Assembly: GCA_023412665.1 (NCBI GenBank)
Contig: JAEZCA010000035.1
Location: 136,633 to 200,632 of the forward strand
Direction: 5' to 3'
From: Bacillota bacterium
Lineage (GTDB): Bacteria; Bacillota; Clostridia; Acetivibrionales; DTU013
Length of the DNA stretch: 64,000 nt
The notes under the pieces were generated by a model. It worked only from the letters and a program-made list of their open reading frames with translations. It made no database searches and was not told the origin of the DNA. The translations under genes were made by a program, and so were the position numbers. Of the stretch, positions 1-64,000 are shown one piece after another (within the stretch, counting starts at the first letter, position 1; the number at the start of each line of letters is the position of its first letter).

Positions 1-1
1 G

Positions 2-784
2 CCGATCGTTGCCGCCGCAGGTGTCACGGGAAGATACTTTTACGAGAAGCATGTGGACTTTAAAAGCTTTAAGAATGTAGATATAGCCGGGAACATATTT
101 GATGCGGATGTCATGATCGACCTTTCCCATGTTAAAGGCCATGGAGTATGCGGTTATGGCGGCGCCTGCAAGAATATCGCCATGGGCTGCGTCACAGACA
201 GGACCCGCCAGCAGCTCCACGGCCTTGAAGGCGGCATCGAATGGGATGAGGACATCTGCACCCACTGTGAGCTGTGCTTAAACAGCTGCAACCATTATGC
301 CAACAGCTTCGAGGATGGAAAGTACACGGTCAATTATCACCATTGCACCCTTTGCCAGCATTGCGTGAAGGTTTGCCCTGTCTCTGCCATGAAAATGCTT
401 GCAAATCAATATGAGGATTTTCAAAGAGGAATGGCTCTATGTACACAGGAAGTCCTTAAGACCTTTGAGCCCGGAAATGTATTCTATATAAATTTCTTGA
501 TCAATATAACAGCATTGTGTGACTGCTGGGGCCTGACAACGCCTTCCCTTGTTCCCGATATAGGCGTCATGGCTTCAAAGGACATCGTTGCCATCGAAAA
601 AGCCTGCCTGGATGCAATAAAGTACGAAAACCTGATACCGGCCGGAGTACCGAAGGGCCATGAATTGCGCAGTGAAGGGCATCTGTTCGAAAGGCTCCAC
701 GGCAAGAATCCCTTCATTCAGCTGAAGGAGCTTGAAAAGCTCGGCCTTGGCTCCATGGAATACAATATAAAAGAGATAAAATAG
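2..784 (+). CDS. DUF362-like Fe-S protein with two [4Fe-4S] ferredoxin-type motifs; 5' end cut by window edge
   Basis: The reading frame is open from nt 2, with no stop before the GTG at 53, so the gene begins upstream of the window. Two cluster motifs are present: CTHCELCLNSC and CTLCQHCVKVCP. A stem-loop terminator follows. Confidence 0.7.
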   Translation, partial: PIVAAAGVTGRYFYEKHVDFKSFKNVDIAGNIFDADVMIDLSHVKGHGVCGYGGACKNIAMGCVTDRTRQQLHGLEGGIEWDEDICTHCELCLNSCNHYANSFEDGKYTVNYHHCTLCQHCVKVCPVSAMKMLANQYEDFQRGMALCTQEVLKTFEPGNVFYINFLINITALCDCWGLTTPSLVPDIGVMASKDIVAIEKACLDAIKYENLIPAGVPKGHELRSEGHLFERLHGKNPFIQLKELEKLGLGSMEYNIKEIK

Positions 785-810
785 AAGTGCTTCATGACTC
801 AATGTTCGAA

Positions 811-849
811 AAAAGCCTGATACAGAGAAATCATCTATATCAGGCTTTT
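811..849. terminator. Stem-loop terminator between convergent genes
   Basis: AAAAGCCTGATA ... TATCAGGCTTTTG: a 9-bp perfect stem (AGCCTGATA/TATCAGGCT) flanked by an A-run and a T-run. Confidence 0.6.
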
Positions 850-913
850 GCTGTATCATGTCTTCATTGTTCGCCAGACATACTGTTACTGCTTTTACCT
901 TTTTTGCAGTCTA

Positions 914-1447
914 TCACCTTTGAATCTCAGAATATAAGTGTCTGTTCCTGTAAAATATCTCCTCCAGCGACTCGATATCGGCCGGATCAAGTCTTTCTGC
1001 TGCATATTCCAACAATGCAGTAATTTCTTCATCCGTTATACCATCCCTTGAAATATCGGACAGCATTTTCAAATCATCCCTATCAATCCTTGATACTATA
1101 TATGCCAGAGTTATTTTGTCCCTCAAACTCATTTCATTAATCAGAATTTCTGCATCACCCAGGTCAGGCAGGCTGCTTAACGAATAATTGCTTTCGGTAG
1201 AGACGTCGCCTGCGATAGAACTGTCCCCTTTGGCAGAACCGTCCCCCTCGACAGAACTGTCCCCCTCGACAGAACCGTCCCCTTTGGCAGAGACGTCGCC
1301 TGCGATAGAACTGTCCCCCTCTATTAGCAGCAGATCGGATAAATGGATATTGAAGTGCACGCGCAACACAATGAGGTTTACAATGCACATCAAGATGAAA
1401 ATGAACGCTAGCACCGATATCAGACTGCGGATTCTAATTTTTCGCAT
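914..1447 (-). CDS. Hypothetical membrane-anchored protein with G-D-x-S-x-x hexapeptide repeats
   Basis: 177-aa ORF with an N-terminal hydrophobic anchor (SLISVLAFIFILMCIVNLIVL), seven tandem hexapeptides and an acidic C-terminal domain. The SD is weak and no family was recognised. Confidence 0.55.
   Translation of the reverse strand: MRKIRIRSLISVLAFIFILMCIVNLIVLRVHFNIHLSDLLLIEGDSSIAGDVSAKGDGSVEGDSSVEGDGSAKGDSSIAGDVSTESNYSLSSLPDLGDAEILINEMSLRDKITLAYIVSRIDRDDLKMLSDISRDGITDEEITALLEYAAERLDPADIESLEEIFYRNRHLYSEIQR
1193..1318 (-). repeat. Tandem 18-nt coding repeat (7 units, GDSSIA/GDVSAK/GDGSVE...)
   Basis: A ~33-nt block (AGAGACGTCGCCTGCGATAGAACTGTCCCC) occurs at both ends of the array, and GACAGAAC(T/C)GTCCCC units lie between. 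The repeat also creates long shadow ORFs in the other frames (1164..1388, 1188..1454). Confidence 0.85.
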
Positions 1448-1449
1448 AA

Positions 1450-1483
1450 AATAATACCTGCAATTTCTTTTACAGGTATTATT
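1450..1483 (-). terminator. Intrinsic terminator downstream of galU
   Basis: AATAATACCTG - 12 nt loop - CAGGTATTATT, followed on the minus strand by TTTTA. Confidence 0.5.
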
Positions 1484-1527
1484 TGCATTATAACTGCTTT
1501 ACTATTCATTTTTTACAGCGTTACAGC

Positions 1528-2403
1528 TTAAAGAGTTTTTACTATATCCTTCAGATAGGCTGCAAATTCATCCTTCAGTTCATTCCGCTTCAGTGCGAAT
1601 TCAACCGTCGCCTCCAGGAAGCCCTGCTTATTGCCCACGTCATACCGCTTCCCGATAAAATCATATGCATAAACCGAATTCGATGACAGCAGAGCCTTCA
1701 GAGCATCCGTCAGCTGTATTTCCCCGCCTTTTCCCGGAGCTGCCCTCTCGAGGTATGAAAAAATCTCAGGAGTGATTATATATCTGCCAAGTATGGCCAC
1801 ATTGGATGGAGCCTTTTCACGCTCCGGCTTCTCAACCATATCCTCTACCCTGTAGATCCGCTCCCCGATCCCGTAGCCTTTGATTATGCCATACTTTGAA
1901 ACGTCGTTTTCAGGGACATGCTGAACACCCAGGATAGTTGTATTATACTGCTCATAGGCACCTATCATCTGCTTGAGGCACGGCACCTCGGAGTCCACTA
2001 TATCATCTCCGAGCAATACCGCAAAGGGTTCATTGTCAATAAAGGAACGGGCGCAATATATTGCATGTCCAAGTCCTCTGGGCTCCTTTTGCCTGATATA
2101 GTTCACATTGGCCAGATTTGAAATCTCCTGTACAAGAGACAGCAGCTCTTCTTCCCCTTTTCTCGTGAGCATGTCCTCAAGCTCGTAGGATTTGTCGAAA
2201 TGGTCTTCGATAGCTCTTTTTCCGCGTCCTGTCACTATCAGGATGTCCTCGATACCCGATGCGACAGCTTCCTCTATAATATATTGGATAGTAGGCTTGT
2301 CTACTATTGGAAGCATCTCTTTAGGCTGAGCCTTGGTGGCCGGCAGAAATCTGGTGCCCATCCCGGCTGCAGGAATAACGGCCTTGCGTATCTTCAAATC
2401 CAT
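1528..2403 (-). CDS. galU: UTP--glucose-1-phosphate uridylyltransferase
   Basis: [45 protein letters not shown] is the canonical GalU/GtaB N-terminus. I moved the start to ATG 2403, which sits behind a GGGGAGAG SD; the track start at 2463 has none. Confidence 0.92.
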
Positions 2404-2704
2404 CTCTCCCCTGACATTATATTGATCACAAATACTCTGTGTTTCATTTACATTATTATACACTATTGCTCATCAGGATTGATAAGAAATATTTGAAAAA
2501 TTTGTTTACCGGTCATGCATAACTGATCACTGGCTTAGAAATAACAAACTTGACACATCTGCAAATTTGATAATATGATTTTATTATCAGGTAATTTTTG
2601 CAATAATAAAAATTTTCTTTGTATTGATAGGTTATAAAGTTTGGAAAAACGAATGCATAATAATAATAATAATGGAACAAAACCAGCAGAGGTGGAGGAT
2701 ACAT

Positions 2705-3529
2705 ATGATACATTTTGAGTTCAAGGCATATGCAGTTCTCAATGAGATCGATCTCAACAAAATAGCTGTCAGCTGCGGCATCCCGAAAAAATACACCTGG
2801 GAGGAGCCTCTCATTCTGCATAACGGGCTTTTGCAGAAAATACTCGGAAGGGATTATGAGGAAGGCTGCAGGGTATTCGTTTTCTCCTTCGGCTGTATCG
2901 TGCTGGTTAACGTGCCGGAGAGCGAAATGCCTCCCCTGCTGAAATACATCAGGGAGTTCGAGCCGGAACTCGACCTGAACAATTGGAGCCGGTACAGCGA
3001 TGAGTATGAATTACGCGCTGAGCCTGAAGGGCGCCTTAAAATAACGGATGCATATGCCATTGTACCGAAGTATGAGTTCTTCTATACAGAGCTGGCCGCA
3101 ACAATTATAGCGAAATCAGTAGCTATGGAAAAAACTGAGTTCGAGCTCGGCAAAATATTTGACAGGCTGGAAACCATGATAGACCGTCTGGAACACGGTC
3201 AGCTGCACGTGGGCAACAGAGAGCTTGCAAGGACGACTGCAAGGGTGACGAGGCACCAGTACAATACCGTCAGCTATATAATGATACTTGATAAACCCGA
3301 TATTACCTGGAGCAACAGTGACGCATCGCTGTTTTATGAAAAAATGTCCGACTTTTTTGAGCTGAATGACAGATACACTATACTGACAAAGAAAGCTGAC
3401 ATTTTAAATAACATTATCAACGGTTTTTCATCTATCAGCCATTCTATCAGAGGGCTGTTCGTGGAATGGATAATCGTTGCATTGATCGTCGTTGAGGTAA
3501 TACTGATGATAATGGACTTTATTCTGTAA
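2705..3529 (+). CDS. RMD1/DUF155-like protein (paralog 1), C-terminal TM helix
   Basis: Start ATG 2705 lies behind a GGTGGAGGA SD. The protein has a soluble domain plus a terminal hydrophobic helix (FVEWIIVALIVVEVILMIM). Family assignment is from memory of the DUF155 architecture. Confidence 0.7.
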   Translation: MIHFEFKAYAVLNEIDLNKIAVSCGIPKKYTWEEPLILHNGLLQKILGRDYEEGCRVFVFSFGCIVLVNVPESEMPPLLKYIREFEPELDLNNWSRYSDEYELRAEPEGRLKITDAYAIVPKYEFFYTELAATIIAKSVAMEKTEFELGKIFDRLETMIDRLEHGQLHVGNRELARTTARVTRHQYNTVSYIMILDKPDITWSNSDASLFYEKMSDFFELNDRYTILTKKADILNNIINGFSSISHSIRGLFVEWIIVALIVVEVILMIMDFIL

Positions 3530-3582
3530 AATGGTATGCATTGCAGCAAATATTCCAGCAAAGGACAAATCGGCGGTGAAAT

Positions 3583-4476
3583 ATGAACGCAAAGCACTTT
3601 ATATGCTATAAAGCTTACAATTCAATAGACCTGAAAAACGCAGCTTCACTGTTCGGCCTCCCGGCTCCTGAAAGCAGGGACAGGTTTATCATACTTGGAG
3701 GCAGACAGCTGTCTGAAGCATATAAGTATGATATGAAGAAAAAAAGGATCCTTATATTCAGCATTGGCTGCATCGTCTTTGAAGATTTCAATATAGATGA
3801 AACAGACAAATTCTTTGAAGCTCTCGGTCAAACCATCGGCGAACCGGATTACAGGATGCTTGCTGTATACAGGGAAAGCCACACGATAACAATAACCGAT
3901 CAGGACACCGTATACCTATGGAAAGAAAACTCAACGGCATACCCTGTCAAAGATGAGCTTCCGGATATCATCGCTATAATTCTGGCTAAATCTGCAGCAC
4001 TTTCAAAGGAAGAGTCAGATATCGACAAGCTGCTGGATGAAGCGGACAGCCATATATCCGGATACCAGAAGGGAATCATCAGCAGCGGGACCCGTCGATT
4101 TACGTCAACTATGGCACATATAATAAAATTCGAGCAGCAAAGCGCAGCCGGGATAATGATATTCGACAGGCCAGCAGCCACTGAAGGTAGTATTCAGCTT
4201 AGAGAAGCCTATGACAAGCTTTCAGCGTACTATGAGCTTGATGATAGATATGAGGTCCTTGAAAACAAGGTCTCCGAGCTTCGCAATATCGTACGGACAT
4301 ACTCTACTCTCAGATACAGGAGGCAGGAAAACCGCCTGCTTGTTTTTGAAATATTTCTGCTTATGCTCTTTCCTTTATTCCGGTTAGCTGAGCACATTAT
4401 TGGAAATCAAGCTGTAAAAAGCTTTGTCCACATGATTTTCCCACATTTGTTACAGAAACTTAATATTTTTTATTAG
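3583..4476 (+). CDS. RMD1/DUF155-like protein (paralog 2)
   Basis: Same architecture and co-linear similarity to the upstream gene (e.g. FSIGCIVFE vs FSFGCIVLV, ELDDRYEVLENK vs ELNDRYTILTKK), with a C-terminal hydrophobic helix. Confidence 0.7.
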   Translation: MNAKHFICYKAYNSIDLKNAASLFGLPAPESRDRFIILGGRQLSEAYKYDMKKKRILIFSIGCIVFEDFNIDETDKFFEALGQTIGEPDYRMLAVYRESHTITITDQDTVYLWKENSTAYPVKDELPDIIAIILAKSAALSKEESDIDKLLDEADSHISGYQKGIISSGTRRFTSTMAHIIKFEQQSAAGIMIFDRPAATEGSIQLREAYDKLSAYYELDDRYEVLENKVSELRNIVRTYSTLRYRRQENRLLVFEIFLLMLFPLFRLAEHIIGNQAVKSFVHMIFPHLLQKLNIFY

Positions 4477-4735
4477 CAAATCATGGTACAATATAATTGC
4501 CACAGCCAATAATACTAATTTTTCATTTTTGTTCCTCCTTTTAATATAGACTATGGCTAATTTTATCTGATCTGGTAAAGCACTTATTATTATTCGGTAT
4601 TATTTATAAATATTTACCAAGTGCTTTATTTTTTTGCCCGTTTTCAAAGTCTGCTGCCGAGCTGCTGATCGCATGGCAGAATGTTTCGATATCCATGCTG
4701 GTATAAAATACTTTACATACATGCTGTGAAAGGTG

Positions 4736-4764
4736 TTGATAAGAAAAGGCATATTGAGTATAAT
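4736..4764 (+). promoter_or_regulatory. Sigma-A type promoter of SRP RNA
   Basis: TTGATA (4736-4741), a 17-nt spacer, then TATAAT (4759-4764). Confidence 0.7.
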
Positions 4765-4800
4765 AGGTAGGTGACGTTTTTAGTATTACACTTGTTTAAA

Positions 4801-5075
4801 CTTTGGCTGTGCTAGACGGGGAGGTAGCGGTGCCCTGAACCTGCAATCCGCTGCAGCAGGGTCGAATTCCTGTTCGAGGCTCTGCTTTTGTAGGGTCTGT
4901 TCCATGCAAGTGGCGATGACGACTGGGTCTTGCGCAACGTAAGTCTGTGAACCCCGCCAGGTCCGGAAGGAAGCAACGGTAAGCGGATACTTGCGTGTGC
5001 CGCAGGGTTGCCTGGTTAGAGCCAACTATATGGGTAACGCTTGTAGAAGCAAGTCGACAACAGGTGCACAGCCTT
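4801..5075 (+). ncRNA. ffs: Signal recognition particle RNA, long Bacillus-type (scRNA)
   Basis: GTGCTAGACGGGGAGGTAGCGGTGCCCTG near the 5' end and the domain IV motif CAGGTCCGGAAGGAAGCAAC match the Bacillus scRNA as remembered. The 5' GGCTGTGC pairs with the 3' GCACAGCC. The gene sits directly upstream of dnaX-ybaB-recR, as in B. subtilis. Ends are accurate to about +/-10 nt. Confidence 0.9.
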
Positions 5076-5087
5076 CAATTATAAAAA

Positions 5088-5110
5088 GGTGCGTATATCG
5101 CACCTTTTTT
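5088..5110 (+). terminator. Intrinsic terminator of SRP RNA
   Basis: GGTGCG-TATAT-CGCACC followed by TTTTTT. Confidence 0.8.
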
Positions 5111-5193
5111 ATTTATTCAGACAACATTAGCAGACTGCCTTGGCAAAGCACTTAGTGGGGTCTTTTTTTTGACTTGCCATTTTGATATACTAT

Positions 5194-5356
5194 GTTCATA
5201 ACGCATCTTACCTCTGCGCGTTTCAATGAGGCTGGGAGATATGCTCACTACCTCGTTATAACACTTCGGTTCAAAGAAAATTTTTCGTTTGTAGAAAAAT
5301 TTTCTTTCCTCAGCAGTGTTTCAACGAGGCGGGGGATATTATTCGCCGAGTTATAA
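5194..5356 (+). repeat. Intergenic modular repeat, copy A (rearranged/dimeric)
   Basis: Shares ATAACGCATC, GTTCAAAGAAAA(A)TTTTT..TGTAGAAAA(A)TTTTCTT and ACCTCTGCGCGTTTCAA(C/T)GAGGC.GGGAGATAT modules with 33441..33620. The GTTTCAACGAGGCGGG module occurs twice, and the GTTATAAC-like boundary is repeated. Confidence 0.75.
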
Positions 5357-5383
5357 ATACGGATCAAAAGAAAGGCTGTTGAT

Positions 5384-7150
5384 ATGTCTTACGTTGCTTT
5401 ATACAGAGAATGGAGGCCAACAAGCTTCAAGGATGTGGTCGAGCAGGAGCATGTGGTAAAAGCCCTCCGCTACAGCGTCAGTACGGGCAGGATCGCCCAT
5501 GCCTATCTTTTCTGTGGCACAAGGGGCACCGGCAAAACGACTATGGCACATATATTATCCAGAGCCGTCAACTGTCTGGATCCGCATGACGGCGAGCCCT
5601 GCAACCAGTGCGAGATCTGCCGCGAGATACTCTCGGGCAGCAGCGTCGATGTGCTGGAAATAGACGCAGCCTCAAACAATAGCGTTGACAACGTCCGCTC
5701 CATAAGGGACGAGGTCATATATGCGCCGACAAAAGCAAAACGCAAGGTCTATATCATAGACGAAGTCCATATGCTGTCCACAGGAGCCTTCAACGCGCTG
5801 CTTAAAACGCTGGAGGAGCCTCCTGAGCATGTCATTTTCATACTTGCGACAACTGAACCTCACAAGCTGCCAGCCACTATTCTTTCCCGCTGTCAGCGAT
5901 TTGATTTCAGACGGATATCCCAGGACAGCATTGTGGGACATATTAATAAAATAGCATCATCAGACAGCGTCACACTTGACAATGATGCAGCCAGGCTCAT
6001 AGCCAGGATGTCTGACGGTGCCATGAGGGATGCCATAAGCCTGCTGGACCAGTGTATGTCACTGGGCCGTGAAAGCATCAGCTATGATGATGTACTGTCT
6101 GTCGTGGGCATAGTGAATGATGAATTTATGACAGGCTTCATTGGCGATATGCTTGATAAAAATGTTGTAAAGCTGCTGCAGAACATCAGCAGTCTGGTCT
6201 CAGACGGACGCGATGCGGCGCATTTCGTTTCAGATCTGGTCATGTATTTCAGAAACCTTATGATCTGCAAATCCACCGGCGGAAAGTGCGATGAGCTGAT
6301 AGAGGTTCCGTCTGCTGTTCTATCTATAATGAAGAAACAGGCACAAGCCATATCTCTCGATGAAATAATGCGTTATATCAAAGAGCTGTCTGTATTGGAA
6401 AACAGCCTTAAGTATGCCATAAATCCAAGAGTACTGCTGGAGGTCACTCTGATAAAGGTTTGCGGAAGCAACAGCAGTAATGGAGGCAGCAGCGTCGACG
6501 CCAATGGCGGCGGAAGCATAAGTGCGGATCTTGAAGCAAGGCTGGCCGCAATCGAAAGAAGGCTCGATAGCGGTGATTTCCCCACAGCAGCACAGACTGC
6601 AGGACGTCAACCGGCAATAGCTCATGATTATGGTGACATTCCTCGACCCGAACTGTCGGAACCACCGGTGCATTACGGCGGAAATACCAGCACAGCGCGG
6701 CAGACTGCTGAGAGTAGTGCAAATACGGCAAACAGCGACGAAAAAGTAGTGGCTGCGCAAAAAACACCAGGACCTGTGACATCGGCACAAGAGGCTGTTG
6801 AATACGATAAATGGCCGGCTGTTATGAAACACCTCAAAAGTCTCGGCAAGATGGCCATATACACCATACTGCTCAATATCAAGGCTGTCCTGATCGATGG
6901 CACCACGATCGGTCTTGTTTCCTCGGATGCCGCAATCAGAACTTTGGTAACAAAGATAGAGCATATAAAAATCATCGAAGAGGCAGTTGAAAAAGTAACA
7001 GGCCGTGAAATGAAAATAAAGTGTATAGATGAAGATGTACTGAAGAAGGCAGTCCCGGCAGAAAAACCCCAGGAAAGCAGTGATATGCTCAAACGGGCCC
7101 GCCTCATAGCGGAAAAGGCAGGCCTTCCCCTTGAAATAATCGATGAATAA
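5384..7150 (+). CDS. dnaX: DNA polymerase III subunit gamma/tau
   Basis: Walker A GTRGTGKTT, zinc module CNQCEIC, and DEVHML. The locus order is ffs-dnaX-ybaB-recR. Confidence 0.95.
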   Translation: MSYVALYREWRPTSFKDVVEQEHVVKALRYSVSTGRIAHAYLFCGTRGTGKTTMAHILSRAVNCLDPHDGEPCNQCEICREILSGSSVDVLEIDAASNNSVDNVRSIRDEVIYAPTKAKRKVYIIDEVHMLSTGAFNALLKTLEEPPEHVIFILATTEPHKLPATILSRCQRFDFRRISQDSIVGHINKIASSDSVTLDNDAARLIARMSDGAMRDAISLLDQCMSLGRESISYDDVLSVVGIVNDEFMTGFIGDMLDKNVVKLLQNISSLVSDGRDAAHFVSDLVMYFRNLMICKSTGGKCDELIEVPSAVLSIMKKQAQAISLDEIMRYIKELSVLENSLKYAINPRVLLEVTLIKVCGSNSSNGGSSVDANGGGSISADLEARLAAIERRLDSGDFPTAAQTAGRQPAIAHDYGDIPRPELSEPPVHYGGNTSTARQTAESSANTANSDEKVVAAQKTPGPVTSAQEAVEYDKWPAVMKHLKSLGKMAIYTILLNIKAVLIDGTTIGLVSSDAAIRTLVTKIEHIKIIEEAVEKVTGREMKIKCIDEDVLKKAVPAEKPQESSDMLKRARLIAEKAGLPLEIIDE

Positions 7151-7271
7151 GCGTCTGCAGACAGCCGGGCTCCTGACAGAAATATTTGAATCGATGGATC
7201 GATGACCCTTGAATGACTCAAACAAGTTTTATATAATTAGAAAAGATATCAATGACTACGGAGGTGCCATT

Positions 7272-7619
7272 ATGGCAAAAGGCGGATTTCCGGGCGGCTT
7301 TGGCGGCGGAAACATGAACAATCTCATGAAACAGGCTCAGAAAATGCAAAAGGATATGGAAAAAATGCAGGCTGAGCTTCAGGAAAAAGAAGTTGAGGCA
7401 ACTGCCGGAGGCGGTGCAATAAAAGTCATCGCCACAGGCAAGAAGGAAATAAAGGAAATAACCATAAGCCGTGACGTCGTTGACCCTGATGATGTCGAAA
7501 TGCTGCAGGACCTGATATTGGCCGCTGTAAACGAAGCTATCCGTATGGCTGATGAAATGGTCAATAGCCAGATGTCCAAAATAACAGGCGGCATGGGCGG
7601 ACTCGGCGGGCTGTTCTGA
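7272..7619 (+). CDS. ybaB: Nucleoid-associated protein YbaB/EbfC
   Basis: Start ATG 7272 lies behind a GGAGGTG SD. The [18 protein letters not shown] motif is present, and the gene sits between dnaX and recR. Confidence 0.9.
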
Positions 7620-7620
7620 T

Positions 7621-8223
7621 ATGAGCTATTTTTACGCACCGCCGGTTGCAAGACTTATCGAAGAATTTGAAAAGCTTCCGGGCATTGGTCATAAGACCGC
7701 CCAGAGGCTTGCATTTCATGTACTCAATTTACCTGCTGAAAAATCAGAAGCTCTAGCTAACGCAATTAAAGAAGCAAAACTCAAAACACGTTACTGTTCC
7801 ATATGCAGTAATCTTACCGAATCAGATCCGTGTAATATATGCAGCAGCACAAAGCGGGACCATGGCCTTATCTGTATTGTCGAAGATCCCAGAGATGTGG
7901 TCGCCATGGAAAGGATACGTGAATTCAACGGCATATACCATGTTCTGCACGGAGTCATCTCCCCTATGGAGGGCATAGGCCCGGAAGACATAAAAATAAA
8001 AGAACTCCTTCAGAGGATACGTGAGGGTGATATACGTGAAGTCATACTTGCGACTGATCCCGATGTTGAAGGCGAAGCCACAGCCATGTACATATCCAAG
8101 CTCCTGAAGCCTGTCGGCATCAGGACTACAAGAATTGCTCACGGTATCCCGGTCGGCGGCGACCTGGAGTATGCGGATGAAGTCACCCTGGCCAAAGCGC
8201 TGGAAGGTCGAAGGGAAATATGA
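7621..8223 (+). CDS. recR: Recombination protein RecR
   Basis: HhH N-terminus ([15 protein letters not shown]), Cys4 finger [16 protein letters not shown], and a Toprim region. Confidence 0.95.
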
Positions 8224-8420
8224 GAATCACCTGACATGACATGTCCCGATACTGTAAATGAATAAGATACTCCCCGTATAAGGCTGTTTTGCATAATCGC
8301 ATGACAGCTTTTCTACTTTCTTTTCCTCTTCCCATCTATTGAAAATAAAACCAGATCAAAAAAAACAAAAAATCTACAAGACATATATTACACCCTTGCG
8401 TATATTTAATTAAGACATTA

Positions 8421-8436
8421 AAAATATTAATATTTT
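8421..8436. promoter_or_regulatory. Perfect 16-bp A/T palindrome in the AT-rich control region
   Basis: AAAATATTAATATTTT is its own reverse complement. It lies ~35 nt upstream of a TTGACA box. Confidence 0.4.
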
Positions 8437-8470
8437 AATTAATAATTTTAATATTTTTATAAAATGTATA

Positions 8471-8499
8471 TTGACAAGTAAATATAACAATAATAGTAT
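8471..8499 (+). promoter_or_regulatory. Candidate promoter of the DUF2089/DUF4097 operon
   Basis: TTGACA (8471-8476), 17 nt, then TAGTAT. The -10 box is imperfect. Confidence 0.4.
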
Positions 8500-8511
8500 A
8501 TATTATGAGAG

Positions 8512-8547
8512 ATTAAAATAATTGATATGGACATTAATTATTTTAAT
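8512..8547 (+). promoter_or_regulatory. 12-bp inverted repeat (operator or 5'-UTR hairpin)
   Basis: ATTAAAATAATT - 12 nt - AATTATTTTAAT, located between the candidate promoter and the SD of the 8586 gene. Confidence 0.4.
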
Positions 8548-8585
8548 ATAAAGCATAATATTACTTTGATATAAAGGAGTCCATT

Positions 8586-8960
8586 ATGGCAAGAGAAGCA
8601 TTGGGAAAATGTCCAGTATGCGGACAGAACACTGAAGTCACCACAATATACTGTGACAGCTGTGAGACCAGGATCGAAGGGCATTTTACACTTTGCAGGT
8701 TTTGCAGGCTGACCGAAGAACAGAAATCGTTCATTGAGACATTCATTAAATGCAGAGGAAATATCAAGGAGGTGGAAAGGGAACTTGGCATATCATACCC
8801 CACAGTAAAAAGCAGGCTCGAAGATGCCGCAAATGCTCTTGGCTACGCAAGCGCACAGGGCTATGGCAATCCGGAGAGCGAGAAAAGACTCGAGATACTT
8901 GACAAATTGGAAAACGGCGCGATTTCAGTAGCGGAAGCATTGGATCTGCTGAAATCCTAG
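8586..8960 (+). CDS. DUF2089-type zinc-ribbon + HTH protein
   Basis: CPVCGQNTEVTTIYCDSCETRIEGHF...CRFCRL zinc ribbon, followed by FIKCRGNIKEVERELGISYPTVKSRL (HTH). AAAGGAG SD. Confidence 0.8.
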   Translation: MAREALGKCPVCGQNTEVTTIYCDSCETRIEGHFTLCRFCRLTEEQKSFIETFIKCRGNIKEVERELGISYPTVKSRLEDAANALGYASAQGYGNPESEKRLEILDKLENGAISVAEALDLLKS

Positions 8961-9000
8961 ATCGAAATCATAAAATATAATTTATTGGGAGGATTTTAAA

Positions 9001-10215
9001 ATGTCAATCAGCGAAGAAAGAATGATGATACTCAAGATGCTGCAGGAAGGCAGGATCAACAGCGACGAAGCAGCAAAGCTTCTCGAGGCCCTCGAAGCAA
9101 AGCAGGGTCCCCAGAATGCAGGCTTCAAAGGCTTCAATATCCCGAAGCCCCCGCCGCACAACTATTACGATGAAGTGACCAGAGTCAGGGAAAGGATCAA
9201 TGATTGGAGAAAAGACCTTTCAAAAAATTACAACCAGAATGACTTTGACAAAATGGTCGACGAATTCAGCGCAAAGGCGGAGAAGTTCGGAAAGAACGTC
9301 GCCACAGCAGCCTTCGGTGTTGCCGACAAGGTAGTGGATTTTGTGGGAAGTATCGTTGACACAGGCGCTTTCAATATCTTCGGCAGCTGCGTAACTGTCG
9401 AAAAGGATTTTGAAGCTGCAGCAGCAGAGGGAATGAACCTTCAGCTTCAGGCGACAAACGGTCAGATCACTATCAAAAAGCACCAGGAAGACAGAATACT
9501 TATTAAGGCAAAGATCCGCACACCGCAAGCTAACGCCGAGAGCGCAATAGTCTTCTCAAATGACAACGGAACTGTTGCAGTCAAGCTCGCAAAGCCTGAT
9601 ACTTACAATCTCAGCGTTGCATATGAAGTGCTCGTACCGGTAGTGAAGTTCAACCAGATAGTTCTTGAAACAAAGAACAGCAAAATATACGTTGAGGATA
9701 CTCTTTCCGAGGAGTTTGTCAGCGCAACAAGAAATGCAGCCATCGACCTGACAGGCGTCAACAGCAGCAAGATAGCTGTTGAGACAAAGAATGCCAAGGT
9801 TGCTGTCAATTATATGATCGGCAAGGATATCAGCATCGGCACAACAAACTCGGTGATAGACATCAAGAATCTCAAGGCAGAGAAGCTCACAGCCGGTACC
9901 ATGAACGGAAAGATCCTTCTCGACAATATTCAGGGCTATGATGACACAAGTGCAGTCGAACTCAACCTCAAGACCGGGAACGCTGATATCAAGGTAAACA
10001 TGAACGATACCGAGGATAAGGGCTACAAGGTCAAGGCACAGACCTCCAACGGAGGCATCAACCTGCTGATACCCAGCCTTCTGTACCGCAGCGCTCCAAG
10101 ATACGAGGGCATGAACAGGCAGGCTGAGGCCGAGACCGACAACTACGCATCAGCAGCCCAGAAGGTCAATATAAACGCAGAGACCACAAACGGTTATATC
10201 GAAGTGATCAAATAA
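9001..10215 (+). CDS. DUF4097-like beta-rich protein with SHOCT-like N-terminal helix
   Basis: The N-terminus ERMMILKMLQEGRINSDEAAKLLEAL resembles the C-terminus of the upstream gene product. The C-terminal half has repetitive beta-strand units (IxVxTxNxxI). GGGAGG SD. Confidence 0.7.
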   Translation: MSISEERMMILKMLQEGRINSDEAAKLLEALEAKQGPQNAGFKGFNIPKPPPHNYYDEVTRVRERINDWRKDLSKNYNQNDFDKMVDEFSAKAEKFGKNVATAAFGVADKVVDFVGSIVDTGAFNIFGSCVTVEKDFEAAAAEGMNLQLQATNGQITIKKHQEDRILIKAKIRTPQANAESAIVFSNDNGTVAVKLAKPDTYNLSVAYEVLVPVVKFNQIVLETKNSKIYVEDTLSEEFVSATRNAAIDLTGVNSSKIAVETKNAKVAVNYMIGKDISIGTTNSVIDIKNLKAEKLTAGTMNGKILLDNIQGYDDTSAVELNLKTGNADIKVNMNDTEDKGYKVKAQTSNGGINLLIPSLLYRSAPRYEGMNRQAEAETDNYASAAQKVNINAETTNGYIEVIK

Positions 10216-10271
10216 TATTATTGGAATACATCCCCTCCATAAAGGTTGTTTGATCACATAACATATACTTC

Positions 10272-10317
10272 AAAAAACAGGCTGAAGCAGTTAAAACTGC
10301 TTTGGCCTGTTTTTTTG
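10272..10317 (+). terminator. Intrinsic terminator
   Basis: AAAAAACAGGC...GCCTGTTTTTTT with an internal CTGAAGCAG/CTGCTTTGG extension. Confidence 0.8.
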
Positions 10318-10386
10318 GCCACCCTAGATTATGCTTTTGATGTATGCTATAATTAAACACCGATAATTCTAGTAATGAGGTGCTAT

Positions 10387-11466
10387 ATGTTTGATAAACT
10401 CGAAGCCGCGGACAACAGGTATGAGGAAGTCAGCCTCAGACTCAGCGATCCACAGGTGATCGCCGATCAGGACGAGTACCGCAGGCTTATGAAGGAATAT
10501 TCCGAGCTCGAAGAGATTGTAGCTAAATATCGTGAATATAAAAATGTAAAATCAGATGCAGCCGAGGCCAGAGAATTGCTTGAAGGCACTCTGGACAAGG
10601 ACTTCCGCGAGCTGGTTCAGCTGGAGTTCGACGAAGCAAGGGAAAAGCTTGAAGTGATAGAAAACGAGCTGAAGATACTGCTAATGCCAAAGGACCCCAA
10701 CGACAACAGAAGCGTTATCGTTGAAATCAGAGGCGGTGCAGGCGGAGAAGAAGCCGCTCTGTTTGCCGGCGACCTATTCAGGATGTATACACGCTATGGC
10801 GAAAGACATCGCTGGAAATCTGAGATACTCGATATCAATGAAACAGAAATAGGCGGTATCAAGGAAGTTGTGTTTTCCATAGAAGCACGTGGTGCGTATA
10901 GCAGATTAAAATACGAGAGCGGCGTGCACCGGGTCCAGCGTGTACCCTCCACAGAGTCCAGCGGCAGGATCCACACTTCCACTGTCACAGTGGCTGTCCT
11001 CCCGGAGGTGGACGAAGTTGATGTGGATATAAACCCAAATGATCTGCAAATAGACACATACCGTGCGTCAGGCGCAGGAGGCCAGCATATTAATAAAACT
11101 GACTCCGCCATCAGGTTGACCCATATGCCAACAGGTATTGTAGTAACCTGTCAGGACCAGCGTTCGCAGCACAAAAACAAGGACAAGGCCATGAAGATAC
11201 TGCGATCCAAGCTATATGAAATGGCTCAGCAGCAGCAGTCCTCCGAAATAGCTGCGGCACGAAAGAGCCAGGTCGGCACAGGAGACAGAAGCGAGCGCAT
11301 CCGAACCTACAATTTTCCGCAGGGCAGAGTCTCTGACCACAGGATAGGCCTTACGCTTTACAAGATAGAAGAGATAATGGACGGAGACCTTGATGATATC
11401 CTGGATGCGCTGATCACGGCAGACCAGTCGGAAAGACTGGGCAGTGCGGCTTATGACGAGGATTGA
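10387..11466 (+). CDS. prfA: Peptide chain release factor 1
   Basis: GGQ motif ([11 protein letters not shown]) and the RF1-type PST tripeptide (RVPSTES). Start is at the MFDKLE ATG. Confidence 0.95.
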
Positions 11467-11547
11467 GGTAATAGCTCTCCGTCCGGCGACCCGGCAGGAT
11501 CAGGAGCTGCCGTAATCCCGGAAAAATAATAATCAAAGCCTTCCCTG

Positions 11548-11579
11548 AATATACATGTTAGTGTTTTAGAATGTATATT
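11548..11579. promoter_or_regulatory. 9-bp perfect inverted repeat upstream of the ZIP transporter (candidate metalloregulator operator)
   Basis: AATATACAT - 14 nt - ATGTATATT, ending 19 nt before the 11598 start. Confidence 0.3.
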
Positions 11580-11597
11580 TGGCACATGGAGGGCTTT

Positions 11598-12335
11598 ATG
11601 GGACACCTGCTGCGAATAACCCTGGTGGGATTGGTATCGGGACTGGTCGGGACTGGTCTGGGCGGACTGTCGGCGTTTTTGATATCAAAGACAAGCAATC
11701 GGATAATGAGTTCGATACTGGAATTCTCCGCCGGCCTTATGACTGCAGTGGTTTGCTTTGAGCTGCTGCCGGAGGCGTTCAAGCTTGGAGGCACCTTCTA
11801 CACCTTTGCCGGTATCCTTGCAGGTATCGTTGTTGTTGTCCTGATAGAAAATCTTTTGAAAAAATCCCGATTTATCGGAAAAGGTGAAAACACCGGACTG
11901 CTCAAAGCCGGCATCCTTATGGCCATCGCCATAGCAATGCACAACTTCCCCGAGGGCTTTGCAGTAGGCTCGGGTTTTGAAGCCTCATCAAGCCTTGGAT
12001 TTACTATAACCGCAGTAATAATCATTCACGATATACCAGAGGGCATAGCCATGGCCGTCCCAATGCGCGCAGGCGGATTTTCGAGGCTGAAGGCCTTCGG
12101 ATATACATTGCTTTCAGGTGTCCCGATGGGTTTTGGCGCACTCCTGGGCGCGATGCTGGGCACGATCTCCGACCGGCTTACAGCCGCCTGTCTCGGATTC
12201 GCAGGCGGAGCCATGCTGTACATAATATATGGAGAGCTTGTTCCGGAATCAAAGCGTCTATATTTAGGAAGATTATCTTCTTTGGCGAATGTATGGGGAA
12301 TATTATGTGGTATAATAGTATCAGTCTTGAACTAA
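11598..12335 (+). CDS. ZIP family metal (zinc) transporter
   Basis: Polytopic protein with HNFPEGFAVG and IHDIPEGIAMAVP motifs typical of ZupT/ZIP. Start ATG 11598 lies behind a GGAGGG SD. Confidence 0.85.
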   Translation: MGHLLRITLVGLVSGLVGTGLGGLSAFLISKTSNRIMSSILEFSAGLMTAVVCFELLPEAFKLGGTFYTFAGILAGIVVVVLIENLLKKSRFIGKGENTGLLKAGILMAIAIAMHNFPEGFAVGSGFEASSSLGFTITAVIIIHDIPEGIAMAVPMRAGGFSRLKAFGYTLLSGVPMGFGALLGAMLGTISDRLTAACLGFAGGAMLYIIYGELVPESKRLYLGRLSSLANVWGILCGIIVSVLN

Positions 12336-12362
12336 ATGACATGCAAAAAGGGAGTACATATT

Positions 12363-13427
12363 TTGAAGACAGAAATAATCAAAGTAGACACAGCTGCCCA
12401 GGATTGGGACAAGCAGCTTGACTACGCAGCTCAGGTATTAAGATCCGGGGGGTTGGTGGCCTTTCCGACTGAAACCGTATATGGTCTGGGGGCCAATGCA
12501 CTGGATCAGACGGCTGTCAAAGGCATTTACAAGGCAAAGGGCCGCCCTTCTGATAACCCGCTGATAGTTCATATAACAAACACTGATTCTGTAAAGGAAC
12601 TGACAGACAGTATCCCATTTGTTGCGCCTGTGCTCATGGAAGCCTTTTGGCCGGGACCGCTGACGCTTGTAATGCCAAGATCGAAGAATGTTCCCGACGT
12701 TATTACAGCAGGCCTTGATACGGTAGCAATAAGAATGCCCTCGCATCCTATCGCGGCTGCATTGATCAAAAAGGCAGGCGTACCTGTCGCCGCTCCGAGC
12801 GCCAACAGCTCCGGCAGGCCAAGCCCGACTCTGGCAAAGCATGTGATCGAGGACCTTAAAGGCAAGGTCGATGTAATCATCGACGGAGGTATCTCAAAGG
12901 TCGGCGTGGAATCAACGGTACTGGATATAACTGTCACTCCACCGATGATACTAAGACCCGGAGGAGTAACCCTGGAACAGCTGCGCAGCGTACTGGGCGC
13001 TGTCAGCTGGGACCATGCGTCCCACTGTACATCCCATGCCGCTCCAAGATCACCGGGCATGAAATACAAGCACTACTCCCCTAAAGCAGCGCTTCTTCTG
13101 CTCCAGGGCAGTCCCGAACGAGTGGCCGCCGAGATAAGCAAAAGAGCAGAACTTTACCACAAGGAAGGCTCCTCTATCGGAATACTCAATACCGATGAGA
13201 CAGCCTCCCTCTATGAGCCCTCCCTGCACACCTACTGCAAGATCATGTCCCTTGGGAGCAGAGAGAACCCGGAGACACTGGCGTCTAATCTCTTCCGTTG
13301 CTTAAGGGAGTTCGACGAAAAGGCAGTAGAGATGATAATGGCGGAGACACCCGATACAGGCGGCATCGGACAAGCAGTAATTAACCGGCTGATGAAAGCG
13401 GCCGGAGGAAATATCATAAAGCTATGA
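12363..13427 (+). CDS. tsaC: L-threonylcarbamoyladenylate synthase (Sua5/YwlC long form)
   Basis: YrdC-domain motif VAFPTETVYGLGANA plus a C-terminal Sua5 domain. TTG 12363 behind an AAGGGAG SD is preferred; the in-frame ATG at 12336 has no SD. Confidence 0.85.
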   Translation: MKTEIIKVDTAAQDWDKQLDYAAQVLRSGGLVAFPTETVYGLGANALDQTAVKGIYKAKGRPSDNPLIVHITNTDSVKELTDSIPFVAPVLMEAFWPGPLTLVMPRSKNVPDVITAGLDTVAIRMPSHPIAAALIKKAGVPVAAPSANSSGRPSPTLAKHVIEDLKGKVDVIIDGGISKVGVESTVLDITVTPPMILRPGGVTLEQLRSVLGAVSWDHASHCTSHAAPRSPGMKYKHYSPKAALLLLQGSPERVAAEISKRAELYHKEGSSIGILNTDETASLYEPSLHTYCKIMSLGSRENPETLASNLFRCLREFDEKAVEMIMAETPDTGGIGQAVINRLMKAAGGNIIKL

Positions 13428-13436
13428 GGAGAAATA

Positions 13437-13898
13437 ATGAAACGGATATTGTTCGTATGTACAGGCAATACCTGCAGAAGCCCGATGGCAGAAGCCCTGT
13501 TCAACCGTCTGGCAGTCCTCGAGCTGCAAGGCCATGGATATGAAGCAGTGTCTGCCGGACTTTCTACAATGGACGGTATCCCTGCAAGCGGAAATGCAGT
13601 CAAGGCAATGGACAGCTATCCCGGTGCAGACCTGTCGCGCCATCGTTCAAGGCTGTTGAGGTGTGATGATATCGAAAATGCGTTCCTTGTACTTACAATG
13701 TGCCGCAGCCACAAGCAGCACATACTTTCGATGTATCCTGAAGCGTATCAAAAGGTTTACACATTGAAAGAATATGCATATGGTATGGAAGTCGATATAA
13801 AAGATCCCATTGGAGGCGGCGAATCAGTATACAGGCAAAGCGCGGATGAAATCGGACAGGCAGTCGAAAAACTTGTAGAAAAACTCAAATTTATGTGA
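13437..13898 (+). CDS. Low-molecular-weight protein phosphatase (YwlE-like Arg/Tyr phosphatase)
   Basis: CX5R P-loop ILFVCTGNTCRSPMAEA and a GAGGAG SD. It sits between sua5 and rpiB, as in the Bacillus ywl region. Confidence 0.88.
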   Translation: MKRILFVCTGNTCRSPMAEALFNRLAVLELQGHGYEAVSAGLSTMDGIPASGNAVKAMDSYPGADLSRHRSRLLRCDDIENAFLVLTMCRSHKQHILSMYPEAYQKVYTLKEYAYGMEVDIKDPIGGGESVYRQSADEIGQAVEKLVEKLKFM

Positions 13899-13954
13899 TA
13901 CAGCTTTGACTTTAGTATATCAATATTATAAAATTGTAACGGAGGCTTATAACA

Positions 13955-14413
13955 ATGTTGGCAATCGCAAGCGATCATGCAGGCTTTGACCTGAAAACCG
14001 AAGTAATAAACCATTTGAAAGAGATCAACGTCCCGTTCGAGGACCTTGGCACATGTGACTGCACCACTTCCGTCGATTATAACGACTTTGGGCAGAAGGT
14101 TGCGGAATCAGTAGCTGCCGGAACACACGAACGCGGTATAATAATATGCGGTACAGGTATCGGGATTTCTATATCAGCAAATAAAGTACCCGGTATACGG
14201 GCCGCTCTTTGCACAGATCCATACATGGCCAGAATGAGCCGGGAGCACAATGACGCAAATGTGCTGGCATTGGGTGGCAGAGTATTGGGCGTTGGCCTTG
14301 CGATCGACATAGTCGATACATGGCTGAACGCTTCTTTTTTAGGCGGTCGTCACCAGAGAAGAGTGGACAAGTTTGGAGATATTGAGAAAAAATATTCAAT
14401 AAAAAATACATAA
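13955..14413 (+). CDS. rpiB: Ribose-5-phosphate isomerase B
   Basis: RpiB/LacAB signature [15 protein letters not shown], 152 aa. Confidence 0.9.
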
Positions 14414-14429
14414 ATCGGAGGTACAGCAT

Positions 14430-15059
14430 ATGGAAAAAGTTTTTATATTTGATCACCCGCTGATCCAACACAAAATTTCCTTGTTGAGGGATAAAAACAC
14501 AAGCACCAAGGAGTTCAGGGAACTGGTATCAGAGATTGCAATGCTTATGGGCTATGAGGTCACCAGAAACATGCCCTTAAAGGAAGTAGAGATAGAAACA
14601 CCTGTGGCTGTTGCCAAAACAAAGGTCATATCGGGCAAAAAGCTCGGCATAGTACCGATACTCAGAGCCGGTCTTGGAATGGTGGATGGCATGCTGAACC
14701 TTCTGCCAATGGCTAAGGTCGGACATATCGGGCTTTACCGCGATCCGGAAACACTGGAGCCTGTTGAGTATTACTGCAAGCTGCCTGTCGACGCAGAAGA
14801 GCGCGAGATCGTAGTTCTCGATCCAATGCTCGCTACAGGCGGATCCGCATCAGCAGCAATAAGGTTCATAAAGGAAAGAGGCGTCACAAGCATAAAGCTT
14901 ATGTGCCTGATAGCCGCTAAATCAGGGATAGAAAGGATCAATAAGGATCATCCCGATGTTGAGATCTACTGCGCAGCAGTCGATGAAAAGCTCAACGACC
15001 ACGGCTATATCGTTCCCGGCCTCGGCGATGCCGGCGACCGTCTTTTCGGCACCAAATAG
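14430..15059 (+). CDS. upp: Uracil phosphoribosyltransferase
   Basis: PRPP-binding motif [12 protein letters not shown] and the C-terminal [17 protein letters not shown]. Confidence 0.95.
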
Positions 15060-15158
15060 AAACAAGGGGACGGTTCATATGCTTCCGTCTGAAGCAGAGG
15101 GACAGTCCCTCCCATATACTTGGGGGATCAGGATATAATAAGTTTGGGAGGCATCACT

Positions 15159-15596
15159 ATGAGACCGTCGTGGGATGAATATTTCATGGAGATCGTTGAG
15201 TTGATCAAAACAAGATCGACCTGTCTCAGACGTCAGGTAGGAGCATTGATCGTAAAGGAGAAGCGTATACTCGCCACCGGCTACAATGGAGCTCCAACAG
15301 GCTGTAAGCATTGCTCCGAGGTCGGCTGCCTCCGGGAAGAGCTGAAGATACCGTCAGGCCAGCGCCACGAGCTCTGCAGGGCTATACATGCCGAGCAGAA
15401 CGCCCTTGTGCAGGCCGCATATTCGGGGACAAGCGTAAAGGAAGGCACCATGTATGTAACACATCAGCCTTGTGTTCTGTGTGCCAAGATGGCCATCAAT
15501 GCAGGAATCAAAAAAATCGTATTCAGAGGCGATTACCCGGATGAACTGGCCATGGAGCTGCTGAAGGAAGCCGGAGTAAGGGTAGTCAAAATATAG
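15159..15596 (+). CDS. comEB: dCMP deaminase (ComEB-type)
   Basis: Zinc motifs HAEQNA and PCVLCAKM. Start ATG 15159 lies behind a GGGAGG SD. Confidence 0.88.
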
Positions 15597-15610
15597 GCAG
15601 GTGTGTCCGA

Positions 15611-16771
15611 TTGTCATACATTTATGAATATATAATAACATTCGCACTGGCGTTCATAGTAGCATTTTCAGCAACTCCGATAGTAAGAAGACTCGCCTTC
15701 AAGGTGGGCGGCGTCGACATACCCAAGGACAACCGCAGGATGCATAAAAAGCCCATCGCTCTGATGGGTGGATTGGCAATTATCTGCGGCTTTGTTGTTT
15801 CACTTGGATTCGATCTGCTGACCACTTCAAACATAGTAACGCCGGGCAGAGAGATCGCCGGGCTCATGACAGGCATAGCTGTGATCATGCTCATGGGTGT
15901 CCTTGATGATACAAGAACCCTGAAGGCTTGGGTTAAGCTGGCCTTTCAGATATTGGCCGCAGCATGTGTAGTAGCAATCTCAGGAACACGGATTTCGGTA
16001 CTGACCAATCCATTTGGAGCTGACCCGTATTTGGAGCTCAGCCCGTATATATCTATTCCACTGACCATAATGTGGATAGTGGGCATAACTAATGCAATAA
16101 ACCTTATTGACGGGCTGGACGGGCTGGCTGCAGGCGTATCCTCCATATCCTCCCTGTCGCTGTTCTTTGTCTCCATACTCAGGGCAGATCTCGACCCGTC
16201 AATAGCAATATATACCGCGCTGGTCACAGCGGCGCTGGCCGGCTCCACGCTTGGCTTCCTGCCATTCAACTTCAATCCTGCGAAGATATTTATGGGAGAA
16301 ACAGGTGCGGCATTCCTCGGATTCACACTCGGAGTCATATCGATACAGGGCGCAATGAAATCATATACCGCCATATCGATAGCAATACCTCTGCTGGTAT
16401 TGGGATTGCCGCTGTTTGATACACTATTTGCAATAACCAGGCGAGTCCTGGCGCGCAAATCGATAATGCAGGCAGACAGAGGACATCTGCACCATAGACT
16501 CATCGACATGGGCCTGAGCCAAAGGCAGTCGGTCCTGATTATGTACATCGCCAGCGCATCTCTCGGTCTGTGTGCCATCGTACTGGCGGACCGTGGCGCA
16601 CTGAGTGCGATAATACTGCTGCTAGCCGTAGCGGTATTTGTAATAGGTGGCACAAAGTATATGAGTGACCGCGAACCAGAGGATAATGGCATGACGGACG
16701 AAGGTACGGCTGCAAACCCGGCCCTGCCGGAGAATGAAATAGAAAAACCGACTGATGGGGTAACGAAATGA
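15611..16771 (+). CDS. MraY/WecA-family glycosyltransferase (UDP-GlcNAc:undecaprenyl-P GlcNAc-1-P transferase, TagO-like)
   Basis: Polytopic protein with the NAINLIDGLDGLA motif. TTG start. 4-nt overlap with wecB. Confidence 0.85.
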   Translation: MSYIYEYIITFALAFIVAFSATPIVRRLAFKVGGVDIPKDNRRMHKKPIALMGGLAIICGFVVSLGFDLLTTSNIVTPGREIAGLMTGIAVIMLMGVLDDTRTLKAWVKLAFQILAAACVVAISGTRISVLTNPFGADPYLELSPYISIPLTIMWIVGITNAINLIDGLDGLAAGVSSISSLSLFFVSILRADLDPSIAIYTALVTAALAGSTLGFLPFNFNPAKIFMGETGAAFLGFTLGVISIQGAMKSYTAISIAIPLLVLGLPLFDTLFAITRRVLARKSIMQADRGHLHHRLIDMGLSQRQSVLIMYIASASLGLCAIVLADRGALSAIILLLAVAVFVIGGTKYMSDREPEDNGMTDEGTAANPALPENEIEKPTDGVTK

Positions 16772-17913
16772 AGAGGTTAAAAGTAATGCCGATTTTTGGC
16801 GCCAGACCAGACGCCGTTAAAATGGCGCCGCTGGTAAAAGAGCTTCAAAACTGCCGTGAAATCGACACTGTAGTATGTACAACGGCTCAGCACAGGCAAA
16901 TGCTGGACCAGGTCCTGGATGTTTTCCGGATAAAGCCCGAGTATGATCTGGATATAATGCTTCAAAGGCAGACACTGGAACAGATCACCTCAAGAGCTCT
17001 CGAAAGGCTCTCAGCTGTATTCGCAGATGAAAAACCGGATATAGTGCTCGTCCACGGCGATACCTCTACCTGCTTCGTTTCTTCACTGGCGGCCTTCTAT
17101 AAAAAAATATCCGTGGGCCATGTAGAAGCCGGCCTCAGAACCTTTGACAAATACTCACCGTATCCGGAGGAGATGAACAGGAAGCTCACCGGTGCTCTGG
17201 CAGATCTGCATTTTGCTCCTACTGCGGCAAACATGACAAATCTCCTCAATGAGGGAATAAAGCCGGAAAGGATATATGTCACCGGAAACACAGTTATAGA
17301 TGCAATGAGGACAACAGTACAAAATGACTATGTTTTTCAGAGTGAAGCTCTCAGAAGCATCAATATAAAGGGCAAACGCGTGATCGCTATGACGGCGCAC
17401 AGGCGGGAAAACCTGGGAGAGCCTCTTGAACAGATATGTATGGCTGTAAAGGACATTGCTGACAGCTATGACGATGTAAGCATAATTTATGCCGTACATC
17501 TTAACCCGGCTGTAAGGGAAACAGCCTTTAAGATTCTTGGAAACCACCCCCGCATACATCTGATCGATCCTTTGGATGTACAGGATATGCACAATCTGAT
17601 GAATATATCGTACATAGTAATGACCGATTCTGGAGGCCTTCAGGAGGAGGCTCCGTCTCTGGGCAAGCCGGTACTGGTCCTGCGGAAGGAAACCGAGCGT
17701 CCGGAGGCAGTGACAGCCGGCACTGTAAAGCTGGCGGGAGTTGAACGTGACACCATAAGGCAGCTTGCGGCCCAACTGCTGGAGGATCCCATGGAATACG
17801 ACAAAATGGCCAAAGCCGTTAACCCTTATGGAGACGGCAAAGCCTCGGAACGAATAGTAAAGGCACTTCTGTATGAGTATGGTATATCAAAAGAAAAACC
17901 GGCTGAATTTTAG
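16768..17913 (+). CDS. wecB: UDP-N-acetylglucosamine 2-epimerase (non-hydrolysing)
   Basis: MPIFGARPDAVKMAPL, HVEAGLRT and DSGGLQEEAPSLGKPVLVLR. Confidence 0.93.
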   Translation: MKRLKVMPIFGARPDAVKMAPLVKELQNCREIDTVVCTTAQHRQMLDQVLDVFRIKPEYDLDIMLQRQTLEQITSRALERLSAVFADEKPDIVLVHGDTSTCFVSSLAAFYKKISVGHVEAGLRTFDKYSPYPEEMNRKLTGALADLHFAPTAANMTNLLNEGIKPERIYVTGNTVIDAMRTTVQNDYVFQSEALRSINIKGKRVIAMTAHRRENLGEPLEQICMAVKDIADSYDDVSIIYAVHLNPAVRETAFKILGNHPRIHLIDPLDVQDMHNLMNISYIVMTDSGGLQEEAPSLGKPVLVLRKETERPEAVTAGTVKLAGVERDTIRQLAAQLLEDPMEYDKMAKAVNPYGDGKASERIVKALLYEYGISKEKPAEF

Positions 17914-17929
17914 CCGGTTTTATTTTTTG
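17895..17929 (+). terminator. Intrinsic terminator overlapping the wecB stop
   Basis: AAAACCGGCT-GAATTTT-AGCCGGTTTT followed by ATTTTTT. Confidence 0.8.
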
Positions 17930-17945
17930 CTCTAGCATTGCGCTT

Positions 17946-18788
17946 TTATTTACTCTCGTCTGTGTCACCAGAACTGTCTGCATCAGTCTGACCACTCTTC
18001 ACGTGCTCATGATTGTAAAGATGGTCCATGCAATATTCGTAGTCACCCTCACAATCCACACAATACCTGAAATCCATCTTCCTGTCTTCGACATCCGTTT
18101 TGCCGCATACCGTACAGCGATGCATCACATGTATCTTTGGAATCTTTGATTTGAAGTCCTGTCTGTTCTTCTGTGCCTTCTGCCTGAATCTCAGCTTATA
18201 ATATACATCCTTCCAGAAAAACAGTATGAAATTCAGAGCTGAGCCCAGGACCGTTATCAGTCCGTAGACCGGCGAGAGGCCAAAGTTGAACACAAGGAAC
18301 GCTGCATAGATTATGGCCAGGTATTTGATCTTGACCGGTACGAAGAAAAACAGCATCATCTCATAGTTCGGGAACAGGAATGCAAATGCAAATATCAGTG
18401 AAAGGTTAAGGTACTCTGCCGTTCCCGCGCCCCCTAAGAAAGCTCCTGCTATAGTTCCAAGCACTCCTACCAGGTAATATACGTTGAACTTGAAGGAACC
18501 CCACTCATTCTCCAGAGTCGAACCTATCATATAGTAAAAATAAAGCGTGAACAAAATCCATATAGGTGAAAAATTCATGGGTATGAACAGGAAGGTCAGA
18601 AGTCTCCAGACCTCGCCCTCCAAAACAAGGGATGGTACAAGCGCCAGCTTGTTCAGTATATTTAGTTCAGGGACCAAAAATGAAAGAAGGAACACGGCGC
18701 CATTCAGCGTGGTTATATAAAGCATCAGGTTTCTGATACTGTATTTGCCTATCTTTCTTTCAAGCCTGTCAAGCCACAACTGTACCAC
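17946..18788 (-). CDS. Rhomboid-like polytopic membrane protein with C-terminal Cys-rich zinc ribbon
   Basis: Six or more TM segments and a WRLLT motif typical of rhomboids, but the catalytic GxSG/His is not evident. The C-terminus has CTVCGKT...CVDCEGDYEYC. Confidence 0.6.
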   Translation of the reverse strand: MVQLWLDRLERKIGKYSIRNLMLYITTLNGAVFLLSFLVPELNILNKLALVPSLVLEGEVWRLLTFLFIPMNFSPIWILFTLYFYYMIGSTLENEWGSFKFNVYYLVGVLGTIAGAFLGGAGTAEYLNLSLIFAFAFLFPNYEMMLFFFVPVKIKYLAIIYAAFLVFNFGLSPVYGLITVLGSALNFILFFWKDVYYKLRFRQKAQKNRQDFKSKIPKIHVMHRCTVCGKTDVEDRKMDFRYCVDCEGDYEYCMDHLYNHEHVKSGQTDADSSGDTDESK

Positions 18789-18827
18789 CCTCCATCAAAC
18801 ATCATCATTCGTTTATCATGCACTTAA

Positions 18828-19589
18828 TTAATAATTATACTCCTCCTGCCCGGGATTATAAAGGTTTAATTCGGAAAGACTGCACATTCCGTTCTCGATC
18901 GCGTTCTGTCTCAGTGTAAGGTACAGCTCGGCATGTGTGGCATCATCGTAAGGGCGCACAAATAAAACACCTATTCCCAGGCATAATGCACCGAGAAAAT
19001 ACCATCCCAGGAATGATAATTGAAGCACAAACATATCAAACTTATGGCCGCGGGTCATGTTATCACTGAGCTCGATAGCCCTTTTTGCCCCAATATTGGG
19101 GTTGTCGGCAAGGATATAAGGCACCATGCTGTACGCATACCCCTTTATTATGCCGGGAATTATCAGCAGCAATGACCACAGGAAAACATACAGATTCTTG
19201 AGAAACATCGTACCCACGATGCCCTTCCAATTGTAGCCATCAAACGCGTATCTGAAGCATTCCCTGTTATCAAAGTACTGTGCCGACTGGATAAAATACC
19301 TCCTGCCTCCTACCTGCAACGGATTCAGAAGCAATATCTGTACTGCTATTGCTACTACAAGCGCAACTGAAAATGCTCCTAAAATCAGCATTATTATACC
19401 GGCCATTTCAGAAGAACTAAAATATGAACCGGTGTAATCTGAGAAACTATCTGACCCCGATCTTCCGCCGCCACCGCCGCCTGATCCTCCCGTTGTCAAT
19501 CCAATAACCAAGCTTATGAGAAACGCCTTCCAATAGTTGCCTCTCAGGACATTTTTAGCTCTTTCCTTTAGTTCTCCCCTTGTCCACAT
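18828..19589 (-). CDS. DUF975 family membrane protein
   Basis: The N-terminus MWTRGELKERAKNVLRGNYWKAFL is typical of DUF975. A glycine-rich loop and 4-5 TM segments follow. Confidence 0.75.
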   Translation of the reverse strand: MWTRGELKERAKNVLRGNYWKAFLISLVIGLTTGGSGGGGGGRSGSDSFSDYTGSYFSSSEMAGIIMLILGAFSVALVVAIAVQILLLNPLQVGGRRYFIQSAQYFDNRECFRYAFDGYNWKGIVGTMFLKNLYVFLWSLLLIIPGIIKGYAYSMVPYILADNPNIGAKRAIELSDNMTRGHKFDMFVLQLSFLGWYFLGALCLGIGVLFVRPYDDATHAELYLTLRQNAIENGMCSLSELNLYNPGQEEYNY

Positions 19590-19713
19590 AGCTAAACCCC
19601 CGCTTTCAAAAAATAAACAATTAAAATAACATCATATATTCGATTATACAAAAGTATACCGAATAAATAAAGGATTTGTCTGCGAGGGTAGAAAATCCCG
19701 GTTTTACTGCACC

Positions 19714-22700
19714 TCAACTCTTAGGCTGGATATAAGTCAAATCATATATATTTCCGGTTATGTCGATATCATCCACAACATACGTGGCAGTATTGCTGCC
19801 TTTATATGCCGTGACAGTCATGCGGTACTGCGGCCTCAGCCTGTTATTGCTCCAATCCTTGCTGGACGGCGCCAGCGGCAGATGGTATTCCCAGTGGGCA
19901 CGATTGTCGGAAACAGACACCGTCGAGTCCCCCGGGAATTTCACCTGATAACCCATGAAGTCAGCACTGTAATCATATGTGTGGCCGCTGGGATCGGTAT
20001 AGTACATGGACTCAAGCTCCGGACTGAATCGTACGGTAACTTTATCGGGACTGCCAATAGTAGTAATGTCAATATTGACACATTCCAATGAAAGGAACCT
20101 GTGGGGCTCTATAGTCATCTGCTTACCGAATATATCAGTTTGCCCTCTCCAGTGGTTCCAATAACCGATAATTTCAACATCGGTTATAGCCAGGTTTACC
20201 AGTTTGAATGACACATCCCTGCTTTGGGTACTACCATTGGGCGCAGCAGCAACAAATCTGGCAACATATTCCCCGTCCGGTATACCTGTGGGTATAGTCA
20301 GACTTCCTTTCCATTCCTTGATCCCTCCCTTGACTCCGCCATTACAGGTCAGATTATATGCTCTGGCATGTGCAGTACCCTGGAACAATGTCACATTGAC
20401 AGTATCAGCATATACAGATGTACTTGCAGCCACTTCAGAAGCTGCTCCGCCCGATACCTCCAAAGGCATGTTGGGCACTAATCCAAGCGGAGTAGCAACT
20501 CTTACAGAGAAACTTCTCACAGTGCTCCTGCCGTCATCACCTGTAGCAGATATTCTGATTTCATAGGACCTGTCAGGCAATGTTTCAGGTATCTGGTAAG
20601 TTATGTTCTTCCATACGATATCATTGCCTGTCCTGGTTCCTGTCTCATCACTAAAATTAACACTCTTCACCGGCGAAACTCTGGTGGCTCCATTGTATAA
20701 AGCCATCTCCAGCTTGACATCACCCGGGTATCGAGTCCACAGGTCATATGCCTCAAGCTTTTCTGACGCCGGGATGCCTGAAAGGGTGAATCGACTGTCC
20801 AATGCCCGAAGCGACGCATTGAACTGGATCGGAGGAGCCTCCTCAAGCGTGAAGTTCAATAGCATAGGTTTGGACCAGGTATTCTCCATATCTTTCACAT
20901 AATATTGAAGCTCGTATGTGCCGGGACTCAGCTTATCCGGAATAGTATATATCCACTCTCCTCCCGTCACCCTGTACATAATCTTTCTCTCGGTAATACC
21001 TTTATCTTCTCTGCTGTACTGGTGGTCTGGATCATATGAATTGTCCACCCATGTTGTGCGATATACCTTCTCCGTCTGATCGTAATCCCAGTCCAGAGTT
21101 GCGCTCGCCAGCGGCCTCCTGTGGGCATATATCTCTATGAATGGTGTCCCGGAGTAGCGAGAGAAGCTGTCGAATGCAGGGTCGTCTGAAGGATCGTCCT
21201 TTACTCTTCTATAAATAGTATATTTGCCCGGTTTATCAAGCTTGTCAACAAGTGTATCCACCCAGCCTTCATTTTCGGAGTATCCACTTACAGCAAATGC
21301 AGCAAGACCGTTTCCGTTATCATAGTATTCAGCATCATGGACATACAGCATCTTTCTTTCGACTATACCATCGTTTTCCTCGTCAAAATCAGCTACGCTG
21401 AGCCGCAAAGAATCCTCTCCCGCCAGAAGTGTGTATCTTTCTGCTTCGCCTGTATCGGCTATGATGTCCAGAGCCTCCTGCATCAATATATTCACATCCC
21501 GGTTGTTTTCTATGAAATGTTCATGACCCACCTGCTGCCTGATGTCTTCCGGACCTGCAAGTATTAGTTTTGCACCGCTTCTGTTCAATGCTGTACTAAG
21601 ATCATTCATATCATTTAATTTATCCTCAGTGATATAGATGATATATTTGTTTGATGTAGGCCTGAATGGATCTGTGTAAGGCTGCTTTACTTCTTTTCTG
21701 ATAGTGCCCTCATAAAAACCTGTGTAATCATCATGCCACACAAGATTAGGTACCCATAGCTGTACGGTCCTTGATACTTCACCACTATAATAGCCCGTGA
21801 ATGTTCTTGTTCGGGTATAGGTCTGTCCGATAACGCCCTTCCCTGAAGGCACACCACTATCGGAATCAGTGCTATAAGACACCTTATACAGTGTCCCCTT
21901 GAAGCCATCACTGTTGTAGCTCATACTCGGCTGGTCGGAAGCACTTGATGAAGTCAGCTGCCATCCTCCAGAAGTATAGGTATAGTTCGCCGTTGCCCAT
22001 CCACTTAATGTCCCTGTAACCGTCTTTCTTTCCACTTTACTGGTATAGGAGCCCTCATCAGTCTGGTACCGGTTATTGGAAACGCTTTTTCTTTTTAGTA
22101 CTCCATAATAGCCATTGCTTGTATACTCTGTGGTTTCGGGTGGAGTGCTGCTGCCTGTTCGTACGGTACTGCTTGCAGGCTGAGTGTACTCATATGTGTG
22201 GAGATCCCATGTATCCACATTTGATTGGACATTGTATGACCGCAGATAATTGTTGAACTCCAGCCTGTTATCCTTTATATACTTTACCTTCTCACTATCA
22301 AGAGATGAGTCCATCATTATAAAGGTATCGACCTGTGTCCTGTTCAATGGTATTTGAACATACAGCCCCGCCATGGGTTGTATATTGTCTACCAGGACCT
22401 CACGTTCTACCGTCCTGCTTACACGATCAGCATCAGTAATAAATTCTTGTATAGTGTCCTCTCCAAAGCTCTCTTCCACCGTATTAATGAATTTATATCT
22501 GCCAAGTCCTACGGGATGAAATTCGGGGAAGCCTTTGCTCCCGTCATAGGTCTTCAACAGCTTGTCATATGTACCGTCATTGTTGCTGTCATACCAAAGC
22601 TCGATAGTGTTTTTACTCACTATATCATTGTCTGTGCTGCAGGCATTGTAATTCCAGGCACTAATCGTCTCCAGCCTCGAGATGACAGAATTGTCGAGAT

Positions 22701-24531
22701 CGATCTCCAGTGCAGGCTCATAGTCGGGAAAAACCTCAAACCTCACTACATATGGGTCGGAAACCCGTCCCAGCGAGTTTTTTACAGTCAGCTCCACCTC
22801 ATAGGAGCCTGGAGTTTTGAACAATAGATCTTTTTGAGTGACGCTGATATCCTTCTTTTTTATTGATTCCTCAATACCGCTGACAGCCCTGAATTTCCAT
22901 GTATATGAGCTGATCGGGTATGCGCTGTTGACGATGTCGCAGCCTCCGATATTTGATATGTCGGTAACGGTCAGCTTTCGGTTCTGTTTATAGGTACCGG
23001 AAAGCCTGAACTGTGCTGTAGGCTTTGTGTCATATATATATGTCCACGCTGTATGGAACGCAGATTTTCCTTCGTTATCGGTATAAAAAATATCGATTTT
23101 CTTCAGCCCATCCTGACCAATACCAAATACATAATTGCCGCTGAAAAACTGTTCGTCATCAACCTCGGTGCCATTTATCAAGACCCTCCGGTCCTGTATG
23201 CCGCTCATATCCGTATTGTCACATGCGTCAAACTTAACGATATCAAAGCCCTTCTGAGGTATCACACATTTTGGCTCCATCAAATAGGGCACTTTTTTCT
23301 CAATCACGTATTCCTTTATAGAAAAATCCGCATTCCCGTCGCTGCTTCCCTCATCATACCTTTCATCAAAGTAAATACAGCGGGCTGTTGCAGTAAAATT
23401 GATGTCCTCTCCATTCAAAGCTTTGATTTGACCTTTGGTCATCAGGATCGTGAATGTAGTTTTCGCATAATTGTCATATATCTGGATATCATCTTTCCGG
23501 GCCTGCTCTCCATTTAATGTTATCTCCCAGTGGTCCCTGTCCTCTCTAGTGTAATAAACAGCCCTCGCCAGCTGGTCCTGCATGTGCTCCTCATCCTTGA
23601 GCCTGGCAATTACTTCGACCTTTACGTCAATTGTCTCTTTCTCAAATCCAGCTGGATTATCCATTCCGTAATCAATAAACTCCAATTCGCTTTCATTTTG
23701 TATATTGACGGAGACCTCTACCGGCGTATGCTCCTTTTGGTACTTCTTGATAGTGAAGCCCATATAGAAGAGCTTGCCTGCCTTATCAAACCTGAACATC
23801 CTGCCTTCCCCGTTGAACTTTGCCGAAGGCGCCGACTGTACATTGATGAAGTTATGAAAATCCCACGTCCCATCGGCCTTGCGCTCCGGTGCTGGATCTT
23901 TGAGCCCGGTGTCCATTACTCCATTTCTTATTTTAAAGTCAGTCATACCATTGTTGATCCACTCACGAGTTTTTTTATCGGTATCTGTAATGCAAGTGAT
24001 TGCTGATGCATTATATATACTTACTTTAGTTGCCGGTTCACCCTTAAACCTGGAGGATATATAGTTGCTATCCCAATAGTGATATATCCATGTTATGTCT
24101 TCAAGAGGAGTTATTCTTTTAACATCTAAAGGAAAGCATGTATTTGCATACAAGTTACCATCAATTGTGTATCCATCGTACCTATACTCACCTCGCTTAT
24201 ATCCAGCCTTTTTATAAAACCCAATGCCGGTATCATTAAGTGTCTCTTCTTTATAGTTCTTTCTATAACTATCATTTAGATTCGCCTGCTCCGGTGTACC
24301 ATACACAACAATTCCCTTACCATACCATATTCTATAATTAAAGGGTCTACCTTTAGCAATAGGTGTAACACCATATGGCAGTCCTGAAAGTTTTTCAAAT
24401 AAATCAGGATTATCAAAATAAGTCTCCCACTTGCAGCTGCTTTCATAATATCTAGAATCATTCTTTGCGCTGGTAATATTCGGAAGTAATATAGAGAAAA
24501 CTAATATACAGATGAAAAATTTCTTTTTCAT
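19714..24531 (-). CDS. 1605-aa secreted multidomain protein (Ig/PKD-like modules), last gene of the Tad-like operon; putative adhesin or pilus-associated protein
   Basis: Uninterrupted 4.8-kb ORF with a signal peptide (MKKKFFICILVFSILLPNITSA). A PKD-like segment is present (SYTWKF...GSYEVELTVKNSLGRVSDPYVVRFEV). The start lies 34 nt after the upstream gene. Confidence 0.85.
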   Translation of the reverse strand: MKKKFFICILVFSILLPNITSAKNDSRYYESSCKWETYFDNPDLFEKLSGLPYGVTPIAKGRPFNYRIWYGKGIVVYGTPEQANLNDSYRKNYKEETLNDTGIGFYKKAGYKRGEYRYDGYTIDGNLYANTCFPLDVKRITPLEDITWIYHYWDSNYISSRFKGEPATKVSIYNASAITCITDTDKKTREWINNGMTDFKIRNGVMDTGLKDPAPERKADGTWDFHNFINVQSAPSAKFNGEGRMFRFDKAGKLFYMGFTIKKYQKEHTPVEVSVNIQNESELEFIDYGMDNPAGFEKETIDVKVEVIARLKDEEHMQDQLARAVYYTREDRDHWEITLNGEQARKDDIQIYDNYAKTTFTILMTKGQIKALNGEDINFTATARCIYFDERYDEGSSDGNADFSIKEYVIEKKVPYLMEPKCVIPQKGFDIVKFDACDNTDMSGIQDRRVLINGTEVDDEQFFSGNYVFGIGQDGLKKIDIFYTDNEGKSAFHTAWTYIYDTKPTAQFRLSGTYKQNRKLTVTDISNIGGCDIVNSAYPISSYTWKFRAVSGIEESIKKKDISVTQKDLLFKTPGSYEVELTVKNSLGRVSDPYVVRFEVFPDYEPALEIDLDNSVISRLETISAWNYNACSTDNDIVSKNTIELWYDSNNDGTYDKLLKTYDGSKGFPEFHPVGLGRYKFINTVEESFGEDTIQEFITDADRVSRTVEREVLVDNIQPMAGLYVQIPLNRTQVDTFIMMDSSLDSEKVKYIKDNRLEFNNYLRSYNVQSNVDTWDLHTYEYTQPASSTVRTGSSTPPETTEYTSNGYYGVLKRKSVSNNRYQTDEGSYTSKVERKTVTGTLSGWATANYTYTSGGWQLTSSSASDQPSMSYNSDGFKGTLYKVSYSTDSDSGVPSGKGVIGQTYTRTRTFTGYYSGEVSRTVQLWVPNLVWHDDYTGFYEGTIRKEVKQPYTDPFRPTSNKYIIYITEDKLNDMNDLSTALNRSGAKLILAGPEDIRQQVGHEHFIENNRDVNILMQEALDIIADTGEAERYTLLAGEDSLRLSVADFDEENDGIVERKMLYVHDAEYYDNGNGLAAFAVSGYSENEGWVDTLVDKLDKPGKYTIYRRVKDDPSDDPAFDSFSRYSGTPFIEIYAHRRPLASATLDWDYDQTEKVYRTTWVDNSYDPDHQYSREDKGITERKIMYRVTGGEWIYTIPDKLSPGTYELQYYVKDMENTWSKPMLLNFTLEEAPPIQFNASLRALDSRFTLSGIPASEKLEAYDLWTRYPGDVKLEMALYNGATRVSPVKSVNFSDETGTRTGNDIVWKNITYQIPETLPDRSYEIRISATGDDGRSTVRSFSVRVATPLGLVPNMPLEVSGGAASEVAASTSVYADTVNVTLFQGTAHARAYNLTCNGGVKGGIKEWKGSLTIPTGIPDGEYVARFVAAAPNGSTQSRDVSFKLVNLAITDVEIIGYWNHWRGQTDIFGKQMTIEPHRFLSLECVNIDITTIGSPDKVTVRFSPELESMYYTDPSGHTYDYSADFMGYQVKFPGDSTVSVSDNRAHWEYHLPLAPSSKDWSNNRLRPQYRMTVTAYKGSNTATYVVDDIDITGNIYDLTYIQPKS

Positions 24532-24565
24532 AATAGCACTAACCTTTCAATATGATAGATATAAA

Positions 24566-25846
24566 CTATTTAAGACTATTAATAGAAAGTGTGAACCCGT
24601 CATCCCCACCAACCTTATGGAAGAACATAAGACGGCCATTGTAAGTAATTTCATCAATATGATGTTCCTGATCATTCGTTATTGCATAATTAAGATATCT
24701 GTCAAACTCTTCCATAGCTTTATCGGTATCATTGCTAAACCAGAACTTGAACATTTCATAAATAACTTCTCTATGCATCGATTTTACAGCTTGAGCATTA
24801 TAAAGAGTTATATGATATGGGTTATCCATAAGTCGATTATCGTCTAAAGTAGTAATACTTATATACATCTGTTTATTTAATACGCTATTCTCTTCAAGTT
24901 TTTCCTTGCTCTCATAGAAAGTATAGTATATAACATGACCTGATTCACTAAATCCAGAAACAACAAATCCCTTACTCTTTTGTCCTACATTCTTAAATGC
25001 ATTAGCAGCATCAATAACTTCCTTCTTTGGGGGCGGCCATACAGTAGTTGACGTACCATCATAGTTTACGCACGTAAAAACCTCATCCGCTGCCGGTGTA
25101 AAAGGCACACGGGAGCCGTCATTCAAATACCTGATCATGACAGTTGCCGCTTCAGCTCTGGTCAGAGTGCCGGCAGGCCTGAAATAGCCTTCCGATCCAC
25201 GGATGAGGCCGATTTCGTATGACTGCAGAACAAACTGCTTGTTTATATCCTTTATCGCCGTATAATCTTTGATTTTTGACCGCACCAGATTGTCCGGGGT
25301 ATTATATGGATCATTGTAAGGGAACTCCTCTTTGAGCAGTGCCGCCTTTACAATGATTCTCGCAGCTTCCTCCCTGGTAATAGGCCGTTTGTAATCCGAA
25401 AACTCATTTATTGAAATCAGCTTCTGTCCAACAGCAATATCAATATAATTCTGAGCCCAGTATTTCGTATTCTCACCCGGTGCATATCCCATAGACCTGA
25501 CAACCATCTTAATATATTGATCGACCTGTACCGGATCATTTGGATGAAAATTACCCCCATAGCCCGTGATTATATAGATATACGAGAGCATTCCGACTTC
25601 TTTACGGCTCCAGTGCGAACCCATATCCCCATATAAATATAGAGCATTTTCAATATCGGTGTCCACCAGCGCAGCCAGCTTCTCCTGTAACGGCTTCACC
25701 CTGTATGCGGCCTCATTTTCTTCGGCGGCAAATGACTCTGCTGACACGAAGAATACGAATAAGGCAAGGAATGCTGTTGCCAGAATAATTTCAAGGCACT
25801 TCCTGACCGCTGTTTTTCCATACCATACATATTTTCTATCCGGCAT
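24566..25846 (-). CDS. Membrane-anchored protein with SLH-like repeats and an unknown C-terminal domain
   Basis: AAGGAGG SD and an N-terminal TM (ILATAFLALFVFFV). SLH-like segments are present (SHWSRKEV..., ITREEAARIIVKAAL, FRPAGTLTRAEAATVMIRYL). Confidence 0.8.
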   Translation of the reverse strand: MPDRKYVWYGKTAVRKCLEIILATAFLALFVFFVSAESFAAEENEAAYRVKPLQEKLAALVDTDIENALYLYGDMGSHWSRKEVGMLSYIYIITGYGGNFHPNDPVQVDQYIKMVVRSMGYAPGENTKYWAQNYIDIAVGQKLISINEFSDYKRPITREEAARIIVKAALLKEEFPYNDPYNTPDNLVRSKIKDYTAIKDINKQFVLQSYEIGLIRGSEGYFRPAGTLTRAEAATVMIRYLNDGSRVPFTPAADEVFTCVNYDGTSTTVWPPPKKEVIDAANAFKNVGQKSKGFVVSGFSESGHVIYYTFYESKEKLEENSVLNKQMYISITTLDDNRLMDNPYHITLYNAQAVKSMHREVIYEMFKFWFSNDTDKAMEEFDRYLNYAITNDQEHHIDEITYNGRLMFFHKVGGDDGFTLSINSLK

Positions 25847-25884
25847 AGCAAGTCCTCCTTATTTTGAATCATTTATACAGTCGG

Positions 25885-27477
25885 CTAACTGCATAAATAA
25901 ATGAATTCACTGTTTGCAAACTGAAGGCTGTCGTTATTCTTAAGCTCAACTTCCTTATTACTATCAATCCGTGCATCGTTAACAAATGTTCCATTGATAG
26001 AATTCAAATCCTTGACAAAGCAGGAGCCATTCCTGCATATCAGCTCCGCATGCAGCTTCCCCACAGCATTGTTGAGCAGTACATGGTCAACATGGCCCTG
26101 AAGCCTGCCTATAATGATCTCATCCCGATCGATCACAATATCCCGGTCATTGGCAAACCTGCCTCTGCTTTTAAGCATGTGGACCTTTTTGGTATTATTT
26201 CCAAGTACCTCTGTCTTCTGTATATACCTCAATGCAACATCATCCTGGGCTTCTCTGACCGCTTGATCTATATTTTCCGCATCAGTACCCGCATCTGCTC
26301 TTTTCAGCGTTTCCCTGTTGATTGCCGTTATGGTTCCTTCACGATAATATGCAGGCTCTTCAGTTAGTACAGCATTTGCATTAACTGCACCATTCACACA
26401 ATTCTTATTACAATCAGATGCTTTGTCTTTCTCCTGCAAAGCACTTTCTGTTAGTTTCTTCAGCCGTTGATATGCTTTCGATGCTGAAGCCTCTTTACGA
26501 GGCAACTGTCTGCCGTTCACGGTCCACTCCGGCTCATCCTCTGGCGCTGATTGCTGAGAACTACTGTCACTACACGTCCTAAGCAGCTTCAATACCTGAA
26601 GCTTTCTGAAAACGAGCACATCGATGGCTATAACGATCATAAGCACTGCAGCATAGGTCGCTGTCCGATTTTCTCCGATATTATCAAGAAATCCTCGGCA
26701 CATGAATATAATACCGCCCATAGCAAATTGCAAAAGAACTGCAGGCACTACTGATGTCAGAGATATTTTTATATCTTTATTCTCTTTATTCTCCTTATCT
26801 TCCTGTTTTTCCTCTATTTTATCTTTTTTACAACTATTTTTAAGTGTTTTTTCGCAAGAATCGTGCTCCGGCAGTGGGGCGGGCGCTCCCCCGGTTTCTT
26901 CACCATACAGCAGTTCATTGATTAGTATCATGAAGCTCTTGAGGTTGAACATCTCACTCTTTATCTCTGACAAAATACGCTGTACAAGATTTCCGCCAAA
27001 GCCTGCTTCATTTATATGCTGCATGAGCACATCAGAAACCAAAGTCTGAAGAGTCCCTCTGCAATGACCTCCTGATTCGGCCGGTATATAGATCAGCCTG
27101 ACCTCCATCGTATCCGGCTCAATATAAACATACTCAGGGTCAAAAAGGAAATTGGACGAAGACAGCAGATACCCTGCAGAATTATTGATGTTGGAGGACA
27201 GATTCAAAAACAGTCTGAGAAATTCCACACGGTTAAGCTTATGTCTTTTAAAGTACATCAGCAGGGGGATCCTTGAGGTTATGTTGTAGTAAAAATGATA
27301 GGCCCCTTCAGATTTTACTGCTTCTACAGGCACAACATACCTTATATCATTGTTTTCAAGCATTTTTGCCTGAAACTCCAGGATCCTGGCTCTGCATTCA
27401 ATGACAAGGAAGCTTGATGCCGAGCTGCTTTCATACCTGAATTTCAATTCCTTCGAATTTTCACCGTCACCGGACAT
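25885..27477 (-). CDS. FHA-domain membrane protein (N-terminal globular domain, 2 TM, C-terminal FHA)
   Basis: Start ATG 27477 lies behind a GGAGGAG SD. The C-terminal FHA signature is IIIGRLQGHVDHVLLNNAVGKLHAELICRNGSCFVKDLNSINGTFVN. Two central hydrophobic helices are present. Confidence 0.85.
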   Translation of the reverse strand: MSGDGENSKELKFRYESSSASSFLVIECRARILEFQAKMLENNDIRYVVPVEAVKSEGAYHFYYNITSRIPLLMYFKRHKLNRVEFLRLFLNLSSNINNSAGYLLSSSNFLFDPEYVYIEPDTMEVRLIYIPAESGGHCRGTLQTLVSDVLMQHINEAGFGGNLVQRILSEIKSEMFNLKSFMILINELLYGEETGGAPAPLPEHDSCEKTLKNSCKKDKIEEKQEDKENKENKDIKISLTSVVPAVLLQFAMGGIIFMCRGFLDNIGENRTATYAAVLMIVIAIDVLVFRKLQVLKLLRTCSDSSSQQSAPEDEPEWTVNGRQLPRKEASASKAYQRLKKLTESALQEKDKASDCNKNCVNGAVNANAVLTEEPAYYREGTITAINRETLKRADAGTDAENIDQAVREAQDDVALRYIQKTEVLGNNTKKVHMLKSRGRFANDRDIVIDRDEIIIGRLQGHVDHVLLNNAVGKLHAELICRNGSCFVKDLNSINGTFVNDARIDSNKEVELKNNDSLQFANSEFIYLCS

Positions 27478-27551
27478 ATTCCCTACTCCTCCGACACAAT
27501 ATCTCATTAGCAGCTGCCCCGCCACTGCCTTTAGCTGAACAATTGAAAATA

Positions 27552-27770
27552 TTATTTGATGATCTTGTTATTTGCTCTGATACTGCCGCTGTTGATATCA
27601 TTTATAATCGCATCATCAGCAAAGACACTTTGCATGATATTCGTAACAAATTTGATAATGGCATCCCTGAATATTAGAGCTATCCCGACAAGTACAGCAA
27701 TTATTACGACAATTTCCACTGTCCCCAGTCCATCTTCCTCGCTAAGAAAGTTTTTAATAAAACGTTTCAC
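27552..27770 (-). CDS. flp: Flp-family type IVb pilin
   Basis: GTG start behind a GGAGGTG SD. The 72-aa product has a charged leader, then G/LGTVE plus the hydrophobic helix IVVIIAVLVGIALIF (Flp G/XXXXE-type motif). Confidence 0.8.
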   Translation of the reverse strand: MKRFIKNFLSEEDGLGTVEIVVIIAVLVGIALIFRDAIIKFVTNIMQSVFADDAIINDINSGSIRANNKIIK

Positions 27771-27788
27771 AAAATCACCTCCATCCCC

Positions 27789-28649
27789 CTATATATTCCT
27801 CAATGCAAGCACAGCTGGCATTCCAACAATGAGCAGTATCGCTGCGAACATCAGCATCATAGGCAAAAGCAGTTTAGTAGAGGCCTCTTCCCCAAACCTT
27901 TTAGCAGTCGATTTTCTAAGCTCCCAGCATTCATTGGCAAAAAGCCTCAAAACAGGTACAAGCTCATCATTACCCTTTCTCATATTTTGCAGGACTACAG
28001 ATACAAACCGGGTAATAAGCGGCACATGACACCGTTGAGCAAACTCCTCAAACGCCTTGTATTCAGGTATCCCCGACCTTATATCCTGTACTGCGGCTCC
28101 AAGCTCGATATATAGCGGAGTCTGTCTTGATGTATCAGAAACTGTCTTTTCCCATGCTCTGGAGACCGTCATTCCTGCATTGACCAGAAGTGTGAGCTTG
28201 TTGACAAAATCAGGGAAGTCCAGCTGTATGGATTGCCTTCTTTTCTTCACTTTCTCCGACAGCTCTCTGTCGCTGAATACAAAAATGCCCACTTGCAGTA
28301 ATAGGCAAAATACTGCATATCCAACATCCGGTTTTGTCATAGTTCCGACAAATAAAATAAAAGCCAGAGATAAAAGCATCAAAGATATCTTACTGCCCCA
28401 ATGAACACGCAGCACTGTCAATGCCTTCTTATAACCGTACAGTTCAGCTGCCGCCATCAGCAGCTTCCTGTCATAGCCGGTGTTATAGCCGTATTTGAAG
28501 GTATCAAGGATACATAGCCCAATTGGAAGGATCCCTCTCATCGGAAATTCTTTTTTATCCAGCCTTGCAATAATCTCCGTGTACCTTCTATGTGAGGCAG
28601 AATACAGTAAGGCAAGGATTATGATATATACCGCCAGAACCATAATCAT
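27789..28649 (-). CDS. tadC: TadC-like pilus assembly membrane protein (T2SS-F domain)
   Basis: Polytopic protein with the GspF/TadC-like topology, located between tadB and flp. GGAGGAG SD. Confidence 0.8.
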   Translation of the reverse strand: MIMVLAVYIIILALLYSASHRRYTEIIARLDKKEFPMRGILPIGLCILDTFKYGYNTGYDRKLLMAAAELYGYKKALTVLRVHWGSKISLMLLSLAFILFVGTMTKPDVGYAVFCLLLQVGIFVFSDRELSEKVKKRRQSIQLDFPDFVNKLTLLVNAGMTVSRAWEKTVSDTSRQTPLYIELGAAVQDIRSGIPEYKAFEEFAQRCHVPLITRFVSVVLQNMRKGNDELVPVLRLFANECWELRKSTAKRFGEEASTKLLLPMMLMFAAILLIVGMPAVLALRNI

Positions 28650-28676
28650 AACAAACTCTCCTCCGAAATATTCCCG

Positions 28677-29426
28677 CTAGAGCTTAATATCACTTACTCT
28701 TGATGAAATAAACCACGCAGCAGCAATCAATATGATCGAAATACTCATCGTAAGCCTTCCTGCAACTGTGCTGAAAACAGGGTATATGTACTCCGGCGCG
28801 CTCACAGAAAGAAGCAGTATCATTAGTATTGGCACCGCATTGAGCACCTTCTGCTCAAATCTGCGTTCTGTCAGCATCATATCGACTTCCTGCCCCACCT
28901 CTATCCTGTCGCTGATAATAGCCGATGTATTCCTTATTATCTCGGCTATGTTTCCGCCGGACCTTTTGCTGATGTTCATGACGCTGACAAAGTTGTCTAC
29001 ATCCTCAAGACAAGCCCGACCTGCAAAATCAGATAAAGCATGTTCGATCGTCTCATTCATCTCCAGCCTGCTTATGATCCTTTTAATCTCTACCAGTATA
29101 AATGTTGAAGGCTCAGGGTACAGCACCGATAAATCCTTCAGTGCATCCTTGAACGCATACTCGATCGTTTTGCCTGCAGATACCGATGATGCCAGTGAAT
29201 ACAGCATATCCTTGAACTGGATGTTCAACTCCTTTTTGCGCCGCTTGATGATTTCCTTCTTTTTTATTGCGGGGTATAAGAGTGCCAGTGGTGTCAAAAT
29301 CACAGAAAAAACGACACTCCTGTAAAATACATAGGCAAGAGCAAAAATAAATATACCTGCAATTGCCGTATAGAATAGCCTCTCTCTGTTGCTCATTTCA
29401 TACGTATCATAACTCTGTGTCATCAT
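28677..29426 (-). CDS. tadB: TadB-like pilus assembly membrane protein (T2SS-F domain)
   Basis: ATGA start/stop overlap with cpaF (ATG 29426; the track GTG at 29435 is also possible). Paralogous architecture to tadC. Confidence 0.8.
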   Translation of the reverse strand: MMTQSYDTYEMSNRERLFYTAIAGIFIFALAYVFYRSVVFSVILTPLALLYPAIKKKEIIKRRKKELNIQFKDMLYSLASSVSAGKTIEYAFKDALKDLSVLYPEPSTFILVEIKRIISRLEMNETIEHALSDFAGRACLEDVDNFVSVMNISKRSGGNIAEIIRNTSAIISDRIEVGQEVDMMLTERRFEQKVLNAVPILMILLLSVSAPEYIYPVFSTVAGRLTMSISIILIAAAWFISSRVSDIKL

Positions 29427-30796
29427 GCACCACACAATCCGCAGCTTATGCCTGCCATCCTGAGCTTTACAGTATTGACGAGCATGTTGCCGGTCCTCTT
29501 TAGGCTTCCGTTTACCAGTCCGTCATCATTCTGTCCGCTCTCATCGTGCCTGCTCTCATTCAGTCCGTTCTTCCCGCGCCTGGCCAAATCCTGCCCGTTT
29601 TCCTCGTGTCCGTTCTCCTCAAATAAATAAAGAGGATTCAGATGTATCACTCCGTCCGCATATCCGGATATTTCGCTTATCTCTAGGACCCGTCTGGTCT
29701 TGTCCCTTAATCTCGAAAGGTGGATAACTATGTCGATTGCTGAAGCTATCTGCTGACGCACAGCCTCCAGTGGCAGCGGCGCCGCTGATATAACCATTGT
29801 TTCAAGACGTTTGAGCATGTCGGCAGCGGAATTTGCATGACCTGTCGACAGGGATCCGTCATGACCGGTATTCATCGCCTGCAGCATATCAAGAGCCTCC
29901 TCGCCACGCACCTCACCGACTATTATCCTCTCCGGCCTCATCCTGAGTGATGTTTTGATAAGGTCCCGAATAGATATCCTGCCCCGTCCCTCGCTGTTGG
30001 CATTTCTGGCTTCCAGCCGGACTATGTTATCCACTCCTTTTATCTGAAGCTCAGCCGAATCCTCTATGGTGATGATTCTCTCATCAGGAGGGATCCTTGC
30101 AGAAAGGGCATTAAGGAAGGTTGTCTTGCCGCTCCCGGTGCCCCCGCAGATAAATATGTTGTATTTTGCCCTGACAAGACAGCTTAGAGCTTCTTCGGCA
30201 TCAGCGCTCAAAGAACCCAGATCAACGAGCTGCTCCAAAGTCATGGGACTGTCCGGAAACTTTCTGATCGTCATTATCGGTCCGTTCAATGCCACTGGCT
30301 TTAAAACAACATTCACCCTTGAACCATCCGGCAATGCGAAGTCAACTATGGGAGAAGCCTCATTGACTATCCTGTTTGTGCGGGAAACGATATTGTGTAT
30401 CACATCCTCCAATCTTTCATAGCTGTCAAATGTCTTTTCAAGCCTGTATATGTGTCCTCCTCGTTCTATGAAGAGCTTGTCCGGTCCATTGATCATGACT
30501 TCGGTTATGCTTCTGTCCTCAATGACAGGCTGCAGTATATCAAGTCTCCTCATGGAGTTGAACACAAGGTCGGCCAGCTCACGCTTTTGTGCAATATTCA
30601 GATATGCTCTTGATGATTTGCGAAAAACTGCTTCTGTGATAGTATCCATCAGTTCTTCATCAGAAACCTCTCTGGACCTGTCAAGACCTTGCGTTATCTC
30701 CGATCTGATATCCTCGGCAAGCGTCCTGCAGTCATCACCCCGTCCACAGATACCCAATGCCTGTATTGCACCGGCAGCATCATGCACTGTACTCAC
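29423..30796 (-). CDS. cpaF: CpaF/TadA-type secretion ATPase
   Basis: Walker A GGTGSGKTTFLNAL, IITIEDSAEL, Walker B RMRPERIIVGEVRG and His box TGHDGSLSTGHANSA. There is an unusual ~70-aa charged/Gly-rich C-terminal tail. Confidence 0.92.
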   Translation of the reverse strand: MSTVHDAAGAIQALGICGRGDDCRTLAEDIRSEITQGLDRSREVSDEELMDTITEAVFRKSSRAYLNIAQKRELADLVFNSMRRLDILQPVIEDRSITEVMINGPDKLFIERGGHIYRLEKTFDSYERLEDVIHNIVSRTNRIVNEASPIVDFALPDGSRVNVVLKPVALNGPIMTIRKFPDSPMTLEQLVDLGSLSADAEEALSCLVRAKYNIFICGGTGSGKTTFLNALSARIPPDERIITIEDSAELQIKGVDNIVRLEARNANSEGRGRISIRDLIKTSLRMRPERIIVGEVRGEEALDMLQAMNTGHDGSLSTGHANSAADMLKRLETMVISAAPLPLEAVRQQIASAIDIVIHLSRLRDKTRRVLEISEISGYADGVIHLNPLYLFEENGHEENGQDLARRGKNGLNESRHDESGQNDDGLVNGSLKRTGNMLVNTVKLRMAGISCGLCGA

Positions 30797-31976
30797 CTCC
30801 GTCCCACAAAGCCGCTGCTTCGATCCCCGAAGCCGACACCGCTCCTCTATAGGCTGCCCATTCCCCTGAGGCTGCTGCCGGACTTTTTCCGGGAAGGATA
30901 TGATTGACTACCCTGTTCAGTTCAGCAAGAAACGCCGGATTTTCCACAGGCTTGATGAAAGCTCTGCTGTCAGATGATACTGAATGGTCCGATATCTCCA
31001 CAATAGGCTTGTATCCAAAAATACTTCCACCTGCTTTTTGTCTCTTTGAGAAATTTAGTATAGGTACGATCCTGCCAATAAGGTCGGCTCTCAGTTTGTT
31101 CTCGATCATCTCCAGACCCTTGCTGAATTTTTCGATACTGCTCTCCAGCTTGAAATCCGGTGTCAGCACCAGCAAAACGGCATCGGAATACTTCAGCACG
31201 GAGGAATTTCTTTCATTCAGGCCGGTTGGGAGGTCAATAAAGACGACATTATAGACGGAGCTTTTCCTGAACTCAAAAATAAGCCTTGAAATATCCTGAT
31301 CTGTGAGCTCATTCATATCAAGTATGTTCTCAGCCGGCCTGAAAAAATGCACGCCGGTCCCTGTGTCGGCGCATCCGGCTGCCTCCAGCTTGAGCCACAG
31401 ATTTGGGTTGTTGCCTTTGAGCTGATATATCACATTGGAAAAGCTTTGATTGGAGTCTCCATGAAAGAACATCCCTGTGGACGGTATATCTTCAAGATTC
31501 AAATAGAACGCACTCATGCCCCTGCCGGCACACAATATGCTGCAGCCTGCCGCAATACTACTTTTGCCTGTCCCTCCTGCCGGCGATACGACACTGATTA
31601 CGCGTGTACCTTCATTGCCGGATACCCGACAGTCCTTCTTGCTTCCAAGGGAGTAAAGCCTGATCACCTCGGAGATCAGCCTGTCCATATGCTGATATTT
31701 GTTTACAGCTTCCAGTCCTGCCTGAGCAAATGATTCATTCTCAGACAGTATCAGTATTGTTTCAGGATTCCCCGCACCGATCATTTCCTTGTACATTTTG
31801 CTGCTGACGAGCAGTATATCAATTTTATGAAATTCACCAAGATAGGTATTGAGGTGATCTGCGGATGAAAAAGAAGACAATTCAAACCGCTTTGGATGAT
31901 ATGTTATCAAATATTTCTCAAAATTCTGTAAATATTCTGCATCATAATCTGCTATAACAAGACTAAGCCTCCCCAA
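30780..31976 (-). CDS. CpaE/TadZ-like ParA/MinD-family ATPase with degenerate N-terminal receiver-like domain
   Basis: Deviant Walker A VVSPAGGTGKSSIA. The N-terminal ~120 aa are receiver-shaped (LVIADYDAEY...). TTG start behind a GGGGGGAG SD. 17-nt overlap with cpaF. Confidence 0.8.
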   Translation of the reverse strand: MGRLSLVIADYDAEYLQNFEKYLITYHPKRFELSSFSSADHLNTYLGEFHKIDILLVSSKMYKEMIGAGNPETILILSENESFAQAGLEAVNKYQHMDRLISEVIRLYSLGSKKDCRVSGNEGTRVISVVSPAGGTGKSSIAAGCSILCAGRGMSAFYLNLEDIPSTGMFFHGDSNQSFSNVIYQLKGNNPNLWLKLEAAGCADTGTGVHFFRPAENILDMNELTDQDISRLIFEFRKSSVYNVVFIDLPTGLNERNSSVLKYSDAVLLVLTPDFKLESSIEKFSKGLEMIENKLRADLIGRIVPILNFSKRQKAGGSIFGYKPIVEISDHSVSSDSRAFIKPVENPAFLAELNRVVNHILPGKSPAAASGEWAAYRGAVSASGIEAAALWDGGEYSA

Positions 31977-32045
31977 AACTGCTCCCCCCTGTACTTACAT
32001 TTACAACAATGCCCATAAAATAATGTAAGAATATGGTTGTGCAAT

Positions 32046-32074
32046 TATTATATGGAAAAGCTAGTTCTCTGTCA
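32046..32074 (-). promoter_or_regulatory. Consensus sigma-A promoter of the tad operon
   Basis: On the minus strand: TTGACA (32074-32069), a 17-nt spacer, then TATAAT (32051-32046). Confidence 0.75.
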
Positions 32075-32137
32075 ATTCCTATTTTTCAATTTATTTCCAT
32101 TTTATTTGGGGATACCTACAGAATACTACAGCAAGCA

Positions 32138-32749
32138 CTACCTTTCATACTTGCTGAAAAGCTCATCCTGCTGCTTTTTAACAAAGGTTTTGATATGATT
32201 AAAGACGACAGGCCCGTTATGCCTTATTTTCAGACCGTACTCATAATAGCCGTCATACTCGACCTTCCTTACTATCTCACCCGTAAGCGAGAGGATATCC
32301 CTGGTCAGGTATATGTCCATTATCAGCCTCAGACCTTTGAAATGTGATTCCTTGGAGTATATCAAAAGACCATAGTCGCTTATATCCTTTACCAGAGCAA
32401 AGCTTTTTTTATTTCCCAGCGCTTCAGCTACCCTGTAGTCAGCATAGAGTGAAACGGGAAATCGCTCGTATGACCTCATTCTGCTGCCTTCATCATATTC
32501 ATCCTCGGAATACACCAACATTTCGTCTTTCTTATTGAATTCCAGGATTCTGCCGCCCCTTATGTATACTCTTGAGTCCGTTTCATAGCATGAAACTATG
32601 GGGTCACCTGCAAGAAACATGGATTTCATACACTCCTTCGGAAGCTTGACCACTATAGTCCGCCCCTTGACATCGTTTACAATGGTGCTGAACAGATTGA
32701 TCATGGAATAGTGCCTTATTGTAACAACAGTACCTTCTGTCAGTTCCAT
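32138..32749 (-). CDS. PilZ-domain protein (YcgR-like c-di-GMP receptor)
   Basis: PilZ motifs RSYER (RxxxR) and DISDYG (DxSxxG). Start is at MELTEGT (ATG 32749). Confidence 0.8.
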   Translation of the reverse strand: MELTEGTVVTIRHYSMINLFSTIVNDVKGRTIVVKLPKECMKSMFLAGDPIVSCYETDSRVYIRGGRILEFNKKDEMLVYSEDEYDEGSRMRSYERFPVSLYADYRVAEALGNKKSFALVKDISDYGLLIYSKESHFKGLRLIMDIYLTRDILSLTGEIVRKVEYDGYYEYGLKIRHNGPVVFNHIKTFVKKQQDELFSKYER

Positions 32750-33026
32750 GCCACACCCCCGCGAACTAGTATATACATAATTATACAATATCTGTGTCTC
32801 ACATGAAAGATTTCTATCAATTTTTCCTGAAAATCACCTGCTTTTAGTACTCCAGGCCATATTCTGCAACTGATACCTTATGCTATTTTACTGTCACCGA
32901 CTTGAACCGGTATTAATATAATGTATTGACAGCTGGTATGCAAGTAACAATTTTGACCTAAGAAGAATAAATTGAATTAGCGATAAAAATTTATGTTAAC
33001 TCAATGGTTGAAAGGAGGCCTCGACA

Positions 33027-33131
33027 ATGTCAGAAAGAGGATGCGGTAATTTCTTAAATGACAATTGCACCATTTTGTTCTTTATTATTCTGTTCCTGCT
33101 GCTGTTCTTCGATAACAGGCATTTTTGCTGA
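33027..33131 (+). CDS. Small hydrophobic peptide P1 (34 aa), not in the ORF track
   Basis: An AAAGGAGG SD lies 7 nt upstream. Product: MSERGCGNFLNDNCTILFFIILFLLLFFDNRHFC. It is followed by a strong terminator and is a paralog of P2. Confidence 0.65.
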   Translation: MSERGCGNFLNDNCTILFFIILFLLLFFDNRHFC

Positions 33132-33174
33132 GCAGCGGTATTGAAGAAAACCGGCAATTAGTAAGTATGTCGTA

Positions 33175-33205
33175 GAAACCACCCTTTAAGGGTGGTTTTG
33201 CTTTG
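33175..33205 (+). terminator. Intrinsic terminator after P1
   Basis: GAAACCACCC-TTTAA-GGGTGGTTTT followed by GCTTTG. Confidence 0.8.
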
Positions 33206-33303
33206 TGGTCGAAAATGCTGTTTGCCAGTAACACATACCTGTGGGTGTGAATATGATATAGAAGGCAGCATGGTCAAACATGCAGATAAAGGAGGTAAAG
33301 CAA

Positions 33304-33429
33304 ATGTCAAAAGGATTCATCGGCGAAGCATTCGACAGTTGCGCGCTCTTGTTCTTCATTATCCTGTTTCTCCTGTTATTCACAGATCACAGGCATTTTG
33401 TAAGAGCTGATACAAATGTAGTCGAGTAA
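33304..33429 (+). CDS. Small hydrophobic peptide P2 (41 aa), not in the ORF track
   Basis: An AAAGGAGG SD lies 7 nt upstream. Product: MSKGFIGEAFDSCALLFFIILFLLLFTDHRHFVRADTNVVE. It shares the LFFIILFLLLF-D-RHF core with P1. Confidence 0.65.
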   Translation: MSKGFIGEAFDSCALLFFIILFLLLFTDHRHFVRADTNVVE

Positions 33430-33440
33430 CAAGCTTAATC

Positions 33441-33620
33441 ATAACGCATCGTTCAAAGAAAAATTTTTGATTGTAGAAAATTTTTCTTACCTCTGCGCGT
33501 TTCAACGAGGCGGGAGATATACTCACCGCCTGAAAGGTAAATCGGTACCCGCCACTAAGCGTTTTCAGCCCGAGGGCTGAAAATACGTAAAGAGGTGGGG
33601 GACATCTATCAACTCGTTAT
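33441..33620 (+). repeat. Intergenic modular repeat, copy B (most complete copy)
   Basis: The copy is bounded by ATAACG...CGTTAT inverted termini. It contains A/T palindromes (GAAAAATTTTT, AGAAAATTTTTCT), a GTTTCAACGAGGCGGGAGATAT module and a 9-bp hairpin TTTTCAGCC-CGAG-GGCTGAAAA. Related copies lie at 5194, 52180, 57097 and 57606. Confidence 0.8.
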
Positions 33621-33638
33621 ATGAAGGGAGTGTATGGC

Positions 33639-33782
33639 ATGGCAGATAATGAAAGAGGCGGGCTTTTCGGATGCGGCTTCGGTTTTAACTGGATCTGGAT
33701 CATCATAATAATACTGGTCATCATCCTGCTGTTTCCCGCAATTTTTGGCAGAGAAGAAGAAGAAGGGTATTATAAGGAATAA
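33639..33782 (+). CDS. Small hydrophobic peptide P3 (47 aa), YjcZ-like Gly/Phe-rich N-terminus; not in the ORF track
   Basis: AAGGGAG SD. Product: MADNERGGLFGCGFGFNWIWIIIIILVIILLFPAIFGREEEEGYYKE. Confidence 0.6.
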   Translation: MADNERGGLFGCGFGFNWIWIIIIILVIILLFPAIFGREEEEGYYKE

Positions 33783-34118
33783 AGAATTACCGGCACGATC
33801 CGCTTACTCATAACACCAGTTCGGTACTTATGCCTCAGAGGATAGCTATCCAGGCCCGGAAACGGGCTGATATTGCTGTCCTCTTTGTTTTGCGTCAAAG
33901 TATGTATTAATCAGCAAAATCTTTTATCAATTTTCATATTGCTGCTCATAATTAAGTCGAAAACTTGTATTTTTTCCCTATTAATGATATAATATCGTTG
34001 GGTATTTATAAATAAAAGCAAAAAACAATTGGGGTCGATTTTTTTACCCTGATTTTTTATCTGTCTATACGAATAGATGTTATGGTGGCAAAACCATAAA
34101 GGGCATAGGATGTAAAAA

Positions 34119-35846
34119 ATGAGGTTGAGTTCAGTTAAACTGCCAGTTTTGATAACGCTGATTTTCTCGATAATTATTCCGGTACAGGCAAACGCTGCTG
34201 CGCTGCCCTCTTCTGTCGCGCCGACAAGCAACTATGAAAAAGCAGTTGATCTGAAGGTGCTTGGACTGTTCGCAAACAAACCCGCAAATTTCGAGCTTGA
34301 CCGTGCTCCCACAAGGGCAGAGGGCGCTGTCATGCTTGTCCGCCTGCTGGGAATGGAGTATCAGGTAAAACAGGCGGATTACTCACATCCATTCACCGAC
34401 GTACCATCCTGGGCTGACAATTATGTGGGCTATATCTATCAGAACGGCATTGCCAACGGGATCAGCGACAGCTTGTTCGGTTCCTCCAATCTGATGTCGG
34501 CAGCGCAATATGTCACTTTTGTCCTTCGCTCCATGGGCTATGAAGATAACGTAGACTTCAGCTATTCCAAAGTGTTGGACAAGGCTCTTGAATTGCGGCT
34601 TTTGACTGCTGCTGAATCAGCAGGCCTCAAAAACAGGACTGCCTTCCTGAGAAATGATCTCGTGGCTATATCACATAACGCGCTGTCTGTCAGAATGAAA
34701 GGCTCAAGACAGACTCTGCTCGAAAAGCTGGTCGATAACGATAAGGCAATTTTCAGACCGACTGCCCAAAAGCTCGGACTTTACCCAACCGATTTCAACA
34801 GGCATTATGGTAACGTGGAATTATTTAATCCGCCCTCGACAAAAAACGGCCTTGTTATAAAAAACAAAACCGAATTGATAAAAATCATAACAAAATCTCT
34901 ATTGAACTATGATACCAGCATTAATATTGATATATCAGAATACAAGGGCAGCATTGCCGACGAGTTCGAAGCTGCCTTCGACACAGCAAAACATTCAGCA
35001 GAGGAGATCGCCTCTGTTGACGATTTTGTTCAAAAATGGAGTTATACCTGTGACAATCGCCACATGAAGCTGGAATTCACCTACAGGTATGAGAAAAAGG
35101 AATATGAAATCAGGAGAAGCAAGGTCAAGGCTGCGATCAACAAAGCACGCCGTGTCGTAGCAGAAAATATAAATATGGATATGTCAGAATTTGATAAGGA
35201 AAAAATACTGCATGACTACATAATAAACAACACAAGGTATGATTACGGAAATTACACCAGCGATACACTGTCTGATGATGCTTTTGAGGAGTATGGCAGC
35301 CTTCTTTCAGGGTATGCTGTCTGCGAAGGATATGCCGAGACAATGAAGCTGCTCTGTGATCTCTCCGGTATTGAGTGCATAATTGCAACGGGAAAGACAG
35401 AAACTGATGGCATAATACAGGGACATGCCTGGAATATAGTAAAAATTGAAAATGAATATTACCATGTCGATTGTACAAATGACGATCCTGTGACAAAGGA
35501 CGGCTCACAGATACTCACATACTGCTATTTCAATCTGACAGACGATGAAATGATGAAGGTGGCCACATGGAACAAAGCTTTATATCCCATATGCGACAGC
35601 ACAAAAAACAGCTATTATTACAAGTACAACATGGTTGCAGACAACAGGGAAGCTTTTGACCGGGTACTGACCGAGGAACTTGAAAAAAGAAGCTCTGTTA
35701 TTGAACTGAAGGTGACGGATTACTCAAAAAGCACCTATTCCAATATCTCGGATCTGATTTTCAGAACAAAATCCGTTTTGAAATACTATTATACTGTTAA
35801 TGACGATTTCGGCATTATAAGAATATTCAACATCAAATACTCCTGA
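34119..35846 (+). CDS. SLH-domain protein with C-terminal transglutaminase-like cysteine protease core
   Basis: Signal peptide, then SLH repeats (TRAEGAVMLVRLLG; FTDVPSWADNYVGYIYQNGIANG). Catalytic triad context: GYAVCEGYAE, QGHAWNIV, HVDCTNDD. Confidence 0.85.
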   Translation: MRLSSVKLPVLITLIFSIIIPVQANAAALPSSVAPTSNYEKAVDLKVLGLFANKPANFELDRAPTRAEGAVMLVRLLGMEYQVKQADYSHPFTDVPSWADNYVGYIYQNGIANGISDSLFGSSNLMSAAQYVTFVLRSMGYEDNVDFSYSKVLDKALELRLLTAAESAGLKNRTAFLRNDLVAISHNALSVRMKGSRQTLLEKLVDNDKAIFRPTAQKLGLYPTDFNRHYGNVELFNPPSTKNGLVIKNKTELIKIITKSLLNYDTSINIDISEYKGSIADEFEAAFDTAKHSAEEIASVDDFVQKWSYTCDNRHMKLEFTYRYEKKEYEIRRSKVKAAINKARRVVAENINMDMSEFDKEKILHDYIINNTRYDYGNYTSDTLSDDAFEEYGSLLSGYAVCEGYAETMKLLCDLSGIECIIATGKTETDGIIQGHAWNIVKIENEYYHVDCTNDDPVTKDGSQILTYCYFNLTDDEMMKVATWNKALYPICDSTKNSYYYKYNMVADNREAFDRVLTEELEKRSSVIELKVTDYSKSTYSNISDLIFRTKSVLKYYYTVNDDFGIIRIFNIKYS

Positions 35847-35943
35847 TAGACTAATCCTAACCTGAACAGTTTCCAAACCGCCGGTACTGGCCCGGTGCAT
35901 ATCTGGCAAATAAAGGGATAAAAGGGCGCTTGCCTACCCTTTT

Positions 35944-36016
35944 AAAACAAAAAAACTGGTTTACATAAACCAGTTGTGTTCCGATTCTCCACCATCTTCA
36001 TTTTTTCATTCTTTCT
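35944..36016 (-). ncRNA. Candidate small RNA (orphan promoter-terminator unit), ~70 nt
   Basis: The minus strand has TTGACA-17-CACAAT, and ~50 nt later a perfect 9-bp hairpin AACTGGTTT-ATGT-AAACCAGTT followed by TTTTTTTGTTTT. No minus-strand gene lies nearby. The unit could alternatively encode a 19-aa peptide, MKMVENRNTTGLCKPVFLF, but that ORF has a poor SD. Confidence 0.4.
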
Positions 36017-36022
36017 GATTCT

Positions 36023-36051
36023 ATTGTGACATCAAAGCCTCTCATTGTCAA
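36023..36051 (-). promoter_or_regulatory. Promoter of the candidate sRNA
   Basis: TTGACA (36051-36046), 17 nt, then CACAAT (36028-36023) on the minus strand. Confidence 0.45.
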
Positions 36052-36231
36052 GATAAAACGGAAAAAACTAAGAAAAACAGATATCAGAGGCTGTATTTCC
36101 CTTGACAGGTGTGGGAGCTCATAATTTTTTTTAAAAAAGCCCTTTATTTTATTCCCTGCATTTAGTAAAATTTAATTCCGCGCTTCAAAACACTGTCTGT
36201 AAATTAAACACATCTTCGGAGGTGATGAACA

Positions 36232-38520
36232 ATGTCTGCAATAAACCACCCGGATTATAAGGAAGAGCTGGAAAGATGCAATAATACGCTTGGGTATGTC
36301 AATAAAAGTCTCGAGATCACATTATCCAAAAAGAGCAATGTCGACAACTCACTGGAGCGGGCCAGAAAGCATTTCAATGCTGAAAACAGCCAGGACTATA
36401 TCGACATCATAGTAAACTCTCTGCTGCAGGGCAGTATGGATGTCAAGCTGAGAAATTTGATGGCTGCCAAAAACAAGCCATACTTTTCGCGTATTGATTT
36501 CGTCGAAAAGGGAAAATCCGCTCCGGAAAAGCTCTACATCGGGAAAATGTCGCTGATCCGCGATGAAGACCAGAAACTCATCATCGTTGACTGGCGCGCG
36601 CCTGTGGCAAACCTCTATTACGAAGGAAGGCTGGGTGATGCAGCCTATGATTGCCCTGACGGCAAAATCGAAGGCAGGCTGGAGCTGAAACGGCAGTTTT
36701 CAATAGAAAAAGGCAAGCTAAAGGAAATATTCGATATAGATATCACAACAAATGACGAATTCCTTCAGAGCAGCCTGGGAGCAAACGCCGACAACAGGCT
36801 CAAGGATATAGTCACAACGATACAGGCTGAACAAAACGCAATTATCCGCGCCGATATGTGGCGGCCGCTGATAGTGCAGGGAGCGGCCGGAAGCGGAAAG
36901 ACAACCATCGCGCTCCATCGTATTGCTTACTTGATCTACAATTATGAAAAGTCCTTCACGCCGGAAAACTTTATGATAATAGCACCAAACAAGCTGTTCC
37001 TGAATTACATATCCGACGTATTGCCCGAGCTGGGCGTTGAGAAGGTACGCCAGACTACCTTTGAGGAATTTGCTCAGGATCTGGTGGGAAAGCGGTTCAA
37101 GCTGAGGGATGCAAATGAAAAGCTGCTGGAGTTTGTCGACTATACAAACACCGAAGAAGAAGAAAAGCAACGGCTCGCGCTGGTCAGAATGACCTCCGAG
37201 TTCAAGGCCTCCATGCATTTCAAGGAAGCTTTGGACAGCTATCTGAAGGTGATTGAGGAAAATTTCATACCAAAGGAGAATTTCATATTTGGTTCTACAT
37301 TGATTTATAAGTATGAAGAGTTGAATGAGTTGTTTATCAATCAATATAAAATGTGGCCCATAGCCCGCAGGGTAGATGAGATAAAGAAGAACCTAAAAAC
37401 CAGGATCAAGGCCAAGAAGCAGATCATCATCAACCAGCTTTATGAAAGCTGCGATAAGAGAGTGGCATTTTTGAAGCTGACCGTTCCTGATGAAGATGAA
37501 CGTCAAAAGCTTGTCACGCAAGCTATCGACAAAAGGGACTATGACCTGAGCAATCTGGAGATTGAGTCAAAAATGATCGTCCAGGAATATATAAGGAAAA
37601 TATCGCGCCTTAGCCCATATGAATATTACAAGGATCTGATCAATGATGCCCGGATGTTTGAAAAGGCTGTCAGTCCCTGGCTTGACGAGGAAATGTCGCG
37701 GTTTGCCCGCAGCTATACTGCCGATATACTGAAGTCGGGCTGGCTCGAGATCGAAGATCTCGCTCCCATCATATATCTAAAATTCTGCATATACGGCATC
37801 GATGAAAAGATACCGGTCAGGCATGTGGTCATAGACGAGGCGCAGGATTTCAGCGCATTTCAGATATTTGTCCTTAAAAGGATCATAAAGGACAGCTCCT
37901 TCACGATACTCGGGGACCTCAACCAGGGCATCCACTCCTACAGAGGCATACAGGACTGGAATGAGATAACGGAGCATGTATTCAGCGACAGGAAGAACGA
38001 ATTTCTGACTCTGGAGCAAAGCTACAGGACGACTGTTGAGATCATGAATGCCGCAAATATCGTCCTTGATAAGATAAAGAGCCGTGAAGTCAACAAGGGG
38101 AGACCTGTCATACGTCATGGCGAAGAGGTCAGGATAAAGGCGATGTCGGAGAAAAAGGATATCATAGCTGAAATCCTGAAGAACCTGGGCGAATTCAGAA
38201 CTCTCTCCTACAAATCCGTAGCCGTCATTTGCAAGACGCTGAAGGAATGCAAAGAGGTGCATGCTCTTCTGTCAAAACATACAAAGGATATCACGCTTAT
38301 CACGGGTAAGGAGGAGGTCTATAAAAGCGGTATGGTCGTTCTCCCGTCATGCCTGGCAAAGGGCCTTGAATTCGATGCCGTAATAATATTCAACGCAGAT
38401 GCCGTCGGATATACGGAAGATGAACTGGATATCAAGCTCCTTTATGTCGCCATGACCAGACCGCTTCACAAGCTATACATCTACCATACAGGAGAAGTGA
38501 CCCCTCTTCTCAAACCTTAA
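36232..38520 (+). CDS. helD: UvrD-like helicase IV / RNA polymerase recycling factor HelD-like
   Basis: Walker A QGAAGSGKTT, VIDEAQDFS and the C-terminal LYVAMTRPLHKLYI. The N-terminal coiled-coil region is typical of HelD. GGAGGTG SD. Confidence 0.85.
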   Translation: MSAINHPDYKEELERCNNTLGYVNKSLEITLSKKSNVDNSLERARKHFNAENSQDYIDIIVNSLLQGSMDVKLRNLMAAKNKPYFSRIDFVEKGKSAPEKLYIGKMSLIRDEDQKLIIVDWRAPVANLYYEGRLGDAAYDCPDGKIEGRLELKRQFSIEKGKLKEIFDIDITTNDEFLQSSLGANADNRLKDIVTTIQAEQNAIIRADMWRPLIVQGAAGSGKTTIALHRIAYLIYNYEKSFTPENFMIIAPNKLFLNYISDVLPELGVEKVRQTTFEEFAQDLVGKRFKLRDANEKLLEFVDYTNTEEEEKQRLALVRMTSEFKASMHFKEALDSYLKVIEENFIPKENFIFGSTLIYKYEELNELFINQYKMWPIARRVDEIKKNLKTRIKAKKQIIINQLYESCDKRVAFLKLTVPDEDERQKLVTQAIDKRDYDLSNLEIESKMIVQEYIRKISRLSPYEYYKDLINDARMFEKAVSPWLDEEMSRFARSYTADILKSGWLEIEDLAPIIYLKFCIYGIDEKIPVRHVVIDEAQDFSAFQIFVLKRIIKDSSFTILGDLNQGIHSYRGIQDWNEITEHVFSDRKNEFLTLEQSYRTTVEIMNAANIVLDKIKSREVNKGRPVIRHGEEVRIKAMSEKKDIIAEILKNLGEFRTLSYKSVAVICKTLKECKEVHALLSKHTKDITLITGKEEVYKSGMVVLPSCLAKGLEFDAVIIFNADAVGYTEDELDIKLLYVAMTRPLHKLYIYHTGEVTPLLKP

Positions 38521-38563
38521 TATAAATAATTCCTGTTCTACTGATTAAAAATCCCTGCAAATG

Positions 38564-38572
38564 TGCTATAAT
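38564..38572 (+). promoter_or_regulatory. Extended -10 promoter element (TGcTATAAT) upstream of the SNF2 gene
   Basis: TGCTATAAT at 38564-38572. The -35 box is weak. Confidence 0.45.
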
Positions 38573-38626
38573 AATATGATATGGGTTTTATACATACTAT
38601 TACAAGGCATTTATCAGGAGTAAATA

Positions 38627-41600
38627 ATGTTCGATCTATCCATGGAATCCATCCAAGCAAAAACACAGCGCGTGGAATACGAAGCAGGCCAGGAGCACTA
38701 CAGGAGCGGCCGGATAAAGTCCGTACAGTACAATCAGGACCGCCGTACCTTCACCTCCACAGTTTTTGACTCCAAGCTGCAAACACAGCACATGAAATTT
38801 GACAATGCAGGCAAGCTGACGGAAGCAGATTGCTCCTGTCCTGTGGGAAATGACGGCTGGGGCCTGTGCAGGCATATGGTTGCCGTATTGCTGCTCATAC
38901 AGGAGAAGGACAGCAAGGGCTTTTTTCGCGAGCTCCGCTTCCGCCAGGCAGCGAAGGATATATTCAATTTTTTCATGGACAGACAGATCGCCATCCGGTC
39001 TGCTGTAACTATCGAGCCTGTTTTCGAGCTGAACAGGGCCTCCGGCATAGACAATTCCCTGCTGCCTTCATTGAAGTTCCGTATTGGACAGGACAGGCTG
39101 TACATAGTTAAGGATGTAAAAAAGCTTCTCTTCCATATGGAAAACAATACGGACCTGAATTACGGAAAGCGTTTCACCTATTCTCCCTCCAGGCATGAAT
39201 TCAAAGGAAGGGATCTGGAGCTGGCAGAAATGCTCAAGGAGCTCTATGAGACTGAAAAGCTCATGGAGGGGCTGGGGCGCGGCAGGATGGACGCGAGCAT
39301 ATTCTCGGACGGAAAGGTCTATCTGACCGACAGGTATTTAAAACGGTTTTTTGAGATATATGAGGACACTCCTTTTAAGGGATTTATTCTTGGAAATGAA
39401 CACGAAAGCCTGACAATAAAAAAGGAGGACATACCTGTCAACTTTCTGCTGACAAATGACGGGCACGACCTGGTGCTGAATATAGATTTCGAGGGCACGA
39501 TGCTGCCTTTGACGGCAGACGGGGAATACTTCTACTTCGGCGGCGGGATACACCGGGTCTCGAGGCAGCAGAGCGAGTGCCTGAAGCCGTTTTACATGGC
39601 CATGATGTACCAGAAGGGCCGCAAGCTCAGGTTCATCGAAGAAGACAAGCAGCGGTTCGTATCGGAAATACTGCCTTTTGCGGAGAAGGCCGGGAACCTC
39701 ATCATTAGCGAGCAGGTACAGTCAACGATAGAAAAACTCCCATTATCGGCTGAAATCTATTTGGACAGGGACGGCTCCGACATTACGGCCGATGTCAGGT
39801 TCATATACGGCGACAATCAGATCAATCCGTTCCTGCCGGTGATCAAATCTGCCTCCGCCCCAGATAAGCTGCTTATCCGAGAGATAAAGAATGAAGAGGC
39901 AATACTTGATATACTTGGCATGGCGGAATTCAGGGTAAAGGAAGGCAGGATCCATTTGACCGGCGATGACAATATCTACGATTTTGTGTTTAGGCTGGTA
40001 CCGCTGCTGCAGGATTATGCCATCGTATATTACTCCGAAAGCCTGAGAAACATGAAGCTGAAGCAGGCCCTTTCGTTCTCGGCCAGGTTCAGGCTGAACA
40101 GCGTAACCAACCTGCTGGAATTTTCATTCGGCGCCGAGGGTATCGACCGGTCAGAGCTGGCTGAGATATTTGCATCCATCCGCAAGAAGAAAAAATACTT
40201 CCAGCTCAAGAGCGGAAGCTTTATAAACCTTGATACGAACGAGCTTACAAGAGTAAACGACTTCATGGAAAAGCTCGATGTGGACCCTGCGGAAATAGAA
40301 AAGGACTTTATTGAAATGCCAAGATTCCGGGCAGCATATCTTGATCAAAGCATCCGGGAGTCCGGTATCCATAATGTAGAGCGCGATGCGCTGTTCAAGG
40401 AGTTCGTCAGGAACATCAAAGAGCCTGAGGATATGTCCTTTCGTTTGCCTGACGGCTTGAAGGGTTCACTAAGGGATTATCAGAAATTCGGCTTCAAGTG
40501 GCTCAAAACCTTGAAATATTACGAGCTGGGCGGCATCCTCGCCGATGATATGGGACTTGGAAAGACATTTCAGATATTGGCTCTGATATTGTCGGACAAA
40601 CAGGAGCACGGGCCTTCCCCCTCTCTCGTAATAGTCCCCACATCGCTTGTATTCAACTGGTGCGCGGAGATCGAGAAATTTGCCCCGGGCCTGAAGTATA
40701 CTGCGGTGATAGGAAATAAAGAAGACAGGCGCAAGCTCATCGATGGCATTTCGGTATGTGATGTGGTAATAACCTCCTATCCGTTGATCAGAAGAGATAT
40801 TGAGCTCTACGAGCAATATTCCTTCAGGTACTGTATACTCGATGAAGCACAGCACATTAAGAACGGGGCATCCAGAAACGCCCGGTCGGTCAAGCTGATC
40901 AATGCGGCAACCCGCTTCGCTCTGACCGGCACGCCAATTGAAAATAATCTATATGAGCTGTGGTCTATCTTTGACTTTGTTCTTCCGGGATACCTTTATT
41001 CGTACAACAGGTTCGATGAGAAATATGTACGCACAGATGCAGGCGAGGACACAAGCGATTCTCTCGCCGATCTTAACAGGCAGATCAGGCCGTTTGTACT
41101 AAGACGCCTGAAAAAGGATGTTCTGAACGAATTGCCCGAAAAGATAGAGAACACCATGACTGCCGAGCTTACAGATGAGCAGAGGAAAATTTATCTGGCC
41201 TATCTGTCGGATATACGAGGGGAAATAAAACAGGAAATAGAAGCATCAGGCTTTGAAAAGAGCAGGATCAGGATATTGGCGGCTCTGACGCGTCTCAGGC
41301 AGCTGTGCTGCCATCCCTCACTCTTTGTGGAGAACTATCATGGCGGCAGCGGCAAACTGCAGATGCTTGAGGAAATCATACAGGAGTCTATCGAAGGCGG
41401 TCACAGGATACTGCTTTTCTCCCAGTTCACAGCTATGCTGCAGCTTGTACGAAAAAGACTTGATGAGCTTGGTATACCGTACCTCTATCTGGATGGCGCA
41501 ACACCGGTCTCAGAGAGAGGCTTTCTTGTAAATTCCTTCAATGAAGGAGCGGGCAAGATCTTTCTGATCTCCCTCAAGGCCGGAGGAACCGGCCTGAACC

Positions 41601-41857
41601 TGACAGGCGCAGATACAGTGATACATTACGACCCCTGGTGGAACCCGGCTGTTGAGGACCAGGCCACTGACCGGTCCTACCGCATCGGCCAGAAAAAATC
41701 CGTATATGTGATAAAGCTGGTCACCAGAGGTACTATCGAAGAAAAAATACTGGCGCTCCAGGAGAAAAAGCGCAGTCTTATAGATGCTGTCATCCAGCCA
41801 GGCGAAACACTGCTGTCCAAGATGTCCCCCGAAGAAATACAAGCCCTGTTCGACTAA
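38627..41857 (+). CDS. SNF2-family helicase with N-terminal SWIM zinc finger (YwqA/RapA-like)
   Basis: SWIM CSCPVGNDGWGLCRH. SNF2 motifs ILADDMGLGKT, LDEAQHIKN and HYDPWWNPAVEDQATDRSYRIGQ. Confidence 0.9.
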   Translation: MFDLSMESIQAKTQRVEYEAGQEHYRSGRIKSVQYNQDRRTFTSTVFDSKLQTQHMKFDNAGKLTEADCSCPVGNDGWGLCRHMVAVLLLIQEKDSKGFFRELRFRQAAKDIFNFFMDRQIAIRSAVTIEPVFELNRASGIDNSLLPSLKFRIGQDRLYIVKDVKKLLFHMENNTDLNYGKRFTYSPSRHEFKGRDLELAEMLKELYETEKLMEGLGRGRMDASIFSDGKVYLTDRYLKRFFEIYEDTPFKGFILGNEHESLTIKKEDIPVNFLLTNDGHDLVLNIDFEGTMLPLTADGEYFYFGGGIHRVSRQQSECLKPFYMAMMYQKGRKLRFIEEDKQRFVSEILPFAEKAGNLIISEQVQSTIEKLPLSAEIYLDRDGSDITADVRFIYGDNQINPFLPVIKSASAPDKLLIREIKNEEAILDILGMAEFRVKEGRIHLTGDDNIYDFVFRLVPLLQDYAIVYYSESLRNMKLKQALSFSARFRLNSVTNLLEFSFGAEGIDRSELAEIFASIRKKKKYFQLKSGSFINLDTNELTRVNDFMEKLDVDPAEIEKDFIEMPRFRAAYLDQSIRESGIHNVERDALFKEFVRNIKEPEDMSFRLPDGLKGSLRDYQKFGFKWLKTLKYYELGGILADDMGLGKTFQILALILSDKQEHGPSPSLVIVPTSLVFNWCAEIEKFAPGLKYTAVIGNKEDRRKLIDGISVCDVVITSYPLIRRDIELYEQYSFRYCILDEAQHIKNGASRNARSVKLINAATRFALTGTPIENNLYELWSIFDFVLPGYLYSYNRFDEKYVRTDAGEDTSDSLADLNRQIRPFVLRRLKKDVLNELPEKIENTMTAELTDEQRKIYLAYLSDIRGEIKQEIEASGFEKSRIRILAALTRLRQLCCHPSLFVENYHGGSGKLQMLEEIIQESIEGGHRILLFSQFTAMLQLVRKRLDELGIPYLYLDGATPVSERGFLVNSFNEGAGKIFLISLKAGGTGLNLTGADTVIHYDPWWNPAVEDQATDRSYRIGQKKSVYVIKLVTRGTIEEKILALQEKKRSLIDAVIQPGETLLSKMSPEEIQALFD

Positions 41858-41860
41858 AAA

Positions 41861-41920
41861 AGCAAAGGAGACGGTCCATCCGCTTCCTTAAAAATCAGAT
41901 GGACCGTCCCCTTGCTTTCA
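41861..41920. terminator. Bidirectional terminator between convergent genes
   Basis: AGCAAAGGAGACGGTCCATC - 17 nt - GATGGACCGTCCCCTTGCT, flanked by an A-run and a T-rich tail. Confidence 0.8.
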
Positions 41921-41927
41921 CTTACAC

Positions 41928-43073
41928 CTATATGAACTTCTTTACATTATCGATCCTGGAGAATTTATATATCGCCACAAGTGTCAGCGCCAGCGCAAAG
42001 GCCGCAAGTACCAGCAGGTTCAGGCCAATATCCGCGATATTGCCGCTGGTCTGCATTTTGGTGATAGCGTCGATGGTCCACCTTTGCGGTACAAAATAGC
42101 TGATTTTTTGCATGAATTCCGGCATAAAGCCTATCTCCCAGAAACAGCCGCCCAGCATGCAGGTAGGTGTCAATATAAGTGTGCTTAGTGTGCTGGCCAT
42201 ATAGGAAGAGGTTGTGAATGCGGTTATTACAAGGCCCAGACCTATTGCCACCAGCGCGAACATCAAAAGTATGATAAACATATATATACCGCTGACTCCC
42301 GTATCGATTCTTAAAACAAGCCGCATGGCAATAAGTATGAAGGTGATTTGTACGATGCTTATCAGCAGGCTTGTAAGTGAGTTTGCCAGAATGTACTGTC
42401 TTGCACTGACCGAAGCGGAACATATCCTATGGTAGGTCCGGCTTCTCTTATCCTTCAGGATCATCATTGTGGTTAATCCTGTCCCAAGCATAATAAACAT
42501 TATAAGGAACCCGACAGAAGTGACAGTCATTGATTTGCCTGCATTTTTGTCTTTGACAGCCTGGACCCTCAGCTCAATTGTGCTTTTATTTACCTGCTCC
42601 AGCATGCTTTCAAAAGCACCATTATCACCTCCGGCTGCATTGGACAGTCTGAGCATTGTCGCTGTATAGGTGTTGATCATTTGCTCAATCCAGACAGTTG
42701 TTTCCTGACCCTTCAACGAAATGACCTCAATGTCGGCTGCATTCCCGCTGTAAATACTGTCCGTATATCCTTCCGGCACGACAATTGCGGCATCCAGTTC
42801 AAATGCGAGGAGCTTGTCACTTATTTCCTTCTCATTGACATCCGATATCTCAAAACCATCCACAGTTGTAAACTCATCCTTTAGTTCTGCTGCAAGCATC
42901 TTACCGTCGTGGTCCACAAAACCAATTTTTAGTTCAGTGACATTGGATGTGCCATACATCAGCAGGGAAAGAAGAACACCTGTCAGAGGCAGGAAAATAT
43001 TTATGACAATGCTGCTCTTTTTTCTAAATGTGACCTTCAAATTGTTCATTATGAGAATCAATAAATTATGCAT
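41928..43073 (-). CDS. ABC-2 type transporter permease
   Basis: N-terminal TM, a large extracytoplasmic loop and a C-terminal 5-TM bundle. 8-nt overlap with the upstream paralog. Confidence 0.85.
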   Translation of the reverse strand: MHNLLILIMNNLKVTFRKKSSIVINIFLPLTGVLLSLLMYGTSNVTELKIGFVDHDGKMLAAELKDEFTTVDGFEISDVNEKEISDKLLAFELDAAIVVPEGYTDSIYSGNAADIEVISLKGQETTVWIEQMINTYTATMLRLSNAAGGDNGAFESMLEQVNKSTIELRVQAVKDKNAGKSMTVTSVGFLIMFIMLGTGLTTMMILKDKRSRTYHRICSASVSARQYILANSLTSLLISIVQITFILIAMRLVLRIDTGVSGIYMFIILLMFALVAIGLGLVITAFTTSSYMASTLSTLILTPTCMLGGCFWEIGFMPEFMQKISYFVPQRWTIDAITKMQTSGNIADIGLNLLVLAAFALALTLVAIYKFSRIDNVKKFI

Positions 43074-44208
43074 AAGCTCTGTTCCCCCTCCTCGAAAATA
43101 TAGCGGAAATTGTTATGAACAGTACAGCAATGCCAAGGTTTATTCCGATAGAAGCTGCAACCTTTGAGTAATCCCCATCGAAAATAACACTGAAGAGAGC
43201 TGTATTGACCCACTTGACAGGTGATAAATCAGCGATTTGGGATAAGCTTGAATCCATTACACTTAACGGAACATAGCCTCCACCCAGAAAAACCAGTACA
43301 GGAATGATCGTATTCAATATACCGTTGGCGGCTTCACCGTTCTTTAACAGGTAGGCCAGAGCAACACCCATGCTTACCGACATTATCGAGTATGAAATGA
43401 TGAGCAGTGCTACTGTAAACAGATCCTCCCCCCAATAGGCCTTCAGAACAAGCCCGCTGAATATTATTACCACAAACCCTTGCAATATCGTCACTATAAT
43501 GCTGCCAAGGACCTTGCCGGTCAACAGCTGATAATTAGCAGTCGGAGCACATAATATCCTTGCAGCCGTTTTATCCTCTATCTCGCTTCTTATGCCCCAG
43601 AATCCCGTAAGTGAGGCATACAGCAGTATCAGCGTCAGCATCGTTATTGCGTAATAGTCCGTAGAACCCGGCTGCCTTTTCCTGTCGAGGGAGCTTAACC
43701 TTACATGGCTCATGTCTTCTGAATTCTGCTGTGAAGAAAGCGCCGCCGGATTATGTCGGGCTATAACGCTCATGGTCACATAAGTATCGAGAAAGCTGTC
43801 CATTGCGTTTTCAACGATGCTTGCGGAATAGCCGCTTCTTTCATTCTTGTACATATCTACCCGGACAGGCTCGCCGGTTATATGAAAATAGGCATTATAC
43901 CGTTTGTTTTCAATTCCGGCCATACCTGCGGCAAAGTCCTTGGTTTCTTCAAACTTTATACCGGTTTCGTCCGACAGCCCTTTGCAAAAGCTGTTGAAAG
44001 CAGTCTCGAAAGCCGGGCCTCCGGCTTTTTCATCGATAGTATAAAGCACACTGACCTCGCCAAGATTTATGGTATTATCAAATGCTCCGCTGAAGGCTGC
44101 ACCTAAAATAATTATCAATACTATCGGGAAAAGTACCATCATTGCATTAGCCTTAAAATTGCGGACACTATGCTTTATTTCCTTTAGAATTATCAGTAAT
44201 ACTCTCAT
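43066..44208 (-). CDS. ABC-2 type transporter permease
   Basis: Same architecture as 41928..43073. It follows the ATPase gene after a 12-nt gap. Confidence 0.85.
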   Translation of the reverse strand: MRVLLIILKEIKHSVRNFKANAMMVLFPIVLIIILGAAFSGAFDNTINLGEVSVLYTIDEKAGGPAFETAFNSFCKGLSDETGIKFEETKDFAAGMAGIENKRYNAYFHITGEPVRVDMYKNERSGYSASIVENAMDSFLDTYVTMSVIARHNPAALSSQQNSEDMSHVRLSSLDRKRQPGSTDYYAITMLTLILLYASLTGFWGIRSEIEDKTAARILCAPTANYQLLTGKVLGSIIVTILQGFVVIIFSGLVLKAYWGEDLFTVALLIISYSIMSVSMGVALAYLLKNGEAANGILNTIIPVLVFLGGGYVPLSVMDSSLSQIADLSPVKWVNTALFSVIFDGDYSKVAASIGINLGIAVLFITISAIFSRRGNRAYA

Positions 44209-44220
44209 GATCCATCCCCC

Positions 44221-45159
44221 CTAGTCTCTGAGCTTTCTTCCGGTCATCGACAGGAATACCGACTCCAGGTCCGGCGTTTTGCTTTCCACACTTTTTATTG
44301 AGATGTTGTTTTTTACAAAGTACTGTATGATCTTGTCAAGGTTTGCCACTTCCCTGACACTTGTTATCTTTACAGTGTTCTCTCCTGTTTCCACATTCTC
44401 GACTCCGGATATTTCTCTGATTTTCTCTTCACTGACCTTTGATATCGAATCGCTTACGGTTACTACAACAATATCCTTTTCATTGATAAGATTCTTAAGC
44501 TCTGTGTTGGTGCCGAGAGCTATCACCTTGCCGTGGTCCATGATCGCTATACGTGTACAGATCTCATCGACCTCCTCCATATAGTGGCTGGTGTAAATAA
44601 TGGTGCTGCCAAGCTCATTGAGCTTCTTTACTGACTGCAGTATGTGGTTCCTTGACTGTGGGTCTATGCCGACTGTCGGTTCATCCATTATAATGAGCTT
44701 TGGCTTATGAGCTATCGCACATGCAATATTGAGGCGTCTTTTCATACCGCCGGAAAAGTTTTTGGGGAAGTCCTTTTTCTTATCCGACAGTCCGGTAAAC
44801 TCCAATGCTTCCAATACCGCATCCTCAAGCCCCTTTCCTCTGAGGCCGTAAAGACTGGCAAAAAACCTGACATTCTCCAGACTCGTCAGATCTTCGTAAA
44901 TGGCAATATCCTGAGGAACTATACCGATATTGGACTTGGCAGCCATTTTGTGCTTCCTGATGTCCTTGCCGAGTATACAGATGCTCCCTTTATCGACCAT
45001 AAGCAGCCCGGTTATCATATTTATAGCAGTGCTTTTGCCTGCACCGTTTGGCCCCAGCAGTCCGAATATCTCACCTTCTTCGATTTCCAGAGACATTTTA
45101 TCTACGGCTGTGACTTCTCCGAATTTTTTTGTTAACTCATCCAATTTTACTATGCTCAT
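44221..45159 (-). CDS. ABC transporter ATP-binding protein
   Basis: Walker A GPNGAGKST, signature FSGGMKRRL and Walker B LIIMDEP. Start ATG 45159 (MSIVKLDEL) lies behind a GGAG SD; the track extension to 45297 would run through a terminator. Confidence 0.92.
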   Translation of the reverse strand: MSIVKLDELTKKFGEVTAVDKMSLEIEEGEIFGLLGPNGAGKSTAINMITGLLMVDKGSICILGKDIRKHKMAAKSNIGIVPQDIAIYEDLTSLENVRFFASLYGLRGKGLEDAVLEALEFTGLSDKKKDFPKNFSGGMKRRLNIACAIAHKPKLIIMDEPTVGIDPQSRNHILQSVKKLNELGSTIIYTSHYMEEVDEICTRIAIMDHGKVIALGTNTELKNLINEKDIVVVTVSDSISKVSEEKIREISGVENVETGENTVKITSVREVANLDKIIQYFVKNNISIKSVESKTPDLESVFLSMTGRKLRD

Positions 45160-45268
45160 TTTCAACACTCCTTGATTTATAAATAACATCACAGTCTTAT
45201 TATAAAAAAAACCGGCTCCCTTTCGATAGTACAAAAGGTCACCGGTTTTTATGACTAAAGTAATATGC

Positions 45269-46258
45269 TTAATCCCACCGATAAGGCAATAGCTCATCTA
45301 TCGTTACGATCTTTCTGCCATCGAGCATCACTTCGCATTTATAGTTTTCGTCGTCTATCTGGCAGATGAATTCGCGGCATCTTCCGCACGGCGCCACAGC
45401 CTTTTTTGTCTCTCCCAGCACTGCGACAAGCTTGACTATCCTGGTTTCCCCAGCAGTGATCATTGCCGCGATAGCCGCATGTTCTGCGCAAAAGCCCATG
45501 GAGCATGGAGTATCGATACACACTCCTTTATATACATTGCCCTTGTCTGTCAGGATCGCTGCCGCAACAGAACCCGCCCACGAGCTTTTTGATATCTTGC
45601 GATCACTAGCCGTACTCAGTGCAATTTCATATAACTCTTCAAAGCTCACACTTCCAGTGTCTGGCTGAGTATTATCCGTATTTCCCCTCCCCGCCTGCAG
45701 GCCCTTCACATAATCCTCCCGGACAAGGCCATATATCGAGTAATCACAGATCCCTTGATTGTTCCAGTCTCCATGCTTTACAGTTCCTTCATATTTCAGC
45801 CCGCACTTCATCATGACCCTGCCCGAATTCGGGTTCTTTGGATCATGCCTGGATTCGATACGGTTTACACCTGCCTCCTCAAAGAAGAATCTGACAAGCT
45901 CCGCCAAAGCTTCAGAGGTTATTCCCCGATGCCACCATTTCCGCCCGATACAGTATCCGATATGGACCATTTCCAATCTGTCATCCATACCGACTACACT
46001 GATGCAGCCAACAGGTTCGTTCACATTTGGCTTGAGTGTGATAGCCCACTGATAGTATTTAATATCGTCGTATTTAGCGACCCAATCCTTCAATATATTC
46101 TCCGACACACTTACGTCCTTGTGTGTCGGCCACATCAAAAACCTGGTAACCTCGTTATCGCTCGCCCAATTCCTGAACATGGCCTCAGCATCGGAAAGCT
46201 CAAATCTCCTCAATACCAGACGCTGTGTCTCCAGCTGCTTTGTTCCAAGATGATTCAT
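45269..46258 (-). CDS. Fusion protein: N-terminal GNAT (RimJ/RimL-like) acetyltransferase + C-terminal cytidine/blasticidin-S deaminase-like domain
   Basis: N-terminus: [20 protein letters not shown]...WHRGITSEA (GNAT). C-terminus: zinc motifs CAEHAAI and PCGRCREF, ending in ELLPYRW, as in small tetrameric cytidine deaminases/BSD. Confidence 0.8.
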
Positions 46259-46270
46259 GCAAAATTCCCC

Positions 46271-46840
46271 CTATTCAAACAGTTTGTAATAACAGAAAAA
46301 TTCATGCCCATACCTGAAAACTTCTCCTGTTTTCTTGAATCCGAACTTATTATAAAGAGCTAATGCGCTGCTATTGGTTTTGCTTACCAGAAATATCATC
46401 CCATTATACCCTCTGCTTTTACAATCCTCAATCACCGCACATAATAATTTTGATGCGATACCCTTTTTCTGTAACGAAGGTGAAACCCCTATTCTTGCCA
46501 GCTCGCAGGGTTTTGTCATCCCCGGATCCCATTCCATGTCCGAAAGCTCGTCCAGCGGCCCGGCAGCTGCAGCTGCAATGATTTGTCCGCTTATGTCAGT
46601 CATACAGTACAAGGACCCGCTTGCAATATCAGAAATAATATTATCCATCACAGGGTATTCTTCACTCCATGTGCATCCCGGTGTCCCGATAATACTCCTG
46701 TACAGCTTCAATATCTCCTCACTGTCTTTTGGTTCAGCCAATCTGAGAATATAACGAATGTCTTTATCCAGCCATGAATCAAAATGTTTATAGTTAATTT
46801 GCTCGTGTTCATTCATATTGCTGTCCCTGCACCTCTTCAT
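46271..46840 (-). CDS. GNAT family N-acetyltransferase
   Basis: RIGVSPSLQKKGIASKLL (acetyl-CoA motif A). The start may be the internal ATG at 46816. Confidence 0.8.
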   Translation of the reverse strand: MKRCRDSNMNEHEQINYKHFDSWLDKDIRYILRLAEPKDSEEILKLYRSIIGTPGCTWSEEYPVMDNIISDIASGSLYCMTDISGQIIAAAAAGPLDELSDMEWDPGMTKPCELARIGVSPSLQKKGIASKLLCAVIEDCKSRGYNGMIFLVSKTNSSALALYNKFGFKKTGEVFRYGHEFFCYYKLFE

Positions 46841-46890
46841 AATGTCTTACGGGAACCTCCCCGGGTCACTTGCCGCAGTCAACGGTAATG

Positions 46891-47532
46891 TTAACATTCT
46901 TCCCCCTTTACACCCGTCAGATAATATATGGCGAGCTGGGTCCGATGCTCCAGGCCTGTCTTTCCCAGAATGGAGGATATGTAGTTTTTAACCGTCCCCT
47001 CCGACATAAACAGCCTGGCGGCAATATCTTTATTTGACAATCCCTTCGCTATCAACGTCACGATCTCTGTCTCCCGTTCTGTCAACAGTCCCTCGGGAAT
47101 GCCGCCCTTCCTTCCTGATGACAATTCTCCCTTTATTATGTCCATCGCCACATCCTGCATCACAGTCCCGCCCTCATGCACGATCCTGATCGCGTCCATG
47201 ATCCTGGCCGGCGGGCTCCCCTTCAGCAGGTAACCTCTGGCGCCGTACTTGACAGCATTCAAAATAAAATCATCATCGTCGAAGGTGGTCAGTATAAGGG
47301 GCTTTGTATTTGTTTTTGACGATATCTCTCTGGCGGCCTCGAGCCCGTCCATCACGGGCATCCTGACGTCCAGCAGCGCAACATCCACCTGCTGCCTGCT
47401 GCAGTATTCCAAAGCCCTGCTGCCATTATCCACACAATCCAGTACTTCAAAGCGGTCATCTGTCTGCAATATGATCTTCAAGCCCTCTCTGATCAGCGCG
47501 TCATCATCAGCTATCAAAACTTTTATCGCCAT
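46891..47532 (-). CDS. NarL/LuxR-family response regulator
   Basis: Receiver domain (VLIADDDALIREGL, LLDVRMPVMDG) plus a LuxR HTH (LTERETEIVTLIAKGLSNKDIAARLFMSEGTVKNYISSI). Confidence 0.92.
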   Translation of the reverse strand: MAIKVLIADDDALIREGLKIILQTDDRFEVLDCVDNGSRALEYCSRQQVDVALLDVRMPVMDGLEAAREISSKTNTKPLILTTFDDDDFILNAVKYGARGYLLKGSPPARIMDAIRIVHEGGTVMQDVAMDIIKGELSSGRKGGIPEGLLTERETEIVTLIAKGLSNKDIAARLFMSEGTVKNYISSILGKTGLEHRTQLAIYYLTGVKGEEC

Positions 47533-47616
47533 TTTGGTCCTCCTGAAATCAATATACCTTTAAAGATATACCTCCAAAGACCGACTCATGTCTGGACAAC
47601 TGTATAAATTGCCAGG

Positions 47617-48741
47617 TCACATTTCACCTGATGCAGCCTCAACAGGGAGCAGTGTTATAACAGAAAAGCCTGCTGTACCGTCAACGATCAGCTTGCCCCC
47701 GGCATAACCTGTCCTTTCCTCCATGCCGGATAAGCCCATACCGTTTACTATCGCCCGGGCACCCTTCCCGTTATCCTTCACTTCCAGCTTTATCAGCTTG
47801 TTCATTACCTCAAGCCGGACTTCTATCAAGGTTGATGATGAATACTTCAGTGCGTTTGTCAATGCCTCTTTGACATTATCGGTCATTATTCTCCACTGGA
47901 TATGAGTAATAGCATCCAATTTGCCATTAAAAGAGAGGGATGTATCGATACTGCTATTGAGCGAGAACTCCTCAAGGATAAGCTTGAGCCTGTTGATGCC
48001 TAATTGCTCGGAGGCCGGCTTTATAGTCCTGAGAGTGGAACGGATGCTTTCCATCCCCTCTTTCAGATTACCGGTCACGTTCCTGACCAGTTCACCGGCC
48101 TTGCCGCTGTCCTTGTCAATGATCATTCCGGCCGCTTCCAGCTGAATGATGCTTCCTGCCAGTGTATGTCCAATCTTGTCGTGGATGCTCTGTGCAATGC
48201 TGTTTCTTTCCTCTATTTGCGACAGATATCGCAGCTGGGCTTCATACTCACTGCCCGCATTCAATTTCCCCGTCAGATTCTCTATCCTGTCACGAAGGTC
48301 TTCATTTGTCTTTTTAAAGCCATCTACAGTCCTTGCATGATTGCGGGCAATCAAAAAAATAAGCAGCGCCAGCAGGCTGACAACAATATATTCCATAGCC
48401 AACCCCGAGTCGGCAAAAAACAAACCCGGCAATACCGCAAACACAGGCAGCGCCTTCCAGTTGGCTGTAAAATCTGCAATCAGCTCATATATGTCAGCTG
48501 AAATCAGCAATATGAAGAGCTGCTGCGCATAAATCGCAGAGCATATCAAAACTGCGATGGACAGAATGCGAAAGCACCTTTTAAGTACAGCCTTCCTGAA
48601 TATATATGCAGAAGTGACTACTGATATATACAGCAGCATAAACAATACGACCAGGGCTGTATTCTCCATATTCCCCTGGAAATAGCCCAATACGCAATAC
48701 AGCAATATTATCAGCCTTGTACCGATCATCCAGTTTTCCAT
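47617..48741 (-). CDS. Sensor histidine kinase (HisKA_3 / DesK-LiaS type), intramembrane-sensing
   Basis: Five or more N-terminal TM helices with minimal loops. H-box SIHDKIGHTLAG. ATPase motifs NALKYS, DNGKG and GMGLSGMEER. Confidence 0.9.
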   Translation of the reverse strand: MENWMIGTRLIILLYCVLGYFQGNMENTALVVLFMLLYISVVTSAYIFRKAVLKRCFRILSIAVLICSAIYAQQLFILLISADIYELIADFTANWKALPVFAVLPGLFFADSGLAMEYIVVSLLALLIFLIARNHARTVDGFKKTNEDLRDRIENLTGKLNAGSEYEAQLRYLSQIEERNSIAQSIHDKIGHTLAGSIIQLEAAGMIIDKDSGKAGELVRNVTGNLKEGMESIRSTLRTIKPASEQLGINRLKLILEEFSLNSSIDTSLSFNGKLDAITHIQWRIMTDNVKEALTNALKYSSSTLIEVRLEVMNKLIKLEVKDNGKGARAIVNGMGLSGMEERTGYAGGKLIVDGTAGFSVITLLPVEAASGEM

Positions 48742-48830
48742 AAGACCTCACTGAAGCACAGGGAAAGCCCTTTTATTCCTTTTCAGAAAATGAGAACAAA
48801 CCCTATGCCTCTATTTAACTGGTTTCCTAT

Positions 48831-49946
48831 TTAGATCAGGTTCTCCGGATTCAGTGGCTCCAGTTCTTTGAGTACAAATACCCCGTCCTTCCTGACAAGT
48901 ACATCGTCGAACCATATTTCTCCGCCGCCGTATTCAGGTCTTTGGATACATACCAGATCCCAATGGATCGCAGATTTGTTGCCGTTGCTGCAAATATCGT
49001 AACAGCTGCCGGGTGTGAAATGGAAGCTGCCCCTGATTTTTTCATCGAACAGCGTATCCTTCATCGGCTTTTCAATGTACGGGTTGAACCCTAATGAAAA
49101 TTCGCCTATGTACCTGGCACCCTCATCCGTGTCAAATACCTTGTTTATCTTCACAATATCGTTTGCTGTGGCGTTTATTATCTTGCCATCCTTAAATTCC
49201 AGCGTCACATTTTCATATGTGAAGCCCTGGTATTTGGAAGGAGTATTGTAGCTGATCCTGCCGTTGACAGAATCCCTCACAGGGGCAGTGTATACTTCGC
49301 CGTCAGGTATGTTCCTTTGACCATCGCATTTGATCGCCGGCAGGCCCTTTTTGGAGAATGACAGATCAGTGCCGTTTCCAACTATCCTGACGCGGTCAGT
49401 CCTGTTCATCAGCTCAACCAGGCCGTTCATTGCCCTTGACATTTTTGAGTAGTCCAGATTACATACATTAAAATAGAGATCCTCAAAAGCCTCCGTGGAC
49501 ATTTCAGCCATTTGAGCCATCGCACTGTTGGGATACCTCAGTATCACCCATTTGGTATGCTCCACACGCTGCTCGGAATGCACGGGCTTGTTGAAAAGAG
49601 TGCTGTAAAGCTTCATCTTGTCTTCGGGAACATCCCCGAGCTCATTGGAATTATCGGCATACCTTATTCCTATATAGGCATCCATTTCTTTCATCCTGTC
49701 AAGCTCGAAACGGGCCATGAGCCTGATTTGTTCTTCAGTACAGCTCATAAGCTGCGCCCGCAGGATCTCATCATTTTTTACTGTGACAAACGGCAGTCCT
49801 CCGGCATTGTATACTTCCTTTACCAATGCCTTCGTCAGCGGCAGCTCATACCCTTTTGTCTCTATTAGTACTTTTTCTCCCGGTTTTACACCGCAGGAGT
49901 AATTAACAAGATTTTTTGCCAATGTTGCTATTCTCGGATCGACCAT
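48831..49946 (-). CDS. Aminopeptidase, M29 family (AmpS/PepS-like)
   Basis: Start ATG 49946 (MVDPRIATLAKNLVNYS) lies behind an AAAGGAAG SD. Length and N-terminus are typical of aminopeptidase T/S. Confidence 0.8.
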   Translation of the reverse strand: MVDPRIATLAKNLVNYSCGVKPGEKVLIETKGYELPLTKALVKEVYNAGGLPFVTVKNDEILRAQLMSCTEEQIRLMARFELDRMKEMDAYIGIRYADNSNELGDVPEDKMKLYSTLFNKPVHSEQRVEHTKWVILRYPNSAMAQMAEMSTEAFEDLYFNVCNLDYSKMSRAMNGLVELMNRTDRVRIVGNGTDLSFSKKGLPAIKCDGQRNIPDGEVYTAPVRDSVNGRISYNTPSKYQGFTYENVTLEFKDGKIINATANDIVKINKVFDTDEGARYIGEFSLGFNPYIEKPMKDTLFDEKIRGSFHFTPGSCYDICSNGNKSAIHWDLVCIQRPEYGGGEIWFDDVLVRKDGVFVLKELEPLNPENLI

Positions 49947-49980
49947 TGTTATCTTCCTTTCTTCATCTAGTGTCGTTACA

Positions 49981-50103
49981 GTTTCAAAATGGAACATTCT
50001 TCATCCGCCGTAGCACATCCCCTTGCAGAGGAGTGTCTTTTACAGCTTCAAAATGGACATTCCTCATCCGCCGCAGCAAATCCCCTTGCTGAGGAGTGTC
50101 CCC
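49981..50103 (-). repeat. Two tandem ~63-64-nt units, each a terminator-like hairpin, between pepF and the aminopeptidase gene
   Basis: Minus-strand unit: GGACACTCCTC-AGCAAGGGGATTTGCTGCGGCGGAT-GAGGAATGTCC-ATTTTGAAGCTGTAA. It is repeated immediately with ~10 substitutions. Confidence 0.8.
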
Positions 50104-51906
50104 TTACCTTATTTCCTCTTCCAGTTCATCCAATATCCTTCCGAAGGTTTTTAGCGCATCCTCCACAGGCTCAGGCTTCGTAAGGTCGACACCTGCTTTT
50201 TTCAGCAGCTCCAGCGGATAATTGGAGCCTCCGCTTCTGAGAAATTCGGTATAGCGGTCTACCGCAGGAACCCCTTCTTTGAGGATCTGCTGTGATAAGG
50301 ATGCAGCCGCCGAGATACCGGTGGCATATTTATAAACATAAAAGCTGGAATAGAAATGCGGTATACGCGCCCATTCCATGTCGATATCCTCATCGATCAC
50401 GACCTCGGGCTGGAAATACTTCTCGTTGAGTCCGCGGTAAATCCTGCAGAACTCCTGCGCGTTCAGTGCCTCCCCGCTCTCGATCATGCTGTGGGTGAGC
50501 TTTTCAAATTCAGCGAACATTGTCTGTCTGAACAGTGTTCCCCTGAATTCCTCAAGGTAATGGTTCAGCAGATAGGCACGTTCCTTCCTGTCCTGCGTGA
50601 CAGAAAGAAGGTAATCTATCAGCAGCGACTCATTAACTGTTGAAGCCACCTCGGCAACAAATATCTTATATTCGGAGTAAATATACGGCTGAGTCTGATT
50701 CGTGTAGTAGGAATGGAGAGCGTGTCCCATTTCGTGAGCAATAGTGAACACATCATTTATGGTACCCTGATAATTCAGCAATACATAAGGATGTGTCAGG
50801 TGCGTCCCCCATGAATATGCTCCGCTGGTCTTGCCCTGGTTCTCAAAAACATCGATCCAGCCTGAAGCAAATGCGTTTTCAAGGTCGGTGATATAGCAGC
50901 AACCAAGCGGAGCAAGACCCTTCTTGACCATATCCAGAGCCTGCTCGTATCCGATTTGTCTGGGAGGCTCCTCAACAATAGGCACATACAGGTCATACAT
51001 ATGCAGTTCGTCGAGCTTAAGAGCTTTTTTACGGAGCCTCAGATACCTGTGCAGCAGCGGGAGGTTCCTGTTTACCGTATCGATCAGATTGTCATATACA
51101 CTGACATTTACATTGTCATTATCAAGCGATGCGCTCAGGCTCGAATCATATTTTCTGACAGTTGCATAGAACCTGTTCTTTTTTATATTATTGTTCAGTG
51201 ATGAGGCCAATGTGTTTTTCATTGAGCTGTATGAGCGGTAAAGGGTATGGAAGGCATCCTCTCTGACTCTTCTGCCCCTTGATTCCAGGAACTTAATATA
51301 GCGGCCCTTTGTGACCTCGACTTCATCACCGCTCTCATCCCTGATCGTTCCGAACTTGATGTCGGCATTGTTGAACATCGTAAATATATCCGAGGGAGCC
51401 TCCGCGATTTCGGCAGAAAGCGCCAGCAGCTCCTCTTCCCTGTCGGAAAGGATATGCTGCTTCTGGCGCAATATTTCATTGAAATAATGCCTGTAAAGCG
51501 ACAGTCCCTCCACTTCGTCCATGCTCTTTTTCAAAAACGCCTCATCTATTGATATTATCTCAGGCACGATAAATGATACGGAGGCATATACCTCTGTGCT
51601 CAGAGCCATAGCTCTGTCAGTCAGCGCCTGATATTTGGATTCGGCATTGTTCTCATCACGCCTCATCCTTGCATATACAAAGACCTTGTCATTCAAAGCC
51701 AGCATTTCATCACTAAGCTTCAGGCACTCCAGAAGCGTTTGCATATCTCCGGCCAGCTTGCCTTTGTAACCGGCCATCCTGCCCGCCAGCTCCCGGACAT
51801 TTTTAAAATCCTCCTCCCAGGCAGCATCGCTTGGGTAGATATCTTCAAGCTTCCATTTGTATTTAGCCTCGATCTCATCTCTTGCCGGAAGTTTATTATT
51901 TGCCAT
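50104..51906 (-). CDS. pepF: Oligoendopeptidase F (M3B)
   Basis: 600 aa with the HEMGH zinc motif (TIAHEMGHALHS) and a typical PepF N-terminus (YKWKLEDIY). Confidence 0.93.
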   Translation of the reverse strand: MANNKLPARDEIEAKYKWKLEDIYPSDAAWEEDFKNVRELAGRMAGYKGKLAGDMQTLLECLKLSDEMLALNDKVFVYARMRRDENNAESKYQALTDRAMALSTEVYASVSFIVPEIISIDEAFLKKSMDEVEGLSLYRHYFNEILRQKQHILSDREEELLALSAEIAEAPSDIFTMFNNADIKFGTIRDESGDEVEVTKGRYIKFLESRGRRVREDAFHTLYRSYSSMKNTLASSLNNNIKKNRFYATVRKYDSSLSASLDNDNVNVSVYDNLIDTVNRNLPLLHRYLRLRKKALKLDELHMYDLYVPIVEEPPRQIGYEQALDMVKKGLAPLGCCYITDLENAFASGWIDVFENQGKTSGAYSWGTHLTHPYVLLNYQGTINDVFTIAHEMGHALHSYYTNQTQPYIYSEYKIFVAEVASTVNESLLIDYLLSVTQDRKERAYLLNHYLEEFRGTLFRQTMFAEFEKLTHSMIESGEALNAQEFCRIYRGLNEKYFQPEVVIDEDIDMEWARIPHFYSSFYVYKYATGISAAASLSQQILKEGVPAVDRYTEFLRSGGSNYPLELLKKAGVDLTKPEPVEDALKTFGRILDELEEEIR

Positions 51907-52179
51907 ATGATCACCTTTCCTTGTTTATCTCTGTGCTTCAGGCAGAAGAAACATATATTATCCGCCAAAGCCGATTTTTCCCTTTATCTATTATACCCTC
52001 CGGCAATTGATTTTACCAGTATTTATGTATTGTCGTCATCCCCTTCTTAGCAGCATCTTTCCCAGCAGGATATGAAATGCAAAAGTAAATTCCACCCTTC
52101 AATCGGGAATAAATTTTCAAAGGACAGCAGTTTTGATTTTCCAAGGCTACGGTGTGCAAAAAATCAAATCTTCCGGGCT

Positions 52180-52298
52180 TAGCGCATCGAAAGAAAATAT
52201 CTGAAAAGCAAATTGGTACCTGCCATCAAGCGTTTTTCAGCCCGAAGGCTGAAAATACGTAAAGAAGTGGGACGGGGCCCCATTGTTCACCTCATTAC
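52180..52298 (+). repeat. Intergenic modular repeat, copy D (internally deleted variant)
   Basis: TAGCGCATCGAAAGAAAAT...GGTACCTGCCATCAAGCGTTTTTCAGCC-CGAA-GGCTGAAAATACGTAAAGAAGTGGGA...CACCTCATTAC aligns with both ends of copy B. The hairpin stem is identical and the loop differs (CGAG vs CGAA). Confidence 0.75.
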
Positions 52299-52459
52299 AT
52301 GCATTGTCGATGACTTTGTCGATGCAGCTTTACTTGCAGCACTCAACTGTCCCGCAGGCCTTAATTTCTGCGGATAGTAAATCCTCTTGACATCTGCATG
52401 CAATAATACATAAAATATCTTTAGACTGTCATGCAATTTTTATTGCAAGGAGGGATTTT

Positions 52460-53275
52460 ATGGATATAATTATAAGGGAAAATTATGATGAAGTGAGCAG
52501 ATACGCCGCCGGGATCATTGCCGGACTGGTCAGGTCAAAGCCCGATTGTGTTCTTGGACTGGCCACAGGCGGCACACCTATAGGAACCTACAAGGAGCTT
52601 ATCAGGATGCACAGGGATGAAGGCCTGGACTTTTCCAATGTCAGGACCTTCAATCTGGATGAGTATCTCGGCATAGGGCTGGAGCTGTCCAAGCCGTACA
52701 ATGAGGATCAGAGCTATGCCAGGTTTATGTATGAGGAGCTTTTCAAAAATATAAATATCAAAAAGGAAAACACTCACGTTCCCGATGGCAAAACCAAGGA
52801 TCCGGATAAATTCTGCAAATGGTATGAGGATGAGATCAAAAGGGCAGGCGGCATCGACCTGCAGCTGCTGGGCATAGGCGGCGACGGCCATTGGGCATTT
52901 AACGAACCCGGTTCCTCACTGGCATCCAGGACAAGGGTCCAGGCATTGACAAAGCAGACCCTTGACGACAATTATGAGCTGTTTTACAAGAATGCCGGCG
53001 TTACAAGAGAGGATATGCCTCATTTCGCACTTACAATGGGCATCGGCACGATCCTCGAATCAAGAAGCATCATGATGCTGGCCAATGGCTCAAAAAAGGC
53101 CAGTGTAGTGGCTAAGGCTCTCGAAGGGCCGGTTACCTCGCAGATCACCTCCTCCGCTATCCAGCTTCATAGCGGCGGGATCATCGTCGTACTGGACAAG
53201 GCCGCAGCATCCGGGCTTGCTCATGCAGATCACTATATACATGTGGAAAATCTTAAGAAGAAATATTACATTTAG
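52460..53275 (+). CDS. nagB: Glucosamine-6-phosphate deaminase
   Basis: LGLATGGTP and LGIGGDGHWAFNEPGS motifs. AAGGAGGG SD. Confidence 0.92.
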   Translation: MDIIIRENYDEVSRYAAGIIAGLVRSKPDCVLGLATGGTPIGTYKELIRMHRDEGLDFSNVRTFNLDEYLGIGLELSKPYNEDQSYARFMYEELFKNINIKKENTHVPDGKTKDPDKFCKWYEDEIKRAGGIDLQLLGIGGDGHWAFNEPGSSLASRTRVQALTKQTLDDNYELFYKNAGVTREDMPHFALTMGIGTILESRSIMMLANGSKKASVVAKALEGPVTSQITSSAIQLHSGGIIVVLDKAAASGLAHADHYIHVENLKKKYYI

Positions 53276-53362
53276 TTGAATTTTCCGTCAGTTTGATGGC
53301 AATTAGTATGTTGTATTGGTAAATCCGCCAGCTGCATGGACAAAATAACAAACACATAAAAT

Positions 53363-53406
53363 AAAGGCTTCATACAAGAGCAACCCTGTATGAGGCCTTT
53401 TATTTG
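53363..53406. terminator. Bidirectional terminator between convergent genes
   Basis: AAAGGCTTCATACA - 10 nt - TGTATGAGGCCTTT followed by TATTT. Confidence 0.75.
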
Positions 53407-53454
53407 CAGTTTACTAGTGCCGATTAATCCCGGTTTAGCATCTGATCCGGCTGA

Positions 53455-56400
53455 TCACTGTTCATCCATCGGCTCACTCTTTGTCAGCGCCCTGTACACG
53501 AACACCGCCGCCTGGGCCCTTGTCGCGGCATATTTAGGTCCGACAGTATTGCCCTGCAGTCCCTCGATTATGCCTTCACCCACTAGCGTAGCCATGCTTG
53601 ATACAGCATATGGAGATATTTGATCCTTGTCTATGAATTTTTCAAGCACCGAATTGTCGTGCACCACATATCTCCTTCCTGAGGCTTCCAATGCCTTAAA
53701 AATCATCAGTGAGATATCCTCTCTGGTTATAGGAGAATCAGGATAGAACCTGTTATTAGCATCCCCTGATATGACGCCAAGGTTTTCAGCGATCATGACC
53801 TCCCTGTAATACCACTTGTTCGATTTCACATCTGCCATACTTCCTACAGGCGCAGTTTCAAGCTTGAATGCCCTTACGACCACGGCTGTGAACTCTGCTC
53901 TGGTTATGACATTACCGGGCTTGAACAACGTATCTGTGACTCCTTTGAGTATTCCCATGCCTGCCATACTCTCTATAGCATCTTCTGCCCACGGCACACC
54001 CCCCGTATCTGTAAAGCGCGCTCCTGCCGGGGTCTTTACGCTCACTTCAATACTTTCCGATTTGCCTACGTTATTATATGATACAATCTTATAATAGTAA
54101 TTTATCCCTCCACGTACGCTGTTATCAAAAAATGAAGTCGCATTTTTGCCCAATTCGGCCACCGGCGAATATAGTCTTCCGTTCACACGGCTGCGCATAA
54201 CTATAAACCCATCCTCAGTATCTGAATTATCCTTCCAGGTTAATTTGACCTGTGATGCTGCTGTTGCTATGACAGTTACATCCGAAGGTACAGTCGGCAA
54301 TGCAGTAGTTACTAGTATCTCATCACTGACTGAATCAGCATTACCTGTTTCACTGTATGCCCTGACCCTAAAATAATATCTGGCGTATTTATTAAGTCCG
54401 GATACTGTATACGACTTTTTGTCGCGTGAAAGCCAGTTTAGTATCTCCCATTCACCGCTTTCCCCGGTCTTCTGCTCCACAACAAATCCGGTCTCATTAT
54501 CTGATGTGTCAGTCCATTGCAGTAATATCTGACTCTCAGAAATATAAGTATAGCGAAGGTCGGCAGGCGGCTTTATTATTCCCACTCCAATCGTTGCAGT
54601 ATTGGAATATGCAGAAAGAACACTGCCTGATCCTGTGTATGCTCTTACGCGGTAACTATACTCAACTCCTTTCTCTATGTTAGTGTCATTGAACGTTGTA
54701 ATATTTTTACCAACAGTCGCATAAAGGACATAATGACTTGTTTCCTGAATCATTCTCCATATTTCAAACCCTGTCTCATCTGTTGAATTATCTTCCCAAT
54801 ATAGATCGATAGTTGAATCTTTATTTACCGAAATCGCAAGATCAGTTGGTGCATGAAGATAGTAGTTGTTAACTGTAAGTACGTTTGAATACAGAGATTC
54901 ATTTGTTTGAGTCCTTGCCTTTACCCTATACGAATAATCTGCACCCGGTACTAGTCCGGTACTATCGTACCAGCCACGAGTATACGGACCTACAGTTGTA
55001 AGCGCACTGAAACTTCCGTTAGACATTTTCCTCTCAATAATAATATCAGCTTCGCCTATGTTACCCGACCACGTAAGATATATTAAGTTGTTGGAGGATG
55101 CATCTCCCTGTAAAGTAATGTTGCCCAGCAAGGTGTAGGCTCCGATGCCTATTTCATTATTGGGATAGGGTATTCCGGCCGAGCCCGTACCCAGTGATTT
55201 TCTGACTCTGTAAAAATATCTTGTGTTTGGCGACAGGCCTGTATCGCTATATTTTACGACCCCCGCCGCCGTCGTGCCTATGGGCTCCCATTTGCCCTCG
55301 GCCTCGATTTTTCTCTCGATGATGGTATTATAGTTCTCGGTTCCGGAAAAGCTCCAAGCCAGATCAAGCCTCGTGGAAGATACAGGCGTGACTCTCAGAA
55401 TGGTCGGCGCAGCCGGATCCCAGGCATTTACCGTAATTTCATTGGTATATGAAGAATTGCCCATGACATTGTATGAACGGATCCGATAGATGTATGATTC
55501 GCCGGAAACGACACTGGTATCCGTATATGTTACTGCATTAGTGCCGACAGTCGCTATTTCGGAAAATGCCATCGAGCCTTCATCAAATCTTTCTATTCTA
55601 AAGCCGCTTTCATTATTTGAATTATCCGTCCAGATAAGGGAAATGCCATCGGCTGAAGCTACATTTGCACGAAGCAATGAAGGAGCAGGCGGTACAGCAG
55701 CGGTTATACCGGTATAGGCTGAGGATGAGTAGCTTCCCGAAGCATTGGCCGCATTGACCTTGTAATGGTAGGTGGTTCCCGGAACGAGACTGAACAGGTC
55801 GGTATACGAAGCCTGACTATTATTCAAAGTCACCAGCAGCGTGTAGGTACCGCTGTCCTTATCTCCGCCGGCTTTGCGCCATACCTGCAGCATACCTTCA
55901 TTGCCGGAGGCATTTGTCCATGACAGGTCTATACGTCCGTTTGTTACGATATTTGCAGTCAGATTGGAGGGTGAAGCCAGATTGCTGACATACTCGGTAA
56001 TATTACTCACACCGGTATAGCCGCTTCCGCTTTTGGCACTCAGCCTGTATCTGTATTTGCCGCCTACAGTGACGGTACTTGTCGCTTGATTGCCGGACAG
56101 TGTTGATGATATGGTCGTCCAGTTGTCGTCCCATTTTGATAAAGCATCATCCCATCTGGAGCTTTGCAGTTCGAACAGGCTGATATATTTATTATCGCTC
56201 CATGAAATTCTTACAGTGCTTTGGTTTATGTATTCGGCCGATATGAGGGGTGCTGAAACAGGCACTACCGTAACCTGGTCAGAAGCTGCGGAGAATATTG
56301 GCTGCCCATCAACAAGCAACATGGATTTTATCGCAAAGTTAACAGGGTTCTGACCATCCATCCCTACCTGCGCCGATCCTGGCTCGTAATGCATGAACTC

Positions 56401-57042
56401 AATCGCCTGTCCCCCTTCATAACGACAAATTACACTGCTTTCGGCAATGGCAGAATGGTTCCAGGTCAGGTAAGCAGTCCAGGAATTTATATCATATTCA
56501 GCTTTCAGTCCGTATGGGCGTATCATTTCGGTGGTTCTGACACGTGCCTCATCTGTTCCGCCCTCAATCAGCTGCGTTCCGGCTGCATCTGAATATGATT
56601 CGATCCAGTATCTGTATTCTGTATCAGGGATCAGATTATTATCGGTGAAGGATAATGGGTCCAATACATTATTGACATCGATGGCTGCGATCTCTAATAT
56701 AAAGTCACCGGCATTTCTATACAGCCGGTAGACCCTCGCATCGGGAACAGAAGACCACTCAAGCCTGACCTTTGTATCGGTATCGGGGCTCAGCGTGTAG
56801 GCAACAAAACCAATATCACCCGTGCTACGGATTACTCGGGAATATTCAGCTGCGCCATTGACTACCCGTGAATATATCGTAAAAAGTACCATTATAACGA
56901 ACAAAAAGATGAATACCTTCATAAAATTGCTTTTAGCCATTTTATTGGTATCAGTACTGTACTTAGCCGGTTTTATTTTTTCCGGGTCTTTAATATACAG
57001 GTACTTACTGTCTGAACTGTTTCGTCTGCTTTCACAACTCAT
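53455..57042 (-). CDS. Cell-surface protein: N-terminal membrane anchor, ~10 fibronectin type III repeats, three C-terminal SLH domains
   Basis: Start ATG 57042 (MSCESRR) lies behind a GGAGGG SD. The FN3 pattern recurs (W..S.......Y.(I/V).R ... Y.Y.V.A). The C-terminus has FTDTGGVPWAEDAIESMAGMGILKG...TRAEFTAVVVRAF and two further SLH units. Confidence 0.88.
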   Translation of the reverse strand: MSCESRRNSSDSKYLYIKDPEKIKPAKYSTDTNKMAKSNFMKVFIFLFVIMVLFTIYSRVVNGAAEYSRVIRSTGDIGFVAYTLSPDTDTKVRLEWSSVPDARVYRLYRNAGDFILEIAAIDVNNVLDPLSFTDNNLIPDTEYRYWIESYSDAAGTQLIEGGTDEARVRTTEMIRPYGLKAEYDINSWTAYLTWNHSAIAESSVICRYEGGQAIEFMHYEPGSAQVGMDGQNPVNFAIKSMLLVDGQPIFSAASDQVTVVPVSAPLISAEYINQSTVRISWSDNKYISLFELQSSRWDDALSKWDDNWTTISSTLSGNQATSTVTVGGKYRYRLSAKSGSGYTGVSNITEYVSNLASPSNLTANIVTNGRIDLSWTNASGNEGMLQVWRKAGGDKDSGTYTLLVTLNNSQASYTDLFSLVPGTTYHYKVNAANASGSYSSSAYTGITAAVPPAPSLLRANVASADGISLIWTDNSNNESGFRIERFDEGSMAFSEIATVGTNAVTYTDTSVVSGESYIYRIRSYNVMGNSSYTNEITVNAWDPAAPTILRVTPVSSTRLDLAWSFSGTENYNTIIERKIEAEGKWEPIGTTAAGVVKYSDTGLSPNTRYFYRVRKSLGTGSAGIPYPNNEIGIGAYTLLGNITLQGDASSNNLIYLTWSGNIGEADIIIERKMSNGSFSALTTVGPYTRGWYDSTGLVPGADYSYRVKARTQTNESLYSNVLTVNNYYLHAPTDLAISVNKDSTIDLYWEDNSTDETGFEIWRMIQETSHYVLYATVGKNITTFNDTNIEKGVEYSYRVRAYTGSGSVLSAYSNTATIGVGIIKPPADLRYTYISESQILLQWTDTSDNETGFVVEQKTGESGEWEILNWLSRDKKSYTVSGLNKYARYYFRVRAYSETGNADSVSDEILVTTALPTVPSDVTVIATAASQVKLTWKDNSDTEDGFIVMRSRVNGRLYSPVAELGKNATSFFDNSVRGGINYYYKIVSYNNVGKSESIEVSVKTPAGARFTDTGGVPWAEDAIESMAGMGILKGVTDTLFKPGNVITRAEFTAVVVRAFKLETAPVGSMADVKSNKWYYREVMIAENLGVISGDANNRFYPDSPITREDISLMIFKALEASGRRYVVHDNSVLEKFIDKDQISPYAVSSMATLVGEGIIEGLQGNTVGPKYAATRAQAAVFVYRALTKSEPMDEQ

Positions 57043-57096
57043 GATAACCCTCCAAAAGCATATTCCAGTATGTTTATCGGCATATTGCCGCACTAT

Positions 57097-57145
57097 GTTT
57101 ATAACGCATCGTTCAAAGAAAAATTTTCGCCATAGGAAAATCACA
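57097..57145 (+). repeat. Intergenic modular repeat, copy E (5' module only)
   Basis: GTTTATAACGCATCGTTCAAAGAAAAATTTTCGCCATAGGAAAATCAC matches the first ~45 nt of copy B and then diverges. Confidence 0.65.
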
Positions 57146-57217
57146 GAGCCTGTTCATCACCAACATTTTATCAATGCTCAGTACCGTGAATTACCGCTAT
57201 CTGCCATTTTTATAGGC

Positions 57218-57246
57218 TTGACATCACAGCCAAATAATTGTACAAT
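57218..57246 (+). promoter_or_regulatory. Sigma-A promoter of tRNA-Arg
   Basis: TTGACA (57218-57223), 17 nt, then TACAAT (57241-57246), ~18 nt before the tRNA 5' end. Confidence 0.7.
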
Positions 57247-57264
57247 TATATTCCGTTGATACAT

Positions 57265-57341
57265 GCGCCCGTAGCTCAGCAGGATAGAGCGTCGGTTTCC
57301 TAAACCGCAGGCCGGACGTTCGAATCGTCTCGGGCGCACCA
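57265..57341 (+). tRNA. tRNA-Arg (anticodon CCU), CCA encoded
   Basis: Cloverleaf: GCGCCCG/CGGGCGC acceptor, GCTC..GAGC D arm, anticodon loop TTCCTAA, GGACG-TTCGAAT-CGTCT T arm, and a 3' ACCA. Confidence 0.9.
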
Positions 57342-57342
57342 A

Positions 57343-57383
57343 CAGCCTCAAGCCTTTCAGGGTTTAAGGCTGTTTTATTTTCT
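57343..57383 (+). terminator. Terminator after tRNA-Arg
   Basis: ACAGCCTCAAGCC-TTTCAGG-GTTTAAGGCTGT (imperfect stem) followed by TTTTATTTT. Confidence 0.55.
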
Positions 57384-57485
57384 GTCAGGCATCGGCTTCT
57401 GCCGACTATTTGACTAATCAAATGCACTATTAATTTATTTGCTCATACTTGAATATAGTCAATAATAACTAACCTAATTCCGAAC

Positions 57486-57551
57486 TTATGTTACCTCTAC
57501 ATCTGGGAGCGATGCTCTGACCTTATCTATTAACGGGGTTCCTTTTCCTGA
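57486..57551 (-). pseudogene. Orphan 3' fragment of an LRR-protein gene
   Basis: The minus strand encodes ...SGKGTPLIDKVRASLPDVEVT*, ~85% identical at the DNA level to the true 3' end at 57685..57756 (...SAEVASLADKARALLPDVEVISR*). No upstream ORF is present. Confidence 0.55.
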
Positions 57552-57605
57552 TGTGCCTCTATAGTCGTCTAATGTTCCTCTAAGCATAGACATTGGAGAT
57601 ATAAT

Positions 57606-57652
57606 AGTACCCGCCACCTGTAGAGGTGTGGGACATCTGCTGCCTCGTTATA
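57606..57652 (+). repeat. Intergenic modular repeat, copy F (3' module, hairpin deleted)
   Basis: AGTACCCGCCAC-CTGT-AGAGGTGTGGGACATCTGCTGCCTCGTTATA aligns with GGTACCCGCCAC...AGAGGTGGGGGACATCTATCAACTCGTTATA of copy B. Confidence 0.65.
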
Positions 57653-57684
57653 AGATAGTCACATGACATTATCCATTACCTTTG

Positions 57685-60144
57685 TTACCGACTTATTACC
57701 TCCACATCCGGGAGCAATGCTCTGGCCTTATCTGCTAATGAGGCCACTTCTGCTGATGGATCGTGAAAGATATCAGAAACAGTAAGCTCCTTCAGCGTTG
57801 AAATTTTTGTAAGTGGTGTCAGGTCGCAGTCATTGGGTAATCGAAGCTCTATTTTTCCAACTTCAACGAAGCGGTTGCAGAAATATCACGGCAATTGGGA
57901 GCACTCAAATAAAGGTTGCCGAGATTAGTGAGTTCCTCTATACCGTCAACATTTGTAAGACCGCCGTGGAACTGTCCTGTTTCACCATCGAATTCGCCAT
58001 CTCCGAACAGGCGCAGGGTCTTTAGTGATTTCAATTGCTTTACTGTCTGGAAGGTATCATCATCGCAAGTAATCTCAAGATATTCAAGCTGCTGCTTTGC
58101 TAATATATTGAAATCGGCGTTTTCAACACTGACCAGACTTAGTTCTTTAAATTCCTGCATCCCCGTAAATACATCCAAATCAACAGTATCAACATGACTT
58201 ATAGCTGCAGACAATAATTTTCTAAGTCCGCGTAAAGGCTCGGAAGATGAAAATTGCTCATTATTGTTCACCGAGACATGCTTCAACTCCATGAGCATAG
58301 AAATCGGAGATATGTCCGTGATGTTGTTTTGCGATAGATCAATATGTCCAAAAGCAATCAGACCCGACACTACCGAAATATCGGATATGTTATCAGCGAC
58401 AAAATGAACTATCCTAAGCCTTTTCAGGCAATCGATGTTCTCAGTATCCTCGAGTGCGGGAATGGATAGGTTTTCTTAATCTCTTCTTCATCTTCTCTGA
58501 TTATCTCTCCCCAGATCTCGATCTTCTCAATGAGCTTGACATCGTCATAGTGAATGTCGCCGCTGGGCTTGTCAAGATATTCACGGATCAGCCATTCAAA
58601 TTCCCCATCCTTCCATTCTATAACATAGTCGTCACGGAACTCTATAGAGCTTGCCTCAACGATACCGAGCTTCCGGCCAATTATCTCATCTCCCGTTTCG
58701 TTATAGACACACCGGAGGATTTCCATGGCCTTATCGTACCAGCCTTCTGCCTCATACGCTTCTGCGATGGCGATATAGCCCTCGATGATCGACTTCTCGA
58801 CACCTTTAAGGGCGTGTGTAAGGTTTTTATTGCCGGTAACTTCAACACCTGCCTTGAGCAGATCAATAGCCTCTTGCTGCTTACACTGTCTTGCGGCAGG
58901 GGAATGCCGTTCAATACATAGTTGAGATTGTCTTGCAGGTCTGAGAGCATATAGCCGCCGTTTATGGTGTAGCTCAGCTCCGATCCGTTAAACTGCGCAT
59001 CTCCGTAGACCTCTCCAAACCCTGGCAAGCGCGATTGAGATGTAGTTATTACTATCATCAGTAATGCGCGTTACTTTCTTGTTTGAGATATCAAAGCCGT
59101 TATCGGCAAACGTGAAATCGCTGACGGCAAAATCGTTCGCCAGTTCCTCTACACCATCTTTCTTTCCATTGACGTTCAGGTAAGCCCGAACGGTCGGGTA
59201 ATTGTCGGAGTTTACACGACTGATGAATATAGAAACCCGCTCATATTTGAGCATATTGTTCAGAAACTGCAAATAGCTCCGACTCAGCACAGAATCCGGC
59301 AGGAAAGTGTCTGCCCGTAAGACTGCGCTAATTGCCTTGGCTATGTCGTCATCGGAAGCAGAGGCATCATAGTACACTGTGCCCAGTTCTATCAATGCAG
59401 TTTTTATTGACGAATTATCGCTAATTTTGTCTTTTCGCTTAATAAGGTCAAGCAAAATCTCACGCACCTTGGATTCGTTACCGGAAGCGGAGTAAAGCTT
59501 GGACAACTGTAACTCAATAACCCCGCTTCGGTCACCGAACATCGGCTTTTGAGCGGTAAGCCAGTTGATTATTCTCTTTGCCCTGACACCGTTCGCTTGC
59601 TTGCGGTATTCAGCTGCTTTGGTGAGGTTTTCATCGCGACGGGGATTTCCTTCGTCGTACTTCCTGGCGGTGTCTTCTGCGTCTTCTGCCTTTTTCAAGA
59701 GCGCGGCGACCTCATTGTCACTATCGTCGTATGTAGTTATACTAATGTCCCTTATCAGCTTCTGTGCTATAACATCTGTGTATAAGACGATATTGTCGAC
59801 GGATTTGTCTGCTTCAAGTAGTTTGCGAGCGTTTTCCTCCGCAGCGTCAAGCCCGCCCATTTCATTGTAGTATTTGACGCAGTAGCGAAGCAACTCTTTG
59901 TCATTAGGCGTTTCCAACATCATTTTGCTCAGTGTCTGCGGATCAATCTCACGGTAGTTGTCGCTGCTGAGCATACGGTCACGCTTGAAACCGGATAGAA
60001 ACTCGACCTCGCTCCGTTTTCAACACCATAAACGGCCGCATAGTAGCGTTCTTCCTTTTCCTGAGCCATCACATTTCGTCCAAACAGTGCGGTCCCCGCG
60101 AAAATAGAAAATGCCAATGGCAGGACAATCGCCGATGCGATCAT
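57685..60144 (-). pseudogene. Decayed gene for a secreted helical-repeat / Ig-like / leucine-rich-repeat protein (at least 5 frame disruptions)
   Basis: Track ORFs 59929..60144 (signal peptide), 58988..59974, 58681..59058, 58424..58726 and 57849..58370 (LRR: HIDLSQNNITDISPI) read as one protein when frames are switched near 60005, 59020, 58900, 58445 and 57850. I checked the continuity by translating across each junction. Confidence 0.6.
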
Positions 60145-60158
60145 CTTCGTAATGCGTA

Positions 60159-60695
60159 ATGGACAATCTTCAAGTACAGGAGTATCTCACGCAGGGCGCG
60201 GTACTTGCGGGGCAAGGCAAGCACGGGGAAGCACTTGCTTACTACGACAAAGCTGAGAGGGAAAACCCAATGAACATAGATGTTTACCTTTCGAAAGGTA
60301 TCGCCTATGCCATCCTCAACAAGCTTAACGAGGCTAAAGAACAGTTCGAGAAAGCTCTGAAGGTCAACCGCACGTCAGGGTTGGCGTACTTCCATTTTGG
60401 GAGCATTGCTCTGTTGCAGGGTGACACTGCGCTTGGCTTTGAGAACTACAATAAAGCAATCGCCACGGCTACGACGATGCGCAGCTGTATTACAGTATAG
60501 GTCTGCTTCACGAGGAAAACGGCGAAGCCGATATGGCTATACGTAACTACTCAAAGGTGATCATGCGATGCACTGCGTCCAGATATTCGTATCCGCAAGG
60601 CACGTTTGTTGCTGCAAGGCAATCACTACCCAGAGGCATTACAGACCTCCGATATGTTTAATCAAGTTTCCAACTACCACAAATGTCACTATTGA
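60159..60695 (+). pseudogene. Frameshifted TPR-repeat protein gene
   Basis: TPR units (GEALAYYDKAERENPMNIDVYLSKGIAY...) continue in other frames after ~60465 (GYDDAQLYYSIGLLHEENGEADMAIRNYSKVI) and ~60570 (DALRPDIRIRKARLLLQGNHYPEAL). Confidence 0.5.
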
Positions 60696-61151
60696 TAATG
60701 AGAGGAAGAATACCCCTATAATTGATAAAACAAGCGTTACCCGTGCTTGCATTTTCTTGTTTTCAGCAAGAGCGTCCTCGTCATTCACAATAACATGATT
60801 GCTTTTTGTACAGCGCAAGCTGAGCATTTTACCTATATCGTTCGAATTAAGCCGGGGGTTGGGCACTTGCGTGGTTCCGATGATTTCTTTTCCTTCCGCA
60901 TAAAATCTTACAACTGGCAATAGACCAGGTGCGTTTTCCATATAGTCCTCGTCATAGCTCGAAGCATTGCAGCGATTTCGGGTTAAAATGTCAAACTCAA
61001 GCACCAATTTACGAAAACAAAGCAATTCTCCGGTAATAACAGAAGAATTATTTGTATTGATTTCATATGACGAGTGAATCAACACTGCAGCGATGATAAA
61101 TACGATCCCCATTACAAGCAAGGATATTGAAACAATTAAGACGATGTCCAT
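60639..61151 (-). CDS. Two-TM membrane protein (DUF3592-like topology)
   Basis: Start ATG 61151 (MDIVLIVSISLLVMGIVFIIAAV) lies behind an AAAGGAGGCAGGAGGG SD. A beta-rich middle region and a C-terminal TM follow. Confidence 0.65.
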   Translation of the reverse strand: MDIVLIVSISLLVMGIVFIIAAVLIHSSYEINTNNSSVITGELLCFRKLVLEFDILTRNRCNASSYDEDYMENAPGLLPVVRFYAEGKEIIGTTQVPNPRLNSNDIGKMLSLRCTKSNHVIVNDEDALAENKKMQARVTLVLSIIGVFFLSLSIVTFVVVGNLIKHIGGL

Positions 61152-61170
61152 TTTCTCCCTCCTGCCTCCT

Positions 61171-61443
61171 TTACGCGGCATAATCGAAGTAAAGATACCT
61201 GCTTCCAAACCCCGTTCCATCGCGTATACCGTACTCGCGTAATGTACGCTCGCCACGCAAACGAGCAATCGGTCGCTCGGCTTTCAGGTAATACTGGCTC
61301 ATATCATCATGCTGCTCCGGCAGGAACATCTTAAATAAAGCTGAGCATGATTCATTTGTTGATATGTCTAGCGGAACATCCAAATCATACACGACTCCTT
61401 GCATGATCAAATTGACAGTGACAATCGCGTTGTTCTGGTTCAT
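61171..61443 (-). CDS. YukD/EsaB-like ubiquitin-fold small protein
   Basis: Start ATG 61443 lies behind a GGGGGG SD. IVTVNLIMQGVVYDLDVPLDIS... and ...LREYGIRDG follow the YukD/EsaB pattern (beta1 - YDLxxP - ... GIxDG), as remembered. Confidence 0.5.
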   Translation of the reverse strand: MNQNNAIVTVNLIMQGVVYDLDVPLDISTNESCSALFKMFLPEQHDDMSQYYLKAERPIARLRGERTLREYGIRDGTGFGSRYLYFDYAA

Positions 61444-61640
61444 TGTAATCCCCCCATTATGAGTTAACATAAGCCCTATAGCTGTCTCGTCTGGGAATCC
61501 GGTATTTGACCTCTACCATAATGAAAATCTACCACTACACCTCGCTCACCATGTGACCCTTGGTAGACCACTGCCAAAGGTTGCTGTTGTAATGCAAACC
61601 AAACCTAATATTCCATATATTAGCATAGGGTGGTATGAGA

Positions 61641-61991
61641 ATGCAAGCAATAATTCCCATAATATGCTCTATTCTGACAGCGTTTAATACCATATATGCA
61701 GTTGCTTATCGTCGCTTCTTAGCTAACTCTGTCATTGACTGGAAAGATACCCTAAAGGCTTTGCTTAGATATGACCTCACCGCGGGCACAGCAACCCTTT
61801 TGCGCGGAGTGTCAAGGTTGGCTAGACATGTTTCATATACATTGCGGATTTGCTATGAATGTATTAATGACCCGATGACTATATCATGCATCAATATCAC
61901 TTTTTACTACAGCGGTTTTGTTGCGCAGTGGGACAACACACCGTATCGTAACCGCCGCAACTACGATAATACCTCCCACCAGCGCCCATAG
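61641..61991 (+). CDS. Doubtful hypothetical ORF
   Basis: N-terminal hydrophobic helix and a weak SD (GGTGG). The 3' third overlaps the EamA gene on the opposite strand. It may be spurious. Confidence 0.2.
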   Translation: MQAIIPIICSILTAFNTIYAVAYRRFLANSVIDWKDTLKALLRYDLTAGTATLLRGVSRLARHVSYTLRICYECINDPMTISCINITFYYSGFVAQWDNTPYRNRRNYDNTSHQRP

Positions 61992-62753
61992 GCCGGGAAC
62001 TTCACCAATGAACAACAGGACCCATACGGGGTTGAGCATAGGTTCAATCACCGGTATCAGGCTGGCCTCAAGTGCAGTGACATGCTTTATCGCCTTAGAG
62101 TACAGGATATAGGGAAGTCCAAGCTGCACTACTCCCAGTACCACAAGGTTTATCCATCCTGCAGTTCCGGGCATATCCGTGAAAACAAATGGTATCCCTA
62201 TAACAGCGGTAATTATGTTTCCTAATAGTACGGATTCAATCGGTGAGCCTTCCTTCTGCATACGCATCAGCACGGTGAAGAAGGCAAAGCATACGCCGCT
62301 GCCTGCGGCAAGCAAATTGCCAAGTACTCCCTCCATGCTCAAGTCATCAACAAAAAACAGGATCATTCCGCCCATAACAACGGCAATTGTCAGCCAATCA
62401 AGCAGCTTTACCCTTTCTTTGAGGAACCAGGCGCTGAGAAAAGCCACATAAACAGGAGCTGTGTATTGTATCAAAATTGCATTGGCGGCTGTAGTATTTT
62501 TTGTAGCCGCTACAAATAGAAGTACCATTCCGGTATAAGACAGTGCTGCACCGATCTGTGCAAACGACCAGTTCAGCTTGGGCTTACCTGTAGCTGCCAG
62601 TATAATGACAGCAGATATACCGCTTCTTACACCTGCTATAGCCATCGGGTTGGTGTCTACAGATTTAATAAGCAGTCCCCCGAGGCTCCACATGATGGCT
62701 GTTATAACAAGAAATACTATTGACTTCGTTCTTTCATTGACAGCAGTTTTCAT
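61884..62753 (-). CDS. EamA/DMT-family transporter
   Basis: 289 aa with ten hydrophobic helices in two homologous halves. Confidence 0.85.
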   Translation of the reverse strand: MKTAVNERTKSIVFLVITAIMWSLGGLLIKSVDTNPMAIAGVRSGISAVIILAATGKPKLNWSFAQIGAALSYTGMVLLFVAATKNTTAANAILIQYTAPVYVAFLSAWFLKERVKLLDWLTIAVVMGGMILFFVDDLSMEGVLGNLLAAGSGVCFAFFTVLMRMQKEGSPIESVLLGNIITAVIGIPFVFTDMPGTAGWINLVVLGVVQLGLPYILYSKAIKHVTALEASLIPVIEPMLNPVWVLLFIGEVPGLWALVGGIIVVAAVTIRCVVPLRNKTAVVKSDIDA

Positions 62754-63051
62754 ATACTATTGCATCACCGTTTCATGAAATGTAGTCCTATTAGTATATA
62801 TTAAAATCAGGAGAAATTGAAGCATATAATATGGGTGTGCAAATTCCCCTAGTTATGGGCATTATTTTTTTGAATTTGTTGAAACTATTCCATAATAAGA
62901 GCACATAATAAGTACATTTATAGAGTTATGGAGACTAATACATAGTACTATGTGCCCAGAAGCCTCAATTTTTGCACACCACGCTCCATCATGTCTAGCA
63001 CCGTTTGTCCTGTTATAAATGTAAAATTTACTATATACATGTATTTTCGTA

Positions 63052-63060
63052 TGGTATAAT
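63052..63060 (+). promoter_or_regulatory. Extended -10 element TGgTATAAT upstream of the PhoH-like gene
   Basis: TGGTATAAT at 63052-63060, ~90 nt upstream of ATG 63151. Confidence 0.4.
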
Positions 63061-63150
63061 TTGAATATAAGCAGTTTTTCTATACTCAGACATCCAGGTT
63101 ATTACGAGCGCAGTTTTTCACAACTTAAGATCAAACAGGAGTGATCACTG

Positions 63151-64000
63151 ATGAAGAACACGAAAAAAACGTTTGTCCTGGACACCAATGTACTTCTGCA
63201 AACCCCCTATGCACTCTTCACCTTCGACGATAACACCATCGTCATTCCCGAAGTCGTACTTGAAGAACTCGATAAATTCAAAAAGGACAATTCTGAATTA
63301 GGAGCAAACGCCAGACAGGTCGCCAGGATCATCGACGGGCTGAGGGAAAAAGGCAACCTGAACAAGGGTATCAAGCTCGATAACGGCGGGACCCTTCGGA
63401 TCGAGATGAACTATCAGGAGGTAAAGCTGCCGGAAAGCTGGGTCGGCAATGTTAATGACAACAGGATCCTGAAGGTATGCAAAGGCCTGCACGAAAAGGG
63501 AGAAAGGGTATTCCTGATATCCAAGGATGTGTTCGCCAGGATCAAGGCGGATGTCCTCGGGATAACAGCCCAGGATTTTTTCAACGAGCAGGCGCCGGTA
63601 TATGATGAGCAGTACAAGGGCCGAATTGACGTATATGCAACCGTGAAGAAGCTGGATGAATTCTACAGCAAGTCGAGGCTTCTGCCGGAGGATGTTTTCT
63701 GCTTTAACACAGTTACAAACCAGAATGCCCCGGTCGAGCTGGTCACCAATCAGTTCCTGGTGATACACTCCAGCTCAAACGACAAACAGACAGCGCTTGC
63801 CCGTTATGACGGCAGGGAGATCGTACCACTGAATTTCATACAGGAGCACCCCTTCGGAATAACGCCAAGAAACGCCGGTCAGAAATTCTTCCAGGAAGCC
63901 CTGATGATGGACGCGCAGAAGGCTCCCCTGGTTATCGCCAAGGGTCCCGCAGGTACAGCCAAGACCTTCTATTCTCTTGCTGTAGGCCTTCACAAGATAC
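63151..64000 (+). CDS. PIN-domain + PhoH-like ATPase (YlaK family), 3' end cut by window edge; absent from the ORF track
   Basis: AGGAG SD and ATG 63151, with the frame open to nt 64000. N-terminal PIN (KTFVLDTNVLLQ...VIPEVVLEELD). The P-loop KGPAGTAKT lies at the window end. Track ORFs 63298..63768 and 63775..63993 are antisense shadows. Confidence 0.88.
   Translation, partial: MKNTKKTFVLDTNVLLQTPYALFTFDDNTIVIPEVVLEELDKFKKDNSELGANARQVARIIDGLREKGNLNKGIKLDNGGTLRIEMNYQEVKLPESWVGNVNDNRILKVCKGLHEKGERVFLISKDVFARIKADVLGITAQDFFNEQAPVYDEQYKGRIDVYATVKKLDEFYSKSRLLPEDVFCFNTVTNQNAPVELVTNQFLVIHSSSNDKQTALARYDGREIVPLNFIQEHPFGITPRNAGQKFFQEALMMDAQKAPLVIAKGPAGTAKTFYSLAVGLHKI

Follow-up and report, generated by a model that had tools for sequence, protein, structure and literature searches.

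How type IV filaments pass through, and make use of, a thick Gram-positive wall and S-layer is poorly understood, and to our knowledge no clostridial Tad system has been the subject of experiments. The locus analysed here lies in a 64,000-nucleotide stretch of a Bacillota (Acetivibrionales) genome that we call the window. There a recognizable set of Tad pilus genes continues into three distal genes to which the literature that we searched assigns no role in Tad systems. We asked what these genes encode, whether they belong with the pilus genes and what they might contribute to the pilus.

A Tad/Flp operon that extends into three further genes

The locus is a genuine Tad/Flp pilus operon of an S-layer-bearing Clostridium relative, and all nine minus-strand open reading frames lie at the coordinates initially given for them. 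The features of the region are as follows.

32138..32788, minus strand: PilZ-domain protein (Pfam PilZ, E 3.5e-7), upstream of the operon promoter
32047..32075, minus strand: sigma-70-type promoter TTGACA-17-TATAAT (12/12 match), 5′ of tadZ
30780..31976, minus strand: TadZ/CpaE-like ParA-family ATPase with an atypical receiver domain (PDB 3fkq, E 2.6e-28)
29423..30796, minus strand: CpaF/TadA pilus motor ATPase (T2SSE, E 3e-59; C. crescentus CpaF 8rkd, E 9e-93)
28677..29435, minus strand: TadB platform protein (T2SSF, E 1.8e-6)
27789..28649, minus strand: TadC platform protein (T2SSF, E 1e-10)
27552..27770, minus strand: Flp-like major pilin (Flp1_like, E 8e-18, above cut-off)
25885..27477, minus strand: gene 7, putative membrane hub protein (Pfam DUF6382, E 1.7e-28, and FHA, E 5e-14)
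24566..25846, minus strand: gene 8, Sec-exported SLH wall-anchor protein (SLH, E 7.9e-11)
19714..24531, minus strand: gene 9, 1605-aa Sec-exported surface protein, the giant (NF047340 Athe_2463, E 1.9e-44)
18828-19589, minus strand: DUF975 membrane protein (Pfam), downstream of the giant
17946-18788, minus strand: rhomboid-like membrane protein with a C-terminal zinc ribbon (Pfam, weak match)
17895..17921, both strands: bidirectional terminator-like hairpin with 12-pair and 10-pair stems, a T run after each

From a promoter that separates the end of the PilZ gene from the start codon of tadZ, genes for TadZ, CpaF, TadB, TadC and the Flp-like pilin, then genes 7 to 9, follow one another in a tightly packed string. 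The consensus motif of this promoter was as the preliminary description had it, although its coordinates were one base off (32046-32074 rather than 32047-32075); read on the minus strand, 32075..32047 is the only perfect site within 17.5-34.5 kb, where by our own estimate about 0.01 would be expected by chance. The overlaps and gaps from which operon-like spacing had been proposed were all reproduced: tadZ and cpaF overlap by 17 nt, cpaF and tadB share an ATGA overlap provided that tadB starts at its fourth codon (29426), and gaps of 27 nt (tadB-tadC), 18 nt (tadC-flp), 74 nt (flp-FHA gene), 38 nt (FHA gene-SLH gene) and 34 nt (SLH gene-giant) follow. The 74-nt gap holds only with an FHA gene start at M17 (27477), which has a GGAGGAG ribosome-binding site and for which independent gene calls give the same 530-aa product.

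No gap within the string holds a minus-strand terminator-like site, and the hairpin at 17921..17895, the strongest of its kind on the minus strand, is the strongest candidate stop for the string. Spacing, ribosome-binding sites and terminator-free gaps together suggest co-transcription. The DUF975 and rhomboid-like genes (17946..19589) may be part of the same transcript; among the compared loci, which we number with the prefix L, they are found in L003, L084 and L087-L098 and are absent from L001, a synteny confined to close relatives. No c-di-GMP riboswitch or other Rfam element was found in 17-35 kb.

A recognizable core with unlinked parts

Searches of Pfam, NCBIfam and PDB sequences, on which all domain assignments rest, bore out the core first proposed, namely a CpaF ATPase, two T2SSF proteins and a Flp pilin with a G/LGTVE site. 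The components that mark a Tad/Flp (type IVc) system are thus present: a CpaF/TadA ATPase, TadB with TadC, a Flp-type pilin and a TadZ/CpaE ATPase. In the last of these the TadZ-like_ARD match (E 3.6e-4) is below the Pfam cut-off; its PDB match, 3fkq (deposited title ‘NtrC-like two-domain protein’), is what we take to be the structure of E. rectale TadZ. TadB is 71% identical to its counterpart in L003. The pilin cleavage site, DG/LGTVE, has Glu at +5 and no Tyr at +6, as in the ‘Flp-like’ class of PMC3244431.

The PilZ protein, which most likely starts at M14 (32749) rather than at the start of its open reading frame, carries the c-di-GMP-binding motifs RSYER (RxxxR) and DISDYG (DxSxxG), and by these motifs is likely to be a c-di-GMP receptor; its gene is syntenic in L003, L084 and L087-L098.

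The Tad/Flp pili of Aggregatibacter, Caulobacter and Bifidobacterium breve have the same TadZ, CpaF/TadA, TadB, TadC and Flp-type pilin (Glu +5) in the same order, whereas the window locus lacks TadE/TadF/TadG, RcpC and a secretin and has three extra conserved genes. In B. breve, tadV is reportedly likewise unlinked. The reported absence of TadV and of TadE/F/G held among the window ORFs run against Pfam and in a scan for class III signals: no match to Peptidase_A24, TadE or Tad turned up in the nine products of the operon, in any multi-pass membrane ORF or in the large ORFs nearby, and a heuristic six-frame scan of the window for class III signal peptides left flp as the sole plausible pilin. 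The further suggestion that the distal trio occupies the positions of the minor pilins did not survive comparison with L001, a distant relative in which TadG/DUF5702- and TadE-like genes lie between flp and the FHA-SLH-giant trio. Sequence comparison therefore indicates a window lineage without minor pilins in the locus, and a trio that does not replace them.

TadE/TadG-type minor pilins are encoded in the relatives L001, L006, L085 and L110. Across the 20-kb neighbourhoods with Pfam annotation, a Peptidase_A24 gene was found in L006 only, so that an unlinked peptidase is common in relatives and no peculiarity of the window locus; the Flp-like pilin would presumably be processed by a prepilin peptidase whose gene lies in another part of the genome. 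We rejected the rhomboid-like protein (17946-18788) as a stand-in peptidase: its match (E 7e-4) falls short of cut-off strength, it is of the wrong catalytic class and it is syntenic only in close relatives. In those Tad systems that have been studied, assembly depends on minor pilins, and since the window operon encodes none, its pilus may rely on unlinked genes or may not form.

A membrane protein of a type VII family follows the pilin gene

Gene 7 comprises, in ORF numbering, a DUF6382 domain (aa 17-215), a two-helix hairpin (~aa 258-312), a variable linker and an FHA domain (aa 470-536). The hairpin, with two hydrophobic helices joined by a 7-residue loop and positive charges on its flanks, is predicted from sequence to bring the chain back to the cytoplasm, so that the C-terminus is the FHA domain and there is no extracellular C-terminal domain. 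DUF6382 at the N-terminus, a pair of transmembrane helices and an FHA domain at the C-terminus make up the architecture of TsfJ, and by sequence gene 7 belongs to the TsfJ/TseJ family, which entered the literature in 2024 as part of type VII secretion variants (PMC11217815) and has so far been described only in type VII secretion loci. The statement in the preliminary description that the distal genes have no assigned role in described Tad systems stands for Tad, for which we found none in the literature searched; the FHA protein nevertheless has a precedent in the type VII variants (PMC11217815). Among the loci compared, a type VII context was seen only for a distant homologue in L002, and the neighbours of gene 7 in the window are all Tad genes; the occurrence of DUF6382-FHA proteins in type VII loci as well (L002; PMC11217815) means that the family is not Tad-specific.

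Against T7SSe and T7SSf, in which Garrett and colleagues described TsfJ/TseJ in 2024 (PMC11217815), gene 7 thus shares DUF6382, the two transmembrane helices and the FHA domain. TsfJ in T7SSf is accompanied by a TadZ-like ATPase, TsfV, as gene 7 is by its own TadZ-like ATPase, and the PP2C of L006 is the counterpart of T7SSf TsfF (PMC11217815). The differences lie in the surroundings: Tad genes adjoin gene 7, and genes for an EssC-type ATPase, a WXG100 protein and a YukD-like protein are all missing from the operon.

The AF2 model of the DUF6382 domain of gene 7 (pLDDT 85, pTM 0.79) had as its top Foldseek match 8cba, the N-terminal domain of pIP501 TraF (E 1.7e-6), and the other top matches listed were protein kinases; there were 350 matches at E <= 0.001, with TM-scores of only 0.46-0.52. 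The Gly-rich loop, HRD and DFG motifs are absent from the invariant and near-invariant DUF6382-FHA columns in alignments of 22 and 80 sequences, and the DUF6382 domain models as an EssB/YukC/TraF-like pseudokinase. TraF is a pseudokinase homologous to EssB/YukC, and the YukC pseudokinase binds the FHA domain of YukB and acts as an interaction hub (PMC13037476). With EssB/YukC of T7SSb and with pIP501 TraF, gene 7 would share a membrane-anchored cytoplasmic pseudokinase domain, as modelled, and where the T7SSb pseudokinase has an FHA domain as its partner (PMC13037476), gene 7 carries a cytoplasmic FHA domain of its own. EssB/YukC/TraF proteins have a single transmembrane helix and an extracellular C-terminal domain, in contrast to the hairpin and cytoplasmic FHA domain of gene 7, and they are encoded in type VII and type IV secretion loci rather than in a type IV filament locus.

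Control by phospho-threonine had been suggested for this protein. In that reading gene 7 is a phospho-threonine-dependent switch, through whose FHA domain a Ser/Thr kinase and a phosphatase encoded elsewhere control pilus assembly. Relatives of gene 7 adjoin a PP2C phosphatase (L006) or a Ser/Thr kinase (L002), a kinase gene heads the L086 Tad operon, and the Tad-like Kil system of Myxococcus is also accompanied by FHA proteins (PMC8460266). Within the FHA domain of gene 7 itself, the GR, H, S and N of the signature are kept (G473-R474, H492, S509 and N511), but the Ser of ‘S-R-x-H’ is G489, and at this position, that of the Ser in GarA ‘VSRRHA’, Gly is present in >=90% of 80 aligned gene 7 homologues. 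Neither the window operon nor its close relatives encode a kinase or phosphatase, and in T7SSb the EssC FHA domains do not need to bind phospho-threonine in order to function (PMC11217815). We therefore regard such a switch as doubtful. The FHA position equivalent to Thr106 was also considered as aberrant and dismissed, canonical bacterial FHA domains having Leu or Ile there too.

A wall-anchored SLH protein and a 1605-residue surface protein

The label ‘SLH-like’ first given to gene 8 proved too cautious, as genuine SLH repeats are present: two stretches match, with ITREE and LTRAE motifs, the first repeat is degenerate, and B. anthracis Sap SLH is matched at E 5.5e-5. Other SLH proteins are encoded in the window, indicating that the host uses SLH anchoring. 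The C-terminal domain of gene 8 (aa 248-426) is predicted with high confidence (AF2 pLDDT 95.8), and its model has no match among solved structures in the PDB at E <= 0.001.

At its N-terminus the giant carries an Athe_2463 domain (aa 64-260; 152 bits against an NF047340 cut-off of 36), and its conserved core consists of Ig-like beta-sandwich domains. The namesake of the domain is a secreted C. bescii protein induced on xylan (PMC5865380). All giants tested have this domain, with those of L001, L003 and L086 above the cut-off and that of L085 below it. A word-based search with the N-terminal 391 aa returned only three proteins; the family was reached through a metagenome scan and a full HMMER scan, the latter giving 334 clusters at 50% identity. 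Giants are collinear over ~1600 aa at 27-44% identity, 29 family members have Ig-like matches only in Pfam, and no solved relative was found by sequence or profile search of the PDB. Conservation is highest in the core (aa 500-1300) and both ends are more variable, so that a pattern of variable tip and conserved anchor, which we had considered, does not apply.

Pfam and NCBIfam searches found only SLH and Ig-like domains in genes 8 and 9, with no secretin, SAF/RcpC, vWA or class III signal features, and no pseudopilin or peptidase domain is hidden in any of the three distal ORFs or in the 29 giants examined with Pfam. Sec-type signal peptides are visible directly in the sequences of genes 8 and 9. 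These signals bear on an earlier proposal that the Tad machine exports or displays the giant, a role in which it would resemble the pseudopilus of type II secretion. The giant does lie at the operon end, and a pilus machine without minor pilins has no other obvious role; against this, both distal proteins have classical Sec signals, the homologous loci have no secretin or outer-membrane step, and the host, which as a member of the Acetivibrionales (Bacillota) we take to be monoderm, needs only Sec export followed by SLH anchoring. Export by the pilus machine is thus unnecessary, and we consider this role highly improbable.

The SLH-giant pair accompanies several Tad-like layouts

Gene neighbourhoods, the comparison proposed at the outset, indicate that the three distal genes are not random passengers: in related genomes the trio travels with tad genes. 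Homologues of gene 7 with DUF6382 and FHA domains directly follow flp or minor-pilin genes at 28-80% identity in L001, L003, L084, L087-L098, L103 and L108, and another lies in a different Tad layout, L006, with TadE genes, two A24 peptidases and PP2C. A scan of a genome collection with the FHA alignment used generic FHA peptide patterns, and most of its >=80 loci are unrelated FHA proteins; among the matches listed, the informative ones were L004, L006, L029 and L035. Wherever upstream sequence is available, with the single exception of L107, the SLH gene is immediately 5′ of the giant, and the pair stands at the 3′ end of at least five Tad-like layouts, those of the window type, L001, L086, L112 and L085/L110/L111. 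A good many of the loci that show this linkage are closely related to the window, and by our own grouping they represent only ~9 independent lineages. The genomes of the host organisms are mainly metagenome assemblies, from biogas, bioreactor and fermentation samples.

Two exceptions make this linkage strong but not obligatory: L099 has the pair without any Tad gene in 8.6 kb upstream, and L107 has a 27%-identical giant with neither SLH partner nor tad genes. A giant family found away from tad genes, together with the absence of TadV and TadE/F/G from the window ORFs examined, would fit a reduced and possibly non-functional tad remnant, its minor pilins and peptidase lost, with unrelated surface and membrane genes behind it. 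This is very unlikely in view of the intact ORFs with good ribosome-binding sites, the conservation of the nine-gene order at 37-80% protein identity across many assemblies and the association of the pair with tad-like genes in five layouts.

The main rival to the reading that we prefer, a pilus with a surface partner that is probably an adhesin, starts from the same constancy. The SLH protein and giant could themselves belong to the pilus machine, at the level of wall and S-layer. As a collar, conduit or stator they would lead the filament across peptidoglycan and S-layer, a monoderm counterpart in role of RcpC and the RcpA secretin of diderms. The pair stays with Tad-type machines while the rest of the operon differs among the five layouts, a behaviour that suits a machine part better than an adhesin standing on its own, and the giant is of fixed length with a conserved, collinear core. 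In diderm tad loci, rcpA and rcpB hold the position after rcpC, and in L086 the pair lies directly 3′ of an RcpC-like gene. RcpC has been described as a periplasmic conduit (PMC12307814). However, other Clostridial Tad loci lack the pair (L006), the pair also occurs without nearby tad genes (L099), there is no sign of ring formation, and searches with genes 8 and 9 found no resemblance to a secretin or to a solved structure. We consider a wall part possible, and the likeliest of the alternatives, but clearly behind an adhesive partner.

Discussion

Our preferred reading, in which our confidence is evenly poised, is of a Tad pilus that has a pseudokinase-FHA hub in the inner membrane and, anchored to the wall, a surface partner that is probably an adhesin. 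TadZ, CpaF, TadB and TadC would assemble the Flp-like pilin into the type IVc (Tad/Flp) pilus of an Acetivibrionales-like Clostridium, and the upstream PilZ protein would probably couple the system to c-di-GMP. Gene 7 would be the inner-membrane hub, its cytoplasmic pseudokinase and FHA domains joined by the two-helix hairpin, and may scaffold or gate the TadZ-CpaF-TadB/C platform; we infer this role by analogy with type VII secretion, in which the pseudokinase YukC organizes the membrane complex and binds the ATPase YukB through the FHA domains of the latter. Since the phosphate-contacting Ser is missing, such scaffolding would probably proceed without classical phospho-threonine recognition.

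Genes 8 and 9 would form an extracellular pair exported by Sec, in which the SLH protein binds a wall polymer and its C-terminal domain may hold the 1605-aa Ig-rich giant at the cell surface. This pair, of which we found no published description in the literature searched, would serve the pilus as its own surface partner, most likely in the form of an adhesin that makes fast the contacts initiated by the pilus. PilY1/PilC of type IVa pili and the tapirins of Caldicellulosiruptor are large, Sec-exported, non-pilin adhesins that are encoded in pilus loci and mediate attachment. The giant is likewise large, Sec-exported and encoded beside pilus genes; it differs in having no sequence or domain similarity to PilY1/PilC or tapirins, and those have no SLH partner. 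Its conserved core and variable ends are compatible with a structural as much as with an adhesive role.

The Kil system of Myxococcus xanthus (PMC8460266, PMC12075869) is likewise a Tad-derived machine with FHA proteins and extra extracellular parts, but it belongs to a diderm, has a secretin, carries its FHA domain fused to the ATPase, and has minor-pilin tip complexes as its extras; the pseudokinase and the SLH-giant pair, both present in the window locus, are absent from Kil. A broader proposal, which we put forward as speculative and rather unlikely, is that the SLH-giant pair is the envelope-level part of Tad systems in S-layer monoderms, an exit or anchoring structure in wall and S-layer with the role of RcpC and the secretin, and that one EssB-like membrane hub serves three unrelated Gram-positive nanomachines, those of type VII secretion, of conjugative type IV secretion and of type IV filaments.

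The locus offers two candidates for further study: a surface pair that stays with Tad-type machines across five or more operon designs, and a membrane pseudokinase-FHA protein that would link Tad loci to recently described components of type VII secretion and to type IV secretion. Attachment, whether to plant biomass or from cell to cell, might plausibly be of importance to growth of the hosts in biogas, bioreactor and fermentation settings.

A Tad operon with conserved accessory genes

All nine minus-strand open reading frames (ORFs) of the preliminary description were found where it had placed them, and its reading of a Tad/Flp operon followed by three distal genes was borne out by the ORFs, promoter, spacing and domain matches.

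Operon genes (coordinates, strand, product)
32138-32788, minus: PilZ protein (PilZ domain, E = 3.5e-7)
30780-31976, minus: tadZ, TadZ homolog (PDB 3fkq, which we take to be the E. rectale TadZ structure; E = 2.6e-28)
29423-30796, minus: cpaF, CpaF ATPase (T2SSE, E = 3e-59; C. crescentus CpaF, E = 9e-93)
28677-29435, minus: tadB, T2SSF platform protein
27789-28649, minus: tadC, T2SSF platform protein
27552-27770, minus: flp, 72-aa Flp1_like pilin (E = 8e-18; site DG/LGTVE)
25885-27477, minus: gene 7, DUF6382-FHA protein
24566-25846, minus: gene 8, SLH protein
19714-24531, minus: gene 9, 1605-aa giant; its sole strong match is the NCBIfam 'Athe_2463 domain' (aa 64-260, E = 1.9e-44)

A perfect TTGACA-17-TATAAT promoter (32075..32047) lies between the PilZ gene and tadZ, and is the sole 12/12 site in the 17 kb scanned. 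The overlaps and gaps reported earlier hold when gene 7 is started at its seventeenth codon, which has a GGAGGAG ribosome-binding site; independent gene calls gave the same 530-aa product. No terminator-like site was found on the minus strand in any gap within the gene string, and the strongest hairpin (17921..17895) falls past two more genes. These encode, 3' of the giant, a DUF975 protein (18828-19589) and a weak rhomboid-like membrane protein with a Cys/His-rich C-terminal tail (17946-18788; E = 7e-4, under cut-off); synteny of the two extends no further than close relatives, and between the giant and the hairpin there is likewise no terminator-like site in the gaps.

The PilZ protein carries RxxxR and DxSxxG motifs and is syntenic in closer relatives, making c-di-GMP input through it plausible. 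No riboswitch was found. On the plus strand at 33107-33207, an Rfam match to the Pseudomonas rnk leader falls short of threshold (29.5 bits, gathering score 55; E = 0.17); a terminator-like hairpin at 33175-33199 overlaps it, and the match is most likely due to chance.

No peptidase or minor pilin was found among the window ORFs tested

Tests for a Tad core were positive at the window locus, while those for a TadV-type peptidase and for TadE/F/G minor pilins, whose absence had been noted from the sequence, came back negative within the window: Pfam searches of the operon products, every multi-pass membrane ORF and the large neighbouring ORFs gave no match to Peptidase_A24, TadE or Tad, and a six-frame scan of the window for class III signal peptides returned flp alone as a plausible pilin. 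Among annotated 20-kb neighbourhoods of relatives, an A24 peptidase occurs only in L006, from a Clostridia metagenome-assembled genome (SKGK01000205.1).

The same L006 locus, of Tad type and with two A24 peptidases, a DUF6382-FHA protein and a PP2C phosphatase, also encodes a 360-aa protein (L006:5035-6117) that joins a TadE-like pilin N-terminus (E = 1.4e-4) to a C-terminal CDI toxin EC869-like nuclease domain (E = 1.6e-12). Its product looks like a toxin-bearing minor pilin, and the fusion suggests that a Gram-positive Tad pilus might perform contact-dependent killing.

Gene 7 places a type VII secretion family in a Tad locus

Searches with gene 7 recovered 80 homologs, nearly all combining DUF6382 with FHA. 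Around a 38%-identical relative (L003) the whole locus is syntenic. In the Clostridia genome locus L001, where the FHA protein is 28% identical, the order is tadZ-cpaF-tadB-tadC-flp followed by three extra genes, then the FHA protein and proteins of 415 aa and 1987 aa; two of the three extra genes encode a TadG/DUF5702-like protein and a TadE-like minor pilin, and the last two products are homologs of the window SLH protein and giant. In L006 the FHA protein sits amid a TadZ-like gene, three TadE-type genes, the peptidases and the phosphatase.

Residues 17-225 of gene 7 gave a confident AlphaFold model (pLDDT 85, pTM 0.79) with 350 Foldseek matches at E <= 0.001; the best is the N-terminal domain of the pIP501 conjugation protein TraF (8cba, E = 1.7e-6), whose published strand and helix order the model follows (PMC13037476), and the remaining top matches listed are protein kinases. 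Because the Gly-rich loop, HRD and DFG motifs are all missing from the conserved columns of the family alignments, we regard the modelled DUF6382 domain as a predicted pseudokinase. TraF was described in 2026 as a pseudokinase and structural homolog of EssB/YukC of type VII secretion, where the pseudokinase serves as an interaction hub and has the FHA domains of the YukB ATPase as binding partners (PMC13037476). Gene 7 has this fold in common with EssB, YukC and TraF, but lacks their design of a single helix and an extracellular domain.

The DUF6382-FHA architecture itself is that of TseJ and TsfJ, components of the T7SSe and T7SSf variants of type VII secretion; TsfJ, which has a two-helix topology as does gene 7, occurs together with a PP2C and with TsfV, an ATPase whose receiver domain is TadZ-like (PMC11217815). 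This was the only work on DUF6382 that our literature search found, and Tad loci are not among the settings it gives for the family. The published setting is type VII; gene 7 belongs to this known family but sits in a Tad locus, a context new for it. FHA proteins also surround the Tad-like Kil machine of Myxococcus, but they are proteins other than gene 7 (PMC8460266). A 20%-identical homolog in Cytobacillus sp. (L002:793-13322) has a type VII secretion locus around it, in which EssC bears an FHA domain and two WXG100 genes occur; a Ser/Thr kinase gene is adjacent on the opposite strand. The TadZ-like ATPase, DUF6382-FHA protein and PP2C found together in the Tad locus L006:226-9651 correspond to TsfV, TsfJ and TsfF of T7SSf (PMC11217815), and the trio may constitute a portable module, for regulation or localisation, with no specificity for type VII.

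The gene 7 FHA domain retains its signature Gly-Arg, His, Ser and Asn. Phospho-threonine-dependent control had been proposed on first reading; in its classical form it now appears doubtful, since at least 90% of the family have Gly at the position aligned with the Ser of the GarA 'VSRRHA' motif and the window operon has no kinase or phosphatase gene.

The SLH protein and the giant form a conserved pair

Gene 8 (72 homologs detected) comprises a signal peptide, an SLH region in which ITREE and LTRAE motifs occur, and a C-terminal domain, conserved and some 180 residues long, whose predicted model (pLDDT 95.8) had no PDB match at E <= 0.001. Clustered at 50% identity, the relatives of the giant number 334, and 126 of these reach E <= 1e-30; top matches are mostly 1500-2000 aa and collinear with it, and giants of different lineages share 27-44% pairwise identity over nearly their full length. 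Conservation is greatest in the core (residues 500-1300), both ends being more variable. The Athe_2463 domain is present in all giants tested, that of L085 scoring under the curated cut-off, and beyond it only PKD, Big_13, Y_Y_Y and DUF4625-type beta-sandwiches can be recognised; a 49-sequence profile found no PDB relatives. The domain's namesake is secreted in C. bescii and induced on xylan and xylose, according to a secretome study that was the only literature found on the domain. A search on the SLH-giant pair returned no paper, and the reviews and surveys of Gram-positive Tad loci that we found mention neither FHA nor S-layer components.

Two further window proteins bear on the host's surface.

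Other SLH proteins in the window (coordinates, strand, product)
53455-57144, minus: 1229-aa surface protein, five fibronectin type III (fn3) domains and three canonical SLH repeats
34119-35846, plus: SLH-transglutaminase-like secreted protein, weak SLH repeat match and transglutaminase-like core; divergent from the PilZ gene

Since both are encoded here, the host is predicted to anchor surface proteins through SLH domains, the 1229-aa protein being a further large example. The transglutaminase-like neighbour is kept in L003 and L084, and short N-terminal matches at the locus edge suggest it in L087, L096 and L098. Same-cluster proteins are annotated to Acetivibrionales or Bacillota metagenome-assembled genomes, and loci nearly identical to this one were recovered from metagenomes of biogas, bioreactor and fermentation origin.

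The pair follows several Tad-type machines

We assessed linkage in 23 metagenome loci recovered through the giant N-terminus, together with loci recovered through the SLH protein. Wherever upstream sequence exists the SLH gene directly precedes the giant, with one exception (L107), and the pair stands at the end of at least five differing operon designs.

Genes preceding the SLH-giant pair
Window type: tadZ-cpaF-tadB-tadC-flp-FHA
L001: window-like order, minor pilins added after flp
L086: kinase-cpaF-tadB-tadC, three small proteins, RcpC-like protein
L112: SAF protein, CpaE-like ATPase, 510-aa T2SSE ATPase, two membrane proteins, three small hydrophobic proteins
L085, L110, L111: cluster with a 590-aa T2SSE ATPase

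Many of the linked loci are closely related to the window, which keeps the number of independent lineages small; as we group them, Tad linkage holds in about seven of nine. At L099 the pair is present, but the 8.6 kb upstream contain housekeeping genes only and the contig ends just after the giant; L107 has a 27%-identical giant with neither SLH partner nor tad genes. Directly upstream of the latter are two tandem bacterial serpin genes (L107:5723-8195), and a TraG-like gene lies near the L112 locus.

In two of L085, L110 and L111, a second Flp/TadE/TadG/RcpC/CpaE cluster lies just downstream. The first cluster, conserved among these loci (about 1000-9900 in each), combines a T2SSE ATPase of 582-590 aa, sharing just 24% identity with CpaF, with an SSB gene, small proteins that are hydrophobic at the N-terminus, and several membrane proteins that lack annotation. 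It may be an undescribed type IV filament subtype in its own right, or belong to a mobile element.

A proposed role for the accessory genes

Gene content, folds and linkage are what the analysis shows; the contacts and roles below we infer. The Tad motor and platform, an ordinary core, would polymerise the Flp-like pilin once an unlinked peptidase had cleaved it. Gene 7 would act as a membrane hub of the platform, like YukC or TraF; its own FHA domain may be the binding partner of the pseudokinase, or may recruit TadZ or CpaF. The SLH region of gene 8 would bind wall polymer while its C-terminal domain held the giant, the pair serving as a dedicated surface partner of the pilus. We favour an adhesin that fixes contacts made by the pilus. 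The main rival is a structure for exit through, or anchoring in, the wall or S-layer; in its favour are the retention of the pair while the machine varies and its placement after the RcpC-like gene in L086. The machine itself is not new in kind; the value of the locus lies in a conserved, testable accessory set.

Follow-up and report, generated by a model that had tools for sequence, protein, structure and literature searches.

The spacer between two small tandem open reading frames, P2 (stop codon at 33427-33429) and P3, is occupied by a repeat whose parts recur elsewhere in the window, i.e. in the whole stretch of 64,000 nucleotides analyzed here. This reference copy is full length (178 nt; 33443-33620, plus strand), is directly followed by the Shine-Dalgarno sequence of P3, and scores 114 bits (E 2e-28) with a covariance model that was built from copies of other genomes. 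The dinucleotide AT in front of it (33441-33442) represents either the target or a 2-bp duplication. The copy consists of two units, both given here on the plus strand. Unit 1 (33443-33501) is a palindromic AACGCA...GCGTT unit (stem P1) around an A/T hairpin, named hairpin B, in which, according to folding, AAAGAAAAATTTT pairs with AAAATTTTTCTT across the loop TGATTGTAG (33456-33488). Unit 2 (33504-33618) is bounded by stem P2, composed of AACGAGGC...(AA)CTCGTT, which encloses GGGAGATAT, GGTACC and stem P4; a terminal AT (33619-33620) follows. Stem P4 (33552-33598) pairs CCAC with GTGG in the reference copy and corresponds to CCACYT-RTAG-ARGTGG in the family. It contains an optional 9-bp hairpin (33562-33583), which is shared with the sequence at 52234-52255. 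The 180-nt sequence agrees with what a preliminary description had reported of its features and their positions: the two A/T palindromes are present and represent the two arms of hairpin B, and the 9-bp hairpin (TTTTCAGCC/GGCTGAAAA) is present as well, although it is an optional insertion into the loop that the conserved CCACYT/ARGTGG stem encloses.

Five further intergenic sites had been proposed for the window. Parts of the 180-mer do recur there far above chance: blastn matches are found at 5269-5339 (E 2e-12), 52201-52271 (E 2e-12), 5206-5248 (E 6e-10) and 57101-57127 (27/27 identical), with a weaker one at 57607-57638, and without exception they lie on the plus strand. The delimitation of the sites, however, had to be corrected, and for one of them the proposed reading is wrong. 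The supposed single site at 5194-5356 actually comprises two copies in a head-to-tail tandem with the common junction CTCGTTAT|AAC. The first, copy 1a (5200-5259, plus strand), is a short form of 60 nt made of unit 1 without hairpin B and a minimal unit 2; copy 1b (5260-5354, plus strand; 95 nt) combines unit 1 including hairpin B with a minimal unit 2, and yields a covariance model match of 83 bits at 5258-5402. Its 3' end is 29 nt away from the dnaX start codon. A decayed, 5'-truncated copy at 52182-52298 (plus strand) retains the interior of unit 2 with the remnant of a P3-insert subtype and the optional 9-bp hairpin, and its 3' end is degenerate (CCTCATTAC). Here the proposed site (52180-52298) was thought to carry a 5' terminus, but what was taken for 'TTAGCGCATCG' is GCTCGCATCG, an internal sequence of a subtype with an extra hairpin, which is also seen in L006, L049, L051 and L072. 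The sites at 57097-57145 and 57606-57652 are genuine recurrences, but each is a fragment. The former corresponds to a 5' fragment (57103-57141, plus strand) that retains the terminus together with one half of hairpin B, has TTAT in front of it and matches the 5' end of the reference copy in 27/27 nt; it is located ~60 nt upstream of a minus-strand gene for a surface-layer homology (SLH)/fibronectin type III (fn3) domain protein (start 57042). The latter is a 3' fragment (57596-57651, plus strand; nhmmer E 2.6e-8) of the form GGAGATAT...GTACCCGCCACC-TGTAG-AGGTGTGGG...CTGCCTCGTTAT, which does not possess the optional hairpin. The idea that these two pieces are one element split by a tRNA segment was not supported, as the 5' remnant occurs in relatives that do not contain the 3' part. 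The genes near the window copies code for ordinary proteins.

The window stems from an uncultured Bacillota MAG, and its DnaX and NagB-like proteins have identical counterparts in assemblies of ENA and Logan as well as in NCBI GCA_023436695.1. Two short-read contigs of the same species begin within copies, i.e. L002 at window position 5326 and L084 at 52270. Such contig starts fit a multi-copy repeat, but as evidence they are weak, because a break near dnaX is also seen in a contig from a sister species without the element.

The family extends well beyond the window. In species-representative genomes, a scan with a 26-nt degenerate pattern, taken from the GTTTCAACGAGGC block, gave 72 stretches which, apart from one chance match from Binatia, are real copies, with a maximum of 13 pattern matches per MAG; a covariance model constructed from 17 canonical copies gave 78 strong matches in these genome loci. 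Metagenome contigs, scanned with a pattern of the 5' end, contributed another 60 loci, 39 of which fit the model at E<=1e-6. Altogether, the family amounts to about 110 copies (72 genome loci and 60 metagenome loci), and its hosts, relatives among the cellulose-degrading Clostridia, are many MAGs of the Hungateiclostridiaceae type as well as the isolates Acetivibrio mesophilus N2K1 and Ruminiclostridium cellobioparum DSM 1351. Copies outside the window, as anticipated for a repeat family, are thus documented for the 72 genome loci from more than 25 MAGs and isolates and for ~40 further metagenome copies. None of the databases searched contains a counterpart. For the window, Rfam 15 at the gathering threshold returns an SRP RNA and one tRNA alone, leaving the repeat without a match, and at E<=10 the best scores for the reference copy and a canonical copy are 12-20 bits, compared with thresholds of 35-72. 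Searches by blastn in phage and plasmid collections produced zero matches; pattern scans of viral contigs produced 0 and 1 matches, the latter by chance. A literature search by taxa combined with repeat terms, and by motif strings, retrieved nothing on the family. The initial impression that the repeat is not a known element therefore holds for IS, Rfam, phage and plasmid sequences alike, and the family is previously undescribed.

Filled and empty orthologous sites at three places demonstrate that the family is mobile. At the dnaX site, the window reads TATGTTCAT, followed by an insert of 155 nt that begins with AACGCATC, comprises the two tandem copies and terminates in GAGTTAT, and then AAATACGG; TCAT stands before the AAC. 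A relative with an 87%-identical DnaX has TATTTTCAT|AAATACGG (TCAT|) instead, an 80% relative is also empty, and the whole block 5200-5354 is missing in the relatives L075 and L077 (TCAT|AAATACGG). At the reference site, the window has GCTTAATCAT, the copy from AAC to CTCGTTAT, and ATGAAGGGAG, whereas the MAG CAZBEQ (L006) is empty with GCTTAAATAT|ATGAAGGGAG (ATAT|). The converse case is provided by the same MAG: L006 is filled by a 183-nt copy exactly at the position of 38567/38568 in the window, which is itself empty there (target 38563-38572 on the minus strand, ATTAT|AGCAC; on the plus strand GTGCT|ATAAT). Four related species, compared over 88 kb of syntenic DNA, have zero copies, which indicates that most window copies are lineage-specific; in L085 and L087, the orthologous spacers do not contain the copy at 52182-52298. 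An exception is the 5' fragment at 57103, an old insertion, for which decayed counterparts exist in L086 and L087. Orthologous copies have also been kept between species in two cases (L005/L029/L063 and L019/L020). No polymorphism was seen at the level of strains, where the sequences of six conspecific contigs agree to 99.5-100% over sites 3-5.

Insertion follows a directional rule: copies are found immediately 3' of TTAT, with TCAT or TAT tolerated, and an A follows. In the flanks of 68 bounded copies, T occupies position -2 in 96% and position -1 in 90% of the cases before ATAAC, and A is present in 87% after GTTAT; the base beyond this A is weakly A/T, and the 96% for T at -2 contrasts with 49% at the mirror position. 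From this unequal flank profile it follows that the target, TTAT|A, is asymmetric. AT is present on both sides of all three filled sites and once per empty site. Since the element's own end is AT, a duplication of AT and no duplication at all look the same, and at most this dinucleotide has been duplicated. The inverted termini claimed for the repeat do exist, but they are short (TTATAACG/CGTTATAA), and within the inserted DNA the complementary ends amount to 4 nt (AACG/CGTT) against the roughly 10 bp or more of a TIR; with such ends the repeat is not a TIR element. Of the earlier label of a MITE-like repeat family, mobility, copy number and structure are retained, but not the classical TIR type, given negligible TIRs and directional insertion. 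True -10 boxes were considered as a general target and rejected, because A occurs in only 31% of copies, the background level, at the flank position that would have to provide the invariant T of TATAAT. At single loci, -10-box targeting does hold.

Because a copy ends in TTAT, its 3' end provides a fresh target, and arrays can grow head-to-tail. Among the real tandem junctions, ~12 are head-to-tail, and neither tail-to-tail (0) nor head-to-head (0) arrangements were observed. The tandems are not simple duplications, since their partners come from different subtypes (e.g. 5200-5259 and 5260-5354). Mean identity is 87% within a genome and 83.5% between genomes; the best pair within a genome reaches 97%, and no two copies are identical. 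These levels do not indicate a recent burst. Subtypes such as ACACTT...AGTGTT and ACGCC...GGCGTT are common to several species, and truncation or decay is seen in many copies. This is an old family under strong constraint, which comes either from the demands of the mobilizing machinery or from a host function.

Element length ranges from ~60 to 230 bp, with a canonical form of ~150 bp. All variants are built from two imperfect palindromic units that lie side by side and both open with AAC and close with GTT. Unit 1, AACRCN...NGYGTT with an A/T hairpin inside, is followed by a 2-nt TC junction; unit 2, AACGAGGC...GCCTCGTT, has a variable interior, and the element terminates in AT. The canonical sequence can be written as TTAT|AACRCNTCGG-TTCAAAGAAAATTTTTC-GNYTGTA-GAAAAATTTTCTT-ACCTCAGCNGYGTT-TC for the 5' half and, after the TC, as AACGAGGC-GGGAGATATGCTCNCCGCCTGAAAACCNAANCGGTACCCGCCACYT-RTAG-ARGTGGGGGAYATCTT..-GCCTCGTT-AT|A for the 3' half. 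Unit 1 is a perfect palindrome of ~26 bp in L094 and L104. Stem P2 (AACGAGGC/GCCTCGTT) is nearly invariant and 97% paired, while the interior of unit 2 can be as short as 8-14 nt (L013, L022 and L047).

A conserved secondary structure, which the preliminary description had left to a covariation analysis, is supported by covarying stems. For 61 copies, 93% of the cells are paired, compared with 41-53% when the partners are slid; double-change cells number 127, as opposed to 42 in shuffled and 13-19 in slid alignments, and the covariation score is 0.166 versus 0.03-0.05. Compensatory changes concern P1 (pair 6:104, GC 32 / AU 25; pair 8:102, CG 20 / UA 19 / AU 13), hairpin B (20:88, GC 41 / UA 9 / AU 3; 21:87, AU 33 / UA 11 / GC 7) and P4 (252:301, CG 30 / UA 21). 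Both hairpins share the loop motif TRTAG, which is present in hairpin B of 49 and in P4 of 38 of the 61 copies. Extra hairpins are confined to loops and junctions, namely the loop of hairpin B, the position after the 5' strand of P2, P3, and the P4 loop. In L036, the optional hairpin of the P4 loop (TTTTCAACC/GGTTGAAAA) exhibits a compensatory change of G:C to A:T. Hairpins are added in loops alone, and the fold is thereby preserved. Its z-scores against shuffled sequences are -4.9 and -4.1 for the two strands and -5.3 with DNA parameters. G-U pairs (125) and A-C pairs (108) are about equally frequent, with helix 5 leaning towards the minus strand (A-C 28) and helix 6 towards the plus strand (G-U 22). 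This symmetry does not permit the folding strand to be named, and the constraint looks strand-symmetric, acting on the DNA itself or on both strands alike. Hairpin B also contains phased A4-5T4-5 tracts with a spacing of ~21 bp, which predicts bent DNA.

What is more difficult to interpret is the orientation of the copies. All six window copies lie on the plus strand, even where both flanking genes are on the plus strand as well (dnaX; P2-P3), and to this extent the claim that orientation is independent of the neighboring genes is correct. It does not apply to the family as a whole, which is strongly biased with respect to both genes and strand composition. By crude ORF prediction, the neighbor on the 5' side is encoded opposite to the element in 63 cases versus 11, and that on the 3' side in 56 versus 19; both flanking genes are opposite in 49 cases and both on the same strand in 6. 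Likewise, 75% of the coding DNA of element loci, and ~75-85% of the neighbor genes, are found on the strand opposite to the element. When GC skew is decomposed into the contributions of transcription and of the strand, the strand term is negative on the element strand, both pooled (r = -0.043) and in the window (r = -0.044). Of the 19 loci in which each strand has enough genes, 14 show a negative strand term and 2 a positive one, and in 3 it is close to zero. Copies in multi-copy loci are concordant in orientation throughout. Among informative loci, five follow the skew against the genes, two the genes against the skew, and three neither. The pattern would fit insertion into one replication strand, as in IS200/IS605, a reading that is confounded with gene orientation; the skew decomposition did not separate replication from transcription as the cause of the bias.

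Copies avoid coding sequence, and their neighbors are functionally diverse. The 56 genes nearest to the 5' end represent 86 Pfam families, none of which occurs more than three times; this diversity rules out a gene-specific leader or riboswitch, in accordance with the preliminary description. A promoter-like TTGACT-16-TATGTT is located at 5169-5196, and copy 1a starts 3 nt downstream of it, for which reason the dnaX copies are probably situated in the 5' UTR of dnaX; transcription of the copies is a prediction from promoter-like matches. No promoter or terminator belonging to the copies themselves was detected.

Based on these results, we consider it reasonably probable that the family represents non-autonomous, strand-specific mobile elements, which are mobilized in trans via folded single strands. 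We infer this mechanism from the strict directionality, the covarying stems with conserved TRTAG loops, and the bias towards the C-rich (lagging-type) strand. According to this model, an enzyme provided in trans would read the folded hairpins of single-stranded DNA together with a short cleavage motif, and would place its cut 3' of TTAT. Candidates are an HUH/Y1 transposase (IS200/IS605- or RAYT-like) or a site-specific recombinase such as the one proposed for bcr1 at TTTAT. A copy that lands in a transcribed spacer would become part of the mRNA, as may be the case in the putative dnaX 5' UTR (5200-5354) and in the P2-P3 spacer (33443-33620), where stable hairpins could change stability or translation. 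The search for a transposase with matching ends, suggested at the outset, had a negative outcome in the element-bearing loci examined: in none of the 72 and 60 loci does a transposase continue from a copy, and copies without a 3' end are either variant termini or truncations that run into unrelated DNA. Neither did tblastn with the TnpA proteins of IS200 and IS608 give a match in ~1.3 Mb of element-bearing loci.

The conservation of copies across species, together with the lack of a recent burst, could instead mean a host function. One such explanation is a functional structured RNA module, selected by the host for mRNA stabilization, processing or protein binding, whose mobility is incidental or historical. 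The covarying stems would be expected of it, as would the near-invariance of TTACCTCAGC, GTTTCAACGAGGC, GGTAC and the TRTAG loops in hosts whose DnaX proteins are only 60-80% identical, the tolerance of inserted hairpins in loops alone, and the orthologous copies of L005/L029/L063 and L019/L020; the orientation bias relative to genes and the position of copies in probable UTRs point in the same direction. We nevertheless regard this as unlikely, since G-U and A-C pairs are symmetric and neither strand resembles an RNA, the window copies at dnaX and P2-P3 have the minority orientation, and close relatives do without the copies or any replacement, many copies being truncated or decayed; moreover, the neighbor genes are unrelated, and the copies contain no promoter or terminator of their own. 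If the constraint is exerted at the DNA level, the element could be a REP/BIME-like site for nucleoid proteins, gyrase or a translocase, its polarity being read by replication and its spread due to recombination. Orientation that tracks strand skew and is concordant within regions, the phased A4-5T4-5 tracts of hairpin B and the strand-symmetric constraint are compatible with such a host site. Yet its density would be oddly uneven, with six copies in the window versus none in 88 kb of syntenic DNA; the precise TTAT junctions point to transposition rather than recombination, and a covarying fold of 150 nt far exceeds the needs of a polar motif. This explanation seems very improbable to us.

Mobility by itself would also suit a conventional MITE that descends from a DDE transposon and has inverted ends of very small length, a 2-bp AT duplication and a TTATAA-like target. 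The AAC...GTT ends are indeed inverted, AT flanks both sides of the three filled sites and occurs once in the empty ones, and size, copy number and intergenic position are those of a MITE. However, no more than 4 nt of complementary ends lie inside the element, the target is asymmetric (T at -2, 96% vs 49%), and tandem junctions are head-to-tail in a ratio of ~12:0:0, whereas a palindromic target would give rise to both orientations; a parent IS with the same ends was not found in the 72 and 60 loci either. We therefore hold a DDE origin to be quite unlikely. Mobilization in trans via folded single strands can, on the other hand, be taken further. In this family, Clostridia could have their first system of the REP/RAYT-like or bcr1-like kind, with the cut 3' of TTAT, a dedicated and possibly domesticated single-copy enzyme that reads the TRTAG loops, and an orientation that records the direction of replication. 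We put this forward as a speculation that is rather unlikely. If it were true, TATAAT-like boxes regenerated at the ends (TGTTAT|AAT, 38563-38572 compared with L006) could rewire promoters and UTRs throughout an entire bacterial family.

Among described repeats, the family appears most like bcr1 of the Bacillus cereus group, as far as a comparison by description goes. Bcr1 is a non-coding repeat of ~155 bp with tens to more than 100 copies, whose positions vary between strains; it is described as 'cruciform-like', with two independent stem-loops and compensatory changes, and is suspected of site-specific movement at a TTTAT border motif, no transposase being known (PMC3184786, PMC6542083). The new family shares with it the ~150-bp fold of two stem-loops, the compensatory changes, the variable positions and an A/T border motif, and both belong to Bacillota. 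They differ in that the border of the new family is TTAT, as opposed to the duplicated TTTAT pentamer of bcr1, and that its hosts are Clostridia of the Hungateiclostridiaceae type, with extensive optional hairpin modules. Sequence similarity to bcr1 was not detected by blastn of the 180-mer against plasmids that carry bcr1, which is an indirect comparison. BOX of Streptococcus pneumoniae resembles the family by its shared end modules with a variable interior, intergenic position, stable transcribed hairpins and the lack of a known transposase (PMC3184786). The boxA, boxB and boxC sequences are different, however; BOX varies by the number of boxB modules, the new family by hairpins inserted in loops, and it is for the latter that the TTAT insertion specificity has been shown.

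IS200/IS605 elements such as IS608 and ISDra2 insert on the 3' side of a defined sequence of four or five nucleotides, and their orientation is linked to replication. Directional insertion 3' of a short motif and structurally conserved subterminal hairpins are what the new family has in common with their PATE derivatives and with REP-RAYT systems. REP/BIME-RAYT repeats and IS200/IS605 PATEs are, like the new family, hairpin repeats without TIRs; they show no target duplication, carry a short motif beside the hairpin, and have been proposed to move as single strands (PMC3733652). REP sequences, in contrast to the new family, are 20-40 nt long, GC-rich and mostly proteobacterial, with GTAG at the foot of the stem and often arranged as inverted pairs; the units of the new family comprise ~60-100 nt, have TRTAG in loops, and form head-to-tail arrays alone. 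The TnpA tblastn of ~1.3 Mb of loci revealed no Y1 (HUH) gene near the copies.

Integron attC sites are imperfect palindromes with AAC...GTT triplets and variable terminal structure that act as folded single strands, and the AAC...GTT-bounded imperfect palindromes of the new family are reminiscent of them. An attC identity was rejected, as the R-box RYYYAAC/GTTRRRY is not matched (TTATAAC/GTTTCAA, TTTCAAC/GTTATAA), and as the copies are dispersed among housekeeping genes, single or in pure repeat tandems, and not in cassette arrays. The junction differs as well, i.e. TTAT|AAC in the new family and G|TT in attC. Sequence homology to bcr1, BOX, REP/RAYT, IS200/IS605 or attC could not be shown for any of them.

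Small structured repeats, among them REP, BOX, ERIC, Correia and bcr1, influence how genes are transcribed, how stable mRNAs are and how genomes assemble. We know of no mobilizing mechanism for several of them, including bcr1 and BOX. The family described here adds a second, independent example from Bacillota, and offers unusually clean clues: exact empty sites, an asymmetric target of 4-5 nt, head-to-tail arrays, and two covarying units with a common loop motif. Its practical side is evident in the window species, in which short-read contigs (L002 and L084) begin within copies and the repeat occupies the probable 5' UTR of the essential gene dnaX. With Acetivibrio mesophilus N2K1 and Ruminiclostridium cellobioparum DSM 1351, two cultured carriers are open to testing.

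The spacer between the SRP RNA gene and dnaX has received the element, a mobile two-hairpin non-coding repeat, more than once. In the window, a large (Bacillus-type) SRP RNA (4807-5071; Rfam, 221 bits) and its intrinsic terminator (5083-5109) are followed by dnaX-ybaB-recR (5384-8223), with a tandem pair of element copies (5200-5354) upstream of dnaX. Because this synteny is conserved in relatives, the comparison with empty sites, i.e. uninterrupted targets, is feasible here. The locus L095, from a different metagenomic species, also carries a short copy upstream of dnaX (11820-11894), whose position differs from that of the window copies: it lies about 105 nt 5' of the dnaX start, upstream of a TGATATAAT box. 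Judged from these positions, the element has inserted into the SRP RNA-dnaX spacer at least twice independently.

Some insertion junctions contain boxes that resemble a -10 element. The empty target at window 38563-38572 is itself an extended -10-like box, TGCTATAAT, located 55 nt 5' of the start of the ORF at 38627. In the related locus L006, the corresponding site is occupied by a copy (5554-5736), and TGTTATAAT is re-formed there from the element end (GTGTT) and the flank (ATAAT). At window 57099-57105, an element junction creates TATAAA approximately 55 nt upstream of an SLH-protein gene. A -10-like box at junctions as a general rule was ruled out by flank statistics.

The reference element (33443-33620) interrupts the spacer between P2 and P3, two of three small tandem ORFs (P1-P3, window 33027-33782) encoding hydrophobic peptides: P1 reads MSERGCGNFLNDNCTILFFIILFLLLFFDNRHFC, P2 contains FDSCALLFFIILFLLLFTDHRHF, and P3 begins with MADNERGGLFGCGFGFNWIWIIIIILVIILLFPAIFG. 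P1 and P2 are paralogous and share a 66-nt repeat with 77% identity. A different kind of repetition is seen on the minus strand in ORF 914-1447, where an 18-nt unit is repeated in tandem at least six times (window 1194-1337); its protein therefore contains a repeated hexapeptide.

The approximately 4.5 kb that follow the tRNA-Arg(CCU) gene (57265-57341) in the window are absent from the relatives L086 and L087, in which an EamA transporter gene comes directly after the tRNA. This extra DNA (57340-61880) carries genes for leucine-rich-repeat (LRR) proteins as well as unannotated ORFs. It is possibly an island that integrated beside the tRNA gene; no integrase was seen. Just downstream of the LRR gene 57849-58370 (minus strand), a 3' element fragment (57596-57651) is bracketed by two direct repeats of about 48 nt (TTACCTCYACATCYGGGAGCRATGCTCTGRCCTTATCT...; 57491-57538 and 57696-57743); these repeats may encode LRRs of a gene that the element has interrupted.

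Element fragments also adjoin other structured or repetitive sequences. On the minus strand of L139, at about 8600-8830, a 5' fragment lies next to a T-box-leader-like sequence with AATTAGAGTGGAACCGCGG and a terminator hairpin; by its appearance, this looks like a case of the element beside a genuine cis-regulatory RNA. In L132 (about 6150-6300), a roughly 21-nt unit (GGAACAAAGTAGTTCGATAAC) is repeated in tandem after a truncated 5' part of the element. Inside many copies (L070 7860-7960; also L015, L017, L048, L064 and L069), a separate hairpin module of about 42 nt (TGGTCGCAAGC...GCTGCTCGCCCATGCATCC) directly follows AACGAGGC. This module, which occurs twice in tandem in some copies and is reversed in orientation in L121, may be a smaller mobile unit of its own.
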